Shown: positions 1 to 44,679 of the stretch, one piece after another | How positions within the stretch are numbered: position 1 is the first letter of the stretch | Layout: every line of letters begins with the position of its first letter | Sequence record: PQ314493 | Origin: Escherichia phage vB_EcoS_UALMA_PCEc3 | Length of the DNA stretch: 44,679 nt | Direction: 5' to 3' (one strand) | Notes under the pieces: model-generated | The model's database searches: none | What the model was told of the DNA's origin: nothing | The model's input: the letters and a program-made list of their open reading frames with translations, nothing else | Position numbers and translations under genes: made by a program

Positions 1-261
1 ATGAGCAAGTACGACCGCGAGATTATTGGTATTGATGGCACAGTAACAACAGTAGATGTTTATCGCGTTCTTGATGCGTTCAGCGTATCTTACCCAGCCA
101 CTCAGCATGCGGTAAAGAAGATGCTTTGTATGGGGTTGCGTGGACACAAGGATTACATAACCGACCTTAACGACTCAATCGAGTCATTACAGAAAGCCAA
201 GGAGCTTTACGGGCAAAAGATGATTCATCAATCAGATAAATCAAATCTGCGTGGTAAATAG
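1..261 (+). CDS. hypothetical early protein (86 aa)
   Basis: ORF from track; TAG stop (259-261) lies inside box copy 1. Confidence 0.45.
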   Translation: MSKYDREIIGIDGTVTTVDVYRVLDAFSVSYPATQHAVKKMLCMGLRGHKDYITDLNDSIESLQKAKELYGQKMIHQSDKSNLRGK

Positions 262-276
262 CACGAATTGCTAAAC
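256..276 (+). promoter_or_regulatory. palindromic box copy (aaaTAGCACGAATTGCTAAAc); -10 TATAGT at 296-301
   Basis: TAGCA-N5-TGCTA inverted repeat; 22-nt spacer to -10. Confidence 0.6.
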
Positions 277-330
277 CATCTCCGCAGGGTTTTGTTATAG
301 TTAGTTCACACCAAACGAGAGGAAAAAAAG

Positions 331-561
331 ATGATTACAATTAACCTGTCAGAGAAAGATGCGTCAACACTCAAGCAGCTTCTTTCAGGAAATCCGGTGC
401 ACACTAATGTTTATAACTTTGGTGAAGTAGAAAGGGAGGTTATCGCACAAATAAACAACCAGCAATTCGACGTAAGTGACTTCGAAAGTTCTAGACAATA
501 CGAGGCGATGAGCGTCAATGCTGCATACCTGACCAACTGGGATAAGGCGACTAATAAATGA
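331..561 (+). CDS. hypothetical protein (76 aa)
   Basis: ORF preceded by box/-10/leader cassette and RBS gagagg; stop overlaps next start (ATGA). Confidence 0.5.
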   Translation: MITINLSEKDASTLKQLLSGNPVHTNVYNFGEVEREVIAQINNQQFDVSDFESSRQYEAMSVNAAYLTNWDKATNK

Positions 562-884
562 TTTACATCCACACATATGGCGTAGGCAAGTTCGGAAAAG
601 AGATTCATCGCACTGTTCACGATACGAAGGAATCAGCCGAAGCAGCACAAAAAGTTCTAGGCGGTGAGTTCAAGGCTTACCGCGAATCCGATGACTCAGT
701 TGATTGCTGGCGTGTAGAGCACATGCGAAACGTGCTTGAAAGTGAAGTATCCGAGCTTATAGACAACATGACATGTCACGGCCCAGGCGGTCCATGGGAG
801 GAGCCAGGATCACCGGAATGGGATTGCGAAAAAGTTGAAACTATGAACAAGATTAGCGATATAATTGATGGTGTTTATCAGTGA
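558..884 (+). CDS. hypothetical protein (108 aa)
   Basis: ORF translationally coupled to upstream gene (ATGA overlap at 558-561). Confidence 0.5.
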   Translation: MIYIHTYGVGKFGKEIHRTVHDTKESAEAAQKVLGGEFKAYRESDDSVDCWRVEHMRNVLESEVSELIDNMTCHGPGGPWEEPGSPEWDCEKVETMNKISDIIDGVYQ

Positions 885-975
885 TTTTTTGATAAAATGA
901 TGCATCCTTAACGCCTCTTGGCAGCAGAAGGTGCTCGGTGGCACAATCAAGGTTTGCGAGATAATTAAAGAATAC

Positions 976-996
976 AAATAGCACTAATTGCTAAAC
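976..996 (+). promoter_or_regulatory. palindromic box copy; -10 TATAGT ~1016-1021
   Basis: aaatagcactaattgctaaac. Confidence 0.55.
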
Positions 997-1051
997 CATC
1001 ATTGGGGTAATTTGTTATAGTTACCACACCCAAACTAACGAGGTTATAAGA

Positions 1052-1156
1052 ATGAGTGAATTAATTAAAACTATCGCGGACTATCCATTTGCTTCGCTTT
1101 TTCTTGCTCTTGCAATATATGAAATTGTAAAGATTATTGTAAAATGTATTAAATAG
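1052..1156 (+). CDS. small hydrophobic peptide (34 aa, MSELIKTIADYPFASLFLALAIYEIVKIIVKCIK)
   Basis: ATG after RBS gagg; downstream of box copy 2 cassette; TAG stop inside box copy 3; below track size cutoff. Confidence 0.3.
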   Translation: MSELIKTIADYPFASLFLALAIYEIVKIIVKCIK

Positions 1157-1171
1157 CACGAATTTCTAAAA
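1151..1171 (+). promoter_or_regulatory. palindromic box copy; -10 TATAGT ~1191-1196
   Basis: aaatagcacgaatttctaaaa. Confidence 0.55.
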
Positions 1172-1226
1172 CATTATCGGGGTATCTTGCTATAGTTACC
1201 CCATCAAAACGAAACAGGAAGCAGAA

Positions 1227-1406
1227 ATGAAATTTCAACAAGGCGAGCCAAAGCTACAAGCCAACCACTTCGACGGCTACGCAACATTCATCATTGCTCA
1301 GGCTTTCGGAATGCGTGAAGACCCACAGGTTCACACCATTCACATGACTGAAGAGCAGGCCCGAGAGTTGGCATACGAAATTCTAGAGCAATTGAATAAG
1401 ATTTAA
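1227..1406 (+). CDS. small protein (59 aa)
   Basis: ATG after RBS aggaag following box copy 3 cassette. Confidence 0.35.
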   Translation: MKFQQGEPKLQANHFDGYATFIIAQAFGMREDPQVHTIHMTEEQARELAYEILEQLNKI

Positions 1407-1457
1407 CGCGCACAAAACGCATTCTTACGAACAATAATTTAAGTAAGGTGATTAATC

Positions 1458-1583
1458 ATGGAAGTGCAAGAGAGCGCCGTAGAGTGGTGCAAGAGAATGC
1501 AGGACGAAGCTAAGACGGGTGAAGAGGCGATGGCTTACTACGAGATGGCGCAAATGTGGATGGAGCGGGAGAAGAAAGAATGA
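1458..1583 (+). CDS. small protein (41 aa)
   Basis: ATG after RBS aaggtg; stop overlaps next start. Confidence 0.3.
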   Translation: MEVQESAVEWCKRMQDEAKTGEEAMAYYEMAQMWMEREKKE

Positions 1584-1723
1584 GTTTCACTGAATACGTG
1601 ATCGCATGCGAGCGACTGGTCTTTGATATGAAAACCTTCCACTGGTTCATCATTAAGGATTTAATCAAGCCTTATAAGCAGGGCGTTACGCCGGGGCGGT
1701 TTGTTAAGTCATTTTATAAATAG
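1580..1723 (+). CDS. small protein (47 aa)
   Basis: ATGA overlap with upstream ORF; TAG stop inside box copy 4. Confidence 0.3.
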   Translation: MSFTEYVIACERLVFDMKTFHWFIIKDLIKPYKQGVTPGRFVKSFYK

Positions 1724-1738
1724 CACGAATTGCTCAAC
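1718..1738 (+). promoter_or_regulatory. palindromic box copy; -10 TATAAT ~1758-1763
   Basis: aaatagcacgaattgctcaac. Confidence 0.55.
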
Positions 1739-1793
1739 GCAGTCGACACGGATGGCATATAATCACCTTACCAACACAACGAGAGATTGAGAC

Positions 1794-1934
1794 ATGAAGA
1801 ACACATATAAATTTTATTATGAAGAAGAGTTTGTGGATGATTTAATTTACTTCAATGAGAAATATGGCGACGAGTTCGTCTGCAATGGGGATGAAATGGA
1901 AGTGACTGCAAGCTTCAGCAGGGGGTTGAATTAA
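1794..1934 (+). CDS. small protein (46 aa)
   Basis: ATG after box copy 4 cassette and RBS gagag; stop overlaps start of next ORF. Confidence 0.3.
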   Translation: MKNTYKFYYEEEFVDDLIYFNEKYGDEFVCNGDEMEVTASFSRGLN

Positions 1935-2173
1935 TGTTCGGATTATCAGAAGCGCACTTTAACGCAGTTAAACGTCAGGCTGCAAAGTTGAACGAAGAGT
2001 ACAGCAAGTTATCGCCAAAGCAGCGCAATGATGATAAGCAGGTTGCAGCATTGATTTCGAAGATGTGGGAGCCAGTTTTTACAATCATTAGTCGGGACCG
2101 TTTTGTTTGGACTAGCGGATATCTTAAGGGACGTGTTGGTCATGACGAGAATGGGAATAGCCTTTATGAGTAA
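1934..2173 (+). CDS. hypothetical protein (79 aa)
   Basis: ORF from track, coupled to upstream small ORF. Confidence 0.45.
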   Translation: MFGLSEAHFNAVKRQAAKLNEEYSKLSPKQRNDDKQVAALISKMWEPVFTIISRDRFVWTSGYLKGRVGHDENGNSLYE

Positions 2174-2273
2174 GTTCATCGATTGCGTTATTTACACGCT
2201 ATGCGTAGCGCTGGCTTCGGCTTCGGTTATGTTAATCATTGCGGCGATTATGATGATGTTGGGGTATGTATGA
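2166..2273 (+). CDS. small membrane peptide (35 aa, hydrophobic core CVALASASVMLIIAAIMMMLG)
   Basis: short ORF overlapping stop of 1934..2173; single hydrophobic segment. Confidence 0.3.
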   Translation: MSKFIDCVIYTLCVALASASVMLIIAAIMMMLGYV

Positions 2274-2334
2274 GTGAGTTAACAATCTGGTTTATCGCGG
2301 GGTTGATTACTTGGGCTTATTTTATGGTGGTTGC

Positions 2335-2643
2335 ATGAGAACATTGAGACAGATTTTGCACTGTTGCAAGAAGCATCATTATGTTTACTTTCGTGATATT
2401 AAATGGTTCGAGGAGGCTCATTGCAAGTATGGTTTTAAAACAAAGTTAAAATGTACAAAATGTATGCACGTTGCTAACAGCAAGATTGACATGATGATTT
2501 GCCGCAGCACACTTTACGAAATCGCATATTGGAAACTCGAGTCACTGAAATCAGAGAGGCGGGAACCAAAGGATCTGTTCGGATACCAGCCTAAAGAATA
2601 TCCGCACATTTGGGTGATTGGAAAACCACCAGTTAAACCGTAA
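2335..2643 (+). CDS. Cys/His-rich small protein (possible zinc-binding)
   Basis: track ORF 2311..2643; likely ATG at 2335 (MRTLRQILHCCKKHH...); multiple Cys/His. Confidence 0.4.
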   Translation: MRTLRQILHCCKKHHYVYFRDIKWFEEAHCKYGFKTKLKCTKCMHVANSKIDMMICRSTLYEIAYWKLESLKSERREPKDLFGYQPKEYPHIWVIGKPPVKP

Positions 2644-2657
2644 TTGTTAAAAAGAGC

Positions 2658-2686
2658 TTGCATCACTGACTGGAATTATCTAATAT
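2658..2686 (+). promoter_or_regulatory. sigma70-like promoter for tRNA locus (TTGCAT-17 nt-TAATAT)
   Basis: -35 TTGCAT 2658-2663, 17-nt spacer, -10 TAATAT 2681-2686. Confidence 0.5.
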
Positions 2687-2852
2687 TAACCAAGTAGACA
2701 AACGAGGCCACTAAGTGGCAACGGCGCACGGAGCGCAACTACTAAGTCCGTTGCTCATTAAGTAGCGTATGCGGCATTAAGACCTAGCGCAAATAGGCAG
2801 ATTAATCGGCTGTATCAGGCAGCCCCGGAGCCGTAACCGGGAATCATTAAAA

Positions 2853-2929
2853 GCTCTGCTAGCTCAACAGGACAGCAGCAACGACCTTCTAAGTCGTAGG
2901 TTACTGGTTCGAATCCAGTGCGGAGCGCC
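2853..2929 (+). tRNA. tRNA-Arg (anticodon TCT)
   Basis: 7-bp acceptor stem GCTCTGC/GCGGAGC, U8, D-loop with GG, anticodon stem acgac/gtcgt with loop cTTCTaa, T-arm actgg-TTCGAAT-ccagt, discriminator G and encoded CCA. Confidence 0.8.
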
Positions 2930-2936
2930 AAATTAA

Positions 2937-3038
2937 CGTCGCGTTGCTAATGTTGGCCAAAGGGTGGAGCTTATACCTCCATAAAGCAATCTCCAGATAA
3001 GAGATGTAACGCAGGTTCGATTCCTGCCGCGACGACCA
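2937..3038 (+). tRNA. atypical tRNA-like RNA (~99 nt + CCA; anticodon unresolved, candidates GAT or TAT)
   Basis: perfect 7-bp acceptor pairing cgtcgcg/cgcgacg, canonical T-arm gcagg-TTCGATT-cctgc, encoded CCA; ~25 extra nt relative to a standard tRNA. Confidence 0.35.
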
Positions 3039-3053
3039 ATAAAGGAGTTCATT

Positions 3054-3236
3054 ATGTGGGATGTGAAGTTGTCCATTCGCTTAATGGGCCGCTCGTGCAA
3101 GAATTGCACTCAAGATTATATCGCGTCAGTTGCCGCAATCAGCGCTGAGGATGCGGTAGCGAAAGTAAAGGATATGTCAGGCGCTGACCCTGACACCCAC
3201 AAATTCCTGGTAGCTTACGTTCGTGAGCAAAAGTAA
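3054..3236 (+). CDS. hypothetical protein (60 aa)
   Basis: ORF immediately after tRNA locus with RBS aaaggag. Confidence 0.45.
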   Translation: MWDVKLSIRLMGRSCKNCTQDYIASVAAISAEDAVAKVKDMSGADPDTHKFLVAYVREQK

Positions 3237-3280
3237 AAAGTGTTATACCCTCGTTAAGTTTCGTTTCTCTCGTTGTTTTT

Positions 3281-3305
3281 AGCCCTCGCTTGAGGGCTTT
3301 TTTTC
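3281..3305 (+). terminator. rho-independent terminator
   Basis: hairpin agccctcgcttgagggct followed by T-run. Confidence 0.6.
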
Positions 3306-3315
3306 GTCTGCAATA

Positions 3316-3324
3316 TGGTATAAT
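3316..3324 (+). promoter_or_regulatory. extended -10 promoter (TGgTATAAT) upstream of terminase genes
   Basis: TG at 3316-3317, TATAAT 3319-3324, RBS aaggagg then ATG 3348. Confidence 0.45.
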
Positions 3325-3347
3325 CTGACCTCAACAAAGGAGGATTT

Positions 3348-3854
3348 ATGAGCAAAGCAGCATTAAAGATGGGCGAGGGAAATTTCAAGGCGCTCTACAA
3401 CAAGAAGTATGGCGATATTGCTATGGTGGCAATCAACCGCAAGTACACACCTGAGGAAGTTTTCGATTTCGCAGTGAGATACTTCTCCTGGGCTGAGAGT
3501 GAGGCAATAAAAGCTATTGAGACGGCGGCATATCATGGCGTGGTTAGCGAGAACTTAGTGTACAAGCCGAGAGTGTTCACCCTAACGGGTTTGGCGCTCT
3601 TCATGGGTGTTAACATCAATAGATTCGCTCGCTGGCGTACTGAGGCTGGATACTCTGATGTGATGGAATTTATTGATAACGTAATCTACGAGCAAAAATA
3701 TCAACTTGGCGTTGCAGGTATCATCAACTCTACTATCGTTGGTAAAGAGCTTGGCATTGATAAGCCGCAGGAGATTAAGATTAGCAACAACTCTACAGCT
3801 AACGACGTTGATAGTATGAAGGAAGCGCTGGAGTCAGTGATTAGTAAGCTATAA
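3348..3854 (+). CDS. putative terminase small subunit
   Basis: 168-aa ORF immediately upstream of large terminase; position/size only. Confidence 0.45.
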   Translation: MSKAALKMGEGNFKALYNKKYGDIAMVAINRKYTPEEVFDFAVRYFSWAESEAIKAIETAAYHGVVSENLVYKPRVFTLTGLALFMGVNINRFARWRTEAGYSDVMEFIDNVIYEQKYQLGVAGIINSTIVGKELGIDKPQEIKISNNSTANDVDSMKEALESVISKL

Positions 3855-3963
3855 CAATAAGAGGGTATAACATGATTATTTGCACATTTCTTGGTTGGTG
3901 GATGATAACCAGGAATCTTAACGCAGGACTGCTATATATAGCTATTAATCTGGGGGTTTCTCA

Positions 3964-5529
3964 ATGTCTTTAGTATGGGAAGAAATGACCATTCAGGAAA
4001 AGATGGCTGTCAAGGCGATATCAGAACACAGCTTCGAGGGTTTCCTTCGCTGCTGGTTCCAGATCACGCAAGGCGAGCGATACATCCCCAACTGGCATCA
4101 CAAGTACTTGTGCAGAATTATCGACGAGATTATCGCAGGGGAGCGCAAAGACACCATCATTAACATAGCGCCAGGTAGCGGGAAGACGGAAATCACATCA
4201 ATCCACTTCCCCGTCTACTCGATGCTAAAGCTAAAGAAGGTTCGCAACCTTAATATCTCGTTTTCCGACTCAAACGTGAAACGCAATTCAAAGCGAGTCC
4301 GGGACCTGATATCGTCAAAGGAGTTCCAGGAGCTATGGCCTTGCAAGTTCGGAACAAATAAGGATGACGAAATTCAGATCGTCGACGACGGCGGAAAGGT
4401 TAGATTCGAGTCCATATCAGCATCAAAAGGAGGTAGAATTACCGGTACGCGTGGTGGATACATCACCGACACATACAGTGGGGCGGTAATGCTGGATGAC
4501 TTCGATAAGCCCGACGAGATGTTTTCATCTGTATACAGAGCTAAGAGTCACACGTTACTTGGGAACACAATTCGCTCACGTCGCGCAAGTTCGGTAAAAG
4601 GGAAGGCAACTCCAATTATCCAGATTCAACAGCGACTTCACGTCAATGACTCAACATGGTTCATGCTTAGCGGCGGTATGGGGATTGATTTTGATTTGGT
4701 GAAAATACCCGCACTGGTTACTGAGGATTACGTTGACACACTACCTGACTGGATTAAGCAGCAATTCATTGATGATGTGTTATCAAGCGAATACGTTGAG
4801 CGTGACGGAGTGAAGTATTACAGCTACTTTCCTGGGAAGGAGTCTGTACATGACTTAATCGCCATGTGGGATGCTGACCAATACACGTTCCTTAGTCAGT
4901 ACCAGCAGGAACCTGTAGCTCTGGGCGGTAATCTTATTAATGTGGATTGGTTCCAGCGCCTTAGTGATACATTTAGGCCCCCAGCTAAGTACGATTATAG
5001 ATTCATAACTTGCGATACTGCGATGACCACTAAAAGTTACAGCGACTTCTCAGTTCTGCAGCTATGGGGCTATAAGGATGCTAAGATTTACCTTATAGAC
5101 CAGCGCAGAGGTAAATGGGAGGCACCAGAGTTGGAAGCTGAACTACTGGACTTCGAGAGGAAATCAAGGGCAACCAGTCAGTCAGATGGCATCCTCCGTA
5201 AAATCATCATCGAGAAAAAGGCATCTGGTATCGGCCTAATTCAATCGGCAGGTAGAGTGATGCGAACACCGATAGAGCCATACGTTCCGGATAACGACAA
5301 GCTTACTCGCGTAATGAGCTCATTGCCTCAGATTAAGGCTGGCAATGTAGTTCTTCCAGAGTCATCGCCGTGGCTAAACGGATTGCTCACTGAGGTTGCG
5401 GCTTTTACGGCAGATGACTCGCATAAGCACGACGACCAAATTGACTGTCTAACAATGGCGGTAAACCTTGTACTTAACATCGCTGATGATCCTAAGGCGA
5501 GACTGATGCGCATAGCGGGAATGAAATAG
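3964..5529 (+). CDS. terminase large subunit
   Basis: 521 aa; P-loop-like NIAPGSGKTEIT near N-terminus; position before portal; TAG stop inside box copy 5. Confidence 0.8.
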   Translation: MSLVWEEMTIQEKMAVKAISEHSFEGFLRCWFQITQGERYIPNWHHKYLCRIIDEIIAGERKDTIINIAPGSGKTEITSIHFPVYSMLKLKKVRNLNISFSDSNVKRNSKRVRDLISSKEFQELWPCKFGTNKDDEIQIVDDGGKVRFESISASKGGRITGTRGGYITDTYSGAVMLDDFDKPDEMFSSVYRAKSHTLLGNTIRSRRASSVKGKATPIIQIQQRLHVNDSTWFMLSGGMGIDFDLVKIPALVTEDYVDTLPDWIKQQFIDDVLSSEYVERDGVKYYSYFPGKESVHDLIAMWDADQYTFLSQYQQEPVALGGNLINVDWFQRLSDTFRPPAKYDYRFITCDTAMTTKSYSDFSVLQLWGYKDAKIYLIDQRRGKWEAPELEAELLDFERKSRATSQSDGILRKIIIEKKASGIGLIQSAGRVMRTPIEPYVPDNDKLTRVMSSLPQIKAGNVVLPESSPWLNGLLTEVAAFTADDSHKHDDQIDCLTMAVNLVLNIADDPKARLMRIAGMK

Positions 5530-5544
5530 CACAAATTGCTAAAC
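5524..5544 (+). promoter_or_regulatory. palindromic box copy; -10 TATAGT 5564-5569
   Basis: aaatagcacaaattgctaaac; contains TAG stop of terminase large subunit. Confidence 0.6.
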
Positions 5545-5598
5545 ACTAAAGCCACGGATGGCGTATAGTTACCTCACACAAACGAGAGGAGAAGAAAG

Positions 5599-5931
5599 AT
5601 GAAGGCAGTATTTAAAGGTTATAAAAAAGCTGGTTATTTGGAATTTACTATTGGTAAGATTTATGAGTTATCAGAAACACGCGGAGTGGGTGGATATATG
5701 GGGGTGACTGATGATAGTGGCTTTCAGGCGCTATTGATCCCAGGCAACATCTATGATTTCGAGGTGTTGATCCCAGATAATTTTATCGGTAAAGAAAAGC
5801 AATTCAAATACTATATCAATGGCGAAGCTGTTTCTAAAGTCAAGTTCGATGATACGCTGTTATGCGTCAAGGAATTTAAATCTGATGGCATTGACACATC
5901 ATCAATCAAGTTCGAAGTAAAATTCGAGTAA
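5599..5931 (+). CDS. hypothetical protein (110 aa) in a moron-like unit
   Basis: own box/-10/leader cassette upstream and strong terminator downstream, inserted between terminase and portal. Confidence 0.5.
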   Translation: MKAVFKGYKKAGYLEFTIGKIYELSETRGVGGYMGVTDDSGFQALLIPGNIYDFEVLIPDNFIGKEKQFKYYINGEAVSKVKFDDTLLCVKEFKSDGIDTSSIKFEVKFE

Positions 5932-5952
5932 CCACAAAAGCTATGATAAACT

Positions 5953-5977
5953 AGCCCCCTACATGGGGCTTTTTTTA
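5953..5977 (+). terminator. rho-independent terminator
   Basis: hairpin agccccctacatggggct + T7 run. Confidence 0.65.
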
Positions 5978-5989
5978 TTGGAGAAAAAC

Positions 5990-7258
5990 ATGGTCAAGAC
6001 AGACAGCTACGCCAATATCTTTCTAGGCGGTGGTGATGGTAGTGAGATTTACGGAAGCTTACATAATCAGGCGCCTACAGTTCTGGCTTCTCTTTATGCG
6101 GATAACGCGCTGGTGCGTAGAATTATCGACACAATCCCGGAGACGGCATTGGCGGCAGGGTTCCACATTGATGGTATTGATGATGAGCCAGCATTTTGGT
6201 CGCGCTGGGACTACTTAGAGCTAACAAAACACATCAATGAAGCCTGGTCGTGGGCTAGATTGTTCGGAGGCTCTGCAATTGTTGCTATCGTTAAGGATAA
6301 TAGAGCATTAACAAGTCCGGTCAGAGAAGGTGCAGAACTTGAAACTGTTCGCGTATACGATCGTACACAAGTAAAAGTGGAGACTAGAGAAGAGAATCCA
6401 CGTAACGCACGTTTTGGTAAGCCACTGACCTATCGCATTACCACTAACGAAAGCGATATGTTCTACGACGTGCACTACAGCCGCATTCACATTATTGATG
6501 GCGAGCGAGTTCCTAACGCAATGCGTCGGCAGAATGATGGCTGGGGTCGCAGCGTTCTCTCCAGTGACATTCTTTACTCAATCAAGGATTACACCAACTG
6601 CGAAAGGCTGGCGACTCAACTGCTCAAGCGTAAACAGCAAGCGGTCTGGAAAGTCAAGGACCTGGCATTGCTTTGTGATGATAGTGAAGGAGTTGGCGCG
6701 GCTCGTTTACGTCTCGCTCAAGTTGATAACAACAGCGGAGTTGGTCAGGCAATTGGCATTGATGCGGAATCGGAAGAATACAGCATTCTGAACTCTGATA
6801 TTGGTGGGATTGATGCGTTCCTGGATAAGAAGTTCGACAGAATCGTTGCTCTGAGCGGCATCCATGAAATAATCCTGAAGAACAAGAACGTCGGCGGCTT
6901 ATCATCAAGCCAGAATACAGCGCTTGAGACATTCCATAAGCTAGTCGATCGCAAGCGTAACGCTGAGCTACTGCCGATTCTAGGGTTCCTGATTCCGTTC
7001 ATTTCAGACGAGCAAGAATGGTCAGTTGAGTTTAATCCCTTAGCTCATGAGTCAGGCAAGGATAAAGCTGAGATTCTGGAGAAGAACGTAAGCAGCATTG
7101 CGACGCTAATTGCATCTGGCGCCATGGATAAGAACGAAGCACGTGATACACTACGCACTATCGCACCAGAGATTAAGATTGGTGATAATGATATTCAGGC
7201 CGAGGAATCGGAGTTAATTACAGAGACAGAGGTTGTTAATGAAGAAATTGCGATATGA
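5990..7258 (+). CDS. portal protein (putative)
   Basis: ~420 aa ORF after terminase; track start 5963 is an ATG inside the terminator hairpin, likely true start ATG 5990 after RBS ggagaaa. Confidence 0.6.
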   Translation: MVKTDSYANIFLGGGDGSEIYGSLHNQAPTVLASLYADNALVRRIIDTIPETALAAGFHIDGIDDEPAFWSRWDYLELTKHINEAWSWARLFGGSAIVAIVKDNRALTSPVREGAELETVRVYDRTQVKVETREENPRNARFGKPLTYRITTNESDMFYDVHYSRIHIIDGERVPNAMRRQNDGWGRSVLSSDILYSIKDYTNCERLATQLLKRKQQAVWKVKDLALLCDDSEGVGAARLRLAQVDNNSGVGQAIGIDAESEEYSILNSDIGGIDAFLDKKFDRIVALSGIHEIILKNKNVGGLSSSQNTALETFHKLVDRKRNAELLPILGFLIPFISDEQEWSVEFNPLAHESGKDKAEILEKNVSSIATLIASGAMDKNEARDTLRTIAPEIKIGDNDIQAEESELITETEVVNEEIAI

Positions 7259-8327
7259 CAGTGCGAAGGTGAAAGCCAGATTTGATGAAAACGGCTTTCT
7301 GGTTGATACCCCTATCGTTGCGCGTATCGGGGTGCAAACCTATTACCTTCCAGACGGCACGGAACGGAGAGAATTTAGACCAGCCTCAGAGGTCTTTAAG
7401 CCTGATTCTCTGGCTAGTTATCAGGGTAAGCCAATTACATTAGGTCATGTGTTTGTTAACTCAGATAATGCTAAAGAGGTCGTTGTAGGCGCGGTATCTG
7501 GATCAGCGATGCGCGAAGATTCAAATGTGATTGTTCCACTAACTGTTTACGACAAGGAATCAATCGAGAAGGCCAAAAATGGAATTGCTGGTGAGCTGTC
7601 TGTTGGGTACTCAACTGTTGACGTTGAGTCTAAAGGATGGGGCAGTAACGAAACTGGTGAGTATAAGCTAGATGGCGAGTATCAATCACAGGATGAAATT
7701 CCTTCTGACTGGGTTAGATTCGATGCGTTGCAAACTGAAATTAAAGTAAACCATGTCGCGCTGGTATACAAAGGGAGAGCCCAAGTAGCAAAGTTAAATT
7801 TTGACGCTCAACAGGAAAACCCGTATACTACTGACGTTGATATCAATAAAGAGGATAAACAGGAAATGATTAAGATTAAACTCGACGGCGCGAAGGAATT
7901 TGAAGTCGCCCCGGAAGTCGCTTCTCACATCGAAGCGCTGAACGCAAAGGCTGACACCGCAATCGCAGAGCGCGATTCTCTGAAAGCTAAAGTAGATGCA
8001 ATGCCAGCTGAAATCGAAGCTGCCGTTGCTAAAGCGAAAGCTGATGCTGATGCCCTAGCCGCTCTGGTTGCTGTTGCTGCTGAGGCTGGTGTTAAGGCTG
8101 ACGGTCTGGATGCTAAAGGCATTAAAGTTTCTTACGTTAAAGAAGTCTCCGGTCTTGATGTTAGTGAGAAGTCTGACGCATACATCGACGCGGCATTCGA
8201 CATTGCCAAAGAATCTGATAAAATGGCTGAAGTGCGTAAAGCGACTACCGCTTCCGACAAATCTGACAGCGCCGATGAGCCTAAGAAATTAGACCCGCGT
8301 GCTCGTTTAGCTAAAATTAAGAAATAA
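7239..8327 (+). CDS. head maturation protease/scaffold-like protein (putative)
   Basis: follows portal; C-terminal Ala/Lys/Asp/Glu-rich coiled-coil-like region typical of scaffolds; ATG 7239 (track start is TTG 7233). Confidence 0.45.
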   Translation: MKKLRYDSAKVKARFDENGFLVDTPIVARIGVQTYYLPDGTERREFRPASEVFKPDSLASYQGKPITLGHVFVNSDNAKEVVVGAVSGSAMREDSNVIVPLTVYDKESIEKAKNGIAGELSVGYSTVDVESKGWGSNETGEYKLDGEYQSQDEIPSDWVRFDALQTEIKVNHVALVYKGRAQVAKLNFDAQQENPYTTDVDINKEDKQEMIKIKLDGAKEFEVAPEVASHIEALNAKADTAIAERDSLKAKVDAMPAEIEAAVAKAKADADALAALVAVAAEAGVKADGLDAKGIKVSYVKEVSGLDVSEKSDAYIDAAFDIAKESDKMAEVRKATTASDKSDSADEPKKLDPRARLAKIKK

Positions 8328-8339
8328 GGAGTTATAAAC

Positions 8340-8849
8340 ATGGCAATTCGTTCCGTAGCACTGGCTGGTATGGTTTCTGATACTTCTCTGTATAACATCG
8401 ACGGCGCTTGTGTAGTTGGTGGTGCAACAGCAATTCCGGCTGGCACTGTTGTTGGTGTAACGGCTGCTCAGCCTGTAGATGGACACAAAGTTGTTGGCCT
8501 CCCTGCTGTAACTGGTACACCAGTTAAACCTTATGGTGTTGTTGTTAAATCTCATTACGAGACTCCAGATGGCACAGCTCGCGTAAATGAAGCAGTTAAC
8601 GTAATGACTCATGGTCGCATCTGGGTACGCACCACTCTAGCAGCTGCTCCAGTTTTTGGTAGCAAGGTTTTCGTAAACGCAAGTGGCGTCGTTGTTGCTG
8701 AGGCGGCTACTACTACTTGGGAAACTGGTTTTACATTTGCTGGCGGTTACATCGCAAACACTGGCACAGACCCACAAAACCTGAGCGTTGATGGTGCCCT
8801 AGTTGAGGTTCAGCTTATCCAATCCGCGGACTCAACCGTTGCAGCATAA
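8340..8849 (+). CDS. head structural/decoration-like protein (putative)
   Basis: 169 aa, Gly/Val/Ala-rich, between scaffold-like gene and major capsid gene, followed by terminator. Confidence 0.4.
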   Translation: MAIRSVALAGMVSDTSLYNIDGACVVGGATAIPAGTVVGVTAAQPVDGHKVVGLPAVTGTPVKPYGVVVKSHYETPDGTARVNEAVNVMTHGRIWVRTTLAAAPVFGSKVFVNASGVVVAEAATTTWETGFTFAGGYIANTGTDPQNLSVDGALVEVQLIQSADSTVAA

Positions 8850-8865
8850 TAGTTAAGACTAAACT

Positions 8866-8888
8866 AACCCGCTTCGGCGGGTTTTTTA
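8866..8888 (+). terminator. rho-independent terminator
   Basis: hairpin cccgcttcggcggg (UUCG-type loop) + T-run. Confidence 0.65.
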
Positions 8889-8906
8889 TTGCCTATCATC
8901 TCATCA

Positions 8907-8934
8907 TTGCGTGGTCTAAAAACTCGTGTATAAT
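8907..8934 (+). promoter_or_regulatory. sigma70-like promoter (TTGCGT-16 nt-TATAAT) upstream of major capsid gene
   Basis: -35 TTGCGT 8907-8912, -10 TATAAT 8929-8934 preceded by TG. Confidence 0.5.
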
Positions 8935-8972
8935 GAACCCGTAGACACCTAACTGAAAAGGAACAATAAAGA

Positions 8973-9917
8973 ATGGCCATTAAATTTGATGCAGAACAAG
9001 CAAAAATCACCGCTCACCTCGAGCAAATGGGCGTAGAGAAAGCTGATGCCGCTGGCATCTGGACCGTTAAGCAGCTTACCGCAACTCTGAATCGTGCTTA
9101 CGAAAAAGAGTATGCAGACAATTCTGTTGTTAATATCTTCCCTGTAACCAATGAAATTCCTGGTCACGCGAAGTATTTCGAATACCCAGAGTTTGATGGT
9201 GTTGGTATCGCGCAGATTATCGCTGATTACTCTGATGACCTGCCGCTGGTTGATGCTTTCATGACTGAGAAGCAAGGTAAAGTGTTCCGTTTCGGTAACG
9301 CATTCCTAATTTCTACTGATGAAATTAAAGCGGGCGCCGCAACTGGTCAGTCTCTGTCAACTCGCAAACAGGCTCTGGCTTTCGAAGCGCACGACAACCT
9401 GCTGGATAAACTGGTTTGGTCTGGTTCCACTCCTCACGGTATCGTAAGCGTATTCGATCAGCCTAACATCAACAACGTTGTTGCAACGCCAGACTGGAGC
9501 GAGCCTCTTAACGCAATCAATGACGTAACCGCGATGATTGATGCAGTTGAGACTTCAACTCAGGGTATCCATCATGTGACTGATATTCTGCTTCCGGCAT
9601 CCGCTCGTCGAGTAATGCAGCGCCTGGTTCCGAACACAACCCTGAGCTATGGTGAGTTGTTCACTCGTAACAACCCTGGCCTGACTATTCGTTTCCTGCA
9701 GTTCCTGGATAACTACGATGGCGCAGGTGGTAAAGCCGCTCTGGCGTTTGAGAAAAACCCGCTGAACATGTCTATCGAGATTCCAGAAGCTACAAATGTA
9801 CTTCCTGGTCAACCGAAAGATTTGCACTTTAAGTACCCGGTAACTTCTAAAGCGACAGGTTTGATTGTTTATCGTCCTCTGACGATGGCTGTAATCAAAG
9901 GAATCACCTTCGCGTAA
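8973..9917 (+). CDS. major capsid protein (putative)
   Basis: 314 aa; own promoter and strong terminator; position in head module. Confidence 0.6.
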   Translation: MAIKFDAEQAKITAHLEQMGVEKADAAGIWTVKQLTATLNRAYEKEYADNSVVNIFPVTNEIPGHAKYFEYPEFDGVGIAQIIADYSDDLPLVDAFMTEKQGKVFRFGNAFLISTDEIKAGAATGQSLSTRKQALAFEAHDNLLDKLVWSGSTPHGIVSVFDQPNINNVVATPDWSEPLNAINDVTAMIDAVETSTQGIHHVTDILLPASARRVMQRLVPNTTLSYGELFTRNNPGLTIRFLQFLDNYDGAGGKAALAFEKNPLNMSIEIPEATNVLPGQPKDLHFKYPVTSKATGLIVYRPLTMAVIKGITFA

Positions 9918-9923
9918 TAAATC

Positions 9924-9946
9924 GCCCTCTTCGGAGGGCTTTTTTA
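9924..9946 (+). terminator. rho-independent terminator
   Basis: hairpin gccctcttcggagggc + T-run. Confidence 0.65.
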
Positions 9947-10009
9947 CGTCTGTACCAAATGGATTTGTTCGGTTATAATCACTCAATCAGATAAACAAAG
10001 GAGACAAAA

Positions 10010-10255
10010 ATGATTCGTTTAGAACACACTGGTGCTTGCCTTATCGTTTACAAAGGTGAGAAATATTTACCTGGTGACGCTTTCGAGGTTGATGTAATTT
10101 GCGACGGACTAAAGCGCTTAATCGCAGAGGGCAAACTCACGATTGAGGGTGACGCCACAGCAACCAAACAGATCGCGCAAGAAATTGTTAGCAAGAAAAA
10201 GCGCAAAGAACCTAAAACCATCTCCGAAGCTGAGATTGGCAACGAGTACAAATAG
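10010..10255 (+). CDS. hypothetical protein (81 aa)
   Basis: ORF with RBS aaaggag. Confidence 0.45.
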   Translation: MIRLEHTGACLIVYKGEKYLPGDAFEVDVICDGLKRLIAEGKLTIEGDATATKQIAQEIVSKKKRKEPKTISEAEIGNEYK

Positions 10256-10281
10256 CAAACAGGGCGCTTCGGCGTCCTTTA

Positions 10282-10698
10282 TTGTATGGAGCTAATATGA
10301 ATGATGCAATTTTGGCGTTTATGCGCTCGCTTGTTCCTGCTCTCAAATCGGTGGATGACGAATCAATTAATGTATGGATTGATTTGGCACGTCTATACGT
10401 ATGCGAAAGCAAGTTTGGCGCAGACAAAGATAAGGCAGTGGGACTTTACGCATTACACTTGATGCTTGCTGATGGCGCGTTTAAGGGTGAGAGTGAAGGC
10501 CTGGAAACATACAGCCGTAGAATGGCAAGTTATGCACTGAGCGGTGAATTCTCTATAACTTATGATAACCAATCAGCAATCAAGGGTGAATTATCATCCT
10601 CCTCATGGGGTCGCATGTACAAGGCGCTTCTCCGCAAGAAAGGTGGCGGCTTTGGATTGATTACTTCCGCTGGTGGCGGTGGGTGCGGCTGCCTATGA
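10282..10698 (+). CDS. head-tail connector/adaptor (putative)
   Basis: position between capsid and tail genes; coupled (ATGA) to next gene. Confidence 0.4.
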   Translation: MYGANMNDAILAFMRSLVPALKSVDDESINVWIDLARLYVCESKFGADKDKAVGLYALHLMLADGAFKGESEGLETYSRRMASYALSGEFSITYDNQSAIKGELSSSSWGRMYKALLRKKGGGFGLITSAGGGGCGCL

Positions 10699-11066
10699 AC
10701 TACAGCGAAATAGAATCAATCACTCGCGCTGGAATTAACTTCTTTAGTGATGCTAATGGCGTTTACGAGATGAGTACTGGCGCTGGATATGTTGAAATAG
10801 TCAACGGCGTTGAAGTTGAAGTGCCAGCGCAAATATTCCAGCTAAAAGGCTTGGTGCGAGAAATCAAGACGCGCGATATTGATGGTGAGTTCATCCAGTT
10901 TGGCGATAAGCGCGGAATCTTCACGGCACAGGTGGAAATCAAACAGGGTTATCAGATTAAAGTCGATGGCGAGACTTTTGTTGTTGTTGACCCGAGCCCA
11001 GTTAAACCAACCGGCACAGTCGTTGGTTATAGGCCGATTCTTCGTAGGGTGGCTACTTATGGCTAG
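10695..11066 (+). CDS. head-tail joining protein (putative)
   Basis: in-frame ATG 10695 overlapping upstream stop (track ORF 10605..11066). Confidence 0.4.
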   Translation: MNYSEIESITRAGINFFSDANGVYEMSTGAGYVEIVNGVEVEVPAQIFQLKGLVREIKTRDIDGEFIQFGDKRGIFTAQVEIKQGYQIKVDGETFVVVDPSPVKPTGTVVGYRPILRRVATYG

Positions 11067-11496
11067 AAATATTGGAAGCGTGGCTACTTTTGAGAAATCT
11101 ATTGCCGACTGGATTAACAGAGCAGATAAGGGATTTGAAATTGTAGTCTCCAACACGGTTACCAAGACAGCCAACGCAATTGTGGACTTATCCCCGGTCG
11201 ATACTGGTAGGTTCAAGGCTAACTGGCAAATCACCGCAAACTCACCAGCTCAGCAATCACTGAATGAGTACGATCAGACTGGTGGGCAGACAAAAACATA
11301 TCTCGCCAGACAGGCTAGAGCTGTCGCTAACTCAAAAGCTACGAGTGTTATTTATATAACCAACCGACTTGATTACGCAGCAGATCTTGAGTACGGAGCT
11401 TCAAATCAGGCTCCAGCTGGCGTTTTGGGAGTGGTGCAAGCAAGGTTGGGCAGGTATTTCCAGGAAGCGGTAGAGGAGGCTCGTCGTGCAATATGA
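11059..11496 (+). CDS. HK97 gp10-like tail completion/neck protein
   Basis: motif SPVDTGRFKANW resembles HK97 gp10-family signature; ATG 11059 overlaps upstream stop (track ORF 10879..11496). Confidence 0.5.
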   Translation: MARNIGSVATFEKSIADWINRADKGFEIVVSNTVTKTANAIVDLSPVDTGRFKANWQITANSPAQQSLNEYDQTGGQTKTYLARQARAVANSKATSVIYITNRLDYAADLEYGASNQAPAGVLGVVQARLGRYFQEAVEEARRAI

Positions 11497-11887
11497 ATTA
11501 TCATTAGCAGCAAGGAAATTCGTCGACGATTTGTTGGTAAATGAATTTCCGGTCAGGTATCCAGTTGCGTGGGAGAATTGTAAGTTTACCCCCCCTGCCG
11601 ATGGCTCAATATGGCTTAAGTACGACTACACGGAAGTTGACACCGTAACTTACGGATTAAGCAGGAAGTGCAAATACTACGTAGGCATGGTGCAGGTTTC
11701 TGTTTTCTTCAGTCCTGGAACTGGAATTGACAGGCCCAGACAGATCGCTAATCAATTGGCAGAATCTATCGTTGATGGTACAATGCTTGACAGCGGGACC
11801 ATTTATGAGTCTGGAATTGTTAACCCCGTTATCAAATCCAAGTCTGGGTGGTTTATCCCGGTTCGTTTTTATGTTCGTCTAGACTAA
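11486..11887 (+). CDS. tail terminator-like protein (putative)
   Basis: 133 aa between gp10-like and major tail protein. Confidence 0.4.
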   Translation: MQYELSLAARKFVDDLLVNEFPVRYPVAWENCKFTPPADGSIWLKYDYTEVDTVTYGLSRKCKYYVGMVQVSVFFSPGTGIDRPRQIANQLAESIVDGTMLDSGTIYESGIVNPVIKSKSGWFIPVRFYVRLD

Positions 11888-11902
11888 CAAAAGGAAAAAT
11901 AC

Positions 11903-12559
11903 ATGGCTCATTTATCAAACGGCACCCAGGTGTTTGTAGAAGGCTCTCGCGGAACTGCAATTGACGTAACTGCAATTTCCAACGCAGCTACCCCTGTTTT
12001 AACTGTATCTGACGCATCCGGCGTGGCTGAGGGTGATTACCTGCTTTTCACCTCCTCAGCCTCTACGCTTCTGGCTGACAAGCAAGTTCGCGTAACCGCA
12101 GTCTCTGGCACCTCGGTAACTGTTGAGGGTATTGATACCTCAAGCACTACCAAATTCCCTGCTGGTTTAACTGGTGAGGTTGTCAAGATTACTTCATGGT
12201 TCGAAGTTCCGTGCGTTCAGGACGTATCTACTGACGGCGGCGAGCAGCAGTTCGTTAACTTCCAGTGTCTTTCTGATGACCGTGAACAGCAGATTCCGAC
12301 TTATAAATCTGCCGTAACAAACACCTTTACCTTTGCTCACGAGTACACCAACCCGGTTTATCCGGTTCTGCGTAACTACGATGAGTCTGGCCAGGTTGTT
12401 GCGATTCGCCTGTTCGTACCTCGCGCTCAGGAAATGCGCTTGCAGTCAGGCACTATCGCTTTCAACGACACTCCTACCATTGGTGTTAACGAAATCGAAA
12501 CGGTATCCATCGCAGTATCCATTCGTGGTCGACTGTCCTCTGTGGCAGCTGAAGTTTAA
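11903..12559 (+). CDS. major tail protein (putative)
   Basis: 218 aa, RBS aaaggaaaaa, strong terminator downstream; position before chaperones and tape measure. Confidence 0.55.
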   Translation: MAHLSNGTQVFVEGSRGTAIDVTAISNAATPVLTVSDASGVAEGDYLLFTSSASTLLADKQVRVTAVSGTSVTVEGIDTSSTTKFPAGLTGEVVKITSWFEVPCVQDVSTDGGEQQFVNFQCLSDDREQQIPTYKSAVTNTFTFAHEYTNPVYPVLRNYDESGQVVAIRLFVPRAQEMRLQSGTIAFNDTPTIGVNEIETVSIAVSIRGRLSSVAAEV

Positions 12560-12565
12560 AATACA

Positions 12566-12588
12566 AACCCTCTTCGGAGGGTTTTTTA
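12566..12588 (+). terminator. rho-independent terminator
   Basis: hairpin ccctcttcggaggg + T-run. Confidence 0.65.
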
Positions 12589-12590
12589 TT

Positions 12591-12613
12591 GCATAGCATT
12601 TTTTGCTAAAGAT
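12591..12613 (+). promoter_or_regulatory. degenerate box copy; -10 TATAGT ~12631-12636
   Basis: gcatagcattttttgctaaag. Confidence 0.45.
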
Positions 12614-12669
12614 ATTATTAAACTTTGCTGTATAGTTATCTCATCGAAACGAAATGAGAGACTAAAGAA

Positions 12670-12918
12670 ATGAATAACGCTAAAAACATCATCAAGCTTG
12701 CTGCGGTTCTGGTTGCTTTTTATGCAGTAGTTCAGATTGTCAACCCAACTGGTGAGGCTGATGCCAATAGCAAGGCAAACAAATATACTGTTGAATTTGC
12801 TAAGGCTGAGCGAGAATGTCAGGAGCTTGTAGGTGGCAAAGTTGACCAAATCATGAAATACGGCAAAGAGGTTTGTAAGGACTCGGCTGCTAAGATTGCA
12901 AAAGAAAACACTAAGTAA
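12670..12918 (+). CDS. small secreted Cys-containing protein (moron-like)
   Basis: N-terminal signal-peptide-like segment (MNNAKNIIKLAAVLVAFYAVVQIV, then ADA); own degenerate box cassette; inserted in tail module. Confidence 0.45.
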   Translation: MNNAKNIIKLAAVLVAFYAVVQIVNPTGEADANSKANKYTVEFAKAERECQELVGGKVDQIMKYGKEVCKDSAAKIAKENTK

Positions 12919-12956
12919 TAGAATACATACTCACAAACAATAAGAGGATTAACAAA

Positions 12957-13271
12957 ATGGCAAAGTTCAAACTTTCACTGGCAGCACTCCCAGACTTTAA
13001 GCTACCAGTAAAATTTAAGCTGGCTAACGACCAGGATGTAGAGGTTATCTTTACAGTCAAGCATAAGAAAACATCTGAGTTGCAGGAGCTGCTTAGCAAG
13101 GAAGACTTGAGCACAAAAGAGCTTATTATGGCAATTGCTTCTGATTGGGATCTGGAAGAAGAATACAACGAAGATAACGTTAATGAGTTCTCAGACCTTT
13201 TCCCGGCCTCAACTGTTGCACTGACAACTGCTTACATGCAAGCGCTTGCTGGTCAGCGAGTAAAAAACTAA
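12957..13271 (+). CDS. tail assembly chaperone (gpG-like)
   Basis: 104 aa between major tail protein and tape measure; ends with slippery A_AAA_AAC. Confidence 0.6.
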   Translation: MAKFKLSLAALPDFKLPVKFKLANDQDVEVIFTVKHKKTSELQELLSKEDLSTKELIMAIASDWDLEEEYNEDNVNEFSDLFPASTVALTTAYMQALAGQRVKN

Positions 13272-13591
13272 AACGAGCGGTGTATCTACAGTACCAGTCA
13301 GAGCCAACTGATGCAGAACTGGAAGCTATTGGGATGCGCCGCTCTGATTACGAAGATGAAGAGCCTGAGGTTTTACACTTCGACGACAACATGATGAAAG
13401 CGTGGGACATTTATTGTTCAATGGCTACGCAGTGGAGAGTCGGAGCTAATGGAGCAACAGGACTTGATTACAACGTGCTAAATTTCCTCTTTAGAGTGTA
13501 TAATGTTTCTGAAGAAGAATTGGTGCTCAGCGATTTACGCATCCTTGAAGCTAAGGCTCTAGAGATGATGGATAACCTGAGAAAAAAATAA
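12957..13591 (+). CDS. tail assembly chaperone G-T fusion via -1 programmed frameshift (predicted)
   Basis: slippery heptamer AAAAAAC at 13262-13268; -1 frame is open from slip site through track ORF 13280..13591. Confidence 0.5.
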
Positions 13592-13626
13592 CCCGCTTCG
13601 GCGGGTTTTCTATTATGGAGGCTTAG

Positions 13627-16605
13627 ATGGCAACAAATGAATTAGCCGGAATCACACTAGCCGTAGACGTATCTCAGGTAGACAGGGGTACGCAATCCCT
13701 ACAGAAGTTCAGACAGGCCAACCAGCAAGCCGCTTCCGGTATTAGTGAGTTCGTCAATGCTGAGCAGGTTGCGAAAAACCAGGCTAGAGATACCGCTCAC
13801 GCACTTGCTGAGCAACAAGCATCTTTAGCTAAATTGCAAACTGCTATTGATCCAACTGCGGCAAAGTTCCGTAAGCTGCAAGAGGCGGCTGTAGGACTTG
13901 ATAAGGCATTTGCTGCTGGCGTAGTTCCTGATGAGGAGTTTTTCCGCTTAGGCGAGGCTCTTGAAACGCAGAATGCAAAGCTCGCCCGTTCACGTGCGGC
14001 GCTAACTGAAGAGGGTAGGGCGGCAGCTCAATCCGCAAAGGATAAGGCAAAGGCAAAGGCTGAATCTGATAGATTCATTGCTTCACTTGAGCGACAGGCT
14101 CAAGCGGCAACATTGACGCGTGAGGAGTACTTAAAGTTACAGGCTGCTCAGCTTGGTGTAAGCTCTCAGGCAGCACCTATTATTGACAGAATCGCAGAGG
14201 CTTCAGAGAGGGCTAATGTTCAATTAGCAAACCAAAGTAAGGCGTTTCTGAGATCAGGATTAAGTGCCGGTCAATACAGGAATGCTATCAGGATGCTTCC
14301 GGCACAGATAACTGATATTACCACGTCATTAGCTAGCGGCATGCCTGTTTGGCTTATTGCAATCCAGCAGGGTGGGCAGATTAAGGATAGCTTTGGCGGT
14401 ATTGGCAACACATTTAGATTCGCGCTTGCAGCCTTAAATCCATTCAATGTTGCTGTTGGTGTTTTGGGTGGGGCGCTTGTAGCTCTTGGTGTTGGTGCGG
14501 CTCAGGCTGAAAGTGAATTCAGGGCGTTAAACTCCGCAATTGCGTTCTCCAACAACTCTACAATAGCATCAATCTCGCAGGTTAGAGAGTTGGTTAGTTC
14601 TGTTTCTGATGCAACAGGAGCCACCAGGGGACTTGTGACTAGCATCGCAACGAGCCTTGTTGAGCAAGGAAACCTTACGCTGACGCAGATTGACAAGATT
14701 ACTAAATCGACCGCAAGATGGGCACAGCTGACAGGTAAGGATGCGAAGGAGATTACTGGTTACTATAACCAGATTGCAAGCGACCCAATACAGGGATTGG
14801 TTGATTTGGATAAGCGCTTTAACTTCCTCACGCAGGGGCAGTTGACGACAATCGAAAACCTGAGAAAGACAAAGGGAGAGGTTGAGGCCGTAACTGCTGC
14901 TATTGATATATTTAGCAAATCACAGGAAGCGAACCTTAACGATATTGCGGCCCAACTTACTCCTCTTGAATTGGCGTGGAATGACTTCAGGAAGTACATA
15001 TCTGATGTATGGGATGCAATTAGTCGCAGAACGGTTGGGGCGCTAAACCTGTTTGTTGATGTAATAGCTGGAACAATTGAACAGATTAAGGTCTTCATTA
15101 ATCAAGGTGACGTGCTGATCGGTGAGTTTGTAATTAGTGCGACACAAGCGCTGCAAAACATCCCTGGCCTTGGTGATACTGGGAATAATGTAATCTCTGA
15201 GCAGCAGAAGATTATCGATGCAGCCAAGAAGCAAAACCTTGAGTTAGAAAAGTCTATCAGAGAGCGAGATGCCAGAATCAGAGAAGGAGAGCTTGGTTAC
15301 GTTACTCGCAGGGAAAATCAGAATACGAATGAGCAATCGGGTACTGATGAGGAATTTGCGAAAAGGAGGAAGGCACTTAAGGACGAGCTTGACGCGATCA
15401 AGAAGAACAGGAAAGAGGAGAATGGGAGGGTTAAGGAGCAAAGGGATTTAACAATAGGTTATGAATCTGGCGTTTTAGCACTTCAGGCTCAACTCAAAGT
15501 TCTTCAGGAAAATAGGGATATTGGCGCAGTAATAAGCAACGAGCGAAAGCAGTACCTTCAGGAGGAAGCCAAATTCAGGATTCTTGAGCAGAGGCAACTT
15601 GATGGATCAATAACCAAAGAGCAGGCAAGGCTTCTAATTGAAAAGGATAAAGTTCTTGAGTTGGCAAGGCAGAAGGCTGAGCTAGGTGATCAGATTGTCT
15701 TGCAGGAGCGCGCCAATAAGTTAGCTGAAGATAACCGTAAGAAGATTCTTCAGATTAACAATGAGGCAAGCAATATTAATTTGGGTGCTGGCCTGTCTTC
15801 TCGGGAACAGCAGAGAGCCAAAGAGATTCAGGCTCTTCAGTCCAATCAGGTTAATGCTGGTGGTTCTGTTGATGATGTTGATTTCCAGCAATTACTGGAA
15901 GCAAGAAAGGAATATTACAAGCAGGAGGATAATCTTAGATCAGACTGGCAATCCGGTGTAACATCCACTCTCGCCGACTTGACAGAGAAGTACACTGACT
16001 ACAACCAGATTGCTAAGGACTTAACCGTTGCGGCATTCGATGGAATTACAGAACAGATTACAAACCTTGTAACCACTGGTGAGACTAATTTCAGAGATTT
16101 CACAGCAAGCATCCTCAAAATGATTGCGAAGATTGCAACTCAGTTACTTTTGGTTAAGGCTATAGAATCAACATTAACTAGTTTTGGCGGTGGGGGAGGT
16201 AATGCGTTTGGCTCTTTTGCATCTGCTATAGGCTTTGCTGGTGGCGGCTATACTGGTGATGGTGGGAAGTATCAGCCAGCAGGAACGGTGCACCGCGGTG
16301 AGTTTGTATTCACAAAAGAAGCGACAAGCAGAATTGGCGTGAAAAACCTTTACGCGCTGATGAAGGGTTATGCGAATGGCGGCGCTGTTGGTGGTCCTTC
16401 CGGTTATGCGAATGGTGGTTTGGTTTCTGGTGGAACTGATGTTAATGTTAGCGGCATCACTGTTAACGTAAACTCAGGTGTAGGTAGCGACCCAGAGCAA
16501 GCTAAGGCATTGCAGAACGGCGTTAAAGCTATCGTAGCGGAAGAGATTGCTCAATCATTCCAGCAAGGCGGAAAAGCTTACCAGTACCTGCGAGGATTCA
16601 ACTAA
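13627..16605 (+). CDS. tape measure protein
   Basis: 992 aa, coiled-coil-rich with Gly-rich C-terminal region; position after chaperones. Confidence 0.8.
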   Translation: MATNELAGITLAVDVSQVDRGTQSLQKFRQANQQAASGISEFVNAEQVAKNQARDTAHALAEQQASLAKLQTAIDPTAAKFRKLQEAAVGLDKAFAAGVVPDEEFFRLGEALETQNAKLARSRAALTEEGRAAAQSAKDKAKAKAESDRFIASLERQAQAATLTREEYLKLQAAQLGVSSQAAPIIDRIAEASERANVQLANQSKAFLRSGLSAGQYRNAIRMLPAQITDITTSLASGMPVWLIAIQQGGQIKDSFGGIGNTFRFALAALNPFNVAVGVLGGALVALGVGAAQAESEFRALNSAIAFSNNSTIASISQVRELVSSVSDATGATRGLVTSIATSLVEQGNLTLTQIDKITKSTARWAQLTGKDAKEITGYYNQIASDPIQGLVDLDKRFNFLTQGQLTTIENLRKTKGEVEAVTAAIDIFSKSQEANLNDIAAQLTPLELAWNDFRKYISDVWDAISRRTVGALNLFVDVIAGTIEQIKVFINQGDVLIGEFVISATQALQNIPGLGDTGNNVISEQQKIIDAAKKQNLELEKSIRERDARIREGELGYVTRRENQNTNEQSGTDEEFAKRRKALKDELDAIKKNRKEENGRVKEQRDLTIGYESGVLALQAQLKVLQENRDIGAVISNERKQYLQEEAKFRILEQRQLDGSITKEQARLLIEKDKVLELARQKAELGDQIVLQERANKLAEDNRKKILQINNEASNINLGAGLSSREQQRAKEIQALQSNQVNAGGSVDDVDFQQLLEARKEYYKQEDNLRSDWQSGVTSTLADLTEKYTDYNQIAKDLTVAAFDGITEQITNLVTTGETNFRDFTASILKMIAKIATQLLLVKAIESTLTSFGGGGGNAFGSFASAIGFAGGGYTGDGGKYQPAGTVHRGEFVFTKEATSRIGVKNLYALMKGYANGGAVGGPSGYANGGLVSGGTDVNVSGITVNVNSGVGSDPEQAKALQNGVKAIVAEEIAQSFQQGGKAYQYLRGFN

Positions 16606-16635
16606 TTAACAGGGCTTCGGCCCCTAAGGATTTTT

Positions 16636-16986
16636 ATGGCTATTGATACATTTAATTACTGCACTCAAGTCCAAAATGGAGGCGGCTCTTTCTCTAACAC
16701 GAACAACGTGCGAATTGTTAGCTTCGGAAATGGTTACACCCAAAGGGGTACTGGTGGGTACAGGAGCAACACCAGAAGCTACCAGATGACCTACACTAAC
16801 AAGGACTGGCGCGAGGTTATGGAGTTTTGTTTCAACCACATCATTACCCCCTTCTTCTGGACTACGCCGCAGGGTGACACATCAATGTTTGTGATTCAGC
16901 AAGATAGCATTAGCGTCACACCGCTCAGTAAGGAGATTCAGACTGTAAACATGCAATTCGTAGAAGTATTTAGCTCAATGCGTTAA
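16636..16986 (+). CDS. minor tail protein (lambda gpM-like)
   Basis: 116 aa directly after tape measure. Confidence 0.5.
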   Translation: MAIDTFNYCTQVQNGGGSFSNTNNVRIVSFGNGYTQRGTGGYRSNTRSYQMTYTNKDWREVMEFCFNHIITPFFWTTPQGDTSMFVIQQDSISVTPLSKEIQTVNMQFVEVFSSMR

Positions 16987-16990
16987 ACTA

Positions 16991-17014
16991 AGCCCCTATA
17001 TGGGGCTTTTTTTG
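16991..17014 (+). terminator. rho-independent terminator
   Basis: hairpin agcccctatatggggct + T-run. Confidence 0.6.
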
Positions 17015-17026
17015 TTGGAGAAATAT

Positions 17027-17782
17027 ATGTTAAGTCCAAAGTTTGAAAATCAGTTGCAAAGCCTTTTCCCTGGCGAGATTGTGACACTTATCCAGGTTGA
17101 CGGGACCTCCTTCGGAAGTCTCGTTTACAATTTCCATAATGAGAACATTTCATACACGCCAGAAGAGATTATGCTGGCCCAAATGAATGGCGAGCCACTA
17201 CCAGAGAAGACCATCACATTCCGTGGTGAAGAGTACGGCCCAAGACCTTTTGGTATCTCGGGCATCAATATGACCTCTGACGGAAAGGCCAATAAGGTTA
17301 CACTAACAGTATCAAACGTAGACCAGCGCATTAGCTCCTTGATTAGAACATACAACGGACTTGTTAAAGCTAAGGTTACCATCTGGATTACTACGAGAGA
17401 CAACATCAATGGGGACGGAAGCATTGCTGATGGTGACTATCGCAGATTCGTTTACTTCATTGAGCGACCAAAGCAAGTTGATTACAAGACGGCATCATTT
17501 GAGCTTAACTCACCGATGGATATGGATGGCATTTACATCCCAGCGAGACTTGTTCAGTCTGTTTGCTACTTCGCTTCTCGCGGATGGTATCGAAGTGGTA
17601 ATGGTTGTGCTTATGCTGGTAATAGATATTTCAACAAGGATGATGAGCCAGTGTCAGACCCTTCATTGGATTTCTGCGCCGGAACGGTAAATAGTTGCAA
17701 GATTAGGTTTGGTGAGAATAATCAGTTGGACTTTGGTGGTTGCGCGGCAGCAAGCCTTCAGGCTAAAGCGAATCAGAGTTAA
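17027..17782 (+). CDS. minor tail protein (lambda gpL-like)
   Basis: Cys cluster near C-terminus; track start 17000 is an ATG within terminator hairpin, likely start ATG 17027. Confidence 0.55.
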   Translation: MLSPKFENQLQSLFPGEIVTLIQVDGTSFGSLVYNFHNENISYTPEEIMLAQMNGEPLPEKTITFRGEEYGPRPFGISGINMTSDGKANKVTLTVSNVDQRISSLIRTYNGLVKAKVTIWITTRDNINGDGSIADGDYRRFVYFIERPKQVDYKTASFELNSPMDMDGIYIPARLVQSVCYFASRGWYRSGNGCAYAGNRYFNKDDEPVSDPSLDFCAGTVNSCKIRFGENNQLDFGGCAAASLQAKANQS

Positions 17783-17792
17783 GGAGAGATAA

Positions 17793-18551
17793 ATGTTAAC
17801 ACCAAAAGTTAAACTGGAAATCTTCCAGCACGCAAAGGAAGTTTACCCTCATGAGTGCTGTGGGGTTGTTACCCAGAAGGGGCGGGCGCAGAAGTATCAC
17901 AGAATCAAAAATGCAAGCAAAGATCCTGAGAAAGAGTTCATCCTTGATTCAAATGAGTATGCAGATGTTCTCTTTGAGTTGGCTCACAATGAGTCAATTG
18001 TTTATGTAGTTCACTCTCATACAGGTGATGGAGCCACAACCAGGCCCAGCCCTGCGGATATTTGCAGCTGCAACGAGTGCGAGATTCCGTATGTTATCGT
18101 AAGCATACCAGAGGGAGATATGAGAATCATTGAACCATCAACCATGCCGCTGATTGGTCGCCCGTGGGGCCTTGGTAGCTTTGACTGCTGGGAGATAGTT
18201 ATGTCATTCCACAAGAAATATGGCGTCAAGCTGAATGACTACCGCGTTAATTACCCGTGGTGGGAGAAACGGTACAATGAAAATATCTATGACGACAATT
18301 GGATTAGGGAAGGATTTGTGATGGTAAAAACTTCAGATATCCCAATTGGCTCAATGATTATGATGCAAGTGCAAAGCGAGGTGACAAACCACGCCGGAAT
18401 CTATATTGGCAATAACAGATTCATCCACCATCTATATGGTAAAATGAGTTCCGTTGATATCTACTCCGATTACTGGCGCGAGCGCACGGTGCGAATAGTT
18501 CGCCACAAAGATTTACCAGAGGATGTAATTTATGACCCAGAAACTGATTGA
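17793..18551 (+). CDS. tail assembly protein (lambda gpK-like, MPN/JAMM + NlpC/P60)
   Basis: HSHTGDG...SPAD JAMM-like segment and DCWE...H Cys/His peptidase-like segment. Confidence 0.7.
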   Translation: MLTPKVKLEIFQHAKEVYPHECCGVVTQKGRAQKYHRIKNASKDPEKEFILDSNEYADVLFELAHNESIVYVVHSHTGDGATTRPSPADICSCNECEIPYVIVSIPEGDMRIIEPSTMPLIGRPWGLGSFDCWEIVMSFHKKYGVKLNDYRVNYPWWEKRYNENIYDDNWIREGFVMVKTSDIPIGSMIMMQVQSEVTNHAGIYIGNNRFIHHLYGKMSSVDIYSDYWRERTVRIVRHKDLPEDVIYDPETD

Positions 18552-19104
18552 TATTAAGTTAGGATTATCGCTAGGCCGCAAGTTTGGCAAGATTCACCAA
18601 ATGGCAGTGAGTAGCGTGCCCGAGGCAATGCGAGCGCTTTGCTCTCAGATTCCTGCATTCAAGGAGTTCATGAATAGCCACGTTGGGCAAAATACAAAGT
18701 ACGCGGTCTTTGTGGATGGTAAAAATGTGAACGAGCATCGAATCTCTGATTTTAGTGCCGTTCAGGAGATACGAATCTTACCAATTCCCCAGGGGCGTAA
18801 GTCTGGCGGTTTGTTTCAGACAATTCTAGGTGCCGCGCTTATCACGGTTGGTATCTTCACCGGGCAGATTTATCTTGTTGGCGCTGGTGTGTCTTTAGCG
18901 GCGGGTGGTATTGCTCAGCTACTATCGCCGCAAGCAACAGGACTGAAGACTCAGAACAACCAAACAAGCAATCGCGCATCATATGCATTCGGTTCCGCTG
19001 TAAACACGGTAGCTGCTGGTTATCCAGTCTGCCTACCATATGGCTACAGAACGGTTGGTGGCTCGGTATTTAGTGCCGGCAGCTACGCCGAAGACAATGC
19101 TTAA
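18532..19104 (+). CDS. tail assembly protein (lambda gpI-like)
   Basis: 190 aa, overlaps gpK-like end, hydrophobic C-terminal half. Confidence 0.5.
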   Translation: MTQKLIDIKLGLSLGRKFGKIHQMAVSSVPEAMRALCSQIPAFKEFMNSHVGQNTKYAVFVDGKNVNEHRISDFSAVQEIRILPIPQGRKSGGLFQTILGAALITVGIFTGQIYLVGAGVSLAAGGIAQLLSPQATGLKTQNNQTSNRASYAFGSAVNTVAAGYPVCLPYGYRTVGGSVFSAGSYAEDNA

Positions 19105-19111
19105 ATATCAT

Positions 19112-19135
19112 ACCCGCCTAGTGCGGGTTTTTTAT
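19112..19135 (+). terminator. rho-independent terminator
   Basis: hairpin cccgcctagtgcggg + T-run. Confidence 0.6.
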
Positions 19136-19145
19136 TTAGTGTAGA

Positions 19146-22100
19146 ATGGCACAAATGATCAAAACAAACATGGGGCTTTTTGATATGGCTGAAGAGATTA
19201 AGATTTATGGTGCTAAGGGTGGTAGCCAGAAGCAGCACCAACCAGTGGAACAAGAAGACAACCTGATTTCATTAAACAAGGTTAAGGTATTACTTGCTGT
19301 CGCTGACGGAGAGGTGGATTCAAACTTCTCAATGAAGGATTTATACCTTGCTGACGTTCCCGTGCAAAATCAGGATGGTAGCTACAACTATGAAGGTGTT
19401 CGCGCTGAGTTTCGAGCTGGTACTCAGTATCAGGACTATATCGCTGGCCTTGATGGTGCAAATTCAGAGATTCAGGCATCCAGAGAGATCACGAACGATA
19501 CCCCGTATATCATCGCGGTTAACAATACCCAGCTATCAGCAATTCGAGTTAAGCTATTTTGGCCTCGACTTGTTAAGCAAGAAAGCAACGGCGACCTGAA
19601 CGGAACAACCTGCGAGTATGCGATTGACCTTTCTGTTAATGGCGGTGCTTACCAGGAATACACTCGCGGAGTTGCTAACGGGAAGACAACCACAGGTTAC
19701 GACCGCAGCATTCGTGTAAACCTCCCTGCTGAATTTGATAGCGCATTGGTTCGCATCCGCAAGATTACACCCGATTCAACAATCAGTACGCTGGTAAATG
19801 GTATGCAGATTACAACCTATCAGGAAGTAATCGACGCCAAATTCCGCTACCCGCTTACAGCGCTTGTTTATGTTGAGTTCGGCTCCGACTTGTTCCCCAA
19901 CGGAATCCCAACAATCTCAATCAAGAAGCGATGGAAGTTAATTCAGGTCCCAACGAACTATGATCCTGAGACTAGAACCTACAGCGGCACGTGGAATGGC
20001 CTGTTCAAGATTGCATGGTCAAACAACCCGGCGTGGGTTCTCTATGACTTAGTGACAAACCGCCGATATGGTCTTGATCAGCGAGAGCTTGGTGTAGAGA
20101 TTGATAAATGGGGACTGTATGAAGCTGCGCAATTCTGCGACCAGATGGTGCCGGATGGTAAGGGTGGAATGGAACCTCGATATCTATGCGACATGGTTGT
20201 ACAGAACAAGGTTGAGGCCTACACACTAATTCGTGACATTTGCTCAATCTTTCGTGGACTGACTTTCTATGATGGAGAAAAGATTGGTATCGTGGTTGAT
20301 AAACCTCGCAATCCATCTTACATCTTCACTAATGATAACGTTGTAAACGGATTATTCAGCCGCACTTTTGCCAGCGATAAAAGCCTTTACACTACGGCAA
20401 ACGTTCAGTTTGATGATGTGGAGAACAACTATCAGCAGGATGTTGAGCCAGTATTTGAGCTCGAGGCTACTCGCCGATTTGGTTTTAACCCGGTCGACCT
20501 AACGGCAATTGGATGTACGCGAAGAAGTGAAGCAAACAGACGCGGAAGATGGCTACTGAAAACCAACCTGAGAAGCGAAACTATCAGCTTCACTACCGGG
20601 TTGGAAGGCATGATTCCGATGATTGGTGAGGTTATTGCGGTTAATGACGCTGCATGGTCGAGCAACTACCAGTTAAACCTTTCCGGTCGTATTGAATCAG
20701 TTCAGGGATTGCAGGTTTTCACCCCGTTCAAAGTTGACGCGGCACCGGGTGACAGAATTCTTCTGAACAAGCCTGACGGAAGCCCGGAAGCAAGAACTAT
20801 CGCCAGCGTTTCGGAAGATGGTAGAACTATCAACCTGAATACTGCTTTTAGTTTTGTAGCTCAGCCTGACACTGTATTCGCAATCGATAAGGATAATCTG
20901 GCGCTTCAGCAGTATGTTGTGACAGGGATTCAAAAAGCAGATTCTGATGGTTCGGATTCATTCCAGTATACGATTACCGCGGTGGAGTATGACCCGAACA
21001 AGTATGACGAGATTGACTACGGCGTTAACATTGTTGACCGTCCAACTTCAATTGTGGAACCTGACAGATTATCGCCACCAGAAAACCTGACCGTGTCAAG
21101 TTATAGTAAGGTTGTTCAGGGCTTGTCGGTTGAGACGATGGTTATCGGATGGGATAAGGCTCCATACGCTAAAACCTACAATGTTCAATGGAGGAAAGAA
21201 AATGGTAACTGGATTAACGTACCCAGAACAGCAAGTACAGAGGTTGATATCGAAGGTATTTACGCAGGAATCTATGACGTTAGGGTTCGCAGCGTATCAG
21301 ATACTGAAAACGTGTCTGCCTGGTCTGACATTGTAACTGTATCACTAACTGGCAAGATTGGTCGTCCCTCTGCACCTACGGTTATCACGGCATCAAATGA
21401 TGAAGTATTTGGTATCCGTGTTAAGTGGGGTTTCCCTTATGGCTCTGGCGATACTGCTTATACTGAACTTCAGCAGGTTCCTGATAATGGTGACGGTACT
21501 TACAATCCTGACAATGCAAGTTTGCTTACATTACTTCCGTATCCAGCTTATGAATACTGGCACACGCCAATTCAGCCAGGTAAGGTTATCTGGTATCGGG
21601 CGAGACTGATTGACAGAATCGGAAATACGTCTGATTGGTCTAATTTCTCAAGAGGCATGAGTACTGACGACGCCAACATTATCAATGATTACATCAAGGT
21701 TGATATTGAGGGTTCTGAAGGATTCAAATACCTCGAGCAGAATGCGATTCAAAAGAATCAGGACATTCAGAATCAGGCAGAGTCAATTCTTGAGAACGCA
21801 TTAGCTAATGATACTGATGTTCGCCGCATGACTAAGGAGAATGGCAAACGTAAGGCTGAATATGTTCAGGCGGTGAATCTCATAGCTGATGAAACTCAGG
21901 CGCGTGTAGAAGCTCTAACGCAGCTTAAGGCGCAAATTGATGATGAGGTCGTTGCATCAATTACTGAAGTTCAGACAGCGTTAGCAACCGAGACGGAGGC
22001 AAGAACTACCTCCGACACTCAGCTATCAGCAAGAATTGGTGATAACGAGGCAGCGTTAAACCAGAAGCTGGACGCTTTTGCTAACGCCACATCGACTGGC

Positions 22101-22571
22101 GTACAGTACGGGATTAGCCTTGGCCTGAAATACAATGGGCAGACTTATTCATCCGGGATGAGCATGGAGCTTGTTGGCACCGGTGGGAATGTTCGCAGCC
22201 AGTTCATTTTTGACGCAAACAGATTCGCGATCAGTAACGGCATTGGCTCTGGTTCCGGTCAGTGGCAGCTCCCCTTCGTTGTCGAGAACGGAAACGTAAT
22301 CATCCAGAGCGCAGTTATCGGTGATGGTTCAATCAGCAACGCGAAGATTGGTAACTTTATTCAGTCGAATAACTATGTGGCAGGAACTACGGGTTGGAGG
22401 ATTGATAAATCAGGAAGTGCAGAGTTAAGCAACGCCACTGTAAGAGGTAATCTTTACGCTAACAATGGCAACTTCGCATTTAACGGAACCAATAACACGG
22501 TTCAGATTAACAATAACGGAATCACTGTAAACTTACCGAACGGAGGAAGAGTGGTAGTTGGAGTGTGGTAA
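19146..22571 (+). CDS. central tail fiber / host specificity protein (lambda gpJ-like)
   Basis: 1141 aa, position after K/I-like genes. Confidence 0.75.
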   Translation: MAQMIKTNMGLFDMAEEIKIYGAKGGSQKQHQPVEQEDNLISLNKVKVLLAVADGEVDSNFSMKDLYLADVPVQNQDGSYNYEGVRAEFRAGTQYQDYIAGLDGANSEIQASREITNDTPYIIAVNNTQLSAIRVKLFWPRLVKQESNGDLNGTTCEYAIDLSVNGGAYQEYTRGVANGKTTTGYDRSIRVNLPAEFDSALVRIRKITPDSTISTLVNGMQITTYQEVIDAKFRYPLTALVYVEFGSDLFPNGIPTISIKKRWKLIQVPTNYDPETRTYSGTWNGLFKIAWSNNPAWVLYDLVTNRRYGLDQRELGVEIDKWGLYEAAQFCDQMVPDGKGGMEPRYLCDMVVQNKVEAYTLIRDICSIFRGLTFYDGEKIGIVVDKPRNPSYIFTNDNVVNGLFSRTFASDKSLYTTANVQFDDVENNYQQDVEPVFELEATRRFGFNPVDLTAIGCTRRSEANRRGRWLLKTNLRSETISFTTGLEGMIPMIGEVIAVNDAAWSSNYQLNLSGRIESVQGLQVFTPFKVDAAPGDRILLNKPDGSPEARTIASVSEDGRTINLNTAFSFVAQPDTVFAIDKDNLALQQYVVTGIQKADSDGSDSFQYTITAVEYDPNKYDEIDYGVNIVDRPTSIVEPDRLSPPENLTVSSYSKVVQGLSVETMVIGWDKAPYAKTYNVQWRKENGNWINVPRTASTEVDIEGIYAGIYDVRVRSVSDTENVSAWSDIVTVSLTGKIGRPSAPTVITASNDEVFGIRVKWGFPYGSGDTAYTELQQVPDNGDGTYNPDNASLLTLLPYPAYEYWHTPIQPGKVIWYRARLIDRIGNTSDWSNFSRGMSTDDANIINDYIKVDIEGSEGFKYLEQNAIQKNQDIQNQAESILENALANDTDVRRMTKENGKRKAEYVQAVNLIADETQARVEALTQLKAQIDDEVVASITEVQTALATETEARTTSDTQLSARIGDNEAALNQKLDAFANATSTGVQYGISLGLKYNGQTYSSGMSMELVGTGGNVRSQFIFDANRFAISNGIGSGSGQWQLPFVVENGNVIIQSAVIGDGSISNAKIGNFIQSNNYVAGTTGWRIDKSGSAELSNATVRGNLYANNGNFAFNGTNNTVQINNNGITVNLPNGGRVVVGVW

Positions 22572-22577
22572 TAAATA

Positions 22578-22605
22578 AAGCCCCTTAATTGGGGCTTTTC
22601 TTTTA
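22578..22605. terminator. bidirectional terminator between gpJ-like (+) and minus-strand operon
   Basis: hairpin agccccttaattggggct flanked by A-run and T-run. Confidence 0.55.
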
Positions 22606-23565
22606 GTAGAAGTTTGGGATAAATGGAAGTGCCATTGATATGTTCGTGTCGAAAGGAAACTGAGCGCCAGTCTGAGTTGAGTAGTTACCTATTACAGAAC
22701 CAGGAACAGCCCTAACAGAGCCTCCAGACATGCAAACCCCCTTGTACCTTAAGTTGTTATAACCTCCAGTAACTCTAGTAGTGGCGCCGCATCTAAGAAG
22801 CGGGAAGAATCCACCATTTATTGACTGGTATCCATTATTGATCTGAATGAATCCACCAAGAACAAATGGGCGGCGAACACTTGAAAAAACAATCTGACCA
22901 GAGCTATTTGACATTGTGAGTCCAGGCCCGGCCGGTGGGGGTTCATTCCTGAATATCACCAGCTGAACATAAGTGCTTGCCGCAACATCATCTGTACCTC
23001 CGTAGGTTATATCCCTACACCATATTGTTGATCCATCTGATTCAAGTGATACGTTTGGATTATCCCACTTGCCGAATGGTATGCCGCTAACTGGTAGTGA
23101 TGCTGATCCGTTAACCTGAATACCACCAACCCATGCCGCAGACATTAGTCTTGAGTTGCTTGATATTGCCAGAAAGTCAGTTGAATTCTCAACAAGTATT
23201 CCAGGACTTGATGAAGATGAAGCTGGTAGTATCTCAAAGCAGTTCCCAGTAAAGTCAATTATTCGACCCTTGGCTCCGTTGAAGTTACTAAGTGTTATCC
23301 TGCCAGTTCCGTCATTAACCTTTTGGAATCCGTTCATATAATAAACTTCAGGTACAACATCGTAAGCATCAACGTGGACTGCCTTCGTTGGTAGGCAGAA
23401 AGCCGTAGAGCCAGGTGACATTATCAATCCAAAATCCCACGAACTTGCCGGAGTTGAAAGCCCATTGGTGTTTATTGAACCGGTCACTGCTGGTGCCCTT
23501 AATCCCGCAGTAATCTCCATTGCCGGCCTTCCATCATTCAAGTCTATCAGAATACCCTGAGGCAT
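22603..23565 (-). CDS. Gly/Ser/Thr-rich protein, possible receptor-binding/tail-associated protein
   Basis: ATG at 23565 after RBS aaggag, TAATG overlap with upstream lipoprotein gene; function is inference from context. Confidence 0.35.
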   Translation of the reverse strand: MPQGILIDLNDGRPAMEITAGLRAPAVTGSINTNGLSTPASSWDFGLIMSPGSTAFCLPTKAVHVDAYDVVPEVYYMNGFQKVNDGTGRITLSNFNGAKGRIIDFTGNCFEILPASSSSSPGILVENSTDFLAISSNSRLMSAAWVGGIQVNGSASLPVSGIPFGKWDNPNVSLESDGSTIWCRDITYGGTDDVAASTYVQLVIFRNEPPPAGPGLTMSNSSGQIVFSSVRRPFVLGGFIQINNGYQSINGGFFPLLRCGATTRVTGGYNNLRYKGVCMSGGSVRAVPGSVIGNYSTQTGAQFPFDTNISMALPFIPNFY

Positions 23566-23810
23566 TATTTCCACTCCTTACTTCCGTGATCTGCAACTGA
23601 GCCACCGTAACCTCCTCCAGCCTTGCTTTCAATTCCGGCGTAACGAATATCTACATCACCAGCAGGAACTACTGCGCCACCCTTCCATTTAGCAACGCAC
23701 ACGCCGTTTGCTTGCGTTGCGCACCAACCATCAGGGCGAGGACCAGAGGAACAACCTACCATCATGATTGCTGTCGCCGCGATGATTGAAAGTTTGATTA
23801 AGTTAGTCAT
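23565..23810 (-). CDS. Cor/Llp-like lipoprotein (putative superinfection exclusion)
   Basis: signal peptide with lipobox-like MVGC followed by SS; 81 aa; location next to tail fiber genes as for cor/llp. Confidence 0.5.
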
Positions 23811-23874
23811 TTTGAATTCCTCATTAAGTTGTTTCGTTTCGATGGAGTAATAGTACCGTATCCTTGCGATCAGT

Positions 23875-23895
23875 GTTTAGCAATTAGTGCTATTC
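23875..23895 (-). promoter_or_regulatory. palindromic box copy (minus orientation) upstream of Cor-like gene
   Basis: minus-sense gaatagcactaattgctaaac; -10-like TACTAT and leader ccatcgaaacgaaac follow. Confidence 0.55.
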
Positions 23896-24137
23896 AACCA
23901 TCTGTTATATTTATCCCTCTCATTGATTGCCTTTTCAAGTGACTTGAATCTTAAAAGTAGATGCATGCAGTCAACACCCATAGTTAAGGATTCGTCACAG
24001 CTACTAGCACCTGTCAGCCAAAGTGAGAAGTATTGTTGATCAAGGCCGTAGTTCCTGTCTTTATTAACTCTAACGCTAACAACTTTAAATTCTAAACCAG
24101 CCAGCTTAACCTTATCTATAAATTCTGACTTATTCAT
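23877..24137 (-). CDS. hypothetical protein (C-terminus NSTNC encoded by box)
   Basis: track ORF 23877..24182; likely start at ATG 24137 after RBS aaaagggga; TAA stop inside box copy. Confidence 0.4.
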   Translation of the reverse strand: MNKSEFIDKVKLAGLEFKVVSVRVNKDRNYGLDQQYFSLWLTGASSCDESLTMGVDCMHLLLRFKSLEKAINERDKYNRWLNSTNC

Positions 24138-24190
24138 CTTGTTTCCCCTTTTGAGTTTACCTGGAAATAGTACATCACCCATGAGCTTTT

Positions 24191-24213
24191 TCTTTAGCTA
24201 TTTGTGCTATTGC
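24191..24213 (-). promoter_or_regulatory. box variant (minus orientation)
   Basis: minus-sense aatagcacaaatagctaaag. Confidence 0.45.
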
Positions 24214-24299
24214 ATACACGTAACCGATGTAACTCTATGTATACAATCTCATCCGCGGAAAATGATATACGCGCTGTTACGCCAATTTACGCATTGGTT

Positions 24300-24530
24300 A
24301 CATTAAAATATCTATATATATCAACCTTTTACTCTTATTATTATTATTATATATATTATTATGTATATCGTGTAACTACTTCTATAGAGTGTTCCGGTTA
24401 TAATTTTAATATCATGTGGATTTATACAGTATATAGCAACCAACATAGCAACGCACCATCCGCAATAAATGATATACACGATATACACGATGGTTACATT
24501 GAGCTATAGCTGGGCTTGGATGCCAAGAAG
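24300..24530. repeat. AT-rich intergenic repeat region A (TTA-repeat tract, GTTACGC-type iterons, AGCTATAGCT palindrome)
   Basis: shares ~40-nt and ~30-nt blocks with region 42660-42885. Confidence 0.5.
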
Positions 24531-24671
24531 CGTAACAGGTGCTAATGTCCACACGTAATTACAATGATTCACGCGTAAGTTGAATCAACGATTGGTAAAA
24601 CCAATTGGACTTGTTACGGTGTCGAATATATAGTTAACCCATAGAAAGCAAGCAACCAGAGAGATATAGAA

Positions 24672-24866
24672 ATGACCTACTACATTATCAAAGAGAAAAA
24701 CAATGCACTGTTCGGCGACTGCTACTTTGGCGGGCCTGCTGGATACACCACAGATAAGAATGAGGCAGACCGATTCGATACCAAAGAAGAAGCCCGAGAT
24801 GTTCTGACCGGGTACTTCACTGAGGAAGATTTGAAGTCTGTTAAAGTGGTTAAGGTCAAGGGGTAA
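24672..24866 (+). CDS. hypothetical protein (64 aa)
   Basis: ORF from track, first gene of plus-strand recombination operon. Confidence 0.45.
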   Translation: MTYYIIKEKNNALFGDCYFGGPAGYTTDKNEADRFDTKEEARDVLTGYFTEEDLKSVKVVKVKG

Positions 24867-24869
24867 GTT

Positions 24870-25835
24870 ATGAGCTTTACTGTTTACACACGAGAAGAAC
24901 TATCAAACTCTGAGTACCACTCTGAGACTGATCACATCTCCGGTAGCTCGCTTGTCGAGATTATCCATGGTTCGCCAGCTAAGTGGAAATTCAAACAGCG
25001 CAATAATGATAGTAAGGCTCTTAAATTTGGCACGCTGTCACATACTTACATCCTAGAAGGTGACATGTTTGATAAAGAATTCCTTCGAGCCACAGACCTT
25101 GACGCGATTGAAGGCTTAATTACAAGCCAGACCGGATTATCGGCAGCGCTGAAAAAAGTTGGCGTTGCTGGCACGTCTGGGAAGGGCTATAGCGAACTTG
25201 TAGAGATGATGTATCGCTCCGGTGAGGATTGGCCTGTTAAGTGGCTAATTGAACAGCAGGAGAGTGCTCAGGCGCTTGTGGAGGGTAGGGAGCTAGTTAG
25301 CGCGGCAGACTATGACAAAGTGGTGGCGATGCGTGAGGTTCTTTGTAATATTCCAGCATATAATGCAATAGTGAACAGCGAGACAGCGCAGAAAGAGCTA
25401 TCAATCTTTGGTGAGATTCTCGGCGTCGGCGTGAAGATTCGAATTGACCACGTTGATGTTGTTGATGGTGTGGTGTGTATTACCGATCTGAAAACGACAG
25501 CCAGCGCATCACCTCAGGAGTTTGGGAGACTTGCATTCAAGCATGGGTATCTTGCAAAAATGGCTCTACAGCACGATGTTTTTGTTATGGCTTTTAATGA
25601 AAAAAGAAAAACAAAAGTAAGGCTACTTGCAATCGAGAAAGAGGAGCCTTACCTACCAATGCTTTACAGCATTACAGAAGAGCAACTGAAGGTTGGTCGC
25701 AGAATGTATTTAGAGGCGCTTGCCACTTACAAAAAGTGCAAAGAGAATGATGTGTGGCCCGGTTATGCAATGGGCGCAACAGAGATCGACCTAGATGTTC
25801 CTGAGTGGGATATGAGGAAGTATAAAGAAATTTAA
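24870..25835 (+). CDS. PD-(D/E)XK recombination exonuclease (RecE/YqaJ-like, putative)
   Basis: nuclease-like D...ITDLKT motif; adjacent to Erf-like and SSB genes. Confidence 0.55.
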   Translation: MSFTVYTREELSNSEYHSETDHISGSSLVEIIHGSPAKWKFKQRNNDSKALKFGTLSHTYILEGDMFDKEFLRATDLDAIEGLITSQTGLSAALKKVGVAGTSGKGYSELVEMMYRSGEDWPVKWLIEQQESAQALVEGRELVSAADYDKVVAMREVLCNIPAYNAIVNSETAQKELSIFGEILGVGVKIRIDHVDVVDGVVCITDLKTTASASPQEFGRLAFKHGYLAKMALQHDVFVMAFNEKRKTKVRLLAIEKEEPYLPMLYSITEEQLKVGRRMYLEALATYKKCKENDVWPGYAMGATEIDLDVPEWDMRKYKEI

Positions 25836-25854
25836 ATAGCACGAATCGCTAAAG
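25834..25854 (+). promoter_or_regulatory. palindromic box copy; -10 TATGAT ~25874-25879
   Basis: aaatagcacgaatcgctaaag. Confidence 0.55.
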
Positions 25855-25908
25855 ACAAAATTAAAAGGTGGGGTATGATTACCCCATCAACAACGAACGA
25901 GGTTAAAG

Positions 25909-26559
25909 ATGCAAATTTCAGAATCATGCAAATCAATTTTAAACGCGCTACACACTGCCAAGTCGCTATTTGCGAAGGCTGAAAAGTCGAAGCAGAACTC
26001 GCACCTTAAGAATAAATACGCCACCCTAGAGGATGTTTTGGCTGCCGTTGAGCCTGGACTGGATGAGTGCGGGCTGGTGATGTTCCAGAGTGTGCTTGAT
26101 GACGAACAAACAAACCGCATGAAGGTTGAGACAAAGCTGTTCCATGCGGAGTCGGGCGAATGGGTTAGCTTCTTAATGATTGTCCCAATCAGCAAGAATG
26201 ATGCTCAGGGTTACGGCTCAGCTTTAACATACGCTCGACGTTATGGAATCACGGCGGCATTAGGACTTAGCCAGGCAGATGATGATGGCAATCTGGCAGC
26301 TAAGGGTGTTAAAGACTTCAAGCGAGAACTTGAGAAGTGCAATACGCTCGATGAGCTTCGCAATGTCTGGAAAGAAGCTAAGCAGTCACTCGACGCGGCA
26401 GGGTGGAAGGTCTTTGAGCCTCACATTATCGAGCGCAAGGCGGAGATTGAAGCAAATGCGATGACTGGCTTCAACCCGGCAACACCAAAGAAAGTTGCAG
26501 AAAAAAGTAGTCCTGAAGAAAAGATTGAAGTAGAATCACAACAAATCGACACATTCTAA
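25909..26559 (+). CDS. Erf-like single-strand annealing protein (putative)
   Basis: N-terminal segment KNKYATLEDVLAAV resembles ERF family; context between exonuclease and SSB. Confidence 0.5.
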   Translation: MQISESCKSILNALHTAKSLFAKAEKSKQNSHLKNKYATLEDVLAAVEPGLDECGLVMFQSVLDDEQTNRMKVETKLFHAESGEWVSFLMIVPISKNDAQGYGSALTYARRYGITAALGLSQADDDGNLAAKGVKDFKRELEKCNTLDELRNVWKEAKQSLDAAGWKVFEPHIIERKAEIEANAMTGFNPATPKKVAEKSSPEEKIEVESQQIDTF

Positions 26560-26601
26560 TTTAAGAGGGGCATCGGCCCCAACAAAAAAGAGAGATAAAA
26601 T

Positions 26602-27030
26602 ATGCACGTAATTACTGGTCAGATTCGCCGCGCTCCGTTCACTAAAGAAGGCGCAAACGCCAATGGTACATGGAAAATGTTTGCGGTTGACTTAAGTGAA
26701 CGATACAAGGATAAAGATGGGCAAAATCAGTACACCAACTATCGTGCCGTTTTTTTCGCTAAAGAGTCAATGCTAGATTGGTACAATGAGGCATTTCAAG
26801 AAGGTAAAGTTGTTAGCGTTAGTGCTGAAAGCATTGCTGTAGATGTTCGAGATAAAGATGGCAAGACTTATGTGACTATCAACATGAATAACCCTAGGCT
26901 TGAATTTAGTCAGCGTGGTGATGCGGCACCACAACAGAAGCAAAGACAACAACAGCAAGCCCAGCAACAGCAGCGTCAACAACAGCAACCTCAGCAGCAA
27001 CAGAACTTCGAGGACGACATTCCCTTCTAA
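26602..27030 (+). CDS. ssb: single-stranded DNA-binding protein
   Basis: OB-fold-sized N-terminal domain, Gln-rich linker, acidic C-terminal tail ending DDIPF. Confidence 0.8.
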   Translation: MHVITGQIRRAPFTKEGANANGTWKMFAVDLSERYKDKDGQNQYTNYRAVFFAKESMLDWYNEAFQEGKVVSVSAESIAVDVRDKDGKTYVTINMNNPRLEFSQRGDAAPQQKQRQQQQAQQQQRQQQQPQQQQNFEDDIPF

Positions 27031-27060
27031 AGAAAAGGCCCCTTTCGGGGCCTTTTTTAT
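27031..27060. terminator. bidirectional rho-independent terminator
   Basis: hairpin aggcccctttcggggcct flanked by A-run and T-run; convergent genes on both sides. Confidence 0.7.
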
Positions 27061-29867
27061 GAAGCTGTATTTACCTGAAGATATGCACCATTAGTTGCAC
27101 CAAACCATGCGTAAGCAGATCCGTAAGTTGTTGGGTTATCATTTAAGATGAAGTCACCCGCTCTAATTACGCACTTTTCTCCATATTTATCAGTTGGCCT
27201 TGCACTAAAACCATAATCAACATATCTAAAACCAACCTTCGTTACGTTATCGTTAAGAGGAAAAATATCCGAGAAGCTAGAAGCCCTAAAGTCATTGTTC
27301 CTGAAAATTCCTCCTGTAAAGTTATCCATATCAAACATTGTGGTTAAACTTGAAGCAACAGTATTCATGAACTTGTTGCCTTCATATGTCGGAGCTACTA
27401 CTTCATAGCCAACTCTTAGCTGAACAAATCCCCCATCAATAATATTGTCCTTGACTATTGGATATTGCCCGCCGATTGCTAAGCCACCAAACCCAGGTGT
27501 AAATTTGCAACTATTATTACTAAATATAGTGCCAACCCACGCCTGATTTGTAAGGTATGGTGCCTTAGTATCTGTCATGGTGTTCCCGGTGATAATCAAT
27601 CCATTCTTGGCCTGAATTCCCTCCTGGTAGCCCTGAATCGCTACGCCGCCACCAATCATAATGTTGCTGGATATAATAATGTTGCTCAACCCCTCATTAA
27701 CACCCCAATCACTTTCTGCATCATTTGTTATCAGTAAGTAGTGAGAAGAAGCCCTGCCAGTAGCGTCTGTAGTTATGATGCTTGTATTCCCTTTGCATAT
27801 AACATTGTTTGCCGCAAAAACCTCAACAAATATACCAGAGCCTTCGTAGTAGTTATCAGTAACCGTTACGTTATTGCCAGCCGGGGTTATCCTTGACTGG
27901 ATAGATATTGGATAATAGAACTTGTTGGCGTGAGCGTAAGACCTTCGGCTTCTCTCGGATATTGCATAATCCTCCGCGAAAGTATGCCATGCCCTTCCTG
28001 ACTGTTTTGTTGTGTTTCCTATAAACTCTGAGTAGTCACAGTTTCTTGTGATTAAGCAGTAGTTAGCGTTGTATCTGAAGCTTGAATTTCTAAGAGATAC
28101 GAATGCATTAGGTAAGCCATTAAGAGCATCGGCATTAACAAAGGCCCTCGAGGCATTAACCTCCATACCCTCGATCACAACTGATGCGCATCCTTCAACC
28201 ATAAAACCAAACCAGTCTTCTCTTGGTTTATGCTCTGTATCCGTTGGTTGGATTGAGTAATCTGAAAAGTCAGTATTCCAGTTGAGTCCGCTAGCTTTAA
28301 ATGTGCAACCTTTAAGCCCGAAAACAACCCTCTCTGGTGATGTGCTTCCAGAGATATCAATATCAACATCATTATTGGCAAAAATGTCAACAGTAAGTCC
28401 ATTGAGGAAGAATGCCGTTTGCCTTAACACTCTGTACTTATCATTGTACTGAACACCATCGGAGAATGAGACTTTCAGTCTTCCAGCGCTAATTCTTACC
28501 TTCCTGTTTGTATTGTGACCAAGGTTTATACATGCCATAACCGAGGCGTTTGATTCATTAACTCCAGACACATCATGACCAGCCCATTCGGTATGGATAT
28601 CATCAACACCTCCCGTAAACCTAACCCAGCAACCATTTTCACCTGGTGATGTCTCACCCGCTCCGCTAAGGAAGTCTGAAAGAGTGGAATATGTACCATC
28701 AAATGGAACCGTTGGGCTAAAAACAGTAATCCCGTTATGTTCGCTCTTACTTACTAATGGACTCCAGTAGAACAGACCGCCACCAGAGTTTGATCCAGAA
28801 ATGTAAGACCTTACATTTGCTAAATTTTTATTCTCATTTGTTTGTTTGATTAGTTCGTAAATTGAATCAACTGAAGATAGTCCTAAATTACTCCTGGCAA
28901 GGCTTTTATCCGCAACATCAGAGAAATTCAATGATTTTTGAAAAGTCTCATTTTTTGAGTAAACATCAAGTAAACCTCTTACTCGCTGGGCGTTAGCGCC
29001 TCCAGCTTCATTTCCGCCAGGCAAGTAGATTGACTCTCTAACATAGTATTTCCTAACACCACCGGAAGTATTGTAACTGATGTGATAACGTCTAAAGCTG
29101 CCATCGATACCGGTGTAGGTTGACACTTGAATATTTCTTGATCCAGTCCCAGTTGCTCCGCCCTCTACAGATATAACAAGCGTAGCATTGCTTGGTACTT
29201 TTAATGCTTCTGGTGCATTTGTGCAAGCAGAGAAAGCAACCCTATAATGACCGCCAACAACAAAATTAAAAGTTTGGAAATCAAGTTCACTTAAAATATT
29301 GCTACCATTACCGATACCCCAACCAGAAAGTGTAACTAGTGTTCCAGCATCACCAGCACTATTAATTGCCTCAATAGTAGCATCTCTCGCTGATGTGGTT
29401 GTATCTCTTGCACTAACGGCAGTAGCTGCGCTCTCTGCGGCAGCAATCTGGCTAGCTAAAGCATCCGCTGCACCTTGCACTGACTGGCTTGCCAATTGCT
29501 CAAAGCGAGGCCAATCAAAAGAATCCTGACCAATGAAATCAATCAGGCTCTGAATGCTAGTTTCCCTACTCTGATAATAACGAAGTGTCTCCGCTACATT
29601 TTGAGCCAAACCCTGAACGCTAATCCCATCATGAGCAAGAATGGCATATCCAGTACCAGCAGGAACAGTTTCGCCATTTGGGTTATATACAGACAATGAA
29701 GTGTCGCTGGTGATTTCAGAGATAGTGTAAATCTGTACTGGCTCTGTTTTGAATACAATTGTAGCACCAACGCGAATAAGTGTTAGTGGCATGGTCCATT
29801 GAGTGCCAACTCCAGTAACCTGACCGTTCGCTGCTAAACTGGCAGTGCCAGTATCATAAATTGCCAT
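27057..29867 (-). CDS. tail fiber / tailspike-like protein with beta-helix-like repeats
   Basis: track ORF 27057..29897; probable ATG 29867 after RBS ggag; Asn/Gly-rich repeats suggest parallel beta-helix (inference). Confidence 0.6.
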   Translation of the reverse strand: MAIYDTGTASLAANGQVTGVGTQWTMPLTLIRVGATIVFKTEPVQIYTISEITSDTSLSVYNPNGETVPAGTGYAILAHDGISVQGLAQNVAETLRYYQSRETSIQSLIDFIGQDSFDWPRFEQLASQSVQGAADALASQIAAAESAATAVSARDTTTSARDATIEAINSAGDAGTLVTLSGWGIGNGSNILSELDFQTFNFVVGGHYRVAFSACTNAPEALKVPSNATLVISVEGGATGTGSRNIQVSTYTGIDGSFRRYHISYNTSGGVRKYYVRESIYLPGGNEAGGANAQRVRGLLDVYSKNETFQKSLNFSDVADKSLARSNLGLSSVDSIYELIKQTNENKNLANVRSYISGSNSGGGLFYWSPLVSKSEHNGITVFSPTVPFDGTYSTLSDFLSGAGETSPGENGCWVRFTGGVDDIHTEWAGHDVSGVNESNASVMACINLGHNTNRKVRISAGRLKVSFSDGVQYNDKYRVLRQTAFFLNGLTVDIFANNDVDIDISGSTSPERVVFGLKGCTFKASGLNWNTDFSDYSIQPTDTEHKPREDWFGFMVEGCASVVIEGMEVNASRAFVNADALNGLPNAFVSLRNSSFRYNANYCLITRNCDYSEFIGNTTKQSGRAWHTFAEDYAISERSRRSYAHANKFYYPISIQSRITPAGNNVTVTDNYYEGSGIFVEVFAANNVICKGNTSIITTDATGRASSHYLLITNDAESDWGVNEGLSNIIISSNIMIGGGVAIQGYQEGIQAKNGLIITGNTMTDTKAPYLTNQAWVGTIFSNNSCKFTPGFGGLAIGGQYPIVKDNIIDGGFVQLRVGYEVVAPTYEGNKFMNTVASSLTTMFDMDNFTGGIFRNNDFRASSFSDIFPLNDNVTKVGFRYVDYGFSARPTDKYGEKCVIRAGDFILNDNPTTYGSAYAWFGATNGAYLQVNTAS

Positions 29868-29888
29868 TGTGTAAAGTCTCCATTTGTA

Positions 29889-29909
29889 AAGTAGCACTAA
29901 TTGCTAAAG
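29889..29909. promoter_or_regulatory. palindromic box copy between primase terminator and tail fiber start
   Basis: aagtagcactaattgctaaag; only ~25 nt from tail fiber ATG in minus sense. Confidence 0.45.
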
Positions 29910-29932
29910 TGGATTGTATCATCTTTCATGTA

Positions 29933-29955
29933 TAAAAAAACCTCCCGAAGGAGGT
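29933..29955 (-). terminator. rho-independent terminator (minus strand) after primase gene
   Basis: minus-sense hairpin aacctccttcgggaggtt followed by T-run. Confidence 0.6.
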
Positions 29956-30878
29956 TAGTCTAGTAATTCGCTTGCTTTGTATATTCGCTTTCTTATGCCT
30001 GACTTGAAAAAATTATCATCATTTGGCATTACCACATCAAGATTGCGATCGTCAGCAACAGCGAGTAAATCAAAATCGTGGCGAGTACAAGCGACGCGTA
30101 ACTTGTAGTTTCTAAGCGCATAAGCAACCATTTCCATGTTGTAGCTGGAGTGGCAAACAAGCACGCAGCGGTTGCCAGTAGCAATGTGAACGCGATAGCC
30201 GTCAATGAGATTATCGACCAGATAAGCGTACTCATCATCTTTAAAGGCGCCAATAATAGAAACAGACTGGCGAGTATAATCTTTTGCAGCATAGCTAACA
30301 TCTCCATCTTCATTGATAAACATTACATTGCACATATCATCTGATATGCCGTCACTATAAGCCATAAAGCACGGTACTGCGTGTATTAGTTCGCCTGATT
30401 TAGTCCTGCCAACATCAAAACCAAATTCGCTATAGATACCCTCGTATATACTGAGCGGTGTTGATTCTACTCTTTCCGTCCTTTCCATTATCTCAAGGCA
30501 TCTTTCGTGGTCAATCTGCGCGCCCATTTTATAAAGCTTAGTTCTTGATGCTTGCTTGTTTGCCTTGTTGACAACCTCTACAGGAATGAGGTTTAACCAC
30601 TCACCTAGAGTGTCAATACATTCACTGAATGACTCCCCTCGCATCTTCTGCAGCCACAAAATTCCATCGCCTGAGCCGCACTGGTTGCAGATAATGCCAC
30701 CATCACCTTCTTCGCTAACCTTGTTGGTCCACCTGGCCCTGTCGTTACCGCCGCAATAAATGCATGGTTGATGCTTTTTGGTCTGGAAAAACCTAGGGTC
30801 TGCTCCGCAAATGTTTATAAGCGCCTTATCCCACATGCCGCGCATTCTTGGTAGAACCTCTTTCTTATCGTAGTGCAT
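29955..30878 (-). CDS. DNA primase (zinc-ribbon + TOPRIM-like, putative)
   Basis: CIYCGG...CNQCGSG zinc-binding motif; acidic DD cluster downstream. Confidence 0.55.
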   Translation of the reverse strand: MHYDKKEVLPRMRGMWDKALINICGADPRFFQTKKHQPCIYCGGNDRARWTNKVSEEGDGGIICNQCGSGDGILWLQKMRGESFSECIDTLGEWLNLIPVEVVNKANKQASRTKLYKMGAQIDHERCLEIMERTERVESTPLSIYEGIYSEFGFDVGRTKSGELIHAVPCFMAYSDGISDDMCNVMFINEDGDVSYAAKDYTRQSVSIIGAFKDDEYAYLVDNLIDGYRVHIATGNRCVLVCHSSYNMEMVAYALRNYKLRVACTRHDFDLLAVADDRNLDVVMPNDDNFFKSGIRKRIYKASELLD

Positions 30879-30936
30879 ATCAATCCATCTCTTAACAAAT
30901 AAAAAAGGATGTACCGATTATGGCACATCCAATTAT

Positions 30937-31410
30937 TTACTCTTTAGCTTTTCGTGCTGCTTCGTTAGCCGCCTTAATCTTGCGCCAGGAGCGACACTCT
31001 GGCTTGGTTGCTAGCTCCGCCTCAGTAACCACGCGCAGCATGTGACGCTTTTTGCAGCGCAGGGTTAGAGGCTTTCCGTTGCCATCGAATTGCAGATCTG
31101 GTCGGCAGAATGTAGCGCGAAAACCTTTTCCATTTCGCTTATAGTAGTTGTGCGACAACTGAGCGCCACGCGCAGAAATCATCCCACGCTTAAACCATTC
31201 TTCTACAGCCTGAGGTGTCACCTTTAACTGCTTTGCGATATTTGCCTTTGTGCCGAAGAAATCAAGAACAATCTCTAGCCGCGAGCGTAGCCCGGCTCTT
31301 ACTTCATCTTTTAAAACATAGTAGCCTGAAGGTCGTTTACGTTGCTTTTTGTCTTCGGTGCGGATGGTTCCGTTATTGCCGTTAATGGTTCGCTTGTCAA
31401 CTGCACTCAT
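30937..31410 (-). CDS. HTH DNA-binding protein (putative transcriptional regulator)
   Basis: HTH-like segment NIAKQLKVTPQAVEEWFKRG; basic; first gene of minus-strand operon. Confidence 0.5.
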   Translation of the reverse strand: MSAVDKRTINGNNGTIRTEDKKQRKRPSGYYVLKDEVRAGLRSRLEIVLDFFGTKANIAKQLKVTPQAVEEWFKRGMISARGAQLSHNYYKRNGKGFRATFCRPDLQFDGNGKPLTLRCKKRHMLRVVTEAELATKPECRSWRKIKAANEAARKAKE

Positions 31411-31421
31411 TTCATTACCTC

Positions 31422-31440
31422 AATAGCATTTTTTGTTAAA
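31422..31440 (+). promoter_or_regulatory. degenerate box variant in divergent HTH/helicase intergenic region
   Basis: aatagcattttttgttaaa. Confidence 0.35.
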
Positions 31441-31511
31441 AGTCATTATGATTTGATGGTAGTATTGTACTCAATTAAACGCTACAAGACAATTTTTATA
31501 GGAATTTAGAT

Positions 31512-33722
31512 ATGTTGCCTATCGAGAAGCTGGTTGCAAACTTCGATAAAGAAAGAATCAAGCAGATTCAGAAAGACTATCAGTTTGGTGAGATAACCCC
31601 TTACGAGTTTCAGTGCGTGACATTTGATGCAATCGGAAAGGCTATTGGGAAGTACGAAGCACCATTTATCGCAGACCTTTCCGTATCGGCTGGTAAGACA
31701 ATCATCCTGGCTATGATTGGAAAGCGTATGGAGCAGCTTGGTCTTCCTTATATGGTTCTATCTCGACAGTCAGAGATAATCAGCCAGAACTCAGAAGAGC
31801 TTCGTAATTTCGGCATCCGTAACAGCGTCTATTGCGCTGGCCTTAACGTTAAATCGGTTTACTATCCAACCATAGTTGCCAGCGAGGGTACGGCTGCTAA
31901 CGGATTGTTTAAGGGGCTTGGTGACTATGTTCCGGCTGTTATAGCTATCGATGAGTGTCATATGGTGGACCACATGGATATCGTGGAAGCCGAAGAGAAC
32001 GAAGAAACATTTGAGCAAATGAGCACAAAGAAAGGCGAGATGGTTTTCAAGGATGGTGTTAACACTGGATTAATTGGCACTGGTCGAGCTCAGTACACGC
32101 TAATTATCACTGAGATGAAACGTCGCTGCCGTGAGAAATACGGGAGGGAGCTTAGGATTTTTGGACTAACTGGTAGCCCGTATCGTAACAACGATCATAT
32201 CGTCGTTAGCAACCCAAACATCCGTGGATTCTGGCGCAAGACGGTTATTCAGGTTCCAACCAATTACCTGGTTGATTTAGGTTTCGTTGTTCCCACTGTT
32301 TACGGTGAGGTTGGCGATTTGGGTTATGACCTTGCTGAGTTCGCGCCGGATGGCAGCGATGGTGTGAAAGACTTCAGCAAAAAAGAAATGGATGCTATGC
32401 AGGAAAAAATTCATCAAAACCAGTCCATGACTCAAAAGATTATGCAGTTCGCAGCCAAGTTTATGGAAACTCGTAACGCAGCACTAGTAACTTGCTCAGG
32501 CAAGCGGCATTGCGAGGAAGCAGCCGCGGCGCTTCCTGAGGGTGTAACCTGGGCTATAGTAACTGACTCGACTGGTGAGAAAAAGCGTCGTGAGATTCTT
32601 TCTGACGCAGCTGAAGGTAAGTATACATTCATCTTTCAGATTGGTTGCCTCACAACCGGCGTGAACGTTCCGCCATGGGACACGTCAATAATTCTTCGAA
32701 AGGTTGGTAGCATCACGTTACTGATTCAGCTTTTGGGGCGAGGTATGCGAATCCTTAAGAAGAAACATAAAGAGATGGGGATGGTTAAAAATGACCACGT
32801 AGTTTTAGATTTCGCTGGCACTCTTGATGACATGGCAGAATTATACTTTGACCCAATCATAGAGAAGGTTCAGGATCAGAAATTCAAGTTATCAATGATG
32901 CTTAGTGATAAGCCAAGAGTGTGCCCAGAGTGTTCTTACGAAAATCCTCATTCTGCAGGTCGCTGTAATAATGTGATTTCCGGTAAGCGATGCGAGCACT
33001 TCTTTAAGTTTAAATTATGTGAAGATGTAGTTGACCCGAAGACAAAAGTTATCATTAAGAAGGGTTGCGGAGCGAAGAATGATGTTAAGGCAAAGAGTTG
33101 TCGATGCTGTGGAGAGATGCTTGCGGAGCCGAGAATTTGCCCAGCTTGTTCTTATGAGAACTTCCCATCCGCACGCCGTTGCAATAACTTAATTGAAGGT
33201 AAACGATGTGAGCACTTCTTTCAGTTCACAACTTGCGAAGACATTAAGGACCCGCAAACTAAATCGGTAATTAAAAAGGGATGTGGCGCTCGTAACGATA
33301 TAGCAGCAAAGGCTTGTCGGGAGTGTGGTGAGATGCTTAAAGACCCGAATGTTAACCTGACTGGCAAGATGTATCGTCGTGGTGATTACCTTCGTGTTTA
33401 TGATTTTCAAGTTGGGTTAAGTAAGAATCAGACAGGCGTTGTAGTTAAGTACAATATCATGGCTCATAACGGAGAGAGATTTAACGCTTGGGAGTTCTTT
33501 AATCCAGAATCAGACCATAGAGTTTGCAGTGTGCTGTGGAAAAACTTTTGCCTTGCTCACATTGAAAATCGCGCTGAAGCTGCACGGATTGGTAGGCTGA
33601 AAAATTCTAGGATGATTATGACTAACGTAGATAAGTTTCGCACCCCTGTTCAGGTAACGCACCGCAAGAATAGCAAAGGAAAGGACGTGATAGCTTTTAA
33701 GAACTTTGGAGAATTGTTATGA
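31512..33722 (+). CDS. SF2 DECH-box helicase with tandem C-terminal zinc-ribbon modules
   Basis: Walker A SAGKT, DECH box (AIDECHMV), two ~72-aa Cys-rich repeats. Confidence 0.75.
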   Translation: MLPIEKLVANFDKERIKQIQKDYQFGEITPYEFQCVTFDAIGKAIGKYEAPFIADLSVSAGKTIILAMIGKRMEQLGLPYMVLSRQSEIISQNSEELRNFGIRNSVYCAGLNVKSVYYPTIVASEGTAANGLFKGLGDYVPAVIAIDECHMVDHMDIVEAEENEETFEQMSTKKGEMVFKDGVNTGLIGTGRAQYTLIITEMKRRCREKYGRELRIFGLTGSPYRNNDHIVVSNPNIRGFWRKTVIQVPTNYLVDLGFVVPTVYGEVGDLGYDLAEFAPDGSDGVKDFSKKEMDAMQEKIHQNQSMTQKIMQFAAKFMETRNAALVTCSGKRHCEEAAAALPEGVTWAIVTDSTGEKKRREILSDAAEGKYTFIFQIGCLTTGVNVPPWDTSIILRKVGSITLLIQLLGRGMRILKKKHKEMGMVKNDHVVLDFAGTLDDMAELYFDPIIEKVQDQKFKLSMMLSDKPRVCPECSYENPHSAGRCNNVISGKRCEHFFKFKLCEDVVDPKTKVIIKKGCGAKNDVKAKSCRCCGEMLAEPRICPACSYENFPSARRCNNLIEGKRCEHFFQFTTCEDIKDPQTKSVIKKGCGARNDIAAKACRECGEMLKDPNVNLTGKMYRRGDYLRVYDFQVGLSKNQTGVVVKYNIMAHNGERFNAWEFFNPESDHRVCSVLWKNFCLAHIENRAEAARIGRLKNSRMIMTNVDKFRTPVQVTHRKNSKGKDVIAFKNFGELL

Positions 33723-34138
33723 ATATTAAAGATAAAGAAGATTACATTGAGTTCTACCCGGGTCCTGTTAAATCATGCCCAAAGGAGGATGACGAACAAA
33801 TCTTTTGCTCTGATTGGGTTAAGTATAACTACCCGGAGATGGTATTTTTCCACTGCGTAAATGAGGGGAAGAAAACCATTGGACAGGCAAGAAAGGACCA
33901 GGCTAAAGGGCTACTTAAAGGCGTGTCAGACTGCATGTTTCTTATTCCCGAGTCTCTGCGAGGCAAATACCCTTTCGGAGCTATAGAGCTGAAGAGGGCT
34001 GGCAAAACTCAGGCTAGCCCAGTCAGTGACGAGCAGAAGTCTTTCCTTAAAAGCGTGAGAGAATCAGGGGGTTTCGCTGGGGTTGCCTACGGTAGAGAGG
34101 GTTTTCTGGCAGCGTTTAGAGAAATGATTTCAAAATAG
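33719..34138 (+). CDS. VRR-NUC-like PD-(D/E)XK nuclease (putative)
   Basis: D...IELK...SDEQ motif arrangement; ATGA overlap with helicase stop. Confidence 0.5.
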   Translation: MNIKDKEDYIEFYPGPVKSCPKEDDEQIFCSDWVKYNYPEMVFFHCVNEGKKTIGQARKDQAKGLLKGVSDCMFLIPESLRGKYPFGAIELKRAGKTQASPVSDEQKSFLKSVRESGGFAGVAYGREGFLAAFREMISK

Positions 34139-34153
34139 CACTAATTGCTAAAC
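34133..34153 (+). promoter_or_regulatory. palindromic box copy; -10 TATAGT 34173-34178
   Basis: aaatagcactaattgctaaac; contains TAG stop of VRR-NUC gene. Confidence 0.6.
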
Positions 34154-34216
34154 ACTTATCGCAGGGATGCGATATAGTTACTCCATCGAAACGAAACGCA
34201 CAAAGAGAGAAAGAAA

Positions 34217-34417
34217 ATGGCTACTATCTTTACTGGTAAATTCTACGAATCACGCAAGACTGGTTACATTTACGAACTGCAAGTAACTGAAGATGGTTAT
34301 GTTCTGGTTGATATCGAAGACTGTACATACGCATTCGAAGTTAGCCCAACCTACAAAGACGACCTAGAAACTGTTAAAAACGCATTTGGCGAAAAATTTG
34401 ATGAGGTATCGGAATAA
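34217..34417 (+). CDS. hypothetical protein (66 aa)
   Basis: ORF after box copy cassette with RBS. Confidence 0.45.
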   Translation: MATIFTGKFYESRKTGYIYELQVTEDGYVLVDIEDCTYAFEVSPTYKDDLETVKNAFGEKFDEVSE

Positions 34418-34638
34418 TGGAAATTTTTAAGTTTGAAGAGCAGTGGGATTATTTCAAAGCTATGGCTGTACAGGAACTGCATAAGTCAGGATACAAGGGA
34501 GACAAATGGTTTTTAGCTGACTGCCTAGACATGAGTTTTGAGGAAGACTACTTAAACACCGATATCGAAACATGGCGCGACCGCATGGTTGCTGATATCG
34601 AAGAAATGAAGAAAGATTGCCCAGAGGATTTTGAATAA
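34417..34638 (+). CDS. hypothetical protein (73 aa)
   Basis: translationally coupled ORF. Confidence 0.45.
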   Translation: MEIFKFEEQWDYFKAMAVQELHKSGYKGDKWFLADCLDMSFEEDYLNTDIETWRDRMVADIEEMKKDCPEDFE

Positions 34639-34763
34639 TGAAAATCGTAGACAAAGAGATGTTCGAAATTGCACAGACTTACGCAAATGATGCTGTAAAA
34701 ACTGGCTCAGAATGGTCATGGATGTGTGCTAAAGAATACCTAAAAATGGCTTGCGGATTATGA
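34638..34763 (+). CDS. small protein (41 aa)
   Basis: ATGA-coupled short ORF, below track cutoff. Confidence 0.3.
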   Translation: MKIVDKEMFEIAQTYANDAVKTGSEWSWMCAKEYLKMACGL

Positions 34764-35008
34764 TAGTTGAAACAGGACGCGCCGCTGTTTGGGCGCATTG
34801 TGGAGAGGCTGGGCTGCAAGATGACATTAAGCAGATATCCCGATTCTTTGACATAAAAGATATCAGCGTTGTGTTCAATGGTAAACTCTCTTACATGGAT
34901 GAGCTCCCAAGAAAATACGTAAGAGTTAAGCCAGGTGTCAGGATTGATGTTAACGAGTTCCTTAAATCTGAGGGATTCAAGTTTAAGATAACGAAGCCTA
35001 AGGATTAA
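34760..35008 (+). CDS. hypothetical protein
   Basis: track ORF 34751..35008; ATG 34760 overlaps upstream stop. Confidence 0.4.
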   Translation: MIVETGRAAVWAHCGEAGLQDDIKQISRFFDIKDISVVFNGKLSYMDELPRKYVRVKPGVRIDVNEFLKSEGFKFKITKPKD

Positions 35009-35010
35009 GT

Positions 35011-35262
35011 ATGTTGGGTTTAGATTTTCAGCCAGGGCATTACGATTTAGTGCATGGGCAAAGTGGAACCAAGTTTAGAGCGATACCTATTGCTGATTGG
35101 TTCCCTCCTGATTATGTGGATGTTAATGCAAAAACTAAAGACGGGAAGTGGGTTCAGATTTACTACTCCCCAGCATGCGGAAACCTTTGCATGACTGACC
35201 TTGATCAGAAATTAGCAATTAGTGCGGAAGTTATCGACTACTGGTTGAAAGAAGTTGAATGA
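35011..35262 (+). CDS. hypothetical protein (83 aa)
   Basis: ORF from track. Confidence 0.4.
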   Translation: MLGLDFQPGHYDLVHGQSGTKFRAIPIADWFPPDYVDVNAKTKDGKWVQIYYSPACGNLCMTDLDQKLAISAEVIDYWLKEVE

Positions 35263-35345
35263 AGAGCCTGATACTAGTAGCATTAGTCCCACTGTTTAGC
35301 TTTACTATCTTATACTTTATCGTAATGAATTAAGGAACTTATATA

Positions 35346-36476
35346 ATGGCAACTGCAAAAATTACCAACGAAGAGCTGCGCGAAGAACTGGCAAATGGCA
35401 TGACCAACAAGGCAATCGCAGAGAAGTACGGAATGAACATTCGCAATGTTGAGTTGCGTCGCAGTAAATTGGCAAAATCAGGCGAGCTTCATGGAAACCC
35501 TGGTATCAAGAAGTTAGTCCCTGACGGTTATATGGTCAAAGGAACTTCAACGATGATTGACGCGGCGGGTAATGAAAAGCTTCGCTGGGTTAAAACCTCT
35601 GTAGATAATGAGCGCCTTGAGGTTTTAATGGAGCAAGCTAGAGAGGCATTTTGTTCTGAGCTGCCAAAAGCAGATGCGGTCAGCCACTCAGGCAACGAAG
35701 TTAACTCTGAATTAATGACTCTTTACCCTATTTTCGATATCCATATCGGCATGATGGCGCATCGCCATGAATCTGGTGAGAATTATGACACTAACACGGC
35801 AGAGAAATTAATGGAATCATATTTCGACCATGCAATTTCTGTATCACCTGCGTCAGAGAAAGCCGTTGTTTTAGTTGGCGGCGACTTCCTTCACTCTGAC
35901 GGACTGGAGGCAGTAACTCCAGCAAGTGGTCACTGCCTTGATCAAGATAGTAGATATGCTAAGTTAGTTTATGTTGCAATTCGCTCAATTCGTGGTGCCA
36001 TAGAGAAGATGCTTAAGAAGCATAAGAATGTCGAGATTCAGATTATAGAGGGAAATCATGACCAAAGCGGCATGATCTGGCTTCGCGCTGCAATGGCTGC
36101 ATTTTATGAAAACGAGAATCGCGTGTTTGTTGATACCAGTCCAGCAATCATGCACAAGACGCGATTTGGCTCAACGTTACTTGGTTACACACACGGTCAC
36201 ACGATGAAGAAAGCCGAGGGTCGACTTGCGGCAATGGCGACTGACTACCGTAAAGACTTTGGTGAATGTGAATTTGTTTACTGCCACTCAGGACATTTCC
36301 ATCATGCAACTGTTACAGAGTGCACACTTGGTATTGACGAGGTTCACCCAGCACTGGCCAGTAAGGACGCATATGCCGCACGTGGAGGTTGGCGCTCATA
36401 CCGTCAAGCGGCTGCGATAGTTTACCACAAGAATTTTGGCGAGGTTGGTCGCCATATTTACCGCCCAGGCATGTAA
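35346..36476 (+). CDS. HTH-containing metallophosphoesterase (calcineurin-like, putative)
   Basis: N-terminal HTH-like segment; phosphoesterase motifs GDFLHSDG and GNHDQSG with downstream His-rich segments. Confidence 0.5.
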   Translation: MATAKITNEELREELANGMTNKAIAEKYGMNIRNVELRRSKLAKSGELHGNPGIKKLVPDGYMVKGTSTMIDAAGNEKLRWVKTSVDNERLEVLMEQAREAFCSELPKADAVSHSGNEVNSELMTLYPIFDIHIGMMAHRHESGENYDTNTAEKLMESYFDHAISVSPASEKAVVLVGGDFLHSDGLEAVTPASGHCLDQDSRYAKLVYVAIRSIRGAIEKMLKKHKNVEIQIIEGNHDQSGMIWLRAAMAAFYENENRVFVDTSPAIMHKTRFGSTLLGYTHGHTMKKAEGRLAAMATDYRKDFGECEFVYCHSGHFHHATVTECTLGIDEVHPALASKDAYAARGGWRSYRQAAAIVYHKNFGEVGRHIYRPGM

Positions 36477-36496
36477 ATAGCACATTTTGTTAATAA
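36475..36496 (+). promoter_or_regulatory. degenerate box variant followed by hairpin
   Basis: aaatagcacattttgttaataa then gcctcaaaggattgaggc. Confidence 0.4.
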
Positions 36497-36550
36497 AGCC
36501 TCAAAGGATTGAGGCAAAATGAATAAACGATAACGAGATGAGGAGTTATA

Positions 36551-37024
36551 ATGATTTACGTATTTGATATTGACGGAACTATAGCTAATAATGAGCATAG
36601 AAATCACCTTTTACCATCCAGTGACCTTCACTTGACTTCAAGTTGGAAGTATTACAATAAAGCCTGTTCTGGAGACTCACCAATAATCCCAATGATAAAC
36701 ATGATGAACAAACTTGCGGAATTATGTCCTGTTTACATAATGACATCCAGAAGTGATGAAGTTGAATGGAGAACCCTTGAGTGGCTTCAGGATAATAAGG
36801 TTGAGTATGATTCGATATACATGAGAAGTCGACATGACAACCGAAAGGATTACAAAATAAAAGAGGGATGGCTTAATGAAATCAGTGGTGGCGATAAAGG
36901 AAGTGTGGTTATTTTTGAAGATAACCCACAAGTAATTAAGCACCTAAGAAGTTGCGGATACACCGTTATGGCTGTATGTGAATATGAAGAACTACCTAAA
37001 GATTGCGAATCTCACGGAGAATGA
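36551..37024 (+). CDS. HAD-superfamily phosphatase (putative)
   Basis: N-terminal DIDGT motif; box copy upstream. Confidence 0.5.
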   Translation: MIYVFDIDGTIANNEHRNHLLPSSDLHLTSSWKYYNKACSGDSPIIPMINMMNKLAELCPVYIMTSRSDEVEWRTLEWLQDNKVEYDSIYMRSRHDNRKDYKIKEGWLNEISGGDKGSVVIFEDNPQVIKHLRSCGYTVMAVCEYEELPKDCESHGE

Positions 37025-37581
37025 AAATGACTAAATTATTTATCCTTAATGGCCCCGCTGGAGTTGGCAAGGACACTATAGCGGATATCATGGTTGAGAC
37101 TGGTGTAGCCAAAGAAAAGGTATCATTCAAGTCACCAATTTTTAACGTTGCAAAAGGAATGCTATCAAGCGATGAATTTGATGGATTCATCAAGAATTAC
37201 GACAATAGAGACTATAAGGAATCACCTCATGGATTTCTTGGAGGTATGACAGTTCGTGAATTTATGATTTGGATTAGCGAGTCTGTAATGAAGCCAGTCT
37301 TTGGTGATGATATTTTCGGTAAAAGGCTAGCCCAGTCACTTGGTTATGGTTGCTACATTTGCGCTGATGGTGGATTTGCTAGCGAGATTAAGCCACTGAT
37401 CTACGCTGGTGTTGAGGTCACGTTAATCAGATTGCATAGGGCAGGGTACACATTTGATGGCGATAGTCGCTCATACATTCACGGGGTGTGCGCAAGAGAA
37501 ATTGATGTTCGTGTTGTTGATTGTGATATTGATGGAACATCAGCATTTGTAAGGCACGTAATAAATAGCACGAATTGCTAA
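37021..37581 (+). CDS. P-loop nucleotide/nucleoside kinase (putative)
   Basis: Walker A NGPAGVGKDT; ATG 37021 overlaps upstream stop (track start TTG 37003); C-terminus NSTNC encoded by box. Confidence 0.55.
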   Translation: MKMTKLFILNGPAGVGKDTIADIMVETGVAKEKVSFKSPIFNVAKGMLSSDEFDGFIKNYDNRDYKESPHGFLGGMTVREFMIWISESVMKPVFGDDIFGKRLAQSLGYGCYICADGGFASEIKPLIYAGVEVTLIRLHRAGYTFDGDSRSYIHGVCAREIDVRVVDCDIDGTSAFVRHVINSTNC

Positions 37582-37583
37582 AG
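37563..37583 (+). promoter_or_regulatory. palindromic box copy; -10 TATCAT 37603-37608
   Basis: aaatagcacgaattgctaaag; encodes C-terminal NSTNC + TAA of kinase gene. Confidence 0.6.
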
Positions 37584-37649
37584 ATAATAATAAAAACTGA
37601 GTTATCATTAACACATCGAAACGAGATGAAACAAAAGAGGAAGCACAAA

Positions 37650-37826
37650 ATGACTAAAATGATTTATTGCACCAAAAACAACTCCAAGACGCTGCCATTT
37701 ACAGTTAACCAGCCGTACAATGCAGAGTATCAAGGTGACGGATACTACAAGATTTATGGCGACGATATGACGTGGATTTTAGCGCCGATTGATGGTTCGC
37801 TGGTTGAATTTATTATCGCAGACTAG
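37650..37826 (+). CDS. hypothetical small protein
   Basis: track ORF 37575..37826; likely start ATG 37650 after cassette leader and RBS. Confidence 0.4.
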   Translation: MTKMIYCTKNNSKTLPFTVNQPYNAEYQGDGYYKIYGDDMTWILAPIDGSLVEFIIAD

Positions 37827-37851
37827 CGCATCTAAAACATAGCTTTACAAG

Positions 37852-37880
37852 TGGGGGGCCTTTTGGCTCCCCTTTTTTAT
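37852..37880 (+). terminator. rho-independent terminator
   Basis: hairpin ggggggccttttggctcccc + T-run. Confidence 0.6.
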
Positions 37881-37945
37881 GCTTCTTTTCCGAGCGGTGC
37901 TAATGTATCATTCTTTTACTAACTTAAACATTGACAAATACACAA

Positions 37946-38173
37946 ATGGAGGATCACATGAGGGAAGTAATCAACGCTGCTACGGCGTCAACTGGAGGGG
38001 CAGCGGTAACTGGAGCGGCAACTGGTCAGATGACTATAGCAATAATCAGCCTTATCGCTTTAATCATTTTTGGTGCGTGGGGTGCTTACTGGAAGTTTAA
38101 GGATAGCCAGGCGATTCGGCGCGCTCTTGAATCAGGAGACTTAAAAACAGCAATCAAGATAAGGAGTAAGTAA
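37946..38173 (+). CDS. pinholin-like holin (two TMDs, possible dual start)
   Basis: Gly/Ala-rich weakly hydrophobic TMD1 and strongly hydrophobic TMD2; two in-frame ATGs (37946, 37958) after RBS; immediately upstream of SAR endolysin. Confidence 0.55.
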   Translation: MEDHMREVINAATASTGGAAVTGAATGQMTIAIISLIALIIFGAWGAYWKFKDSQAIRRALESGDLKTAIKIRSK

Positions 38174-38659
38174 ATGAAGCAGAAGCTGCTAATTAGCGCG
38201 GCTACGGCTGCGGCAATATACATCGCAGCACCGCTTATTGAGCTCGTAGAGGGTGTGGAAAACAAGCCTTACATGGACATTGCTGGAATCCCTACTGTTT
38301 GCTCTGGCGTTACTGGCCCTGACGTAATTTGGGGTAAGACTTACAGCAACAGGGAGTGCCGTAACCTGCTGGAGAAGCACATCCAGATTCATGCTAAGTA
38401 TGTTCAGGATGCGGTCACCTACCCAATTGCACCGCAGACAAGGGCGGCGTTAATCAGCTTTAGCTATAACGTTGGTGGTAATGCTATGAGGAAATCTACT
38501 GCCGTTAAGTTAATTAACCAGGGTAAGATTGAGCGGGGTTGCAAGGCTCTCGGGATGTGGACAAAGGCTACCATTAATGGCAAAAAGGTTGTAGTTAAGG
38601 GTTTGGTTAATCGCAGGAATGAGGAGATTAAGTTATGTTTAAGCGGATTGCAGCGTTAG
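38174..38659 (+). CDS. SAR endolysin (T4/lambda-type lysozyme fold)
   Basis: N-terminal signal-anchor-release-like segment; catalytic E-x8-D-x5-T spacing (VEGVENKPYMDIAGIPT). Confidence 0.8.
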   Translation: MKQKLLISAATAAAIYIAAPLIELVEGVENKPYMDIAGIPTVCSGVTGPDVIWGKTYSNRECRNLLEKHIQIHAKYVQDAVTYPIAPQTRAALISFSYNVGGNAMRKSTAVKLINQGKIERGCKALGMWTKATINGKKVVVKGLVNRRNEEIKLCLSGLQR

Positions 38660-39024
38660 TAATGTGCGCAGCTTTATCTGGGTGCTCAGCAACCTCTGCT
38701 CTGACAGGATTAATTGGCAGTAAGCCAGAGATTAGCGCTCAAGCTGGTGCAGAAAACAATAAGGTTGGTGTTGGTTTAACGAACAGGGTTGACTCAAGTA
38801 ACTCCAGCGATGCCACAGTTAAGGATTCCAGCGTGGGCTCACTGGATAGTTCTAGCGGGAAAAAGACTGCTGATAATTCGATTAAGGCCTCTACAATCAC
38901 TGCCGAAAAGATTGAGATTACCAATAACGACTCATCAGCGCTTCCGTGGATTGGAACAGGAGCGATGGGTTTGCTGGTTATGATTCTCCTTGCCTTAATC
39001 TTAAGACGTAAAAAAGCCTCCTAA
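38635..39024 (+). CDS. unimolecular spanin (T1 gp11-like)
   Basis: lipobox LSGC near N-terminus plus C-terminal transmembrane helix followed by RRKKAS. Confidence 0.65.
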   Translation: MFKRIAALVMCAALSGCSATSALTGLIGSKPEISAQAGAENNKVGVGLTNRVDSSNSSDATVKDSSVGSLDSSSGKKTADNSIKASTITAEKIEITNNDSSALPWIGTGAMGLLVMILLALILRRKKAS

Positions 39025-39038
39025 TGGAGGCTATATTT

Positions 39039-39374
39039 TTAGCTAAATAACTCTTCGTCAGTCATTGTCCCTATGTTCATCATCTCTTTTATGTACTGGC
39101 TTTCATACCCGTTAAGCGCCTCAAAGTTGAAACCAAATGGCCTCTTCAAGCTACCCTTACTAACAAACTCACCGCACTTGCCATCAATGTATCCGGCACT
39201 CAACATCTTTGCGCAGAACTCCTTTGAAGCTGCGATGCAAAAATCTCGATGCGATAACCCCGCCGCCTTACTGAATCTCTGAGAGTCCTTATGCTTGTAG
39301 ATGAATCGCGCCAAATGCTGGCGCGTGAAGTATGAATACGACTCACAGAAGCGGTATAAATCCAAAATAAACAT
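39039..39374 (-). CDS. hypothetical protein (111 aa)
   Basis: ORF from track, last gene of minus-strand operon. Confidence 0.4.
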   Translation of the reverse strand: MFILDLYRFCESYSYFTRQHLARFIYKHKDSQRFSKAAGLSHRDFCIAASKEFCAKMLSAGYIDGKCGEFVSKGSLKRPFGFNFEALNGYESQYIKEMMNIGTMTDEELFS

Positions 39375-39462
39375 TTCAACCTCAAGGTAGCGTGATTGCT
39401 AAAATGTATGGCCCAAAAACCAAGCAGAGAGCAATAAAAACCCACAAATATTCATTCATAAA

Positions 39463-41046
39463 TCACCCCAGCAATCTCGGATTAATGTAAACTTTATCAC
39501 CAATCAGGCACGTATAGTTTTTCTCATCAAGCATTGGCAGTAGGTGATCTTTAATCTTCGTCATTACTCCAGCCTGAGCCTCGAATGGCTTAACCTTTCG
39601 CGCCGCTTCATACAATGAGCGAATGCCAACAACACCCTTACCGTTTTTACCCTGCTTGATCAGGATATCAATCAGCTTATTCATCTCGGCATTGTCGCCA
39701 GCGTGACCAGCCGCGTTGGCAGATGACAGATAAGTCTTGCTAAGTTCCTGGAACATGATTACAGCTTCCTGCATGGTGTCGAGTTCAATTTCTCTGGACT
39801 TCTGCGGGCTACCGCCGTTAGGGTTGAACCAGTTACGAACAGTATGGAGAACCGCCGCAATCCTGATTGCCTGTTTATCGAACTTACCAAGCGCGCCGCG
39901 CAACATTGTGTGTGAATACTTACCGCCGTCAGCAAGGTGCGGCTCCATTTCCTGACGCGCTCTGTTGAGGTATTTCATTGCCGAGTTACTCACTGTCAAT
40001 TTTACATCTTGCTCATTCATTATTTCGTGAACAAGACGGAAGTAGTCAGCCTTCAGGCAACCATCAATTGGCTCATACGTTGATTCGCCATTTTCATCAA
40101 CGAATACACGCTCACCCAAGAATGACTTTTCACGCACAAGCAGGAAGCGCTCCGATACACCGATACCACGTGCGCCAGCATTCATGATTGCATTGATTGT
40201 TTCATCCTGCGCAATTACCGATATGCAACCCATAGCAACGAAGCTCATGTTGTTCTCTGCGTTCGCACGCGCAATAGATACGTTACCAGCATCCCACGCT
40301 TTAAGCACAAGTTCGCTGTTCGTCTTCTTCGAGCCGTCACCGTAAGTCATTCCCAATAGTGAGTTAACACTCGTTGCCTCATCAGAGATGACCGCGAAGT
40401 TGCCCTGACGGTTGTTTATTCGTGCAAGACCTTCCGGTGTGGTATCTGATACCGGGAATACGATATCGCACAGTTTCTCGAGCTTCTCCTCTAACTCCTC
40501 TTTCTCCTCAAAAAGTGAGGCCATCTCTGATGGTGACTTTTCCTGTTTCATCTCTTTTGATAATGCAGACAGCTTTGCCATAATCTTTTTGCGCTCACGC
40601 TTCCGCACTTCATTAAGCCGCTCAGTCTCAGCGATCATTGGAGCAATTGAGAGCGAGTTAATTGCTGATTTACCTGTCGATGGCGGCTGGCTTGTTACGA
40701 CGTATAGCGAAGTCGGTTGCTGGGTTCCGTGATACTCTACTGTAAAACGTCCCAGCATGGCGGCAGAAATACACCCCATAAAGTGCATATAAGCTGAAGA
40801 CTCTGGAAATTGGACAGAACGGGCAATATTGGCTGACAGCTTACCAACAACATCAATGTCATTACCGAGTGAGATTACGGGATACTTGTCATTAGCCGCA
40901 TCAATCTCGACTGGTGCTTTCCAGAATGATTGAGACTGGCGATAGCCATTGGCATTAATGGCGACTCGCAGTGGCGGGAGGTTGTCTGCGGCAGCAATTG
41001 CCATAACCTGTTCAACAGATAGTTTATCTTCGTTGAAATCAAACAT
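39463..41046 (-). CDS. P-loop NTPase-like protein (deviant Walker A PSTGKS, Walker B VISDE); long paralogue
   Basis: 527 aa; N-terminal ~45 aa and C-terminal ~70 aa homologous to ORF 43459..43983. Confidence 0.55.
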   Translation of the reverse strand: MFDFNEDKLSVEQVMAIAAADNLPPLRVAINANGYRQSQSFWKAPVEIDAANDKYPVISLGNDIDVVGKLSANIARSVQFPESSAYMHFMGCISAAMLGRFTVEYHGTQQPTSLYVVTSQPPSTGKSAINSLSIAPMIAETERLNEVRKRERKKIMAKLSALSKEMKQEKSPSEMASLFEEKEELEEKLEKLCDIVFPVSDTTPEGLARINNRQGNFAVISDEATSVNSLLGMTYGDGSKKTNSELVLKAWDAGNVSIARANAENNMSFVAMGCISVIAQDETINAIMNAGARGIGVSERFLLVREKSFLGERVFVDENGESTYEPIDGCLKADYFRLVHEIMNEQDVKLTVSNSAMKYLNRARQEMEPHLADGGKYSHTMLRGALGKFDKQAIRIAAVLHTVRNWFNPNGGSPQKSREIELDTMQEAVIMFQELSKTYLSSANAAGHAGDNAEMNKLIDILIKQGKNGKGVVGIRSLYEAARKVKPFEAQAGVMTKIKDHLLPMLDEKNYTCLIGDKVYINPRLLG

Positions 41047-41101
41047 TACTTCTCTCCGTGTTGTTTCTGAGCGGCCATTATATCAACGACCGCTTATAAT
41101 T

Positions 41102-41122
41102 CATTATCAATTTGTGCTATTT
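41102..41122 (-). promoter_or_regulatory. box variant (minus orientation) upstream of NTPase-like gene
   Basis: minus-sense aaatagcacaaattgataa. Confidence 0.45.
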
Positions 41123-41471
41123 ACAGGTACTGGGCCTCAAAATGGTACGTCTGGCAAAGAGTGTAAAATCCAACATCCTCGCTACGGTAGAGCTGCCAGG
41201 CATTACCATCCTCATCGTAAATGTAACCAGCGGATTGACCTAGTCCAGCGTGAAGGTTAACCTGGTAACGTTTCTCTTCTTTAAAGTCTTTTTTAACTCC
41301 TGATTTATGGTTAACCTTAGTACAGTAAATAGTTTTGGTCTTAATGTATTTGCCGCGCTCTTCCAGGTTAATCCATTTGCCATCTTTCTTGATTTGTTCT
41401 ACACCATCTTTAACTCGAGCTTTGTATAATACGTTATCGTTGCTAATGAAGTTTTTAGTAATCGTTGTCAT
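41121..41471 (-). CDS. hypothetical Lys-rich protein (116 aa)
   Basis: ORF from track; stop overlaps box copy. Confidence 0.45.
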   Translation of the reverse strand: MTTITKNFISNDNVLYKARVKDGVEQIKKDGKWINLEERGKYIKTKTIYCTKVNHKSGVKKDFKEEKRYQVNLHAGLGQSAGYIYDEDGNAWQLYRSEDVGFYTLCQTYHFEAQYL

Positions 41472-41532
41472 TTTGTTTGCCTTTTTGTGTTTCGTTTCGA
41501 TGAGATGAATATACAGGAAAAGCCCCGAAGGG

Positions 41533-41553
41533 CTTTAGCAATTCGTGCTATTG
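41533..41553 (-). promoter_or_regulatory. palindromic box copy (minus orientation) followed by hairpin and conserved leader
   Basis: minus-sense aatagcacgaattgctaaag then gcccttcggggc then ctcatcgaaacgaaac. Confidence 0.5.
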
Positions 41554-41696
41554 CGGGCTTTTTCTATCGCCTTAAGCATAATTTCATGACTCTCCAGCAA
41601 GTCTTCGCGAAACCAATCACCGCAAGGCCAGCCCTTTCCGCTATAGGCACTTATGACCTCAAGATCGAAATAATTTATCTCAGATGGTAGAAGCAT
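41535..41696 (-). CDS. small protein (53 aa) ending NSTNC
   Basis: short ORF whose last codons are the box; not in track. Confidence 0.25.
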   Translation of the reverse strand: MLLPSEINYFDLEVISAYSGKGWPCGDWFREDLLESHEIMLKAIEKARNSTNC

Positions 41697-41698
41697 CA

Positions 41699-41935
41699 CT
41701 ACACCTCGTCAAAAGTTGCAATTCCAGGAATAAACATTCCAACCTTCCAGCCTGCAATGGAAATCCATCCAGAATTGTGCTTGTGCGGTCGCTCAGCGCC
41801 ATTAATCACCCACTCGTTCGGGATTGTCTTCCCGTTAATGATTAGTGGCTCAGCGTCGTATACATAGCCTTTTACGAATGGCGTTAAGACTTTCTTGTCG
41901 GTACTGGTGATGCAATTAGTGCAGCGAATTTTCAT
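41699..41935 (-). CDS. hypothetical protein (78 aa)
   Basis: ORF from track. Confidence 0.4.
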   Translation of the reverse strand: MKIRCTNCITSTDKKVLTPFVKGYVYDAEPLIINGKTIPNEWVINGAERPHKHNSGWISIAGWKVGMFIPGIATFDEV

Positions 41936-42120
41936 ATTTGAACCTCGACCTCATCCTCGAAAACTGTAGCTGGCTTACCAACTGAGTTAATAATGTCAAA
42001 TGATTTAAGTTCAGTATCCCTATCAACAACATCGTAGACCTTGCCAATGAAAAGGCCATAATCAATTTCATCTGACCCGTCCATGTCAATATCTTTAAAC
42101 TTAACTAACTTGATTTTCAT
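41932..42120 (-). CDS. hypothetical protein (62 aa)
   Basis: ORF from track, coupled to neighbours. Confidence 0.4.
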   Translation of the reverse strand: MKIKLVKFKDIDMDGSDEIDYGLFIGKVYDVVDRDTELKSFDIINSVGKPATVFEDEVEVQI

Positions 42121-42130
42121 ATCTCAATCC

Positions 42131-42310
42131 TCAAACAAATGGCAGGCATTCTGCGCAGCCAAGTCCATCGCAGCACAGGAATTCATCTTCTGACTGGAAT
42201 TGCCTGGCAATGTCAATATCAATCTTGTCGAGCAGAACAAGTGCGGTGTAAATCTCATTCAACCCAATCAGTGCGCATTCGTGGCGTAACTCGTCTTTAT
42301 CAATCTTCAT
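42131..42310 (-). CDS. small Cys-rich protein (59 aa, C-terminal CCDGLGCAEC)
   Basis: short ORF, first gene of minus-strand operon downstream of operator-like array; not in track. Confidence 0.3.
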   Translation of the reverse strand: MKIDKDELRHECALIGLNEIYTALVLLDKIDIDIARQFQSEDEFLCCDGLGCAECLPFV

Positions 42311-42399
42311 ATCTATCTCCTCGTTTTGATGAGTTAACTATATCCTCCATGACCCCCAATGTCTTTAGCAAAAAGTGCTACTCGTTAGATTTATGTATT

Positions 42400-42462
42400 G
42401 TTGCAGATATTGCAATGATTCACATGATTATTGCACATATGGCAATATTGCTTCAGATGCAA
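42400..42462. promoter_or_regulatory. array of operator-like palindromes (TTGCA/ATTGC half-sites)
   Basis: TTGCAgatatTGCAA (42400-42414), ATTGCacatatgGCAAT (42429-42445), ATTGCttcagatGCAAT (42446-42462). Confidence 0.45.
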
Positions 42463-42659
42463 TGATGTTTTTGATTGTTGCGAAAAGTGAAATGAAGTGG
42501 TGAGTGAGTGAATGAAAGATGGATGGACTACCATACAAGTTGATTTTGATTCCCGCTGAGCCATTTCTAAGCTGACACGTAACGCCTGTAGCGCGATGTA
42601 AGCCAATGCCTATCGTTACGCTAGTTACGCGAAGCTACGCCCAGACTTACACTATAAGT

Positions 42660-42885
42660 GCCTAATATATATATATATCTTCTTTCTATTATTATTATTA
42701 TTATTAATATTATTGTATGTAAGTCATGTAACAGGGGTCCTGGCGATATCTATATGTTTTTTCCTATCAGTTATAGCCGAGGCTATAATTTAGGGTATGG
42801 TGGGGGTGTTTTGGGGATGTTTGCCTCGTTACACGCACGACACGCTACTCACATTGAGCTATAGCTGGGCTGGCATGCCATTTCG
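42660..42885. repeat. AT-rich intergenic repeat region B (paralogous to 24300-24530)
   Basis: shared acattgagctatagctgggc block and (tta)n tract; multiple cgtaacg/gttacgc copies nearby. Confidence 0.5.
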
Positions 42886-42979
42886 CGTAACGACCCCCAA
42901 AAGTTACCAAGAATTACACTTGACTACACGTGTAAGTCGGGATATTATGGACTCAACTTAAACGAGAGGAGTGATAGAG

Positions 42980-43459
42980 ATGAGCGAGAAGGTAACATTA
43001 GGCCAAGTGATTCGTGAGATGGTAAAAGCAGCGCTTAAGTCTGAGGATAAGCAGATCAGCGTGACACTCAACAAGATTGAGAGCCTTATTGGTGCCGAAG
43101 ATGGTGGCCTACACAAGCTTAAGAGCTCATACATCTATAATACAACGGCTCGCATGCCTGAGTTGAGAGATGCAGGACTGAAGGCAACTCACCATTATGA
43201 TGAGGATGAGGGTGATAGTGAGTTTGGTGAAACCACTCTGGCTGGAGACAAGAAGCTGGTTATTAAGCTTATTCCCGGCACGGCAAACATTGGAATCAGA
43301 AAGAAGACCAACGACGCGGTCAAGGATGAGGCAATCACTGAGTTCAAGGCCAGGATCTGCAAGTTGATGCCAGACCTATCTGAGTATGAGGGTGAAGCGC
43401 TTGCAGCCGCTATGAAGGCCATTAAGGATTACCGTTTAATTATTGAGGAGATTAAGTAA
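42980..43459 (+). CDS. hypothetical protein
   Basis: track ORF 42971..43459; ATG 42980 after RBS gagagga. Confidence 0.45.
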   Translation: MSEKVTLGQVIREMVKAALKSEDKQISVTLNKIESLIGAEDGGLHKLKSSYIYNTTARMPELRDAGLKATHHYDEDEGDSEFGETTLAGDKKLVIKLIPGTANIGIRKKTNDAVKDEAITEFKARICKLMPDLSEYEGEALAAAMKAIKDYRLIIEEIK

Positions 43460-43983
43460 TGTTTGACTTTAACGAGGATAAACTGACAGAAGAGCAGGTA
43501 ATAGAGATAGCCAAGCAAGATGGAATGCCTCCGCTGCGAATTGCAATCAATGCTAACGGGTATCGACAGTCAACGGCGTTTTGGGGCTCGATTGATATCT
43601 CAGAGGTGTATAGTGGTGATGAGCTTGGTGTACTGATTAAAATCATCAGGAAGATAGGAGTTAACGGCAAAGTAGTTGTCGGCATCAGATCTCTATATGA
43701 AGGCGCTCGCAAGTTAAAGCCATTTGCTGGGCGCGATGGAATGATGCTAGTGATCAAGGACAAGCTAATTCCAGAGCTCGATAAGATGAATGTTACCTGT
43801 CTAATTGGAGATAAGGTTTACTTCAACCCCTCCTTGACGGATTTAAGCTGGCAACCAAACTTCAAAACTTGCGAAGGTGAGCATGTTAGTAGACTACCAT
43901 ACCACTTGCGGTACAGAGAGGAAGAGGTGGAGATGGCGATTGAGTTCCACCGGAAAGCTAAACCACTCCTGAACGGTGAATAG
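43459..43983 (+). CDS. short paralogue of the P-loop NTPase-like protein (lacks NTPase core)
   Basis: MFDFNEDKL...INANGYRQS N-terminus and VVGIRSLYE...TCLIGDKVY C-terminal block shared with 39463..41046. Confidence 0.55.
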   Translation: MFDFNEDKLTEEQVIEIAKQDGMPPLRIAINANGYRQSTAFWGSIDISEVYSGDELGVLIKIIRKIGVNGKVVVGIRSLYEGARKLKPFAGRDGMMLVIKDKLIPELDKMNVTCLIGDKVYFNPSLTDLSWQPNFKTCEGEHVSRLPYHLRYREEEVEMAIEFHRKAKPLLNGE

Positions 43984-43998
43984 CACGGATTGCTAAAC
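43978..43998 (+). promoter_or_regulatory. palindromic box copy; -10 TATAAT 44018-44023
   Basis: gaatagcacggattgctaaac; contains TAG stop of short paralogue. Confidence 0.6.
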
Positions 43999-44047
43999 AA
44001 TGGATCGGGTAGTCAGCTATAATTACCACATCGACAACAAAGAGGAA

Positions 44048-44254
44048 ATGAAGATGAAAACTATGATTATCGAAGATTTCTCAGGTGACATCACTGAGGT
44101 GTCTGCTTCAGTATATTACGACGGCATCGTGAGCATTGACATTGACACGGATAACTTAGGCGATGAAATTACTATGTCTCACTATACACCAGAGCAAGCG
44201 CGCAAACTGGCGGCGGCATTAATCATGGCGGCGGAAGAGTCAGAGAAGCAATGA
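44048..44254 (+). CDS. hypothetical protein
   Basis: track ORF 44000..44254; likely ATG 44048 after cassette leader and RBS agaggaa. Confidence 0.4.
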   Translation: MKMKTMIIEDFSGDITEVSASVYYDGIVSIDIDTDNLGDEITMSHYTPEQARKLAAALIMAAEESEKQ

Positions 44255-44267
44255 ATGAGAAATTATA

Positions 44268-44486
44268 ATGCAAGTATATACGAATAGTAATGGCGTCGAG
44301 TATTGTGTTGTTTACGGAGTGGTTCTTCGCACTGTTGGTGGCCTCGGGATCATCAACATTTCAGTGATCAAGCCTGAATTACTGGTGAAAGGAATCCAGG
44401 CCGGAATCTTCAGCTTTCACTCAACGCTGACGGCTAAGCAGTATGTTACCCTCGCCAACGCGGTTAAGTACGGTTTTATCAAATAG
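44268..44486 (+). CDS. hypothetical protein (72 aa)
   Basis: ORF from track; TAG stop inside box copy. Confidence 0.4.
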   Translation: MQVYTNSNGVEYCVVYGVVLRTVGGLGIINISVIKPELLVKGIQAGIFSFHSTLTAKQYVTLANAVKYGFIK

Positions 44487-44501
44487 CACTTTTTGTTAAA
44501 A
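44481..44501 (+). promoter_or_regulatory. degenerate box variant
   Basis: aaatagcactttttgttaaaa. Confidence 0.4.
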
Positions 44502-44679
44502 AGGGGATTCATCCTGACTGGTGTAATCCCCACATCAACCAAACAAATGGAAGTTAAGTGACCATATACGAACATAAATTCATCAGTAGGGGTATTGATA
44601 TGCTCCTGCACTATTTAGACGAAAAATACGCAAATCTAATACTTAAGACGCATGGCGGCACAATAACGAGGATTGAGAT

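What the first reader, a model, noticed from the sequence alone, without database searches (positions are those of the whole stretch)
32922..33353. Tandem duplication of a ~72-aa multi-cysteine zinc-ribbon module inside the helicase
Two consecutive in-frame repeats (32922-33137 and 33138-33353) encode CPxCSYEN...RCNN..GKRCEHFF.F..CED..DP.TK..IKKGCGA.ND..AK.CR.CGEML..P, each with about 8 Cys. The repeats are diverged at the DNA level, so they are not a recent assembly artefact. Tandem zinc ribbons at a helicase C-terminus could specify DNA-structure or partner (primase) recognition.
Basis: seen in the sequence. Interest (0 to 1): 0.5.

Follow-up and report, generated by a model that had tools for sequence, protein, structure and literature searches.

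The report
Duplicated zinc-finger domain in phage helicase
One T1-like phage carries two tandem copies of the zinc-binding, DNA-gripping domain of its RadD-type helicase where every sampled relative has one, and the two copies descend from two different versions of the gene, so this is a rare misaligned recombination product and a modest curiosity, not a new kind of system.

Summary
Window 32922-33137 and 33138-33353 encode two gap-free 72-aa units, 68% identical in protein (E 3e-38) and 66.7% in DNA. They lie inside a 736-aa ORF (31512-33722, +).

The window is the genome of Pseudomonas phage PsgS01F (PP134917.1), a Drexlerviridae phage. The ORF is a RadD-family SF2 helicase. The repeated unit is the complete RadD-type zinc-finger domain (ZF1+ZF2, 8 invariant Cys). 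In E. coli RadD this domain, together with the C-terminal domain, binds branched DNA. It sits between the motor and a 122-aa C-terminal domain, not at the C-terminus.

Every relative examined has one unit and a 664-aa protein. Searches for the unit-to-unit junction found only this phage.

The copies are not sisters. Copy 1 groups with "type B" alleles (CRCC) and copy 2 with "type A" alleles (CREC) in 495 of 500 bootstraps, and the flanks follow the same split. The likeliest origin is out-of-register recombination between two diverged alleles at a short (D/E)-Pro microhomology that brackets the domain.

Both copies keep all family-invariant residues. The effect on function is untested. I rate it a new variant of a known kind, of modest interest.

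The parts
31512..33722 (+). RadD-family SF2 helicase gene, 736 aa. It is annotated 'hypothetical protein' WYA87436.1 in PP134917.1.
   Evidence: ORF; record annotation; PHROG 16 'DNA helicase' E 4e-75; E. coli RadD 6jde E 1.3e-29 in three stretches; Foldseek best match RadD 7r7j E 6e-32, next family 4e-13.
31593..31970 (+). RecA-like domain 1, with motif I (SAGKT, aa 59-63) and motif II (DECH, aa 147-150).
   Evidence: RadD stretch 1, query 30-153; weak Pfam ResIII hit at aa 28-152; G61, K62, T63, D147, E148 and H150 are invariant in 76 homologues.
32136..32831 (+). RecA-like domain 2 (Helicase_C).
   Evidence: RadD stretch 2, query 209-440; Pfam Helicase_C at aa 318-414, 36.7 bits against a cutoff of 23.5.
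32366..33137 (+). Class-B-derived segment: the 3' part of the motor, the linker and copy 1.
   Evidence: Sliding DNA identity is 95-98% to the P0001 contig at gene nt 855-1100 and 86-88% to SCS31 across the linker and the first 120 nt of copy 1. Identity to class-A phages over the same stretch is only 62-70%.
32922..33137 (+). Copy 1 of the zinc-finger domain (aa 471-542), type B (NNVI, CRCC).
   Evidence: Nearest DNA is vB_EcoS_SCS31, 82.9% over 198 nt. It groups with type-B modules in 495/500 bootstraps. It keeps all 17 family-invariant residues, including 8 Cys. AF2 with an alignment gives pLDDT 88-90 across most of the module, falling to about 80 at its C-terminal end. Its best PDB match is RadD 7r7j, prob 0.91-0.94.
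33108..33149 (+). Unit-to-unit junction, CGEML-AEP|RI-CPAC.
   Evidence: The degenerate junction pattern matches here once. It matches nowhere in IMG/VR, the JGI metagenomes or the GTDB genomes. The residues EPRI-CP reproduce the normal upstream context of the module, (D/E)P(R/K)x-C.
33138..33353 (+). Copy 2 of the zinc-finger domain (aa 543-614). Its first ~84 nt are type-B-like and the remaining 132 nt are type A (CREC).
   Evidence: Nearest DNA is Veterinaerplatzvirus T145P1, 81.7% over 199 nt. nt 85-216 are 88% identical to 2725-N35/T145P1, and nt 1-84 are about 80% identical to ES, P818 and ACG-M12. HMMER aligns aa 542-619 to RadD 383-465. pLDDT is 68-84 in the full-length model.
33354..33719 (+). 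C-terminal domain (aa 615-736), class-A-derived.
   Evidence: 94-95% aa identity to AugustePiccard, 2725-N35 and T145P1, against 62% to class-B proteins. DNA identity to 2725-N35 is 94-97% directly after copy 2. pLDDT is about 90.
33719..34138 (+). Downstream VRR-NUC nuclease gene, whose start overlaps the helicase stop. Included as context.
   Evidence: ORF; PHROG 824; PF08774 VRR_NUC on the syntenic gene of relatives.

Best explanation
The PsgS01F helicase is a RadD-type SF2 enzyme. Its whole zinc-finger domain (ZF1 + ZF2, 72 aa, 8 Cys, two predicted Zn sites) is present twice in tandem, so four Zn sites are predicted.

Origin (inferred from phylogeny and flanks). Two diverged alleles of the gene circulate among Braunvirinae phages. 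They differ from about gene nt 900 to the 3' end, and they also recombine in register inside this domain. The duplication is best explained by an out-of-register exchange. The 3' edge of the domain in a type-B allele (...CGEML-x-D-P|N...) was joined to the 5' edge of the domain in another allele (...(D/E)-P|R-I-C-P-A-C...). The join fell at the short (D/E)-Pro-codon microhomology that brackets the domain in all relatives. This added exactly 216 nt in frame. The copies came from different alleles, are only 67% identical and share no run longer than 12 nt. Homologous recombination therefore cannot easily collapse the duplication, which would help it persist.

Function (inferred from RadD biochemistry, not tested here). 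Copy 2 and the C-terminal domain share class-A ancestry, so they most likely rebuild the canonical ZFD-CTD groove that binds branched DNA. Copy 1 would then be an extra, foldable zinc-finger domain between the motor and that groove. It would act as an additional DNA contact or spacer, or as a tolerated passenger.
For: Real repeat.

RadD homology of the unit and of the whole protein. RadD ZF1/ZF2 definition and the loss of function in C437A: PMC9049331. ZFD and CTD bind branched DNA: PMC9821108.

Single copy everywhere else:
- Relatives have 1995-nt genes and 664-aa proteins with a clean 72-aa gap.
- Of the 120 best hits in a 5.8-billion-protein database, 114 have exactly one module by regex and none has two.
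- The module is found in 1433 phage records, but only PsgS01F gives a collinear ZF2-to-ZF1 match.
- Junction patterns are absent from IMG/VR, JGI metagenomes and GTDB genomes.
- The listed members of the closest 90% cluster are 664 aa, plus one 569-aa fragment.

Heteroallelic ancestry:
- The split {type B + copy 1} | {type A + copy 2} is recovered in 495/500 bootstraps, and the copies are sister in 3/500.
- Divergence between the copies (pN 0.21, pS 0.80, saturated) equals that between type-A and type-B alleles of single-copy phages (pN 0.18-0.22).
- The upstream flank is class B and the downstream flank is class A.
- In-register A/B recombinants within the module exist: P0004 and P0006.

Junction keeps the upstream context EPRI-CP.

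Both copies look intact. All invariant residues are kept. Copy 1 alone is modelled at pLDDT 88-90 across most of the module. dN/dS against the nearest alleles is 0.09-0.14.
Against: Neither parental allele is sampled. The nearest modules are only 76-79% identical over 216 nt, so the breakpoint is known only to about 2 codons, and the Ala codon GCG at the joint matches neither context.

Copy 2 is itself a B/A mosaic. More than one recombination event is therefore needed, and the order of events (heteroallelic unequal exchange, or duplication first and patch replacement later) cannot be resolved.

Copy 1 has the most private residues of 37 distinct modules (9 of 70), and its net charge is +4 against -1 to +3 in 20 close relatives. 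This could mean drift after duplication.

Conservation of both copies mostly reflects their earlier history as single-copy alleles. It does not prove that both are used now.

No reads were available to verify the assembly. No coordinates were available to check Cys-Zn geometry or domain packing. In the full-length AF2 model copy 1 is below pLDDT 50 because no homologue aligns to it.
Confidence: 0.7

Rival explanations
1. In-situ tandem duplication of one allele, followed by slow divergence of the two copies in this lineage. This is the history the first reader implied.
For: The period is exact, in frame and gap-free at 216 nt. Both copies sit on long terminal branches.
Against: The copies are sister in only 3/500 bootstraps, and each groups with a different allele type of single-copy phages. 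Synonymous sites between the copies are saturated (pS 0.80), whereas flanking DNA is 94-98% identical to sampled relatives. Even the first 84 nt of the two copies have different nearest relatives: SCS31 at 87% for copy 1 and ES/P818 at 80-81% for copy 2. No relative at any distance has two copies.
Confidence: 0.07
2. Assembly or consensus artefact. The lysate held two related phages carrying type-A and type-B alleles, and the assembler threaded both versions of the variable domain one after the other.
For: The gene is a patchwork of at least three lineages. The arrangement exists in a single GenBank record and nowhere else. The record also carries an odd host label. No reads could be checked.
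Against: The joint is exactly in frame and leaves one intact 736-aa ORF. A back-link from the end of one allele's domain to the start of the other's would need shared k-mers, but the two edges share only a 5-7 nt microhomology. The joint sequence AEPRI-CPAC is a sensible hybrid of the normal downstream and upstream contexts. Mosaicism of this kind is also seen in independent single-copy genomes such as P0004 and P0006.
Confidence: 0.1
3. The two-copy state is ancestral. Type-A and type-B alleles are then paralogous copies retained after reciprocal losses, and PsgS01F alone keeps both.
For: This would also place copy 1 with type B and copy 2 with type A.
Against: The A/B divergence is not confined to the domain. 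It runs from about gene nt 900 to the stop codon, which is a property of alleles and not of domain paralogues. More distant Drexlerviridae, Klebsiella, Vibrio and Salmonella phages, and E. coli RadD itself, all have one domain. This history would need many independent, precise losses.
Confidence: 0.02

Closest known systems
E. coli RadD (YejH), PDB 6JDE / 7R7J / 8H5Y
   Same: SF2 motor with motifs I (GKT) and II (DECH), followed by a Cys-rich ZF1+ZF2 zinc-finger domain and then a C-terminal domain. Sequence E-value is 1.3e-29 across RD1, RD2 and the zinc region. It is by far the best structural match. In RadD the ZFD and CTD bind branched DNA, and a ZF2 Cys mutant is null in vivo (PMC9821108, PMC9049331).
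   Different: RadD has one ZFD and this protein has two. In the phage module the first ZF2 knuckle is KKGC rather than CPQC. An extra invariant Cys (RRC, C485/C557) presumably replaces the missing ligand. Overall identity is only about 20%. SSB binding by the phage CTD is untested.
Single-ZFD helicases of Drexlerviridae (for example Rtp rtp53, AugustePiccard bas01_0042, SCS31, Sd1 gp14; 664 aa)
   Same: Orthologous gene in the same divergent primase / regulator / helicase / VRR-NUC arrangement. They are 84-94% identical outside the duplicated unit.
   Different: They carry exactly one ZFD, of type A, type B or an in-register A/B recombinant. PsgS01F has one of each type in tandem (+72 aa).
P0133, a 719-aa metagenomic homologue with an insertion of roughly 90 aa between ZF1 and ZF2
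   Same: It shows that the zinc region of this helicase family tolerates large in-frame additions.
   Different: The addition is unrelated sequence inserted within one ZFD, not a second ZFD.
Zinc-binding subdomain of RecQ-family helicases
   Same: A Cys4 zinc module directly after the two RecA domains, implicated in DNA binding and folding. PMC9049331 makes this comparison.
   Different: No detectable sequence relationship here, and a different fold context (RecQ C-terminal/WH). This is an analogy only.

Membership tests
RadD-family SF2 helicase/ATPase | Two RecA-like domains with Walker A (GxGKS/T) and DECH motif II | tested here: met
   SAGKT at aa 59-63 and DECH at aa 147-150 align to the RadD motifs. 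They are invariant in 76 homologues. Helicase_C scores above the Pfam cutoff.
RadD-family SF2 helicase/ATPase | Significant sequence similarity to E. coli RadD across motor and zinc region | tested here: met
   phmmer E 1.3e-29 with three stretches, including query 542-619 against RadD 383-465.
RadD-family SF2 helicase/ATPase | Overall fold closest to RadD | tested here: met
   Foldseek against the PDB: ranks 1-8 are all RadD chains, E 6e-32 to 3e-26. The next family scores 4e-13.
RadD-family SF2 helicase/ATPase | ZF1 (Cys384/387/411/425) and ZF2 (Cys434/437/448/451) zinc sites between RD2 and the CTD | tested here: inconclusive
   There are eight invariant Cys per unit. The ZF1 ligands and three ZF2 ligands align. 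The C434 equivalent is Lys/Gly, and an extra Cys (C485/C557) is present. The coordination geometry could not be checked because no model coordinates were available.
RadD-family SF2 helicase/ATPase | A single zinc-finger domain per chain | tested here: not met
   There are two tandem ZFDs. This is the point of difference, so I call it a variant and not a typical member.
RadD-family SF2 helicase/ATPase | C-terminal domain that binds the SSB C-terminal tail; ATPase without detectable unwinding | not testable with these tools
   These are biochemical properties (PMC9821108). The phage CTD had no significant Pfam hit.
Pfam DZR (double zinc ribbon, PF12773) | Score above the gathering threshold of 27.3 bits | tested here: inconclusive
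   The whole protein scores 28.0 bits, just above the cutoff. The best stretch is aa 519-559, which spans the junction (ZF2 of copy 1 plus the first knuckle of copy 2). Each unit alone scores below the cutoff, at 16.5 and 19.4 bits. Single-copy relatives carry no precomputed DZR hit. The hit is therefore largely created by the duplication.
Recent in-situ tandem duplication | The copies are each other's closest relatives | tested here: not met
   The copies are sister in 3/500 bootstraps. In DNA identity the other copy ranks 11th of 21 for copy 1 and 20th of 21 for copy 2.

The most novel reading that the evidence does not exclude
The second zinc-finger domain is adaptive. A helicase with two differently derived ZFDs (one unusually basic, net +4) would gain a new or broader DNA-junction or partner specificity. 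Possible benefits are working with a different host replication/SSB machinery or evading a defence system that senses the phage's replication-recombination complex. That would make it a natural example of a new function arising from a heteroallelic domain duplication in a phage replication protein.
Probability: 0.1. Interest if true: 0.55.

Novelty: new variant of a known kind. Interest (0 to 1): 0.3.

Why it matters
It is a clean natural example of how phage mosaicism can change domain architecture and not only swap alleles. A misaligned exchange between two diverged alleles yields an in-frame duplication of a whole domain. Because the copies are only 67% identical, the duplication is protected from recombinational collapse from the start.

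It also offers a ready-made test of what the RadD zinc-finger domain does. One-ZFD and two-ZFD helicases with otherwise near-identical motors and C-terminal domains already exist in closely related phages.

In practical terms, the gene is annotated 'hypothetical protein' in GenBank and should be named a RadD-like DNA helicase.

Tried and rejected
- DNA-level repeat finders (TRF; seed-and-extend direct repeats) do not report the 216-nt repeat. It is too diverged. Protein and global DNA alignment were used instead.
- The search of 1.84 billion cluster representatives with one unit returned only 22 hits. The multi-stretch hits were one ZFD split by an insertion (P0133), generic zinc-ribbon repeats (P0129, P0140) or a spurious match (P0139). 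Clustering at 50% would hide two-copy variants, so this search was not decisive.
- A relaxed junction pattern gave 7 IMG/VR hits. All were chance matches in non-coding or unrelated frames.
- I tried to make MAFFT place homologues on copy 1 of a two-unit query by adding upstream flanks (A4). It still aligned everything to copy 2. Copy 1 was therefore modelled separately.
- I looked for a link to anti-phage defence triggers in T1-like phages (Stokar-Avihail et al. preprint). No escape mutations are reported in this helicase.
- No paper mentions PsgS01F.
- Elevated net charge and private substitutions in copy 1, taken as signs of adaptation, fall within the range of the family. I treat them as weak evidence only.
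- Primase-partner recognition was rejected for lack of any evidence.
Full report
**Identity of the window.** The window is the complete 44,679-bp genome of Pseudomonas phage PsgS01F (PP134917.1), read as its reverse complement. The finding lies in the ORF at 31512-33722 (+), 736 aa, which the record annotates as 'hypothetical protein'. The gene sits in the usual Drexlerviridae replication block. Upstream, on the other strand, are the primase (29955-30878) and a transcriptional regulator (30937-31410). A VRR-NUC nuclease gene (33719-34138) follows, and its start overlaps the helicase stop.

**Check of the observation.** BLASTP of unit 1 against unit 2 gives 49/72 identities, 59/72 positives, no gaps and E 3e-38. 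The ungapped DNA identity is 66.7%. The longest identical run is 12 nt. TRF and a seed-based repeat finder miss the repeat because it is so diverged.

Two corrections apply.
- The units are aa 471-542 and 543-614 of 736. A well-modelled 122-aa C-terminal domain follows them, so they are not at the C-terminus.

**What the unit is.** The protein matches PHROG 16 'DNA helicase' (E 4e-75) and Pfam Helicase_C. Among solved structures it matches E. coli RadD at E 1.3e-29 in three stretches:
- RecA domain 1, with motifs I and II.
- RecA domain 2.
- Query 542-619 against RadD 383-465.

RadD residues 384-451 are the two zinc fingers ZF1 (Cys384/387/411/425) and ZF2 (Cys434/437/448/451). A C437A mutant is inactive in vivo (PMC9049331). 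Truncation and mutagenesis work shows that the RadD zinc-finger domain and the C-terminal domain are the parts that bind branched DNA, and that the C-terminal domain binds SSB (PMC9821108).

An AlphaFold2 model of the whole protein has mean pLDDT 81.3. Its eight best PDB matches are all RadD chains (E 6e-32 to 3e-26), and the next family scores 4e-13.

The repeated unit is therefore the complete RadD-type zinc-finger domain. Its eight Cys are invariant in 76 homologues. The phage version differs from RadD in one respect. The first ZF2 knuckle has one Cys (KKGC) instead of two, and there is an extra invariant Cys in 'RRC'. I could not check the coordination geometry.

**Only this phage has two units.**
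- Relatives in the phage collection match the gene in two pieces that span exactly 1995 nt, against 2211 nt here.
- The AugustePiccard and BEK6 proteins are 664 aa and align with a clean 72-aa gap.
- In a search of 5.8 billion proteins, the 120 best hits are 557-706 aa. By regex 114 have exactly one module and none has two.
- tblastn finds the module in 1433 phage records from Escherichia, Klebsiella, Vibrio, Salmonella and other hosts. In every listed record both halves of the query fall on one 213-306-nt place.
- With a query that spans the junction (ZF2 of copy 1 followed by ZF1 of copy 2), PsgS01F is the only one of 50,697 records covered to 80% or more.
- A degenerate junction pattern matches the window once. 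It matches nothing in IMG/VR, the JGI metagenomes or the GTDB genomes. A looser pattern gave only chance hits.
- The exact protein is not in the 15-billion-sequence collection. The listed members of the closest cluster are 664 aa, plus one 569-aa fragment.

**The copies have different ancestry.** Single-copy relatives fall into two allele classes that differ from about gene nt 900 to the stop codon.
- Class B: P0001, SCS31, Sd1, ECH1, ES. Their module has NNVI, GCGEKND, CRCC and IDPNA.
- Class A: AugustePiccard, 2725-N35, T145P1, BEK6. Their module has (G/S)NKI, CREC and KDPNA.

The PsgS01F protein shows this pattern of identity:

| Segment | Class B | Class A |
|---|---|---|
| aa 312-470 | 91-94% | 69-75% |
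| aa 615-736 | 62% | 94-95% |

Sliding DNA identity shows the same pattern, with 95-98% to the P0001 contig upstream and 94-97% to 2725-N35 directly downstream of copy 2.

Copy 1 is a type-B module. Its nearest DNA is SCS31, at 82.9% over 198 nt. Copy 2 is type A over its last 132 nt, at 88% to 2725-N35/T145P1. Its first 84 nt are type-B-like, at about 80% to ES and P818.

In a neighbour-joining analysis of 22 module sequences, the split {type B + copy 1} | {type A + copy 2} appears in 495 of 500 bootstraps. The two copies are sister in 3.

Divergence between the copies (pN 0.21; pS 0.80, saturated) matches that between type-A and type-B alleles of single-copy phages (pN 0.18-0.22). Duplication followed by divergence in place is therefore rejected.

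Retention of an ancestral two-copy state is also unlikely. The A/B divergence extends well beyond the domain, and all distant relatives, and RadD itself, have one domain.

**The junction.** In all relatives the domain is preceded by ...(D/E)-P-(R/K)-x-C-P... and followed by ...L-x-D-P-N.... The PsgS01F joint reads ...CGEML-A-E-P-R-I-C-P-A-C.... This is the 3' context up to the (D/E)-P codons, followed by the 5' context from P-R-I onward. Phage ES, for comparison, has GDEPRI-CPAC upstream of its module.

MAFFT aligns the upstream context of 22 homologues onto this joint. The exchange therefore happened at a microhomology of about 5-7 nt, GA(N)CC(N)A. The parental alleles are not sampled, so the breakpoint is known only to about 2 codons, and the Ala codon GCG is unexplained.

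In-register A/B crossovers inside the module occur in independent genomes (P0004, P0006) and in copy 2 itself. This shows that the two lineages meet and recombine at this site. PsgS01F looks like the rare out-of-register outcome of the same process. Whether the unequal exchange was itself heteroallelic, or later patch replacements made the copies different, cannot be decided.

**State of the two copies.**
- Both keep all family-invariant residues.
- Copy 1 modelled alone with an alignment reaches pLDDT 88-90 over most of the module (about 80 at its C-terminal end). Its pattern of short strands resembles that of copy 2, and its best PDB match is the RadD zinc region (prob 0.91-0.94, E about 0.1).
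- In the full-length model copy 1 is below pLDDT 50, but only because no homologue aligns to it.
- dN/dS against the nearest alleles is 0.09-0.14.
- Copy 1 has the most private residues of 37 distinct modules (9 of 70). Its net charge is +4, against -1 to +3 in 20 close relatives. Both values lie within the range of the wider family.
- Most differences between copy 2 and 2725-N35 are synonymous (5 aa changes among 16 nt differences). This points to unsampled donors and not to relaxed selection.

Most of this conservation was inherited from single-copy ancestors. It therefore does not prove that both copies are used now.

**Mechanistic reading.** What is shown: the enzyme is RadD-like and has two complete zinc-finger domains between the motor and the C-terminal domain. 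What is inferred from RadD: copy 2 and the C-terminal domain share ancestry and form the canonical branched-DNA-binding groove. Copy 1 adds a second zinc-finger domain, with its beta-hairpin, that may contact DNA, lengthen the tether between motor and groove, or simply be tolerated. The low identity between the copies should make the duplication genetically stable.

**Rivals.**
- An assembly artefact cannot be excluded without reads. It is unlikely given the exact frame, the sensible hybrid joint and the absence of long shared k-mers that could create a back-link.
- Nothing found here supports primase recognition.

**Verdict.** This is a real, so far unique, heteroallelic tandem duplication of the RadD-type zinc-finger domain in a T1-like phage helicase. 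It is a new variant of a known kind and of modest interest.

Noticed in passing
window 1-25000 (whole record PP134917.1): The record names Pseudomonas syringae pv. garcae as host. Yet the structural half of the genome, tail-fibre region included, is 93.4% identical over 96% of its length to Escherichia phage vB_EcoS_CEB_EC3a, and all close relatives are E. coli or Shigella Drexlerviridae. The host label or the isolation history deserves a check. 'Campylobacter phage A110b' in the same group looks similarly odd.
   Followed up: partly
window 31512-33722: GenBank annotates the 736-aa protein (WYA87436.1) as 'hypothetical protein', whereas its orthologues are annotated as DNA helicase. It should be named a RadD-like SF2 DNA helicase.
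   Followed up: yes
window ~32891-32915 (aa 461-468, linker before copy 1): The linker reads LSMMLSDK here and STHDACDK in SCS31. Both share the DNA string ATGATGCTT read in different frames, which indicates a short compensated frameshift of about 4 codons. Other relatives have SSRKGGDE. This ties the linker and copy 1 to an SCS31-like lineage.
   Followed up: partly
window 32912-32933: TRF reports an 11-nt unit, GCCAAGAGTGT, repeated twice (90% match) across the 5' edge of copy 1. A similar sequence is present in single-copy SCS31, so it is inherited and is not the duplication joint.
   Followed up: partly
window 33066-33188 (aa 519-559): The only above-threshold zinc-ribbon Pfam hit (DZR, 28.0 bits against a cutoff of 27.3) spans the junction: ZF2 of copy 1 plus the first knuckle of copy 2. 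The hit is thus partly created by the duplication. Single-copy relatives have no DZR hit on record.
   Followed up: yes
P0004 / L009 3001-4995; P0006: Independent single-copy genomes carry in-register type-B/type-A crossovers inside the zinc-finger domain, at about aa 10-16 in P0004 and about aa 50 in P0006. The domain is a recurrent recombination crossover point in this phage group.
   Followed up: partly
P0133 (719-aa metagenomic homologue): This homologue has an insertion of roughly 90 aa between the ZF1 and ZF2 halves of its single zinc-finger domain. It is another way in which this region has expanded.
   Followed up: no
L002 395-874; L003 3492-3725; L009 4992-5225: Relatives carry small extra genes that are absent from the window. 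AugustePiccard has a putative homing endonuclease between the primase and the regulator. BEK6 and the P0004 contig have a 77-aa ORF between the helicase and VRR-NUC. Homing endonucleases could promote the patchy gene conversion seen around the helicase.
   Followed up: no
L005 (Escherichia phage ES) 1553-3085; L020 (ESCO41): The orthologue in phage ES is annotated 'putative single-stranded DNA binding protein', and its first ~400 nt are unrelated to the other helicases (22-41% identity). In ESCO41 the 3' part is annotated 'double zinc ribbon protein'. These are probably annotation or genome-start artefacts.
   Followed up: no

What the first reader, a model, noticed from the sequence alone, without database searches (positions are those of the whole stretch)
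35346..36476. HTH domain fused to a calcineurin-like metallophosphoesterase
The N-terminus has an HTH-like segment (TNKAIAEKYGMNIRNVELRRSKL) and the rest carries phosphoesterase signature motifs (GDFLHSDG, GNHDQSG, His-rich GHTH/GHFHH). A DNA-binding phosphoesterase could act as a nuclease or as a regulator, and it is a candidate binder of the genome-wide box.
Basis: partly seen in the sequence, partly recalled or inferred. Interest (0 to 1): 0.45.

Follow-up and report, generated by a model that had tools for sequence, protein, structure and literature searches.

The report
HTH-tethered metallophosphoesterase nuclease of T1-like phage
This gene encodes a small DNA-binding-type domain joined to a two-metal phosphoesterase of the Mre11 nuclease type; it is a core but untested gene of T1-like phages and a good candidate for the enzyme that breaks down the host chromosome for nucleotide reuse.

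Summary
ORF 35346-36476 (+, 376 aa) encodes an N-terminal three-helix HTH (residues 8-44), a flexible linker, a beta-hairpin plus helix (62-104), and a complete binuclear metallophosphoesterase (MPE) core (120-376). All five catalytic motifs are invariant across the family.

The window is the whole genome of 'Pseudomonas phage PsgS01F', a T1/Rtp-like phage. The gene is already deposited as 'DNA repair exonuclease' (PHROG 704) and is the orthologue of T1 gp16. It is a persistent core gene of Drexlerviridae, with thousands of relatives and no characterised member.

Structural neighbours are PolD-DP1, Mre11 and SbcD nucleases. There is no capping domain and no Rad50 partner.

The idea that it binds the genome-wide box is not supported. 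The box is confined to Drexlerviridae, whereas similar HTHs occur in box-less HK578-like and Jersey-like phages.

The gene recurrently sits beside dNMP kinase, dNMP phosphatase or a 3'-phosphatase. T5 A1, a predicted MPE that degrades host DNA, has the same HTH + MPE layout but is not demonstrably a close relative.

Best reading: a DNA-tethered nuclease, probably for host-DNA breakdown and nucleotide salvage. This is inferred, not shown. Interest is moderate to low.

The parts
35346..36476 (+). Complete CDS (376 aa plus stop) of the HTH-metallophosphoesterase; orthologue of phage T1 gp16; PHROG 704
35332..35336 (+). Ribosome-binding site AAGGA, 9 nt before the ATG
   Evidence: Sequence read
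35367..35477 (+). N-terminal three-helix HTH (residues 8-44; helices 8-16, 21-27, 32-44; basic third helix IRNVELRRSKLAK); weakly sigma-70 region 4 / LuxR-GerE-like
   Evidence: AF2 model, pLDDT ~94; the single-sequence model also predicts it; GerE E 0.049; family-wide HTH Pfam hits; near-universal N-terminal extension
35478..35528 (+). Flexible linker (residues 45-61) with conserved HGN and P-DG-[FY] motifs
   Evidence: pLDDT falls to 59-71; conservation seen
35529..35657 (+). Family-specific beta-hairpin (62-71, 77-86; near-invariant W81) plus helix 88-103; retained in HTH-less homologues
   Evidence: the Campylobacter phage homologue starts here
35703..36473 (+). Binuclear metallophosphoesterase core (residues 120-376). 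Motifs: I D131-x-H133; II G179-D180-xx-H183; III G236-N237-H238-D239; IV H283; V G316-H317-x-H319. Family-specific loops: E142-x-G144 and T191-P-x-S-G-H-x-L-D199-x-D201-x-R203. The protein ends with the core, so there is no capping domain.
34132..34178 (+). Box-type promoter (box 34132-34152, -10 TATAGT 34173-34178) heading the + strand unit of five small ORFs followed by this gene. Transcription from here is inferred.
36474..36495 (+). Variant box (AAATAGCACATTTTGTTAATAA) overlapping the stop codon, upstream of the next gene. The same arrangement follows T1 gp16.
36551..37024 (+). Downstream neighbour: phosphatase-only PNKP-type HAD protein (3'-phosphatase type). The functional link is inferred.
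   Evidence: PF25109 E 2.1e-15; PHROG 415
37027..37581 (+). Downstream neighbour: dNMP kinase (deposited start 37027; the ORF listing gives a TTG at 37003). The functional link is inferred from recurrent co-location.
   Evidence: PHROG 139 E 1.3e-42; same family next to homologues in 14 prophage loci; PMC13164509

Best explanation
The protein is a DNA-directed binuclear (Mn/Fe-type) metallophosphoesterase nuclease. The N-terminal HTH, on a flexible linker of about 15 residues, holds the enzyme on duplex DNA. It probably binds with little or no sequence specificity, or docks on a DNA-bound host protein. The Mre11/DP1-like catalytic core then cleaves phosphodiester bonds.

Its most likely job in T1-like phages is to break down the host chromosome into mononucleotides. 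The neighbouring 3'-phosphatase would clear blocked ends, and the dNMP kinase would return the products to the dNTP pool for phage DNA synthesis. This is the same logic as the T5 pre-early pair A1 (predicted MPE, host DNA degradation) and Dmp (dNMP phosphatase).

Shown here: the architecture, the intact active site, the fold, family-wide conservation and the gene neighbourhoods.

Inferred: nuclease activity, DNA binding by the HTH, host DNA as the substrate, and coupling to salvage.
For: 1. Intact active site: all five MPE motifs are invariant or near-invariant in 81-147 diverse representatives.

3. Motif II is GDFLH, which aligns with GDLLH of T. maritima Mre11 and GDFLH of P. putida nuclease MPE. 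The only NCBIfam hit is PdeM.

4. The HTH is nearly universal in the family. That fits a nucleic-acid substrate better than a small-molecule one.

5. Context. In this phage the gene follows helicase and VRR-NUC genes and precedes a PNKP-type phosphatase and a dNMP kinase. In distant alpha- and beta-proteobacterial prophage loci, dNMP kinase (14 loci) and dNMP 5'-phosphatase (10 loci) recur just downstream. In Campylobacter phage F372 an HTH-less homologue follows a DNA ligase and a Holliday-junction resolvase. It is a persistent core gene, in 508 of 522 Drexlerviridae, and polynucleotide kinase and dNMP kinase are the most frequent genes immediately after it in phages lacking the SH3 gene (PMC13164509).

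6. T1 and TLS degrade the host genome and reuse the nucleotides, and the responsible gene is unidentified (PMC11447400).

7. Precedents: T5 A1, a predicted MPE with Mre11/proofreading-like features, is necessary and sufficient for host DNA degradation and is encoded near dmp (bioRxiv 10.64898/2026.04.02.716235). A1-family members also carry an N-terminal HTH at residues 3-48. Mycobacteriophage MPE Gp48 disrupts host genomic DNA (PMC12287305).
Against: - No biochemical or genetic data exist for any member of this family.
- Structure comparison does not resolve the substrate class: Foldseek ranks the cyclic-nucleotide and glycerophospho-diesterases Rv0805 and GpdQ alongside DP1 and Mre11.
- The dNMP-kinase/phosphatase linkage is seen in about three lineages only. 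It is absent in HK578, the Vibrio phage and RcGingersnap, and the 16 prophage loci are mostly related alphaproteobacterial elements, so they are not independent.
- In T1 itself the PNK gene is elsewhere in the genome.
- The gene lies with replication and lysis genes rather than in the earliest region, so its timing relative to host DNA breakdown is unknown.
- Nothing explains how phage DNA would be spared.
- T5 A1 is not demonstrably a close relative: hhalign probability 15%.
Confidence: 0.45

Rival explanations
1. Recombination/repair end-processing nuclease acting on phage DNA: a Rad50-independent Mre11-like enzyme. It would trim or open DNA ends, hairpins or blocked termini during recombination-dependent replication and concatemer formation, working with the RecE-like exonuclease, Erf annealase, VRR-NUC resolvase and the 3'-phosphatase.
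For: The deposited name is 'DNA repair exonuclease' (PHROG 704). Structural neighbours are Mre11/SbcD. There is a weak PdeM (ligase-associated repair endonuclease) hit. The Campylobacter phage homologue sits next to a DNA ligase and a Holliday-junction resolvase. This phage encodes exonuclease VIII, Erf, SSB and VRR-NUC. The adjacent PNKP-type 3'-phosphatase is an end-healing enzyme.
Against: There is no Rad50/SbcC partner anywhere in the genome and no capping domain. Recurrent linkage to dNMP kinase and dNMP phosphatase points to nucleotide turnover rather than end repair. This rival is not mutually exclusive with the best explanation.
Confidence: 0.25
2. Transcription factor. The HTH would bind the genome-wide box (ATAGCACnnnTTGnTAAA, centred about -42 of a fixed promoter cassette), or the protein would contact RNA polymerase, to switch phage promoters. 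The phosphoesterase domain would be accessory or sensory.
For: The HTH is weakly sigma-70 region 4 / LuxR-like. LuxR-type activators typically bind at about -42 (my own knowledge). The box lies 22 nt upstream of the -10 with no usable -35 element, so some factor probably acts there. The box's function is unknown (PMC11447400). The gene sits just upstream of the lysis cassette, where late regulators often lie. T5 A1 also interacts with RNA polymerase (bioRxiv 10.64898/2026.04.02.716235).
Against: The box is absent from HK578, ER17 and Vibrio phages that carry the gene. The HTH does not co-vary with the box. Catalytic residues are invariant. HTH-less homologues exist. A dedicated Cro-like regulator is present. 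Box promoters also head the presumptive earliest genes, which could not wait for a phage-made activator.
Confidence: 0.07
3. Non-nuclease phosphoesterase: an anti-defence enzyme that destroys cyclic or linear nucleotide immune signals, or a small-molecule or protein phosphatase.
For: Foldseek's top hits include the cNMP phosphodiesterase Rv0805 and GpdQ. The MPE superfamily is catalytically versatile. Phages are known to carry signal-degrading enzymes (PMC9117128, abstract seen).
Confidence: 0.08
4. Proofreading exonuclease subunit of a replicative polymerase (PolD DP1-like), as the annotations 'proof-reading exonuclease' and 'DNA polymerase II small subunit' imply.
Confidence: 0.03

Closest known systems
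PHROG 704 / phage T1 gp16 (ST16) family, annotated 'DNA repair exonuclease', 'phosphoesterase' or 'metallophosphoesterase'
   Same: Full-length match at E 1.4e-151. It is 65% identical to T1 gp16 overall, with the same domain order and the same genome position, after helicase and VRR-NUC genes and before the lysis cassette. It is a persistent core gene of Drexlerviridae (PMC13164509).
   Different: Nothing material: it is a member. The family name is a prediction, and no member has been tested.
Mre11 / SbcD nucleases
   Different: No capping domain: the protein ends with the MPE core. There is no Rad50/SbcC partner in the genome. It has an N-terminal HTH and a beta-hairpin module instead. Sequence similarity is not significant (E 0.055-0.29).
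Bacteriophage T5 A1 (predicted metallophosphatase; host DNA degradation, second-step transfer, RNAP interaction)
   Same: The domain order is the same: N-terminal HTH (A1-family members, residues 3-48) plus a C-terminal MPE-like domain with five motifs (read by eye). Short signatures are shared: NHDxxxSxWL, and ASG 13-15 residues after the motif II Asp. Both are encoded near a dNMP-handling enzyme. The paper describes A1's structural neighbours as DSB-repair nucleases and polymerase proofreading subunits, the same classes found here (bioRxiv 10.64898/2026.04.02.716235).
   Different: A1 is 556 aa, with a roughly 250-residue middle region that is absent here. hhalign probability is only 15% over 63 columns, and Pfam does not recognise A1 as Metallophos. 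A1 is pre-early and restricted to Demerecviridae. T5 excretes the breakdown products, whereas T1 reuses them.
PdeM / nuclease MPE (ligase-associated DNA damage response endonuclease; PDB 6NVO)
   Same: Motif II GDFLH and the motif III region align. It is the best NCBIfam hit. The Campylobacter phage homologue is ligase-adjacent.
   Different: The score is 18.9 bits against a cutoff of 150. PdeM is about 216 aa and has no HTH or hairpin. There is no Lhr helicase or ligase operon here.
Archaeal PolD small subunit DP1 (3'-5' proofreading exonuclease)
   Different: 13% identity. There is no OB-fold match and no DP2 partner, and the phage has no polymerase.
Mycobacteriophage cluster A MPE (A10ZJ24 Gp48)
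   Same: A phage MPE with five motifs that has phosphodiesterase activity and disrupts host genomic DNA (PMC12287305).
   Different: Motif I lies at residue ~10, so there is no N-terminal HTH or hairpin. No detectable sequence relationship was tested or found here.

Membership tests
Calcineurin-like metallophosphoesterase superfamily | Five metal-binding motifs in order: DxH, GD, GNH[DE], H, GHxH | tested here: met
   D131-x-H133, G179-D180, G236-N237-H238-D239, H283 and G316-H317-x-H319; invariant or >=90% conserved in 81-147 representatives
Calcineurin-like metallophosphoesterase superfamily | Beta-alpha-beta-alpha-beta double-sheet MPE fold | tested here: met
Calcineurin-like metallophosphoesterase superfamily | Pfam PF00149 gathering score (21.5 bits) | tested here: not met
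   14.8 bits, E 0.04 for this sequence. 20 of 81 family members hit Metallophos at E <= 0.01. This is a divergent family, and the fold and motifs decide membership.
PHROG 704 (T1 gp16-like 'DNA repair exonuclease') | Full-length profile match | tested here: met
   E 1.4e-151; residues 4-376 against profile positions 2-388 of 390
Mre11/SbcD | Capping domain C-terminal to the nuclease domain | tested here: not met
Mre11/SbcD | Rad50/SbcC ATPase partner, usually adjacent | tested here: not met
   None among the 78 annotated features or the large ORFs of the genome. None beside homologues in T1, HK578, Vibrio, Rhodobacter or Campylobacter phages.
Mre11/SbcD | Mn2+-dependent 3'-5' exo- and endonuclease activity | not testable with these tools
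   Needs a biochemical assay
PdeM / nuclease MPE (TIGR04123) | NCBIfam cutoff of 150 bits and an Lhr/ligase operon context | tested here: not met
   18.9 bits over residues 218-254 only. There is no Lhr or ligase gene in the window.
PolD DP1 | OB-fold plus MPE domain, and a DP2 catalytic partner | tested here: not met
T5 A1 family | Detectable homology across the MPE-like domain | tested here: inconclusive
   hhalign of family against family gives probability 15%, E 0.0018, 63 columns. hmmsearch aligns only motif III. The architecture (N-terminal HTH + MPE) is shared.
LuxR/GerE or sigma-70 region 4 type HTH | Pfam gathering score for GerE or Sigma70_r4_2 | tested here: inconclusive
   The query scores GerE 13.7 bits against 23.5. 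A homologue cluster 65% identical to the query carries precomputed PF08281. 9 of 81 members hit Sigma70_r4_2 (best 1.5e-9) and 5 hit GerE (2.4e-8), but others hit HTH_8, HTH_1 or HTH_23. It is a generic tri-helical HTH, and its subclass is not fixed.
LuxR/GerE or sigma-70 region 4 type HTH | Sequence-specific DNA binding | not testable with these tools
   Comparative test only: there is no co-variation with the Drexlerviridae box

The most novel reading that the evidence does not exclude
The T1 gp16-family HTH-MPE is the long-unidentified nuclease that demolishes the host chromosome in T1-like phages, possibly the classical T1 'host DNA degradation' function. 'N-terminal HTH + Mre11-like MPE' would then be a recurrent phage host-genome-demolition architecture shared with T5 A1. 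It would be coupled to dNMP kinase or phosphatase genes, and perhaps also contact RNA polymerase through its sigma region 4-like HTH.
Probability: 0.33. Interest if true: 0.55.

Novelty: new member of a known kind. Interest (0 to 1): 0.33.

Why it matters
The gene is present in about 4% of sequenced phage genomes (2,017 of 50,697 records) and in nearly every T1-like phage, yet its name 'DNA repair exonuclease' is only a profile label.

If it is the host-DNA-degrading enzyme, three things follow:
- It would close a question left open since the 1981 T1 genetics and restated in 2024 (PMC11447400).
- It would explain the high-transduction phenotype of degradation-defective T1 mutants.
- It would identify the step that generates the mononucleotide danger signals (m6dAMP) now known to trigger the Metis and PUA-Cal-HAD defences.

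The parallel with T5 A1 (HTH + MPE, next to a dNMP enzyme) would make it a second, more tractable model for how a phage nuclease destroys host DNA while sparing its own.

If instead it is an ordinary recombination nuclease, the result is a better annotation and nothing more.

Tried and rejected
- Single-sequence AlphaFold2 gave a poor model (pLDDT 39; only the HTH was confident). It was superseded by the alignment-based model.
- Pfam and NCBIfam on the query alone gave only sub-threshold hits. PADLOC gave nothing.
- PDB sequence searches, single-sequence and profile, found no significant relative, so no homologue has a solved structure.
- Foldseek against the PDB could not separate nuclease from diesterase subfamilies. 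BFVD returned only uncharacterised phage MPEs.
- The search for related loci with the 81-sequence alignment failed because no stretch was conserved enough. It was repeated with a 6-sequence alignment.
- Box-binder hypothesis: tested by phyletic distribution and HTH co-variation, and rejected as unsupported.
- Membership of the T5 A1 family: tested with hmmsearch and hhalign, and not supported. Only the architecture and short signatures are shared.
- Mre11-Rad50-type complex: rejected, because there is no partner and no capping domain.
- Terminase- or packaging-linked nuclease, suggested by its position just before the terminase genes in HK578: not pursued. That position follows from lysis-then-terminase gene order and is not conserved in T1-like phages.
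- Literature: no paper on PsgS01F; none linking Drexlerviridae with metallophosphoesterase; no open-access paper on T1 host DNA degradation genes. The Metis, PUA-Cal-HAD and anthracycline papers contain no gene-level data for T1-like phages.
Full report
**What the window is**

The 44,679-base window is the complete genome of 'Pseudomonas phage PsgS01F' (PP134917.1). It is read as the reverse complement and rotated: window position = 53007 minus record position, modulo the genome length. The phage is a T1/Rtp-like siphovirus. Over a 4-kb stretch around the gene it is 88-97% identical in nucleotide sequence to E. coli phages such as vB_EcoD_SU57, ACG-M12 and vB_EcoS_FP.

**Observation**

An AAGGA ribosome-binding site lies 9 nt upstream. 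It corresponds to the deposited CDS 'DNA repair exonuclease'.

The quoted peptide strings are present, except that 'GHTH' is really THGHT.

On the single sequence, Pfam sees both domains only below threshold: Metallophos E 0.04 and GerE E 0.049. Motif spotting alone would therefore not have been proof. The following results settle it:
- PHROG 704 matches end to end at E 1.4e-151.
- 4,685 cluster representatives at 50% identity match at E <= 0.001.
- 2,017 of 50,697 phage records encode a relative.
- In alignments of 81-147 representatives sharing only 31-57% identity with the query, the five MPE motifs are invariant or nearly so: D131-x-H133, G179-D180, G236-N237-H238-D239, H283, G316-H317-x-H319.

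**Anatomy**

The alignment-based AlphaFold2 model is confident, with mean pLDDT 92.3 and pTM 0.78. It shows:
- A three-helix HTH: helices 8-16, 21-27 and 32-44.
- A low-confidence linker, residues 45-61.
- A long beta-hairpin (62-71, 77-86; near-invariant W81) followed by helix 88-103.
- An MPE core from residue 120 to the C-terminus.

The protein ends with the last strands of the core, so there is no Mre11-type capping domain.

The HTH is a family trait:
- 145 of 147 representatives have at least 25 residues before the hairpin (median 73).
- 105 are connected to the query's HTH by iterative HMM, and the rest show obvious HTH-like segments.
- Individual members hit HTH_8, HTH_1, Sigma70_r4_2, HTH_23 and GerE. 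It is a generic tri-helical HTH whose subclass is not fixed.
- A minority of homologues lack it, for example the 317-aa protein of Campylobacter phage F372. The hairpin plus MPE is therefore the core, and the HTH is an almost constant add-on.

**Fold and nearest families**

Foldseek mixes Rv0805, GpdQ, DP1 and Mre11. A profile search of PDB sequences finds only weak hits, with T. maritima Mre11/SbcD first (E 0.055) and GerE/LuxR-type effector domains for the N-terminus (E ~0.1). No homologue has a solved structure.

Motif II has the GDxxH form, which aligns with T. maritima Mre11 (GDLLH) and P. putida nuclease MPE (GDFLH). The only NCBIfam hit is the repair endonuclease PdeM, far below its cutoff.

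The fold is therefore certain. The nuclease subclass is favoured but not proven.

**Context in this phage and in relatives**

The gene lies in a + strand block:
- Helicase with two zinc ribbons (31512-33722).
- VRR-NUC (33719-34138).
- A box-type promoter (34132-34178).
- Five small ORFs.
- The HTH-MPE gene.
- A phosphatase-only PNKP-type HAD protein (36551-37024).
- A dNMP kinase (37027-37581).
- Small ORFs, then endolysin and spanin.

The genome has no Rad50/SbcC, ligase or DNA polymerase gene. T1 has the orthologue gp16 in the same relative position.

[quoted passage not shown] In phages lacking the SH3 gene, polynucleotide kinase and dNMP kinase were the most frequent genes immediately after the exonuclease (PMC13164509).

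Outside this phage family, the gene again lies close to lysis genes in HK578, RcGingersnap and a Vibrio phage.

In 58 proteobacterial chromosomal loci, evidently prophages, the recurrent neighbours are:
- Endolysin: 14 loci.
- An S1-like protease: 14 loci.
- dNMP kinase, PHROG 139: 14 loci, mostly downstream.
- dNMP 5'-phosphatase, PHROG 318: 10 loci, 2-4 ORFs downstream by my ORF count.

Sixteen loci have at least one of the two dNMP enzymes. These loci are mostly alphaproteobacterial and therefore not independent. Even so, the link to deoxynucleotide-handling enzymes appears in at least three lineages.

In Campylobacter phage F372 the HTH-less homologue directly follows a DNA ligase and a Holliday-junction resolvase.

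All of these contexts concern DNA or deoxynucleotide metabolism.

**The box**

The genome-wide box is real: 17 matches to ATAGCACNAATTGCTAAA at up to 3 mismatches, against 0.23 expected. It is the upstream element of a fixed cassette of about 75 nt:
- The box.
- A 22-nt spacer.
- TATAaT.
- A conserved CAtCgAAACGAaA leader.
- A ribosome-binding site, then the ATG at about +73.

The cassette always points at the downstream gene.

The box was described in phage TLS as a 21-nt repeat (aaATAGCACnnnTTGnTAAAA), also present in T1 and Rtp, with no known function (PMC11447400).

- The box occurs 19, 19 and 8 times in PsgS01F, T1 and a Klebsiella Webervirus. It does not occur in HK578, Jerseyvirus ER17 or a Vibrio phage, all of which have the gene.
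- The ATAGCAC core is not enriched in HK578 or ER17.
- Over residues 1-46, the HTH of box-less HK578 (48% identity) and ER17 (52%) is as close to the query as that of the box-bearing Webervirus (48%). The third helices are alike: IRNVELRRSKLAK, LRNVYMRKARLSK and RRNVQLRSARLAK.

So there is no co-variation, and the proposal is not supported. A Cro-like regulator conserved in T1-like phages (window 30937-31410, minus strand) is the more obvious candidate. I did not test it.

**Mechanism proposed**

T1 and TLS degrade the host chromosome and reuse its nucleotides. In 2024 the TLS authors stated that the responsible gene product had not been identified (PMC11447400).

In T5, the predicted metallophosphatase A1 has structural features of double-strand-break repair nucleases and polymerase proofreading subunits. 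It is necessary and sufficient for host DNA degradation, and it also interacts with RNA polymerase (bioRxiv 10.64898/2026.04.02.716235). It is encoded two genes from the dNMP phosphatase Dmp.

I found that A1-family members carry an HTH at residues 3-48, with some hits above Pfam's gathering scores. The HTH + MPE layout is therefore shared.

A1 also shows all five MPE motifs by eye and two short signatures of our family: NHDxxxSxWL, and ASG 13-15 residues after the motif II Asp. However, profile-profile comparison gives only 15% probability over 63 columns. I treat A1 as an analogue with a parallel architecture, not as a family member.

A mycobacteriophage MPE without an HTH also disrupts host DNA (PMC12287305).

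Putting this together, the best explanation is a DNA-tethered binuclear metallonuclease that breaks down DNA, most likely the host chromosome. Its products would be handled by the neighbouring 3'-phosphatase and dNMP kinase.

Confidence that it is a DNA-acting nuclease is about 0.65-0.7. Confidence in the host-degradation and salvage role specifically is about 0.4-0.45.

The main rival is a Rad50-independent end-processing nuclease for phage recombination and repair. That is compatible with the ligase and resolvase neighbours and with the annotation. The two roles are not exclusive.

**Novelty and score**

The protein is a member of a catalogued but uncharacterised family, so it is a new member of a known kind. 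Its domain composition is already hinted at in database names such as 'phosphoesterase' and 'sigma-70 region 4 domain-containing protein'.

This analysis adds:
- The family-wide architecture.
- The negative result for the box.
- The recurrent dNMP-enzyme linkage.
- The architectural parallel with T5 A1.

Interest is moderate to low (0.33). It would rise if the host-DNA-degradation role were confirmed.

Noticed in passing
window 255-336, 975-1056, 1150-1230, 1717-1798, 5523-5604, 12590-12670, 25833-25914, 31420-31510, 34132-34213, 36474-36555, 37562-37643, 43977-44057, 44480-44560 (+ strand); 23800-23896, 24120-24213, 41030-41123, 41460-41554, 42290-42384 (- strand): The genome-wide box is the upstream element of a fixed promoter/leader cassette of about 75 nt: aaATAGCACnaATTGCTAAA, then 22 nt, then TATAaT, then a conserved CAtCgAAACGAaA leader, then an RBS and the ATG at about +73. 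It always points at the downstream gene. The 22-nt spacing leaves no usable -35 element, and the box centre is at about -42. T1 has 21 copies. The repeat is described for TLS/T1/Rtp (PMC11447400), but its binder and function are unknown.
   Followed up: partly
window 30937-31410 (-): A Cro/P22-Cro-like HTH 'transcriptional regulator' (PHROG 2856, E 1e-83) conserved in T1 (gp23) and Webervirus. It lies between the primase gene and the divergently oriented helicase gene. It is a more natural candidate than the HTH-MPE for binding the box, but was not tested.
   Followed up: no
whole window: The record names Pseudomonas syringae pv. garcae as the host. Yet the genome is a typical enterobacterial Rtp/T1-like phage: 88-97% nucleotide identity to E. 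coli phages over a 4-kb stretch, and 95-98% protein identity for this gene to many gut and sewage metagenome contigs. T1-like phages are notorious laboratory contaminants (PMC13164509 abstract), so the host assignment deserves checking.
   Followed up: no
window 36551-37024 and 37027-37581 (+): The gene deposited as 'polynucleotide kinase' has only the HAD 3'-phosphatase domain (157 aa; PF25109) and no kinase domain. The next gene, deposited as hypothetical, is a dNMP kinase (PHROG 139, E 1e-42).
   Followed up: partly
window 31512-33722 (+), C-terminal part: The 736-aa helicase carries two tandem copies of a zinc-ribbon module of about 65 residues: CPxCSYEN...RCNN..GKRCEHFF.F..CED..DP.TK..IKKGCGA.ND..AK.CR.CGEML. 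Pfam reports one DZR (double zinc ribbon) match at residues 519-559.
   Followed up: no
window 24307-24349 / 42664-42706 and 24475-24536 / 42830-42891: Two separate stretches, 43 and 62 nt long, are repeated about 18.36 kb apart at 77-84% identity. Each pair includes an AT-rich (ATT)n-like tract. This suggests a duplicated small gene or regulatory region.
   Followed up: no
window 2853-2930 (+) and about 2937-3035: ARAGORN finds one tRNA-Arg(TCT). The record also annotates an adjacent 99-nt 'tRNA-Ile', which ARAGORN does not call.
   Followed up: partly
L091 (T5) 1706-3376 and proteins P0344, P0345, P0370, P0382: Distant homologues of T5 A1 (45-48% identity) have a clear N-terminal HTH (HTH_23/HTH_7, residues 3-48, above Pfam gathering scores). 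Pfam detects none in T5 A1 itself. The C-terminal half of A1 shows all five MPE motifs by eye, although Pfam reports no domain.
   Followed up: partly
L008 (HK578) 42294-43436; L010 (Vibrio phage) 12109-13356; L003 (RcGingersnap) 5962-7122: Across unrelated phage groups the HTH-MPE gene sits next to the lysis cassette: before it in T1-like phages; after it in HK578 and RcGingersnap; between two genes annotated as endolysins in the Vibrio phage. The reason for this recurrent placement is unexplained.
   Followed up: partly
window 5947-5992, 8863-8899, 12563-12599, 13584-13629, 16984-17029, 22573-22618, 39009-39054: A family of similar GC-rich hairpin plus T-run terminators (for example AACCCGCTTCGGCGGGTTTTTT) punctuates the structural gene block, much like the 'transcripton' layout annotated in T1.
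   Followed up: no

What the first reader, a model, noticed from the sequence alone, without database searches (positions are those of the whole stretch)
36551..37581. Adjacent HAD phosphatase and P-loop kinase genes: possible split polynucleotide kinase-phosphatase
ORF 36551..37024 starts with the HAD motif DIDGT and ORF 37021..37581 carries a Walker A (NGPAGVGKDT); the two are translationally coupled. Together they resemble the two activities of T4-type polynucleotide kinase/phosphatase used in nucleic-acid end healing, here apparently without an RNA ligase in the window. The kinase could alternatively be a dNMP kinase. The HAD gene is noticeably AT-rich relative to its neighbours, suggesting horizontal acquisition.
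Basis: partly seen in the sequence, partly recalled or inferred. Interest (0 to 1): 0.45.

Follow-up and report, generated by a model that had tools for sequence, protein, structure and literature searches.

The report
Phage 3'-phosphatase plus dNMP-kinase gene pair
Two neighbouring genes in a T1-like phage encode a phosphatase related to the repair enzyme T4 polynucleotide kinase-phosphatase and a small kinase related to T4 deoxynucleotide kinase; this pair is common, already annotated in such phages, and most likely serves nucleotide supply rather than being a split repair enzyme.

Summary
Both ORFs are real. The window is the complete genome of deposited phage PP134917.1, a T1-like (Drexlerviridae) genome.

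The HAD-then-kinase order recurs widely. It was found in 66 of 80 related phage loci and in T1 itself, and three rare natural fusion proteins carry both domains, so a functional link is likely. The module is dispensable: a close relative lacks both genes. The genome has no ligase.

The pair has already been noted in the Drexlerviridae literature as "PNK + dNMP kinase", with nucleotide supply as the suggested role. No member of the pair has been tested biochemically.

The parts
36551..37024 (+). Gene for a stand-alone DxDxT (HAD) phosphatase of the PNKP 3'-phosphatase type, 157 aa (deposited as WYA87428.1 'polynucleotide kinase', although it has no kinase domain)
37027..37581 (+). Gene for a compact P-loop kinase of the T4 gp1 (dNMP kinase) family, 184 aa (186 aa if started at the ATG at 37021; deposited as WYA87427.1 'hypothetical protein')
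37016..37019 (+). Shine-Dalgarno GGAG for the kinase gene, lying inside the last codons (H-G-E) of the HAD gene
   Evidence: Read directly from the sequence. It is 7 nt upstream of the ATG at 37027.
36540..36545 (+). Shine-Dalgarno GAGGAG for the HAD gene, 5 nt upstream of the ATG at 36551
   Evidence: Read directly from the sequence.
35346..36476 (+). Context: upstream metallophosphoesterase gene, annotated 'DNA repair exonuclease'. In many Drexlerviridae the pair sits immediately downstream of this gene.
   Evidence: PHROG 704 1.4e-151 and a weak Pfam Metallophos hit. PMC13164509.
37853..37872 (+). Context: terminator-like GC-rich hairpin with a T-run, after the small DUF7244 ORF (37650-37826) and before the holin. 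It probably ends the transcription unit that contains the pair.
   Evidence: consensus scan only.

Best explanation
The locus encodes two separate enzymes that form a conserved, dispensable module of T1-like phages. They are translated in tandem. (1) The first is a stand-alone HAD/DxDxT phosphomonoesterase orthologous to the 3'-phosphatase domain of T4 Pnkp. It is expected to work through an aspartyl-phosphate intermediate on D6, with D8 as acid/base, T65 and K104 holding the phosphate, and D124 (with E123) binding Mg2+. It should remove 3'-phosphates from deoxynucleotides, oligonucleotides or DNA ends. (2) The second is a compact member of the T4 gp1 dNMP-kinase family, expected to convert 5'-dNMPs to dNDPs with ATP. 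T1-group phages degrade the host chromosome, reuse its nucleotides, and have no DNA polymerase or ligase of their own. The most likely joint role is therefore to turn host-DNA breakdown products into usable precursors and ends: 3'-phosphate removal by the HAD enzyme and dNMP to dNDP conversion by the kinase. Shown here: the family assignments, the catalytic-residue conservation, the conserved gene order, the natural fusions, and the dispensability of the module. Inferred: the substrates and the salvage role.
For: HAD identity. The catalytic map is taken against T4 Pnkp residues described in PMC3592404, which also records 3'-TMP as a T4 Pnkp phosphatase substrate. Kinase identity: same PHROG 139 as T4 gp1; full-length hhalign to gp1 at 92%, against P-loop only for Pnk; 1DEK is the top structural hit; every Foldseek hit at E<=1e-3 is a small-molecule or NMP kinase. 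Ligand residues of 1DEK listed in PMC10653934 Table 2 map onto invariant family residues in the collinear alignments: R132 to R79, M135 to M82, D175 to D116, E181 to E122, D204 to D148, and 'YDR68' to 'YDxR63'. A gp1-family member, P. putida PP_1964, was shown experimentally to supply dTMP kinase activity. Linkage: in 66 of 80 IMG/VR loci with a kinase homologue, a HAD homologue lies within 4 kb, always upstream on the same strand, and abutting or overlapping in about 26. T1 itself has HAD, a homing endonuclease, then the kinase. Three distinct natural fusion proteins carry HAD at the N-terminus and this kinase at the C-terminus, with a conserved linker, as single uninterrupted ORFs on contigs of up to 61 kb. 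Biology: T1 and TLS degrade host DNA and reuse the nucleotides (PMC11447400). Others have proposed nucleotide supply for this same pair (PMC13164509).
Confidence: 0.55

Rival explanations
1. A functional, non-orthologous 'split PNKP'. The HAD enzyme heals 3'-phosphate (or 2',3'-cyclic phosphate) ends, and the gp1-like kinase has been recruited to phosphorylate 5'-OH ends of DNA or RNA. Host ligase (LigA) then seals the healed nicks, repairing damage caused by host nucleases or defence systems.
For: The HAD protein is a true Pnkp-type 3'-phosphatase with a complete active site. The two genes are linked in a conserved way and occasionally fused, in the phosphatase-then-kinase order. That is the kind of coupling seen for the two activities in bona fide PNKPs. 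The fold alone does not exclude a hydroxyl acceptor.
Confidence: 0.15
2. Two unrelated functions that merely share an operon. The kinase is an ordinary dNMP kinase for dNTP supply. The HAD enzyme independently heals 3'-phosphate DNA or RNA ends, as the stand-alone DNA 3'-phosphatase Tpp1 of yeast does, or acts as a general acid phosphatase, as proposed for phage P1 Pap.
For: 14 of 80 kinase loci have no HAD within 4 kb. In 29 of the 66 loci that have both, the genes are separated by 0.45-2 kb of other ORFs. HAD homologues occur without this kinase in P1-like and T4-like phages. OzMSK annotators relate the HAD protein to P1 Pap.
Against: The order and strand are invariant across 66 loci, and three independent fusion proteins exist. 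That argues for more than chance co-location.
Confidence: 0.2
3. A counter-defence module. The kinase restores dNDP/dNTP pools depleted by host dNTP-degrading defences, and/or the phosphatase destroys a 3'-phosphorylated or 2',3'-cyclic-phosphate nucleotide signal or repairs defence-nuclease damage.
For: The module is accessory and patchily distributed among very close relatives, as is typical of counter-defence genes. The HAD gene is compositionally atypical.
Against: There is no direct evidence. No match was sought or found in defence or anti-defence libraries. The pair is old and widespread in the family rather than sporadic.
Confidence: 0.1

Closest known systems
T4 polynucleotide kinase-phosphatase (PseT/Pnkp), C-terminal DxDxT 3'-phosphatase domain (PDB 1LTQ, 5UJ0)
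   Different: The window protein is a stand-alone 157-aa phosphatase with no kinase domain. It has a conserved 13-15-residue insertion after motif I that T4 Pnk and Pnkp1 lack, and a conserved disordered C-terminal tail. The adjacent kinase is not homologous to the T4 Pnk kinase domain beyond the P-loop. There is no partner RNA ligase.
T4 gp1 deoxynucleoside monophosphate kinase (PDB 1DEK/1DEL), with its relatives T5 Dnk and P. putida PP_1964
   Same: The kinase falls in the same PHROG family and has a GxxGxGKDT P-loop with the unusual Lys-Asp-Thr. It aligns collinearly over its full length, and 1DEK is the best structural match in two methods. Equivalents of gp1 R132, M135, D175, E181 and D204 are conserved.
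   Different: It is about 55 residues shorter, because gp1 carries an insertion of roughly 80 residues in the helical domain. Identity is only 17-18%. Arg177 and Lys37 of gp1 have no exact counterparts. Unlike T4, it is linked to a PNKP-type phosphatase gene. Its substrate range is unknown.
Bacterial Pnkp1 of the Pnkp1-Rnl-Hen1 RNA repair complex (PDB 4XRP)
   Different: Pnkp1 is a kinase-phosphatase fusion that works with a dedicated RNA ligase and Hen1. None of those partners is present here.
The 'PNK + dNMP kinase' gene pair already annotated in Drexlerviridae (T1, TLS, KanT1, Webervirus phages); phage P1 Pap
   Same: It is the same two gene families in the same order. In many genomes the position is also the same, immediately after the exonuclease gene. 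OzMSK annotators link the HAD protein to P1 Pap.
   Different: Public annotation usually calls the HAD protein 'polynucleotide kinase', which the domain content does not support. The natural HAD-kinase fusions found here were not mentioned in the papers consulted.

Membership tests
PNKP-type DxDxT (HAD) 3'-phosphatase (Pfam PF25109; T4 Pnkp C-terminal domain) | Motif I DxDxT with the nucleophile Asp and the acid/base Asp (T4 Asp165, Asp167) | tested here: met
   D6-I-D8-G-T10. These are invariant in the family alignment and aligned to T4 D165 and D167. Their roles are described in PMC3592404.
PNKP-type DxDxT (HAD) 3'-phosphatase (Pfam PF25109; T4 Pnkp C-terminal domain) | Phosphate-contacting Ser/Thr and Lys (T4 Ser211, Lys258) and Mg2+-binding acidic pair (T4 Asp277, Asp278) | tested here: met
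   T65, K104 (invariant), and E123-D124 (D124 invariant), aligned. R67 aligns with T4 Arg213.
PNKP-type DxDxT (HAD) 3'-phosphatase (Pfam PF25109; T4 Pnkp C-terminal domain) | Family-level sequence match above the curated cut-off, and the fold | tested here: met
PNKP-type DxDxT (HAD) 3'-phosphatase (Pfam PF25109; T4 Pnkp C-terminal domain) | 3'-phosphatase activity on polynucleotide or 3'-mononucleotide substrates | not testable with these tools
   This needs an enzyme assay.
Bifunctional T4-type polynucleotide kinase-phosphatase (Pnkp), intact or split | A kinase module homologous to the T4 Pnk N-terminal domain | tested here: not met
Bifunctional T4-type polynucleotide kinase-phosphatase (Pnkp), intact or split | Essential acceptor-site residues Asp35 (general base for the 5'-OH), Arg38 and Arg126 (PMC2831316) | tested here: not met
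   The family has no conserved acidic residue at positions 33-36 (V/x-S-F-K). A forced global alignment puts V34 at the Asp35 position. That alignment has no statistical support beyond the P-loop, so this is a weak negative.
Bifunctional T4-type polynucleotide kinase-phosphatase (Pnkp), intact or split | A partner ligase to complete end repair (Rnl1/Rnl2 in T4; Rnl in the Pnkp1 system) | tested here: not met
   No ligase is annotated in the complete genome. tblastn with T4 RnlA finds nothing. The large unannotated ORFs are a portal, a helicase, a VRR-NUC nuclease and structural proteins.
T4 gp1-type deoxynucleoside monophosphate kinase (PHROG 139; PDB 1DEK) | Family-level sequence relationship over the full length, including the GKDT P-loop | tested here: met
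   The window kinase hits PHROG 139 at 1.7e-41 and T4 gp1 hits it at 1.8e-65. hhalign of the 141-sequence profile against gp1 gives 92%, E 6.6e-7, 171 columns. The P-loop reads G-K-D-T in both.
T4 gp1-type deoxynucleoside monophosphate kinase (PHROG 139; PDB 1DEK) | A fold closest to 1DEK | tested here: met
T4 gp1-type deoxynucleoside monophosphate kinase (PHROG 139; PDB 1DEK) | dNMP-binding residues of 1DEK: phosphate ligands K37, R68, R132, R177; sugar M135; base D175, E181; lid D204, H206 (PMC10653934, Table 2) | tested here: inconclusive
   Conserved equivalents: R79 (R132), M82 (M135), D116 (D175), E122 (E181), D148 (D204), R150 (H206), and R63 in 'YDxR' (R68, offset by one residue). Not matched: R177 aligns with G118, and K37 aligns with F41, with an invariant Lys four residues earlier. 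The alignments are low-identity.
T4 gp1-type deoxynucleoside monophosphate kinase (PHROG 139; PDB 1DEK) | ATP-dependent phosphorylation of 5'-dNMPs | not testable with these tools
   This needs an enzyme assay or tmk complementation, as was done for PP_1964.

The most novel reading that the evidence does not exclude
The HAD-kinase module, and especially its naturally fused form (P0167, P0296, P0172), may be an uncharacterised bifunctional enzyme system. In it a Pnkp-type 3'-phosphatase and a gp1-type kinase would act on the same molecule. One version is a non-orthologous PNKP in which a dNMP-kinase scaffold has been recruited to phosphorylate 5'-OH ends. The other is a nucleotide 'phosphate-repositioning' pathway that converts 3'-phosphorylated nuclease products (Np, pNp, 3'-P oligonucleotides) into 5'-phosphorylated precursors for phage DNA synthesis.
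Probability: 0.15. Interest if true: 0.6.

Novelty: already known. Interest (0 to 1): 0.25.

Why it matters
Mostly this corrects annotation. In hundreds of T1-like phage records the HAD protein is labelled "polynucleotide kinase", yet it has only the phosphatase domain. The true kinase next door is a dNMP-kinase relative that is often left as "hypothetical". T1-like phages are known to recycle host DNA, but the enzymes responsible are not identified, and this module is a plausible, testable contributor. The rare natural fusions of the two domains suggest the activities are coupled. If experiments showed they act on a common substrate, that would define a new bifunctional nucleotide- or end-processing enzyme. 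As it stands, the locus is an ordinary member of a pair already described from annotation.

Tried and rejected
- **Kinase against PDB sequences.** A single-sequence search and a 35-sequence profile search gave only P-loop hits. The 35-sequence profile against T4 gp1 also reached only the P-loop. A broader 141-sequence profile built from the exhaustive search was needed to get a full-length alignment.
- **NCBIfam.** Nothing useful for either protein.
- **Promoter scan.** No enrichment: 8 sites found against 8.2 expected, so no promoter is claimed for the pair.
- **RNA ligase partner.** Searched for and not found.
- **Fusions as assembly or gene-calling artefacts.** Rejected. The ORF in L089 is uninterrupted and carries both domains. 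Three divergent fused proteins come from different samples and share a conserved linker.
- **5'-nucleotidase role for the HAD protein (like T5 Dmp).** Considered and judged unlikely by inference. Co-translated or fused with a dNMP kinase, it would work against it, and the closest relatives are 3'-phosphatases. This was not tested.
- **5-hydroxymethyl-dU DNA kinase (thymidine hypermodification) role for the kinase.** Considered from memory only and not pursued. The genome annotation shows no pyrimidine hydroxymethylase or other modification genes.
- **Literature on the T1-group phosphatase.** Searches found no experimental work.

Full report
**What the window is**

The 3.4 kb around the finding is 100% identical to PP134917.1, 'Pseudomonas phage PsgS01F'. 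That record is a complete genome of 44,679 bp, exactly the length of the window, which is a rotated reverse complement of it. The same stretch is 96% identical to E. coli phage SU57 and about 90% identical to ACG-M12 and Msk. These are T1-like siphoviruses (Drexlerviridae). Statements about 'the window' are therefore statements about the whole phage genome.

**Checking the observation**

ORF 36551..37024 (157 aa) begins MIYVFDIDGT. The following ORF carries NGPAGVGKDT. An ATGA overlap exists at 37021-37024, but the better-supported kinase start is the ATG at 37027.
- A GGAG lies at 37016-37019, which is 7 nt from that ATG and only 1 nt from the ATG at 37021.
- The deposited CDS starts there.
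- 34 of 35 aligned homologues begin at that Met.

The two genes are thus separated by 2 nt, with the kinase ribosome-binding site inside the last HAD codons. Coupled translation remains plausible.

The HAD gene is AT-rich, with GC 0.373 against 0.444 for the genome (z -2.3, lowest 2% of equal-sized windows). The kinase gene is less so, at 0.411.

**The phosphatase**

- Pfam assigns it to HAD_PNKP (PF25109) at 57.5 bits against a cut-off of 27.6. PHROG 415 matches at 6e-51.
- A 15-sequence family profile hits bacterial Pnkp1 (4xrp) at 1e-14 and the whole phosphatase domain of T4 Pnk (1ltq residues 162-298) at 6e-10. hhalign against T4 PseT, fetched from NC_000866, gives 97.7% probability.

The residues that PMC3592404 describes for T4 Pnkp all have aligned, conserved counterparts in the window protein:

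| T4 Pnkp residue | Role | Window protein |
|---|---|---|
| Asp165 | nucleophile | D6 |
| Asp167 | acid/base | D8 |
| Ser211 | phosphate contact | T65 |
| Lys258 | phosphate contact | K104 |
| Asp278 | Mg2+ binding | D124 |

E123 precedes D124, and R67 aligns with T4 Arg213.

There are two differences from T4 Pnk and Pnkp1. One is a conserved insertion of 13-15 residues just after motif I. The other is a conserved, low-confidence C-terminal tail. The protein has no kinase domain, so the common database label 'polynucleotide kinase' is a misnomer.

**The kinase**

Pfam and NCBIfam recognise only the P-loop, and PDB sequence searches give nothing beyond it. The informative results are these:
- PHROG 139 ('deoxynucleoside monophosphate kinase') matches at 1.7e-41. 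T4 gp1, fetched from the T4 record, hits the same PHROG at 1.8e-65. The kinase half of T4 PseT goes to other PHROGs.
- An exhaustive profile search found 4,365 representative clusters for this family.
- A 141-sequence profile built from those representatives aligns with T4 gp1 over nearly its full length: hhalign 92%, E 6.6e-7, 171 columns, window residues 4-181 against gp1 residues 1-238. The local match to T4 Pnk is only the 28-residue P-loop (HMMER agrees).

The 1DEK ligand residues tabulated in PMC10653934 were mapped through the collinear alignments:

| T4 gp1 (1DEK) residue | Window kinase | Match |
|---|---|---|
| R132 | R79 | conserved |
| M135 | M82 | conserved |
| D175 | D116 | conserved |
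| E181 | E122 | conserved |
| D204 | D148 | conserved |
| H206 | R150 | basic residue kept |
| R68 ('YDR') | R63 ('YDxR') | offset by one residue |
| R177 | G118 | not matched |
| K37 | F41 | not matched; an invariant Lys lies four residues earlier |

The essential general base Asp35 of T4 Pnk (PMC2831316) has no conserved acidic counterpart.

A gp1-family enzyme, P. putida PP_1964, has been shown experimentally to provide dTMP kinase activity. I did not test how close it is to this subfamily.

The kinase is therefore best filed as a compact gp1-type dNMP kinase, with moderate confidence about its exact substrate.

**Linkage of the two genes**

tblastn finds the HAD protein in 1,427 phage records and the kinase in 1,446. 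In many records the two annotations are adjacent.
- Of 80 IMG/VR loci retrieved with the kinase profile, 66 have a HAD homologue within 4 kb, always upstream and on the same strand.
- The two genes abut or overlap in about 26 loci, lie about 100 bp apart in 11, and are separated by 0.45-2 kb in 29.
- The inserted DNA encodes small ORFs of unknown function, or an HNH-type endonuclease, as in T1 itself.

Three distinct proteins carry both domains in one chain, HAD at the N-terminus and kinase at the C-terminus, joined by a conserved linker: P0167 (403 aa), P0296 (413 aa) and P0172 (461 aa). They come from different samples, and two are on contigs of 45-61 kb. In locus L089 the ORF is uninterrupted. 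This argues that the two activities are functionally connected.

The module is nevertheless dispensable. RobRod40, a close relative in the flanking genes, has neither gene anywhere in its genome.

**Context and mechanism**

The genome has no DNA polymerase and no ligase. The large unannotated ORFs are a portal, an SF2 helicase, a VRR-NUC nuclease and structural proteins.

T1 and TLS are reported to degrade the host chromosome and reuse its nucleotides, with the responsible enzymes unidentified (PMC11447400). A 2026 paper on Drexlerviridae notes that 'polynucleotide kinase' and 'dNMP kinase' genes are the commonest genes right after the exonuclease gene, and suggests that they extend the replication module by enhancing nucleotide supply (PMC13164509).

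The best-supported explanation is therefore a nucleotide- and end-processing module: a 3'-phosphatase together with a dNMP kinase that converts dNMP to dNDP. The family assignments, the active-site conservation, the linkage and the fusions are shown here. The substrates and the salvage role are inferred.

A 5'-nucleotidase role for the HAD protein seems unlikely, because a co-translated or fused dNMP kinase would oppose it. That too is inference.

**Rival readings**

1. A non-orthologous split PNKP, in which the gp1-like kinase phosphorylates 5'-OH ends and the host ligase seals them. The fusions and the genuine Pnkp-type phosphatase leave this open. The kinase's affinities and its lack of an Asp35-like base argue against it.
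2. Two independent functions sharing an operon.
3. A counter-defence role, suggested only by the patchy distribution.

None of these can be settled without enzyme assays.

**Verdict**

The gene pair is common, already annotated and already discussed in the literature, so novelty is low. The most useful additions here are:
- the correction of the 'polynucleotide kinase' label;
- the residue-level evidence for both proteins;
- the quantified conservation of gene order;
- the rare natural fusions, which make coupling of the two activities a testable hypothesis.

Noticed in passing
whole window (= PP134917.1): The record is labelled a Pseudomonas syringae phage. Yet it is 96% identical over 3.4 kb to E. 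coli phage SU57 and about 90% identical to other coliphages of the T1-like group. A few near-identical relatives are labelled Campylobacter phages. The host assignment looks doubtful, and T1-like phages are known laboratory contaminants (PMC13164509).
   Followed up: partly
kinase homologues P0031, P0035, P0038, P0049, P0062, P0069, P0075, P0096, P0104 (alignment A1); not the window protein: Many kinase homologues in other T1-like phages end in an acidic tail...DDIPW, DEIPW or DGLPW. This resembles the C-terminal tip of bacterial SSB (from memory, DDDIPF) and could be a docking peptide for replisome or SSB-binding proteins.
   Followed up: no
window 2937-3035 (+): Rfam finds a second tRNA-like gene that is unusually long at 99 nt (39.4 bits, full model coverage). 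It sits next to tRNA-Arg(TCT) at 2853-2930. ARAGORN does not call it. The deposited record calls it tRNA-Ile.
   Followed up: partly
window 36608-36652 (HAD residues ~20-34) and 36995-37021 (HAD C-terminal tail): The stand-alone HAD family has a conserved 13-15-residue insertion after motif I (LLPxxDLHLTSSW) that T4 Pnk and Pnkp1 lack. It also has a conserved C-terminal tail (LPKDCESHGE) modelled with low confidence. The insertion may act as a small cap affecting substrate access. The last codons of the tail contain the kinase ribosome-binding site.
   Followed up: partly
loci L020-L055, L068, L084 (T1): In many Drexlerviridae the HAD and kinase genes are separated by 0.45-2 kb. The inserted DNA holds small ORFs of unknown function or an HNH/homing endonuclease. 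The junction appears to be a hotspot for insertions, while gene order is preserved.
   Followed up: partly
phage records MN850574 (kaaroe), PQ351812 (SFHK24), MZ504878 (Whisky); Some T4-like phages carry a stand-alone HAD that is 45% identical to the window protein. It lies next to the ribonucleotide reductase small-subunit gene, which is a nucleotide-metabolism neighbourhood.
   Followed up: no
window 35346-36476 (+): The upstream 'DNA repair exonuclease' is a metallophosphoesterase with a weak N-terminal helix-turn-helix match (GerE-like). Its function in T1-like phages appears to be uncharacterised.
   Followed up: no
locus L089 (60.8-kb phage-like contig carrying the HAD-kinase fusion): The neighbours of the fusion gene include a PAPS-reductase-like protein and a Dam-type methyltransferase.
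   Followed up: no

What the first reader, a model, noticed from the sequence alone, without database searches (positions are those of the whole stretch)
37563..37583. The box doubles as a two-frame translational stop; three unrelated ORFs end in the identical pentapeptide NSTNC
Within the box, TAG (positions 4-6) and TAA (positions 17-19) lie in two different frames. Upstream genes end at the TAG in at least 7 copies (ORFs ending at 261, 1723, 5529, 34138, 43983, 44486 and the 34-aa ORF ending 1156). Three ORFs instead read through to the TAA and acquire the same C-terminus AAT AGC ACG AAT TGC TAA = N-S-T-N-C-stop (23877..24182, 37021..37581, and the 53-aa ORF 41535..41696). Two further genes stop with a TAA overlapping the first A of the box (25835, 36476). 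The element therefore acts as a portable gene-boundary module, consistent with cassette-like gene gain and loss at these sites.
Basis: seen in the sequence. Interest (0 to 1): 0.6.

Follow-up and report, generated by a model that had tools for sequence, protein, structure and literature searches.

The report
Stop codons inside phage promoter boxes
In this T1-like phage the 21-base box is the front half of a promoter repeated 19 times; because genes are packed tightly, the preceding gene usually runs into the box and stops at a stop triplet the box happens to contain, which looks ordinary, although the box also matches the binding site of the host's MarA/SoxS/Rob stress regulators.

Summary
The window is a whole T1-like coliphage genome (PP134917.1). 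It carries 19 copies of the box. In 13 of them the stop codon of the annotated upstream gene lies in the box: TAG in 7, TAA in 3 (giving the tail NSTNC), and t|AA over box bases 1-2 in 3.

The box is not a stop module. It is the upstream half of a roughly 75-bp promoter-leader unit: box, 19 bp, a TATAGT-like -10, a conserved leader, a ribosome-binding site, then ATG. The same 21-nt repeat was described in phage TLS in 2024, with no function assigned.

TAG and TAA are kept about as well where no gene uses them. An orthologue in T1 ends at the other box stop. The tails follow box nucleotide variants. The stop use is therefore best read as a by-product of genome compaction.

The cassette idea is partly supported. 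Gene-content breakpoints against six relatives are enriched at box junctions, and four cassettes are bounded by boxes on both sides.

New lead: from its third base the box matches the E. coli marbox consensus (6 copies perfectly, 14 with at most one mismatch). Orientation and spacing are those of class II promoters such as micF. There is no -35, and no AraC-like phage protein was detected among 48 proteins scanned. Binding by Rob, MarA or SoxS is untested.

The parts
37563..37583 (+). Focal box AAATAGCACGAATTGCTAAAG. Bases 37565..37583 match the marbox consensus with one mismatch (final G). The TAA at 37579..37581 is the stop of CDS 37027..37581.
37603..37608 (+). -10 hexamer TATCAT, 19 bp after the box. 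The predicted start site is about A37615. The leader ACATCGAAACGAG and the ribosome-binding site follow, then the ATG of the next gene at 37650.
   Evidence: The start site is inferred, not mapped.
37027..37581 (+). 184-aa ATPase-like gene (homologue of T1 gp62) ending ...VINSTNC* in the box. Orthologue tails are NSTNC, NSTNR in TR2, and ...FINK* at the box TAG in T1.
23877..24182 (-). 101-aa ORF ending NSTNC* in box 23875..23895. The whole gene is a cassette lying between two boxes. It does not align in SU57, FP, BEK6 or Rtp.
41535..41696 (-). 53-aa ORF ending NSTNC* in box 41533..41553. It is conserved at 85-98% amino-acid identity in six relatives.
256..276 (+). Box. Its TAG is the stop of CDS 1..261. 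-10 is TGtTATAGT.
976..996 (+). Box free of any ORF; the upstream gene ends 91 nt earlier. It keeps both TAG and TAA.
1151..1171 (+). Box. Its TAG is the stop of the 34-aa CDS 1052..1156.
1718..1738 (+). Box. Its TAG is the stop of CDS 1580..1723. The second stop is lost here (TCA instead of TAA).
5524..5544 (+). Box. Its TAG is the stop of the large terminase gene 3964..5529.
12591..12611 (+). Degenerate box in the tail region, free of any ORF.
23875..23895 (-). Box. Its TAA is the stop of CDS 23877..24182.
24192..24212 (-). Box in a divergent intergenic region, free of any ORF. It is the promoter box of cassette 23877..24182.
25834..25854 (+). Box. t|AA over box positions 1-2 is the stop of the exonuclease VIII gene 24870..25835.
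29889..29909 (+). Orphan box. It points antisense toward the 3' end of the primase gene, has its best -10 at a 21-bp gap, and has no downstream + strand gene.
30942..30962 (-). Weak box inside the 3' end of the Cro-like regulator gene 30937..31410. The -10 CATAAT lies in the loop of a terminator-like hairpin. It is the promoter box for the primase gene.
34133..34153 (+). Box. Its TAG is the stop of CDS 33719..34138.
36475..36495 (+). Degenerate box. t|AA is the stop of the exonuclease gene 35346..36476.
41102..41122 (-). Box. t|AA is the stop of CDS 41121..41471.
41533..41553 (-). Box. Its TAA is the stop of CDS 41535..41696. A terminator-like hairpin AAAGCCCTTCGGGGCTTTT lies in the promoter spacer.
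42363..42383 (-). Box. The upstream gene stops 7 nt before it.
43978..43998 (+). Box. Its TAG is the stop of CDS 43459..43983.
44481..44501 (+). Box. Its TAG is the stop of CDS 44268..44486.
36490..37628 (+). Two-gene cassette (PNKP-type phosphatase plus ATPase) bounded by the modules at 36475 and 37563. It does not align in BEK6 or Rtp. ACG-M12 has an extra HNH gene here, with a box on each side.
43998..44481 (+). Cassette bounded by boxes 43978 and 44481. It does not align in BEK6, and a similar segment (44065..44498) does not align in SU57.
1044..1151 (+). Mini-cassette (34-aa ORF) bounded by boxes 976 and 1151. It does not align in BEK6.

Best explanation
The 21-bp box is the upstream, activator-site half of a promoter-leader module of about 75 bp. 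The module is repeated 19 times in this T1-like (Drexlerviridae) genome and a comparable number of times in each of seven relatives examined. Its layout is: box, 19 variable bp (often a hairpin), a TATAGT-like -10, the leader TTACCnCATCGAAACGA, a ribosome-binding site, then ATG.

Shown:
- The genome is packed so tightly that the preceding gene usually runs right up to the module. It is then closed by whichever stop triplet the box offers in its frame: TAG (box 4-6), TAA (17-19, giving the tail N-S-T-N-C), or TAA formed by a preceding T plus box bases 1-2.
- These triplets are conserved where no gene uses them, so they are kept for the DNA-level function. Stop use is a by-product of compaction.
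- The roughly 75-bp modules sit at the edges of variable gene cassettes.

Inferred:
- From its third base the box is a forward-oriented marbox (AYnGCACnnWnnRYYAAAY). It lies 19 bp from the -10, is centred near -42, and has no -35. That is the architecture of class II promoters activated by the monomeric AraC-type factors MarA, SoxS and Rob. TAG falls in the element aTAGCAC and TAA in gCTAAA.
- No AraC-like phage protein was detected, so the most likely reader is a host marbox protein. Rob is the constitutively abundant one.
- The homologous modules may serve as recombination substrates, as PeSLs do in T4-type phages. Alternatively they may simply travel with self-promoted gene cassettes.
For: - Copy number and orientation.
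- Fixed geometry: -10 at a 19-bp gap in 16 of 19 copies; ATG 73-87 nt from the box start in 16 of 19 copies.
- Across 8 genomes, 21 of 25 perfect-consensus sites and 59 of 95 one-mismatch sites have TAnnnT exactly 19 bp downstream, against a background of 1.6%.
- The same repeat was published for TLS, with 21 copies about 76 nt upstream of start codons (PMC11447400).
- Canonical sigma-70 promoters are not enriched: 33 found, 39.7 in shuffles.
- Stops: (95 of 150 family sites have an ORF ending in or at the box; TAA is kept in 43 of 45 TAG-terminated sites).
- Tails track box variants, and T1 gp62 uses the TAG.
- Junction gaps are 58-87 nt at boxes against a median of 12 nt elsewhere.
- Marbox: the consensus is quoted in PMC3709825. 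The window has 6 perfect and 14 one-mismatch-or-better hits, and each genome has 12-21, against about 1 in shuffles.
- micF in MG1655 has marbox 84..102, a 19-bp gap, a -10 at 122..127 and its start site at 135. In waaYP1 the GCA lies at -48..-46.
- Class II rules and the lack of a -35 are described in PMC6900184, PMC12052159 and PMC10268841. Here the mean match to TTGACA is 1.0 of 6.
- The mar marbox is verified as ATGCCACGTTTTGCTAAATC.
- No AraC or HTH_18 hit among 48 phage proteins.
- The box is invariant between T1 and this phage, while the only recognisable phage helix-turn-helix regulator is 52% identical with a variable recognition helix.
- Breakpoints.
Against: - No transcription start site, binding or expression data exist for any of these promoters; everything is inferred from sequence.
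- Rob is largely sequestered and MarA and SoxS are low in unstressed cells (PMC10268841). From my own knowledge, T1-like phages grow well in ordinary broth, which sits awkwardly with dependence on these factors.
- The box is more conserved than the marbox consensus requires (A at marbox position 3, T at 11-12, AA before it). It also contains a 5+5 dyad, TAGCA-N5-TGCTA, that could suit a dimeric phage protein.
- Six of 19 copies have an extended -10 (TGn) and might fire without an activator.
- The copies are related by descent, so the counts are not independent.
- The breakpoint enrichment is moderate (p=0.02 within non-structural regions). No clean box-to-box recombinant junction could be resolved.
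Confidence: 0.7

Rival explanations
1. The box is selected as a portable stop and gene-boundary module: its stop triplets are maintained so that any gene placed upstream by cassette exchange is terminated, and the boxes drive gene gain and loss.
For: - Thirteen of 19 upstream genes end in the box, in three frames, and 95 of 150 sites do so across 8 genomes.
- A T precedes the box in 11 of 19 copies, which closes the third frame.
- Marbox position 3 (A) and position 15 (T) are more conserved than the marbox consensus requires, and these are the bases that create TAG and TAA.
- Breakpoints are enriched at boxes, and four cassettes are flanked by boxes.
Against: - TAG and TAA are equally present where unused: all five free boxes, and 43 of 45 TAG-terminated sites keep TAA.
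- Two-frame stops occur in a quarter of AT-rich 21-mers.
- The box has a fixed 19-bp relation to a -10 hexamer, which a stop module would not need.
- Sixteen breakpoint junctions lack boxes.
Confidence: 0.12
2. The box is the operator of a phage-encoded protein. Candidates are the conserved Cro-like regulator (window 30937..31410, a T1 gp23 homologue) or an unrecognised small early protein. The protein would act either as an activator replacing -35 recognition or as a stoperator-like repressor that shuts off these promoters.
For: - The box contains the dyad TAGCA-N5-TGCTA, with half-sites 10 bp apart.
- The extra conserved bases (A3, T12) extend that dyad.
- The phage encodes one helix-turn-helix protein (P22_Cro-like, E=3.9e-6).
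- The TLS authors proposed stoperator or enhancer-site roles.
- Many small early ORFs have no assigned function.
Against: - The conserved flanks are asymmetric (AAA...AAA, C7 opposite T11), and the element is strictly directional relative to the -10.
- The box is invariant between T1 and Rtp-like phages, although the regulator is only 52% identical and its recognition helix differs.
- Promoters with about 1 of 6 matches to a -35 would still need some activator if the protein is a repressor.
- No temperate functions are annotated in the record.
Confidence: 0.22
3. The box is read directly by host RNA polymerase, as an UP-like A-rich element plus a displaced -35-like TTGCTA, so the promoters need no activator.
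For: - TTGCTA matches TTGACA at 4 of 6 positions, and A-tracts flank the box.
- Six of 19 copies have an extended -10.
- UP-element similarity was suggested for TLS.
Against: - TTGCTA lies 22 bp from the -10. From my own knowledge of promoter architecture, that is outside the usable sigma-70 spacer range.
- At a 17-bp spacing the mean match to TTGACA is 1.0 of 6.
- The GC-containing core GCAC is not UP-like, and the exact fit to the marbox consensus would be a coincidence of roughly 2^-22 per position.
Confidence: 0.12
4. The box acts as an RNA or DNA hairpin (UAGCA-loop-UGCUA) at the 3' end of upstream messages, as a terminator, processing site or stabiliser.
For: A 5-bp stem is predicted at -3.7 kcal/mol. 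Hairpins are common in the adjacent spacers.
Against: - The stem is weak.
- Across 95 distinct box variants, changes occur mostly on the 3' arm and are essentially never compensated; the 5' arm is nearly invariant.
- No T-run follows the box.
- No Rfam family matches.
Confidence: 0.03

Closest known systems
21-nt direct repeats of T1-like phages (TLS 'DR' elements; German, Misra, Kropinski 2024, PMC11447400; also noted there for T1, Rtp and Rogue1)
   Same: Same consensus (aaATAGCACnnnTTGnTAAAA), about 20 copies per genome, co-oriented with transcription, about 76 nt upstream of start codons, in the same phage family. This is the same element.
   Different: That paper left the function open (stoperator, enhancer site or UP element). 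It did not report, in the passages I read, the overlap with upstream stop codons, the fixed 19-bp link to a -10, the conserved leader, or the marbox match.
Class II MarA/SoxS/Rob (marbox) promoters of E. coli and Salmonella, e.g. micF, waaY/rfaY P1, lpxC P2
   Same: Match to AYnGCACnnWnnRYYAAAY and to GCAHWWWWTGYYAAA. Forward orientation. A 19-bp gap to the -10, exactly as in micF. GCA near -48..-46, as in waaYP1. No -35 and a canonical -10.
   Different: The sites are in a virulent phage, with 19 near-consensus copies in 45 kb, far closer to consensus than most chromosomal sites. They show extra conserved bases and a conserved transcribed leader. No binding or activation data exist.
PeSLs (promoter-early stem-loop cassettes) of T4-type phages (Arbiol et al. 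2010, PMC2839356; Comeau et al. 2014, PMC4122927)
   Same: Short repeated promoter-containing modules, concentrated among small non-essential ORFs, that mark insertion, deletion and replacement boundaries between close relatives. Some modules here also hold terminator-like hairpins.
   Different: PeSLs carry strong complete sigma-70 promoters plus an effective terminator. Here there is no -35, and only some modules have terminator-like stems. Recombination between modules and mini-circles are not shown here. The sequences are unrelated.
Stoperators of mycobacteriophage L5
   Same: Many short asymmetric sites oriented with transcription in a phage genome; the TLS authors made this analogy.
   Different: Stoperators are repressor sites of a temperate phage, scattered within transcription units. 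These boxes sit at a fixed distance from a -10 in a virulent phage, and no CI-type repressor was found among 48 proteins scanned.
MotA-box middle promoters of phage T4
   Same: Works alike: a phage promoter class in which a conserved box replaces the -35 and an activator redirects sigma-70 polymerase.
   Different: The MotA box is centred near -30 and is read by the phage proteins MotA and AsiA (from my own knowledge). No homologues of these were looked for specifically, and none surfaced in Pfam.

Membership tests
T1-like phage 21-nt direct repeat (TLS DR) | Consensus aaATAGCACnnnTTGnTAAAA | tested here: met
   19 copies. Consensus taken from PMC11447400.
T1-like phage 21-nt direct repeat (TLS DR) | About 20 copies, oriented with transcription, about 76 nt upstream of start codons | tested here: met
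   ATG lies 73-87 nt after the box start in 16 of 19 copies. All but the orphan at 29889 are co-oriented with a downstream gene.
T1-like phage 21-nt direct repeat (TLS DR) | Host genome is a T1-like siphovirus (Drexlerviridae) | tested here: met
   100% match to PP134917.1; 95% to SU57 and about 90% to ACG-M12 over the 4-kb query. Synteny with Rtp and T1.
Class II MarA/SoxS/Rob-dependent promoter | Asymmetric marbox AYnGCACnnWnnRYYAAAY (or GCAHWWWWTGYYAAA) | tested here: met
   6 perfect and 14 one-mismatch-or-better sites in the window, against about 0.6 in shuffles. Consensus sequences.
Class II MarA/SoxS/Rob-dependent promoter | Forward orientation, overlapping the -35 region, centred near -41 | tested here: inconclusive
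   Orientation and the 19-bp gap to the -10 are identical to micF, which predicts a centre near -42. No start site has been mapped for the phage promoters.
Class II MarA/SoxS/Rob-dependent promoter | No recognisable -35 but a canonical -10 | tested here: met
   Mean of 1.0 of 6 matches to TTGACA at 17-bp spacing. The -10 matches TATAAT at 4-6 of 6 positions. Compare PMC10268841.
Class II MarA/SoxS/Rob-dependent promoter | Bound and activated by MarA, SoxS or Rob | not testable with these tools
   Needs EMSA, in vitro transcription and host mutants. No paper linking T1-like phages to these factors was found in the held library.
PeSL-type mobile regulatory cassette | Repeated promoter module concentrated among small accessory ORFs and lying at indel or replacement breakpoints between relatives | tested here: met
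   15 of 19 versus 19 of 56 junctions (p=0.001). 14 of 18 versus 16 of 37 in non-structural regions (p=0.02). Four cassettes are flanked on both sides.
PeSL-type mobile regulatory cassette | Complete strong sigma-70 promoter plus an effective stem-loop terminator in each unit | tested here: not met
   No -35. Stable hairpins occur in about half of the modules, and only 30962 and 41553 are followed by a T-run.
PeSL-type mobile regulatory cassette | Recombination between units (mini-circles, hybrid junctions) | tested here: inconclusive
   The junctions in BEK6 and Rtp carry the module type that precedes PNKP in ACG-M12, but no clean crossover could be mapped. Mini-circles need experiments.
Stoperator (L5-type repressor sites) | Sites of a temperate-phage repressor, placed within transcription units without a fixed relation to a promoter | tested here: not met
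   There is a fixed 19-bp relation to the -10. The genome is a virulent T1-like one, and only a Cro-like helix-turn-helix protein was found.
Intrinsic terminator or structured RNA | Stable stem supported by compensatory changes, followed by a T-run | tested here: not met
   -3.7 kcal/mol. Changes on the 3' arm are uncompensated across 95 variants. No Rfam hit.

The most novel reading that the evidence does not exclude
T1-like phages have wired most of their non-structural promoters to the host's MarA/SoxS/Rob stress and antibiotic-resistance regulators, through near-consensus class II marboxes that replace the -35. The stop codons of upstream genes are embedded in the activator site. Phage gene expression, and so infection success, would then depend on the host's Rob/MarA/SoxS state (bile salts, salicylate, redox stress). 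The many high-affinity sites on replicating phage DNA could also titrate these regulators away from host defence and efflux genes.
Probability: 0.35. Interest if true: 0.75.

Novelty: new member of a known kind. Interest (0 to 1): 0.4.

Why it matters
The stop-codon overlap itself mainly matters for annotation.
- C-terminal tails such as NSTNC are dictated by a DNA element, not by protein function.
- Some deposited start codons lie inside promoters, for example the CDS starting at 44000.
- The boxes are good landmarks for gene and cassette boundaries in Drexlerviridae.

The wider value lies in what the box is. T1-like phages have puzzlingly few recognisable sigma-70 promoters, and the function of their 21-nt repeat has been open since it was described. 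A precise, testable hypothesis now exists: class II marbox promoters read by Rob, MarA or SoxS.

If true, it would link a common family of coliphages, which are also notorious laboratory and fermentation contaminants, to the host's multidrug-resistance regulon. It would also suggest simple ways to modulate their growth.

Tried and rejected
- **Phage-encoded MarA-like activator.** A Pfam scan of 48 small or unknown proteins found no AraC or HTH_18 domain. The annotated 'transcriptional regulator' is a single Cro-like helix-turn-helix protein with no close solved relative.
- **Hairpin or terminator role of the box itself.** The stem is weak and there is no covariation.
- **Known RNA family in the module or leader.** Rfam found only two tRNA hits.
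- **Box as a -35.** TTGCTA is 22 bp from the -10, and there is no conserved alternative -10 at 17 bp.
- **Excess of ordinary sigma-70 promoters that could make the boxes redundant.** None was found (only window 22000..41999 was scanned).
- **Mapping an exact box-to-box crossover for the PNKP-ATPase cassette.** The modules themselves are mosaic and no clean recombinant was seen.
- **Literature.** No paper in the held library links marbox, MarA, SoxS or Rob with T1-like phages. The Rtp genome paper is not held. A search for transcriptome or start-site data on Drexlerviridae returned nothing relevant.
- **IMG/VR scan.** A scan for AATAGCACnnnTTGCTAAA returned at least 120 stretches, with multi-copy hits almost all on contigs of 40-55 kb. 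I did not analyse these further.
Full report
**What the window is.** The 44,679-bp window is the complete genome of the record 'Pseudomonas phage PsgS01F' (PP134917.1), rotated and reverse-complemented, with one base different. Over a 4-kb query it is 95% identical to Escherichia phage SU57 and about 90% identical to ACG-M12. It is syntenic with Rtp and T1. It is therefore a T1-like siphovirus of the Drexlerviridae.

**Checking the observation.** Window 37563..37583 reads AAATAGCACGAATTGCTAAAG, with TAG at positions 4-6 and TAA at 17-19 in different frames. The box occurs 14 times at up to 3 mismatches (0.01 expected) and 19 times at up to 6 mismatches. I mapped the deposited CDS onto the window.
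- Seven genes end at the box TAG: ends 261, 1156, 1723, 5529, 34138, 43983 and 44486.
- Three end at the box TAA with the tail NSTNC: 23877..24182(-), 37027..37581(+) and 41535..41696(-).
- A weak copy at 30962(-) lies inside the 3' end of a gene.
- Five boxes are free of ORFs.

The three NSTNC proteins share only the tail. Boxes supply 7 of the genome's 15 TAG stops and 6 of its 44 TAA stops.

**Is it more than chance?** Stops in at least two frames occur in 15% of all 21-mers of this genome and in 26% of AT-rich ones, so the two-frame property is unremarkable. The shared pentapeptide follows automatically from the shared DNA. What is non-random is that genes abut the box. Stop-to-start gaps at box junctions cluster at 58-87 nt, which is the length of the module. 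Other co-directional junctions have a median gap of 12 nt, and many overlap. Once an ORF reaches the box it must stop there in two frames, and in the third frame too when a T precedes the box (11 of 19 copies).

**What the box is.** Each box is followed by:
- 19 variable bases;
- a -10-like hexamer (TATAGT, TATAAT, TATGAT and similar; 16 of 19 copies at a gap of exactly 19 bp);
- a conserved stretch TTACCnCATCGAAACGA;
- a Shine-Dalgarno sequence;
- an ATG, 73-87 nt from the box start in 16 of 19 copies.

Across eight T1-like genomes, 21 of 25 perfect-consensus sites and 59 of 95 one-mismatch sites have TAnnnT exactly 19 bp downstream, against a background of 1.6%. Ordinary sigma-70 promoter matches are not enriched in the 20 kb scanned: 33 found, 39.7 in shuffles. 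The element is already in the literature. The 2024 re-annotation of phage TLS reports a 21-nt direct repeat, aaATAGCACnnnTTGnTAAAA, at 21 sites, oriented with transcription and about 76 nt upstream of start codons. It says similar repeats occur in T1, Rtp and Rogue1. Its function was left open, as stoperator, enhancer site or UP element (PMC11447400).

**Are the stops selected or a by-product?** Four lines of evidence point to a by-product.
- All five ORF-free boxes keep both TAG and TAA.
- Of 150 family sites, 95 have an upstream ORF of at least 35 aa ending in or at the box: TAG 45 (plus 11 with a tandem TAA-TAG), TAA 23, t|AA 16.
- TAA is retained in 43 of 45 sites where TAG has already ended the ORF. 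TAG and TAA are present in 77-80% of sites where neither is used.
- The ATPase-like gene 37027..37581 ends NSTNC in four Rtp-like phages, NSTNR in TR2 (whose box reads ...AATCGCTAA), and at the box TAG (...FINK*) in T1. Other tails read NSTNS and NSINC, following box nucleotide variants.

The tails are therefore dictated by the DNA element. The stop use reflects compaction onto a conserved site.

**A lead on how the box works.** From its third base the box matches the published MarA/SoxS/Rob binding-site consensus AYnGCACnnWnnRYYAAAY (quoted in PMC3709825). It also fits the ChIP-derived form GCAHWWWWTGYYAAA (PMC6900184).
- Scanning with the published consensus gives 6 perfect and 14 one-mismatch-or-better hits in the window. 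Each of the eight phage genomes has 12-21 hits, against about one in shuffles.
- The orientation is 'forward', with GCAC distal and AAA proximal to the -10.
- In E. coli micF, a structurally characterised class II promoter, the marbox 19-mer (L009 84..102) is followed by a 19-bp gap, the -10 TAGAAT and the annotated RNA start at 135. That puts the site centre at -42. The gap is the same as in the phage modules.
- In waaYP1 the marbox GCA lies at -48..-46, which matches the phage geometry.
- Class II promoters are defined by a forward marbox overlapping the -35, clustered near -41, and lacking a recognisable -35 (PMC12052159, PMC8811837, PMC10268841). The phage modules average 1.0 of 6 matches to TTGACA at 17-bp spacing.
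- The mar operon's own marbox, verified in MG1655, reads ATGCCACGTTTTGCTAAATC on the forward strand. The phage and T1 boxes read ATAGCAC(G/T)(A/T)(A/T)TTGCTAAA(C/A).
- TAG and TAA therefore sit inside the two recognition elements, aTAGCAC and gCTAAA.

**Who reads the box?** A Pfam scan of 48 small or unassigned phage proteins found no AraC-type domain. The one recognisable regulator is a single-HTH Cro-like protein. It is only 52% identical between T1 and this phage, and its recognition helix differs, while the box is invariant. That favours a conserved host reader. Rob is the constitutively abundant marbox protein, but it is largely sequestered in unstressed cells (PMC10268841), which is the main argument against. 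I found no paper in the held library connecting marboxes with T1-like phages. This step is inference from sequence, and I put it at roughly 0.35-0.45.

**Testing the cassette interpretation.** I aligned the window to six relatives (SU57, ACG-M12, FP, TR2, BEK6, Rtp) and took the edges of unaligned segments of at least 60 bp.
- Of 90 distinct edges, 27 fall within 10 bp of a module, although modules cover 4% of the genome.
- At the level of gene junctions, 15 of 19 box junctions are breakpoints against 19 of 56 others (Fisher p=0.001).
- Within the non-structural regions alone the counts are 14 of 18 against 16 of 37 (p=0.02).
- Four segments have both edges in adjacent modules: 1044..1151, 23895..24190 (the NSTNC ORF), 43998..44481, and 36490..37628. 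The last is the phosphatase-plus-ATPase pair ending at the focal box, and it does not align in BEK6 or Rtp.
- ACG-M12 has an extra HNH endonuclease gene at the same place, with a box on each side.

The prediction that related genomes show breakpoints at boxes is met. However, 16 breakpoint junctions lack boxes. The enrichment is moderate. I could not resolve a clean box-to-box crossover, because the modules themselves are mosaic. The data fit either recombination between modules, as shown for PeSLs in T4-type phages (PMC2839356), or cassettes that simply carry their own promoter.

**Alternatives considered.**
- A direct -35 role is unlikely, because TTGCTA is 22 bp from the -10.
- A hairpin role is unsupported: -3.7 kcal/mol, and 3'-arm changes are uncompensated in 95 variants.
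- No Rfam family matches the module.
- A phage-encoded dimeric reader remains possible because of the 5+5 dyad TAGCA-N5-TGCTA and the extra conserved bases. Against it, the element is directional and its conserved flanks are asymmetric.

**Verdict.** Its core is an ordinary consequence of tight packing against a conserved, already described promoter repeat. The cassette-boundary idea is partly supported. The most interesting outcome is outside the original claim: the repeat has the sequence and geometry of a class II marbox promoter, which is a concrete and testable hypothesis for a feature of T1-like phages that has had no assigned function.

Noticed in passing
whole window (PP134917.1): The record names Pseudomonas syringae pv. 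garcae as host. Yet a 4-kb stretch is 95% identical to an E. coli phage (SU57), nearly all relatives found are coliphages, and the promoters carry an enterobacterial-type marbox. The host assignment looks doubtful. T1-like phages are known contaminants.
   Followed up: partly
window, about 6-25 nt after each -10 hexamer (e.g. 37609..37627, 34179..34197): A conserved stretch TTACCnCATCGAAACGA(A) follows the -10 in most modules and in all eight genomes. It would form the first bases of the transcripts. Host-polymerase promoters do not normally need this, and I have no explanation for it.
   Followed up: partly
window 1161..1186, 25849..25872, 41083..41095 region, 44485..44515 and others: About half of the modules have a stable hairpin whose arms flank or include the -10 (e.g. 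GGGGTA...TACCCC; z down to -5.4). At 41553(-) and 30962(-) a terminator-like hairpin with a T-run sits inside the promoter spacer, and in one case the -10 lies in its loop.
   Followed up: partly
window 29889..29909 (+): An orphan box points antisense into the 3' end of the primase gene and a bidirectional terminator, with no + strand gene downstream. For the minus-strand tail-fibre gene it is in 'backward' orientation, just upstream of or over the start. Its role is unknown.
   Followed up: no
window 44000..44254 (+): The deposited start codon (44000) lies 22 nt after the box start, inside the promoter module. The in-frame ATGs at 44048 and 44054, behind a ribosome-binding site, fit the module architecture better.
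   Followed up: partly
window 2937..3035 (+): The record's 99-nt 'tRNA-Ile' scores 39.4 bits with the Rfam tRNA model but is not called by ARAGORN. Only tRNA-Arg(tct) at 2853..2930 is found by both tools. It may be a tRNA with an insert or a pseudo-tRNA.
   Followed up: partly
L003 (ACG-M12) 39194..39688; also HNH genes in Rtp, T1 and TR2: In ACG-M12 a free-standing HNH endonuclease gene sits between two box modules, where this phage has none. This suggests that homing-endonuclease cassettes use or carry these modules. The HNH genes in Rtp, T1 and TR2 were not checked.
   Followed up: partly
window 28309: There is a single-base difference between the window and the deposited record PP134917.1.
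   Followed up: no
window 31410..31512: The divergent intergenic region between the Cro-like regulator and the helicase gene has two ordinary sigma-70-like matches on the minus strand and no box. This could be an activator-independent entry point of the transcription programme.
   Followed up: no

What the first reader, a model, noticed from the sequence alone, without database searches (positions are those of the whole stretch)
37946..39024. Lysis cassette: pinholin-like holin, SAR endolysin and a unimolecular spanin
The endolysin (38174..38659) has a Gly/Ala-rich N-terminal signal-anchor-release segment and the E-x8-D-x5-T catalytic spacing of T4/lambda-type lysozymes. The upstream 80-aa protein has a weakly hydrophobic Gly/Ala-rich TMD1 plus a strongly hydrophobic TMD2 and two closely spaced in-frame ATGs (37946, 37958), suggestive of a holin/antiholin dual start. 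The downstream ORF (38635..39024) combines a lipobox (LSGC) with a C-terminal transmembrane helix, the architecture of T1 gp11-type u-spanins. In the antiholin candidate the extra residues (MEDH) are acidic, which is atypical because antiholins usually add basic residues.
Basis: partly seen in the sequence, partly recalled or inferred. Interest (0 to 1): 0.5.

Follow-up and report, generated by a model that had tools for sequence, protein, structure and literature searches.

The report
Ordinary T1-type phage lysis cassette
This is the standard three-gene host-bursting module (holin, membrane-tethered lysozyme, one-piece spanin) of a T1/Rtp-like phage, already described in close relatives; the proposed two-start regulation of the holin does not hold, because the extra ATG lies inside the ribosome-binding site.

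Summary
The window is the deposited genome PP134917.1 ('Pseudomonas phage PsgS01F'), a Braunvirinae (Rtp/Guelphvirus-like, T1-related) siphophage. The three proteins are full-length homologues of T1 gp13, gp12 and gp11 (58%, 45.5% and 38.5% identity). The curated T1 record names these pinholin, SAR endolysin and u-spanin.

The endolysin's best solved relatives are the phage 21 SAR endolysin R21 and RrrD (E about 1e-27), with E26/D35/T41 aligned to the catalytic triad. The spanin has T1's own lipobox (LSGC), Ser at +2, no periplasmic Cys and a C-terminal TMD with an RRKK tail.

The dual-start holin/antiholin idea is not supported:
- ATG 37946 overlaps the GGAGG Shine-Dalgarno (37948-37952) that serves ATG 37958.
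- ATG 37946 has no SD of its own (anti-SD duplex +0.7 versus -9.3 kcal/mol).
- It is replaced by AAGGTGG in 11 of 19 sampled close relatives and absent outside the subfamily.
- It would add acidic, not basic, residues.

'Pinholin' remains a reasonable but untested label. The holin has no sequence similarity to S21, and annotators disagree on one versus two TMDs. Verdict: already known, low interest. The only useful by-product is that the GenBank record annotates an out-of-frame ORF in place of the holin.

The parts
37650..37826 (+). Upstream neighbour: 58-aa DUF7244 standalone SH3-like protein (homologue of T1 gp14). Only a possible accessory, not shown to belong to the cassette.
   Evidence: Pfam DUF7244 E 3.9e-29 and PHROG 4788 E 9e-34. 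PMC13164509 proposes it as an auxiliary lysis component. I saw no N-terminal hydrophobic signal segment by eye, and a terminator separates it from the holin.
37853..37879 (+). Intrinsic terminator (GGGGGGCC-TTTT-GGCTCCCC followed by a T-run) that closes the upstream unit
   Evidence: Found. The hairpin and T-run are conserved in all relatives aligned. Annotated as a terminator in T1, CEB_EC3a and Shelby.
37883..37911 (+). Candidate promoter of the lysis operon: weak -35 (TTCTTT), 17-nt spacer, -10-like TATCAT at 37906-37911. Inferred only.
   Evidence: The -10-like hexamer is conserved as TATCAT, TACAAT or TAAAAT across relatives. BPROM-derived promoter annotation at the equivalent place in SU57. 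Not picked up by the simple consensus scan.
37948..37952 (+). Shine-Dalgarno GGAGG of the holin gene; the 'first' ATG (37946-37948) overlaps it by one base
   Evidence: Sequence read. There is a 5-nt spacer to ATG 37958. Anti-SD duplex is -9.3 kcal/mol, reached at about 1% of sampled window positions (1.2% at or below -9). ATG 37946 gives +0.7 kcal/mol.
37958..38173 (+). Holin, 71 aa (T1 gp13 family). SAR-like Gly/Ala/Ser/Thr-rich N-terminal segment V4-G23 (37967-38026); hydrophobic TMD M25-W45 (38030-38092); basic cytoplasmic C-terminal tail.
   Evidence: PHROG 2877 'holin' E 4e-37, whose 71-position model matches exactly from this Met. 58% identical over the full length to T1 gp13. The 71-aa start is conserved in all 24 relatives examined. 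Hydropathy.
38174..38659 (+). SAR endolysin, 161 aa, GH24 T4/R21-type muramidase. SAR segment L5-I22 (38186-38239). Catalytic E26 (38249-38251), D35 (38276-38278), T41 (38294-38296). SD AAGGAG at 38161-38166. The start codon abuts the holin stop.
   Evidence: Pfam PF00959 E 1.2e-34. Best solved relatives are RrrD 4ZPU and R21 3HDE/3HDF, E 4e-28 to 7e-27, with the triad aligned. 45.5% identical to T1 gp12 'SAR endolysin'. SAR hydropathy and composition are about the same as the R21 SAR.
38635..39024 (+). Unimolecular spanin, 129 aa. Lipoprotein signal with lipobox LSGC (Cys17 at 38683-38685), Ser at +2, an 87-residue Cys-free periplasmic domain, C-terminal TMD W105-L123 (38947-39003) and an RRKKAS tail. 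SD GAGGAG at 38621-38626. Overlaps the endolysin 3' end by 25 nt.
   Evidence: PHROG 1804 E 1.5e-48. 38.5% identical to T1 gp11 and 92% to Rtp. RTP is listed as a 129-aa u-spanin in SpaninDB. T1's lipobox is also LSGC. Hydropathy. AF2 places helices at 2-27 and 106-127.
39015..39032 (.). Bidirectional terminator hairpin (AGCCTCC-TAAT-GGAGGCT) overlapping the spanin stop codon. It closes the lysis operon and the convergent minus-strand genes.
   Evidence: Found on both strands. Equivalent terminators are annotated in T1, SU57, CEB_EC3a and Shelby.

Best explanation
A canonical T1/Rtp-type three-gene lysis operon on the + strand. It is bounded by intrinsic terminators at 37853-37879 and 39015-39032, and the three genes are abutting or overlapping, which suggests translational coupling.

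(1) Holin. The 71-aa holin is translated from the single start ATG 37958 and accumulates in the inner membrane. It is anchored by TMD M25-W45, with its basic tail in the cytoplasm. Its conserved, weakly hydrophobic N-terminal segment either starts in the bilayer and leaves it (pinholin-like behaviour) or is periplasmic from the outset. At a critical level the holin triggers and collapses the membrane potential.

(2) Endolysin. It is exported by Sec and held inactive on the periplasmic face by its uncleaved SAR segment (L5-I22). Depolarisation releases the segment. The enzyme then refolds as R21 does, and the E26/D35/T41 muramidase cuts the peptidoglycan.

(3) Spanin. It is lipidated at Cys17 and sorted to the outer membrane (Ser at +2), while its C-terminal TMD stays in the inner membrane. 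Once the peptidoglycan mesh is gone, it disrupts the outer membrane, probably by fusing the two membranes.

What is shown here: the gene structure, the homology, the motifs, and the position of the ribosome-binding site. What is inferred from the T1 and phage 21 systems: every dynamic step.

The ATG at 37946 is a by-product of the ATGGAGG allele of the Shine-Dalgarno sequence, not an antiholin start.
For: Identity of the window: 100% match to PP134917.1, with Rtp-like and Guelphvirus-like coliphages as the nearest relatives.

Homology:
- PHROG holin family E 4e-37, Pfam lysozyme E 1.2e-34, PHROG spanin family E 1.5e-48.
- Full-length identities to T1 gp13, gp12 and gp11 of 58%, 45.5% and 38.5%.
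- The curated T1 record names them pinholin class 2, SAR endolysin and u-spanin, citing PMID 30135120 for spanin function.
- Close relatives are annotated SAR endolysin and u-spanin.

Literature:
- T1 gp11 complements lambda RzRz1, its lipobox is LSGC, and its family sits in pinholin + SAR-endolysin cassettes with no periplasmic Cys (PMC6139136).
- RTP is listed as a 129-aa u-spanin.

Endolysin: it aligns to R21 (3HDE/3HDF) and RrrD (4ZPU) from within the N-terminal hydrophobic (SAR) segment through the catalytic triad, E about 1e-27. Its SAR segment has KD mean 2.09 and 50% G/A/S/T, against 2.11 and 63% for R21.

Single start:
- The SD sits 5 nt before ATG 37958, with an anti-SD duplex of -9.3 kcal/mol against +0.7 for ATG 37946.
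- The PHROG holin model begins at the second Met.
- The 71-aa start is conserved in every relative examined, while the upstream ATG occurs in only 7 of 19 sampled Braunvirinae and in none of 5 other Drexlerviridae.
Against: - No experiment exists for this phage, and I found none for any T1-family holin or endolysin.
- Holin topology is unsettled. T1 and Shelby are annotated with one TMD; OzMSK and TLS with two. The single-sequence AF2 model gives one continuous helix over residues 2-58 and no hairpin.
- Absence of a signal-peptidase site in the endolysin was judged by eye only; SignalP was not available.
- The beta-rich periplasmic domain expected of the gp11 family was not reproduced. The single-sequence AF2 model has low confidence (mean pLDDT 56) and shows the domain as coil.
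- Low-level initiation at ATG 37946 cannot be excluded from sequence alone.
Confidence: 0.88

Rival explanations
1. Genuine dual-start holin. ATG 37946 yields a 75-aa isoform (MEDH-holin) that modulates lysis timing as an antiholin, or as an accelerator given its acidic extension. ATG 37958 yields the 71-aa holin.
For: Two in-frame ATGs lie 4 codons apart with the reading frame open between them. The arrangement recurs in 7 sampled Braunvirinae. One annotator (vB_Ec-G8) called the longer form. A dual start has been suggested for the TLS holin, though at a different position.
Against: - ATG 37946 overlaps the GGAGG that serves ATG 37958, and nothing SD-like lies upstream of it (AAACAUUGACAAAUACA, duplex +0.7 kcal/mol).
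- Eleven sampled close relatives read AAGGTGG at the same place, with no ATG. Several have in-frame stops 5-6 codons upstream. T1, Shelby, LF82-40, PeterMerian and grams have no in-frame ATG within 9 codons.
- No sdi-like RNA structure is predicted (-2.1 kcal/mol for 37920-37975).
- Known antiholin behaviour depends on added positive charge at the N-terminus; MEDH carries net charge -2.
Confidence: 0.05
2. The holin is a single-TMD, N-out/C-in holin (class III-like topology) and not a two-TMD pinholin. On this reading the Gly/Ala/Thr-rich N-terminal 24 residues are periplasmic from the start, and hole size is unknown.
For: The curated T1 note reads '1 transmembrane domain, predicted N-out and C-in', and Shelby is given 'one transmembrane domain by TMHMM'. 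The N-terminal segment is very weakly hydrophobic: the summed Hessa-type score is +6.7 for the best 19-mer, against -1.5 for the TMD. Only one polar residue (Q24) separates the two segments, leaving no obvious loop. AF2 gives one continuous helix.
Against: - The N-terminal segment is uncharged for 20 residues, and its hydropathy equals that of the experimentally established SAR-type TMD1 of S21 (KD 0.84 versus 0.52; score 6.7 versus 6.4).
- It is the best-conserved part of the protein (AAT..TGG....ATGQ), which suggests helix-helix contacts.
- The partner enzyme is a SAR endolysin, which needs only depolarisation.
- Other curators give two TMDs.
- In the pinholin model the final active topology is the same, so the two readings differ only in the starting state.
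Confidence: 0.35
3. The endolysin carries an ordinary cleavable Sec signal peptide and is secreted as a soluble active enzyme, rather than being tethered by a SAR domain.
For: Its N-terminus has the n-region and h-region layout of a signal peptide (MKQK followed by an Ala-rich hydrophobic stretch) and contains small-residue triplets (A12-A13-A14; I17-A18-A19).
Against: - Cleavage after A19 would put Pro at +1, which established knowledge says blocks signal peptidase I. Cleavage after A14 would leave an h-region of only about 7 residues.
- The hydrophobic segment ends 4 residues before catalytic E26, and in R21 the equivalent N-terminal region refolds into the enzyme body (prior knowledge). The HMMER alignment to R21 starts within this segment, at A12.
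- Constitutive secretion of an active muramidase would lyse cells prematurely.
- T1-family homologues are curated as SAR endolysins.
Confidence: 0.05
4. The cassette has four components: the upstream 58-aa DUF7244 SH3-like protein (37650..37826) acts as a peptidoglycan-binding helper of the endolysin.
For: Pfam DUF7244 E 3.9e-29. In Drexlerviridae the gene is found only next to the lysis module, in 188 of 522 genomes, and has been proposed as an auxiliary lysis factor (PMC13164509).
Against: - A conserved intrinsic terminator, and probably a separate promoter, lie between it and the holin.
- By eye the protein has no N-terminal hydrophobic signal or membrane segment, so it would be cytoplasmic until the envelope fails.
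- Most Drexlerviridae lack it.
- No functional data exist.
Confidence: 0.15

Closest known systems
Phage T1 lysis cassette gp13-gp12-gp11 (pinholin, SAR endolysin, prototype u-spanin; AY216660, PMID 30135120, PMC6139136)
   Same: Same gene order and same flanking terminators. All three proteins are full-length homologues (58%, 45.5% and 38.5% identity). The holin is 71 aa in both. The lipobox LSGC is identical. The endolysin has the E-8-D-5-T triad. The spanin has a C-terminal TMD with a basic tail and no periplasmic Cys.
   Different: Here the spanin start overlaps the endolysin 3' end by 25 nt, whereas in T1 the two genes share a single base (endolysin ends and spanin starts at locus position 2393). 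The spanin TMD and tail are shorter. T1 has no in-frame ATG near its SD. T1 has an HNH gene upstream, whereas this phage has PNK and dNMP-kinase genes there.
Phage Rtp rtp63-rtp65 and other Braunvirinae (CEB_EC3a, SU57, OzMSK)
   Same: The region is 88-94% identical at DNA level. Against Rtp, the holin is 98.6% identical, the endolysin 89% and the spanin 92%. SU57 and OzMSK are already annotated as holin, (SAR) endolysin and unimolecular or u-spanin. RTP is in SpaninDB.
   Different: Essentially only the SD allele differs: ATGGAGG here and in CEB_EC3a, SU57, T145P1, 2725-N35 and G8; AAGGTGG in Rtp, OzMSK, DTL and others.
Phage 21 S21(68/71)-R21-Rz/Rz1: the experimentally defined pinholin / SAR-endolysin paradigm
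   Same: The endolysin is a true homologue of R21 (E 1.7e-27, aligned from within the N-terminal hydrophobic segment, no Cys in the SAR segment). The holin is a similar size (71 aa), with a weakly hydrophobic first segment, a hydrophobic second segment and a basic tail.
   Different: The holin has no detectable sequence similarity to S21. S21 has a real dual start (MKSM, adding a Lys) annotated with its own SD, which this holin lacks. Phage 21 uses a two-component embedded spanin (Rz/Rz1) and not a u-spanin.

Membership tests
T1 gp11-type unimolecular spanin | N-terminal lipoprotein signal with a lipobox Cys | tested here: met
   MFKRIAALVMCAA-LSGC, with Cys17. The lipobox is identical to wild-type T1 gp11 LSGC.
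T1 gp11-type unimolecular spanin | Outer-membrane sorting: no Lol-avoidance Asp at +2 | tested here: met
   Ser18-Ala19 follow Cys17. The +2 rule itself comes from established knowledge of E. coli lipoprotein sorting.
T1 gp11-type unimolecular spanin | C-terminal transmembrane domain with a cytoplasmic basic tail | tested here: met
   W105-L123 has KD mean 2.37 and a summed Hessa-type score of -2.35, and is followed by RRKKAS. AF2 places a helix at 106-127, with its highest pLDDT there.
T1 gp11-type unimolecular spanin | Sequence homology to T1 gp11, and position as the last gene of the lysis cassette | tested here: met
   38.5% identity, E 6e-24 to T1 gp11. PHROG 1804 E 1.5e-48. 92% identical to RTP, which is listed in SpaninDB as a 129-aa u-spanin.
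T1 gp11-type unimolecular spanin | No periplasmic cysteine; periplasmic domain predicted beta-rich and not coiled-coil | tested here: inconclusive
   The Cys-free criterion is met (only C11 and C17). The beta content was not reproduced: the single-sequence AF2 model gives low-confidence coil and no coiled coil. SpaninDB gives 30% strand and 6% helix for RTP.
T1 gp11-type unimolecular spanin | Complements a lambda Rz/Rz1 lysis defect; located in both membranes | not testable with these tools
   Shown for T1 gp11 only (note in the T1 record).
SAR endolysin, R21 type (GH24) | GH24 lysozyme domain with the E-x8-D-x5-T catalytic triad | tested here: met
   PF00959 E 1.2e-34. E26, D35 and T41 align with the LEGV / KDIVG / WTVC motifs of R21 and are invariant in 8 Drexlerviridae homologues.
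SAR endolysin, R21 type (GH24) | N-terminal uncharged, weakly hydrophobic G/A/S/T-rich segment directly preceding the catalytic Glu | tested here: met
   L5-I22 is 50% G/A/S/T with KD mean 2.09, against 63% and 2.11 for the R21 SAR. It ends 4 residues before E26.
SAR endolysin, R21 type (GH24) | Segment not cleaved by signal peptidase I | tested here: inconclusive
   Judged by inspection only: Pro20 would be at +1 of the best small-residue site, and the alternative site leaves an h-region that is too short. No SignalP available.
SAR endolysin, R21 type (GH24) | No Cys in the SAR segment (separates it from the P1 Lyz disulfide-caging type) | tested here: met
   The cysteines are at positions 43, 62, 123 and 155 only.
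SAR endolysin, R21 type (GH24) | Membrane-potential-dependent release and activation | not testable with these tools
   Requires fractionation and energy-poison experiments.
Pinholin (phage 21 S21-68 paradigm, class II) | Two TMDs, N-in/C-in, with TMD1 a SAR-type segment that leaves the membrane | tested here: inconclusive
   The N-terminal segment V4-G23 matches S21 TMD1 in hydropathy. However, only Q24 separates it from the TMD, AF2 shows a single helix, and curators split between one and two TMDs.
Pinholin (phage 21 S21-68 paradigm, class II) | Sequence homology to S21 | tested here: not met
   BLASTP E 3.1 over 8 residues. At most it is a functional analogue, not a member of the S21 family.
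Pinholin (phage 21 S21-68 paradigm, class II) | Encoded next to, and working with, a SAR endolysin | tested here: met
   The holin stop abuts the endolysin ATG. The endolysin is an R21 homologue.
Pinholin (phage 21 S21-68 paradigm, class II) | Forms nanometre-scale holes that depolarise but do not pass proteins | not testable with these tools
   No experimental data found for any T1-family holin.
T1 gp13 holin family (PHROG 2877) | Full-length sequence homology | tested here: met
   PHROG 2877 E 4e-37. 58% identity to T1 gp13 over 71 of 71 residues. 819 phage records hold a relative.
Dual-start holin/antiholin (lambda S107/S105; S21 71/68) | Two in-frame start codons a few codons apart | tested here: met
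   ATG 37946 and ATG 37958.
Dual-start holin/antiholin (lambda S107/S105; S21 71/68) | Both starts accessible to ribosomes (an SD upstream of the first start, or a regulatory RNA structure) | tested here: not met
   The only SD lies downstream of, and overlaps, ATG 37946. Duplex energies are +0.7 versus -9.3 kcal/mol. No stable upstream structure is predicted. Phage 21, by contrast, has GGAGG upstream of both starts.
Dual-start holin/antiholin (lambda S107/S105; S21 71/68) | The extension adds positive charge that retards externalisation of the N-terminus or TMD1 | tested here: not met
   MEDH has net charge -2. The mechanism is as described for S21.
Dual-start holin/antiholin (lambda S107/S105; S21 71/68) | Conservation of the motif among homologues | tested here: not met
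   Present in 7 of 19 sampled Braunvirinae and in 0 of 5 other Drexlerviridae.

The most novel reading that the evidence does not exclude
In the subset of Braunvirinae that carry the ATGGAGG allele, a small fraction of ribosomes might initiate at the SD-embedded ATG 37946 and make an MEDH-extended holin. Its acidic N-terminus would be driven across the energised membrane more easily. The isoform would then act as a lysis accelerator, a dual start with polarity opposite to lambda S107 and S21-71, tuning lysis time in that clade.
Probability: 0.04. Interest if true: 0.4.

Novelty: already known. Interest (0 to 1): 0.08.

Why it matters
It matters little for biology. The cassette type has been described since the T1 and Rtp genomes and the spanin surveys, and close relatives already carry the same annotation.

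Practical value is limited to annotation hygiene:
- The deposited PsgS01F record lacks the holin and annotates an out-of-frame ORF in its place.
- Several relatives carry wrong starts for the holin (75 or 89 aa) or the spanin (120 aa, lacking the signal peptide).
- The case shows that an ATG created by an ATGGAGG Shine-Dalgarno can be mistaken for a dual-start motif.

Whether T1-family holins are truly pinholins remains experimentally open, but that question is not specific to this window.

Tried and rejected
- **Single-sequence AlphaFold2, spanin.** Mean pLDDT 56. Only the signal peptide and C-terminal TMD came out as helices, and the periplasmic domain as low-confidence coil.
- **Single-sequence AlphaFold2, holin.** Mean pLDDT 70, with one continuous helix over residues 2-58. 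Neither model settles topology or beta content. No alignment-based run was made, because the expensive homologue search was not justified for a settled question.
- **Family libraries for the holin.** NCBIfam has no model for it. Pfam gives only a sub-threshold TatA_B_E hit, E 0.02.
- **Literature.** The J Virol 2018 T1 spanin paper (PMID 30135120 / PMC6206483) could not be retrieved. No paper mentions PsgS01F.
- **Regulatory RNA upstream of the holin.** I looked for an sdi-like structure and found none.
- **TTGACA at 37932-37937 as a -35 element.** Rejected. The hexamer 17 nt downstream (TCACAT) is poor and would start transcription inside the gene. The motif is also absent in T1 and Shelby.
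- **Alternative ORFs.** The 73-aa out-of-frame ORF 37879..38100 (the one annotated in GenBank), the 64-aa ORF 38789..38983 embedded in the spanin gene (a possible o-spanin) and the antisense ORF 38086..38265 have no significant family hits. The embedded ORF has no lipobox.
- **Internal spanin start M10 (38662).** Rejected. It would leave MCAALSGC with no n-region, and its SD is weak at -3.3 kcal/mol.
Full report
**What the window is.** The region 37800-39100 is 100% identical to GenBank PP134917.1, 'Pseudomonas phage PsgS01F' (44,679 bp, the same length as the window). It is 88-94% identical to a large group of E. coli siphophages of the Drexlerviridae subfamily Braunvirinae, including CEB_EC3a, Rtp, SU57, OzMSK and DTL. 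The first 25 kb of the window is 96% covered at 93.4% identity by E. coli phage vB_EcoS_CEB_EC3a. The finding therefore lies in a T1-related genome whose relatives are well annotated.

**Checking the observation.** The ORF listing and the raw sequence confirm the following:
- A holin-frame ORF, open from TTG 37931, with in-frame ATGs at 37946 and 37958 and a stop at 38171-38173.
- An ORF at 38174..38659 (161 aa).
- An ORF at 38635..39024 (129 aa).

The endolysin has the N-terminus MKQK-LLISAATAAAIYIAAPLI and the spacing E26-x8-D35-x5-T41. The last ORF begins MFKRIAALVMCAALSGC and ends WIGTGAMGLLVMILLALIL-RRKKAS. A simple hydropathy scan (Kyte-Doolittle and a recalled Hessa scale) gives clear transmembrane-grade peaks for holin residues 25-45 (71-aa numbering) and spanin residues 105-123. 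It gives intermediate values for the endolysin N-terminus.

**Identity of the three genes.**
- Pfam finds Phage_lysozyme (PF00959) in the middle protein, E 1.2e-34.
- PHROGs assigns the three proteins to a holin family (phrog_2877, E 4e-37), the endolysin family phrog_7 (E 1e-47) and the 'Rz-like spanin' family phrog_1804 (E 1.5e-48).
- Translated searches find relatives of the holin in 819 phage records and of the spanin in 1,123, almost all from Drexlerviridae-type phages of enterobacteria.
- Direct comparison with phage T1 gives 58% (holin, 71 of 71 residues), 45.5% (endolysin) and 38.5% (spanin) identity. Comparison with Rtp gives 98.6%, 89% and 92%.

The T1 GenBank record, curated by the Center for Phage Technology, names the three genes 'pinholin class 2', 'SAR endolysin' and 'u-spanin', the last with a reference to functional work. 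OzMSK, SU57 and Shelby carry equivalent labels.

The spanin survey of Kongari et al. (PMC6139136) states four relevant points. T1 gene 11 complements the lambda RzRz1 defect. Its wild-type lipobox is LSGC. Members of the gp11 family sit in pinholin + SAR-endolysin cassettes. No u-spanin has a periplasmic cysteine. Its supplementary tables list RTP as a 129-aa u-spanin with an 86-residue periplasmic domain predicted at 30% strand and 6% helix. The protein here matches on every sequence-level criterion: the same lipobox, Ser at +2, cysteines only at positions 11 and 17, a C-terminal TMD and a basic tail.

**The endolysin.** Its closest solved relatives are RrrD (4ZPU, E 3.7e-28) and the phage 21 SAR endolysin R21 (3HDE full length, 3HDF truncated; E about 1e-27). 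The alignment starts within the N-terminal hydrophobic segment (at A12), and E26/D35/T41 fall on the R21 triad motifs. The triad is invariant in eight Drexlerviridae homologues.

The segment L5-I22 has KD mean 2.09 and 50% Gly/Ala/Ser/Thr, close to the R21 SAR segment (2.11 and 63%). It contains no Cys, so it is of the R21 type and not the P1 Lyz disulfide-caging type. I could not run SignalP. By inspection the best small-residue site would place Pro20 at +1, which disfavours signal peptidase I.

**The holin and the 'pinholin' label.** In 71-aa numbering the protein has three parts:
- An uncharged segment V4-G23 (VINAATASTGGAAVTGAATG): 80% G/A/S/T, KD mean 0.84.
- A single polar residue Q24, then a strongly hydrophobic segment M25-W45.
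- A basic tail.

I verified my recalled S21 sequence against the phage 21 genome (100% match) and compared the two proteins. The established SAR-type TMD1 of S21 has KD mean 0.52 and a best-19-mer score of 6.4, against 0.84 and 6.7 for the N-terminal segment here. The two TMD2 segments are also similar. The N-terminal segment is the most conserved part of the family.

The pinholin-like reading is therefore compatible with the sequence, and the SAR partner supports it. Several points argue for caution. There is no sequence similarity to S21. No loop separates the two segments. Curators disagree: one TMD for T1 and Shelby, two for OzMSK and TLS. A single-sequence AF2 model shows one long helix. 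I found no experimental paper on any T1-family holin. I therefore file it in the T1 gp13 holin family, as a probable functional analogue of a pinholin.

**The dual start.** This is the only non-routine claim in the finding, and it fails four tests.

1. *Position.* The sequence reads caaATGGAGGatcacATG. GGAGG (37948-37952) lies 5 nt before ATG 37958 and overlaps ATG 37946 by one base. Duplex energy with the 16S rRNA 3' end is -9.3 kcal/mol for the region upstream of ATG 37958, a value reached at about 1% of sampled window positions (1.2% at or below -9). It is +0.7 kcal/mol for ATG 37946, whose upstream sequence contains a single G. The endolysin and spanin starts have comparable strong SDs (-8.8 and -9.4).
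2. *Conservation.* Among 19 distinct Braunvirinae sampled, 7 read ATGGAGG, 11 read AAGGTGG (no ATG) and 1 reads AAAGGTG with a GTG start. Several have in-frame stops 5-6 codons upstream. T1, Shelby, LF82-40, PeterMerian and grams have no in-frame ATG within 9 codons. The 71-aa start and a purine-rich SD at the same spacing are present in all of them. The PHROG holin model also begins at the second Met.
3. *RNA structure.* No stable structure resembling the lambda sdi element is predicted around the starts.
4. *Charge.* In S21, antiholin character comes from extra positive charge at the N-terminus, and adding two positive residues turns S21-68 into an inhibitor. The natural S21-71 adds a Lys, and GGAGG lies upstream of both of its starts. 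MEDH carries net charge -2.

The upstream ATG is best explained as a by-product of one allele of the Shine-Dalgarno sequence.

**Operon anatomy.** An intrinsic terminator (37853-37872 plus a T-run) precedes the cassette, and a bidirectional hairpin (39015-39032) overlaps the spanin stop codon. Both are conserved or annotated in relatives. Between the upstream terminator and the SD lies a conserved -10-like hexamer: TATCAT at 37906-37911, appearing as TACAAT or TAAAAT in other subfamilies. It coincides with a promoter annotated in SU57; this is an inference only. The holin stop abuts the endolysin ATG, and the spanin ATG lies 25 nt inside the endolysin gene, which suggests translational coupling.

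**Mechanism (inferred by homology).**
- The holin accumulates and, on triggering, depolarises the inner membrane.
- The Sec-exported, SAR-tethered endolysin is released and refolds into an active muramidase.
- The u-spanin is lipid-anchored in the outer membrane through Cys17 and held in the inner membrane by its C-terminal TMD. It is freed from the peptidoglycan mesh and disrupts the outer membrane, probably by membrane fusion, as proposed for gp11.

**Neighbour.** The 58-aa ORF at 37650..37826 is a DUF7244 SH3-like protein, the T1 gp14 homologue. A 2026 paper proposes it as an auxiliary lysis component. Here it is separated from the holin by the terminator and, by eye, lacks an N-terminal signal segment. 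I list it only as a possible accessory.

**Verdict.** The cassette is already known: the same genome is deposited, and relatives are annotated identically. Interest is low.

Noticed in passing
window 37879..38100 versus 37958..38173: The deposited PP134917.1 annotation has no holin. Its CDS0036 is the out-of-frame 73-aa ORF 37879..38100, which has no family match. The true 71-aa holin frame, with PHROG holin E 4e-37, is unannotated.
   Followed up: yes
whole window (tested on 1-25000 and 37800-39100): The record is labelled as a Pseudomonas syringae pv. garcae phage from coffee leaves. Yet the genome is 93-94% identical, at 96% coverage and including the tail-fibre region, to E. coli phage vB_EcoS_CEB_EC3a, and nearly all other near relatives are labelled as coliphages. 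T1-like phages are notorious laboratory contaminants (PMC13164509). Twenty-one 'Campylobacter phage' records in the same family show the same oddity; the one I opened (A110b) is flagged UNVERIFIED. The host assignment deserves checking.
   Followed up: partly
window 37650..37826: A 58-aa standalone DUF7244 SH3-like protein lies just upstream of the holin. It was recently proposed as an auxiliary lysis-module component in Drexlerviridae. Here it co-occurs with the PNK (36551..37024) and dNMP-kinase (about 37003..37581) genes, a combination that paper reports in only seven genomes. A terminator separates it from the holin.
   Followed up: partly
window 37900..37945: The untranslated region between the terminator and the holin SD is conserved. 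It holds a -10-like TATCAT (37906-37911), then ACTAACTTAAACATTGACA (37919-37937). The TTGAC motif is kept in Braunvirinae, LF82-40 and grams (a TTGAC also lies in this region in PeterMerian) but is absent in T1 and Shelby. Its function is unknown, and it does not look like a usable -35 element.
   Followed up: partly
L005 (Rtp RefSeq) 1462-1824; L029 (vB_Ec-G8) 913-1275; L002, L030, L034 holin CDS: Start-site errors recur in relatives. The spanin is annotated as 120 aa in Rtp RefSeq and G8, starting after the endolysin stop and so lacking the lipoprotein signal. The holin is annotated as 89 aa in OzMSK, BEK1-1 and ZL19, or 75 aa in G8, instead of 71 aa.
   Followed up: yes
window 39015..39032: A perfect 7-bp hairpin (AGCCTCC/GGAGGCT) overlaps the spanin stop codon. 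It scores as a terminator on both strands and sits between the lysis operon and the convergent minus-strand genes (39039..39374 and helicase 39463..41046).
   Followed up: no
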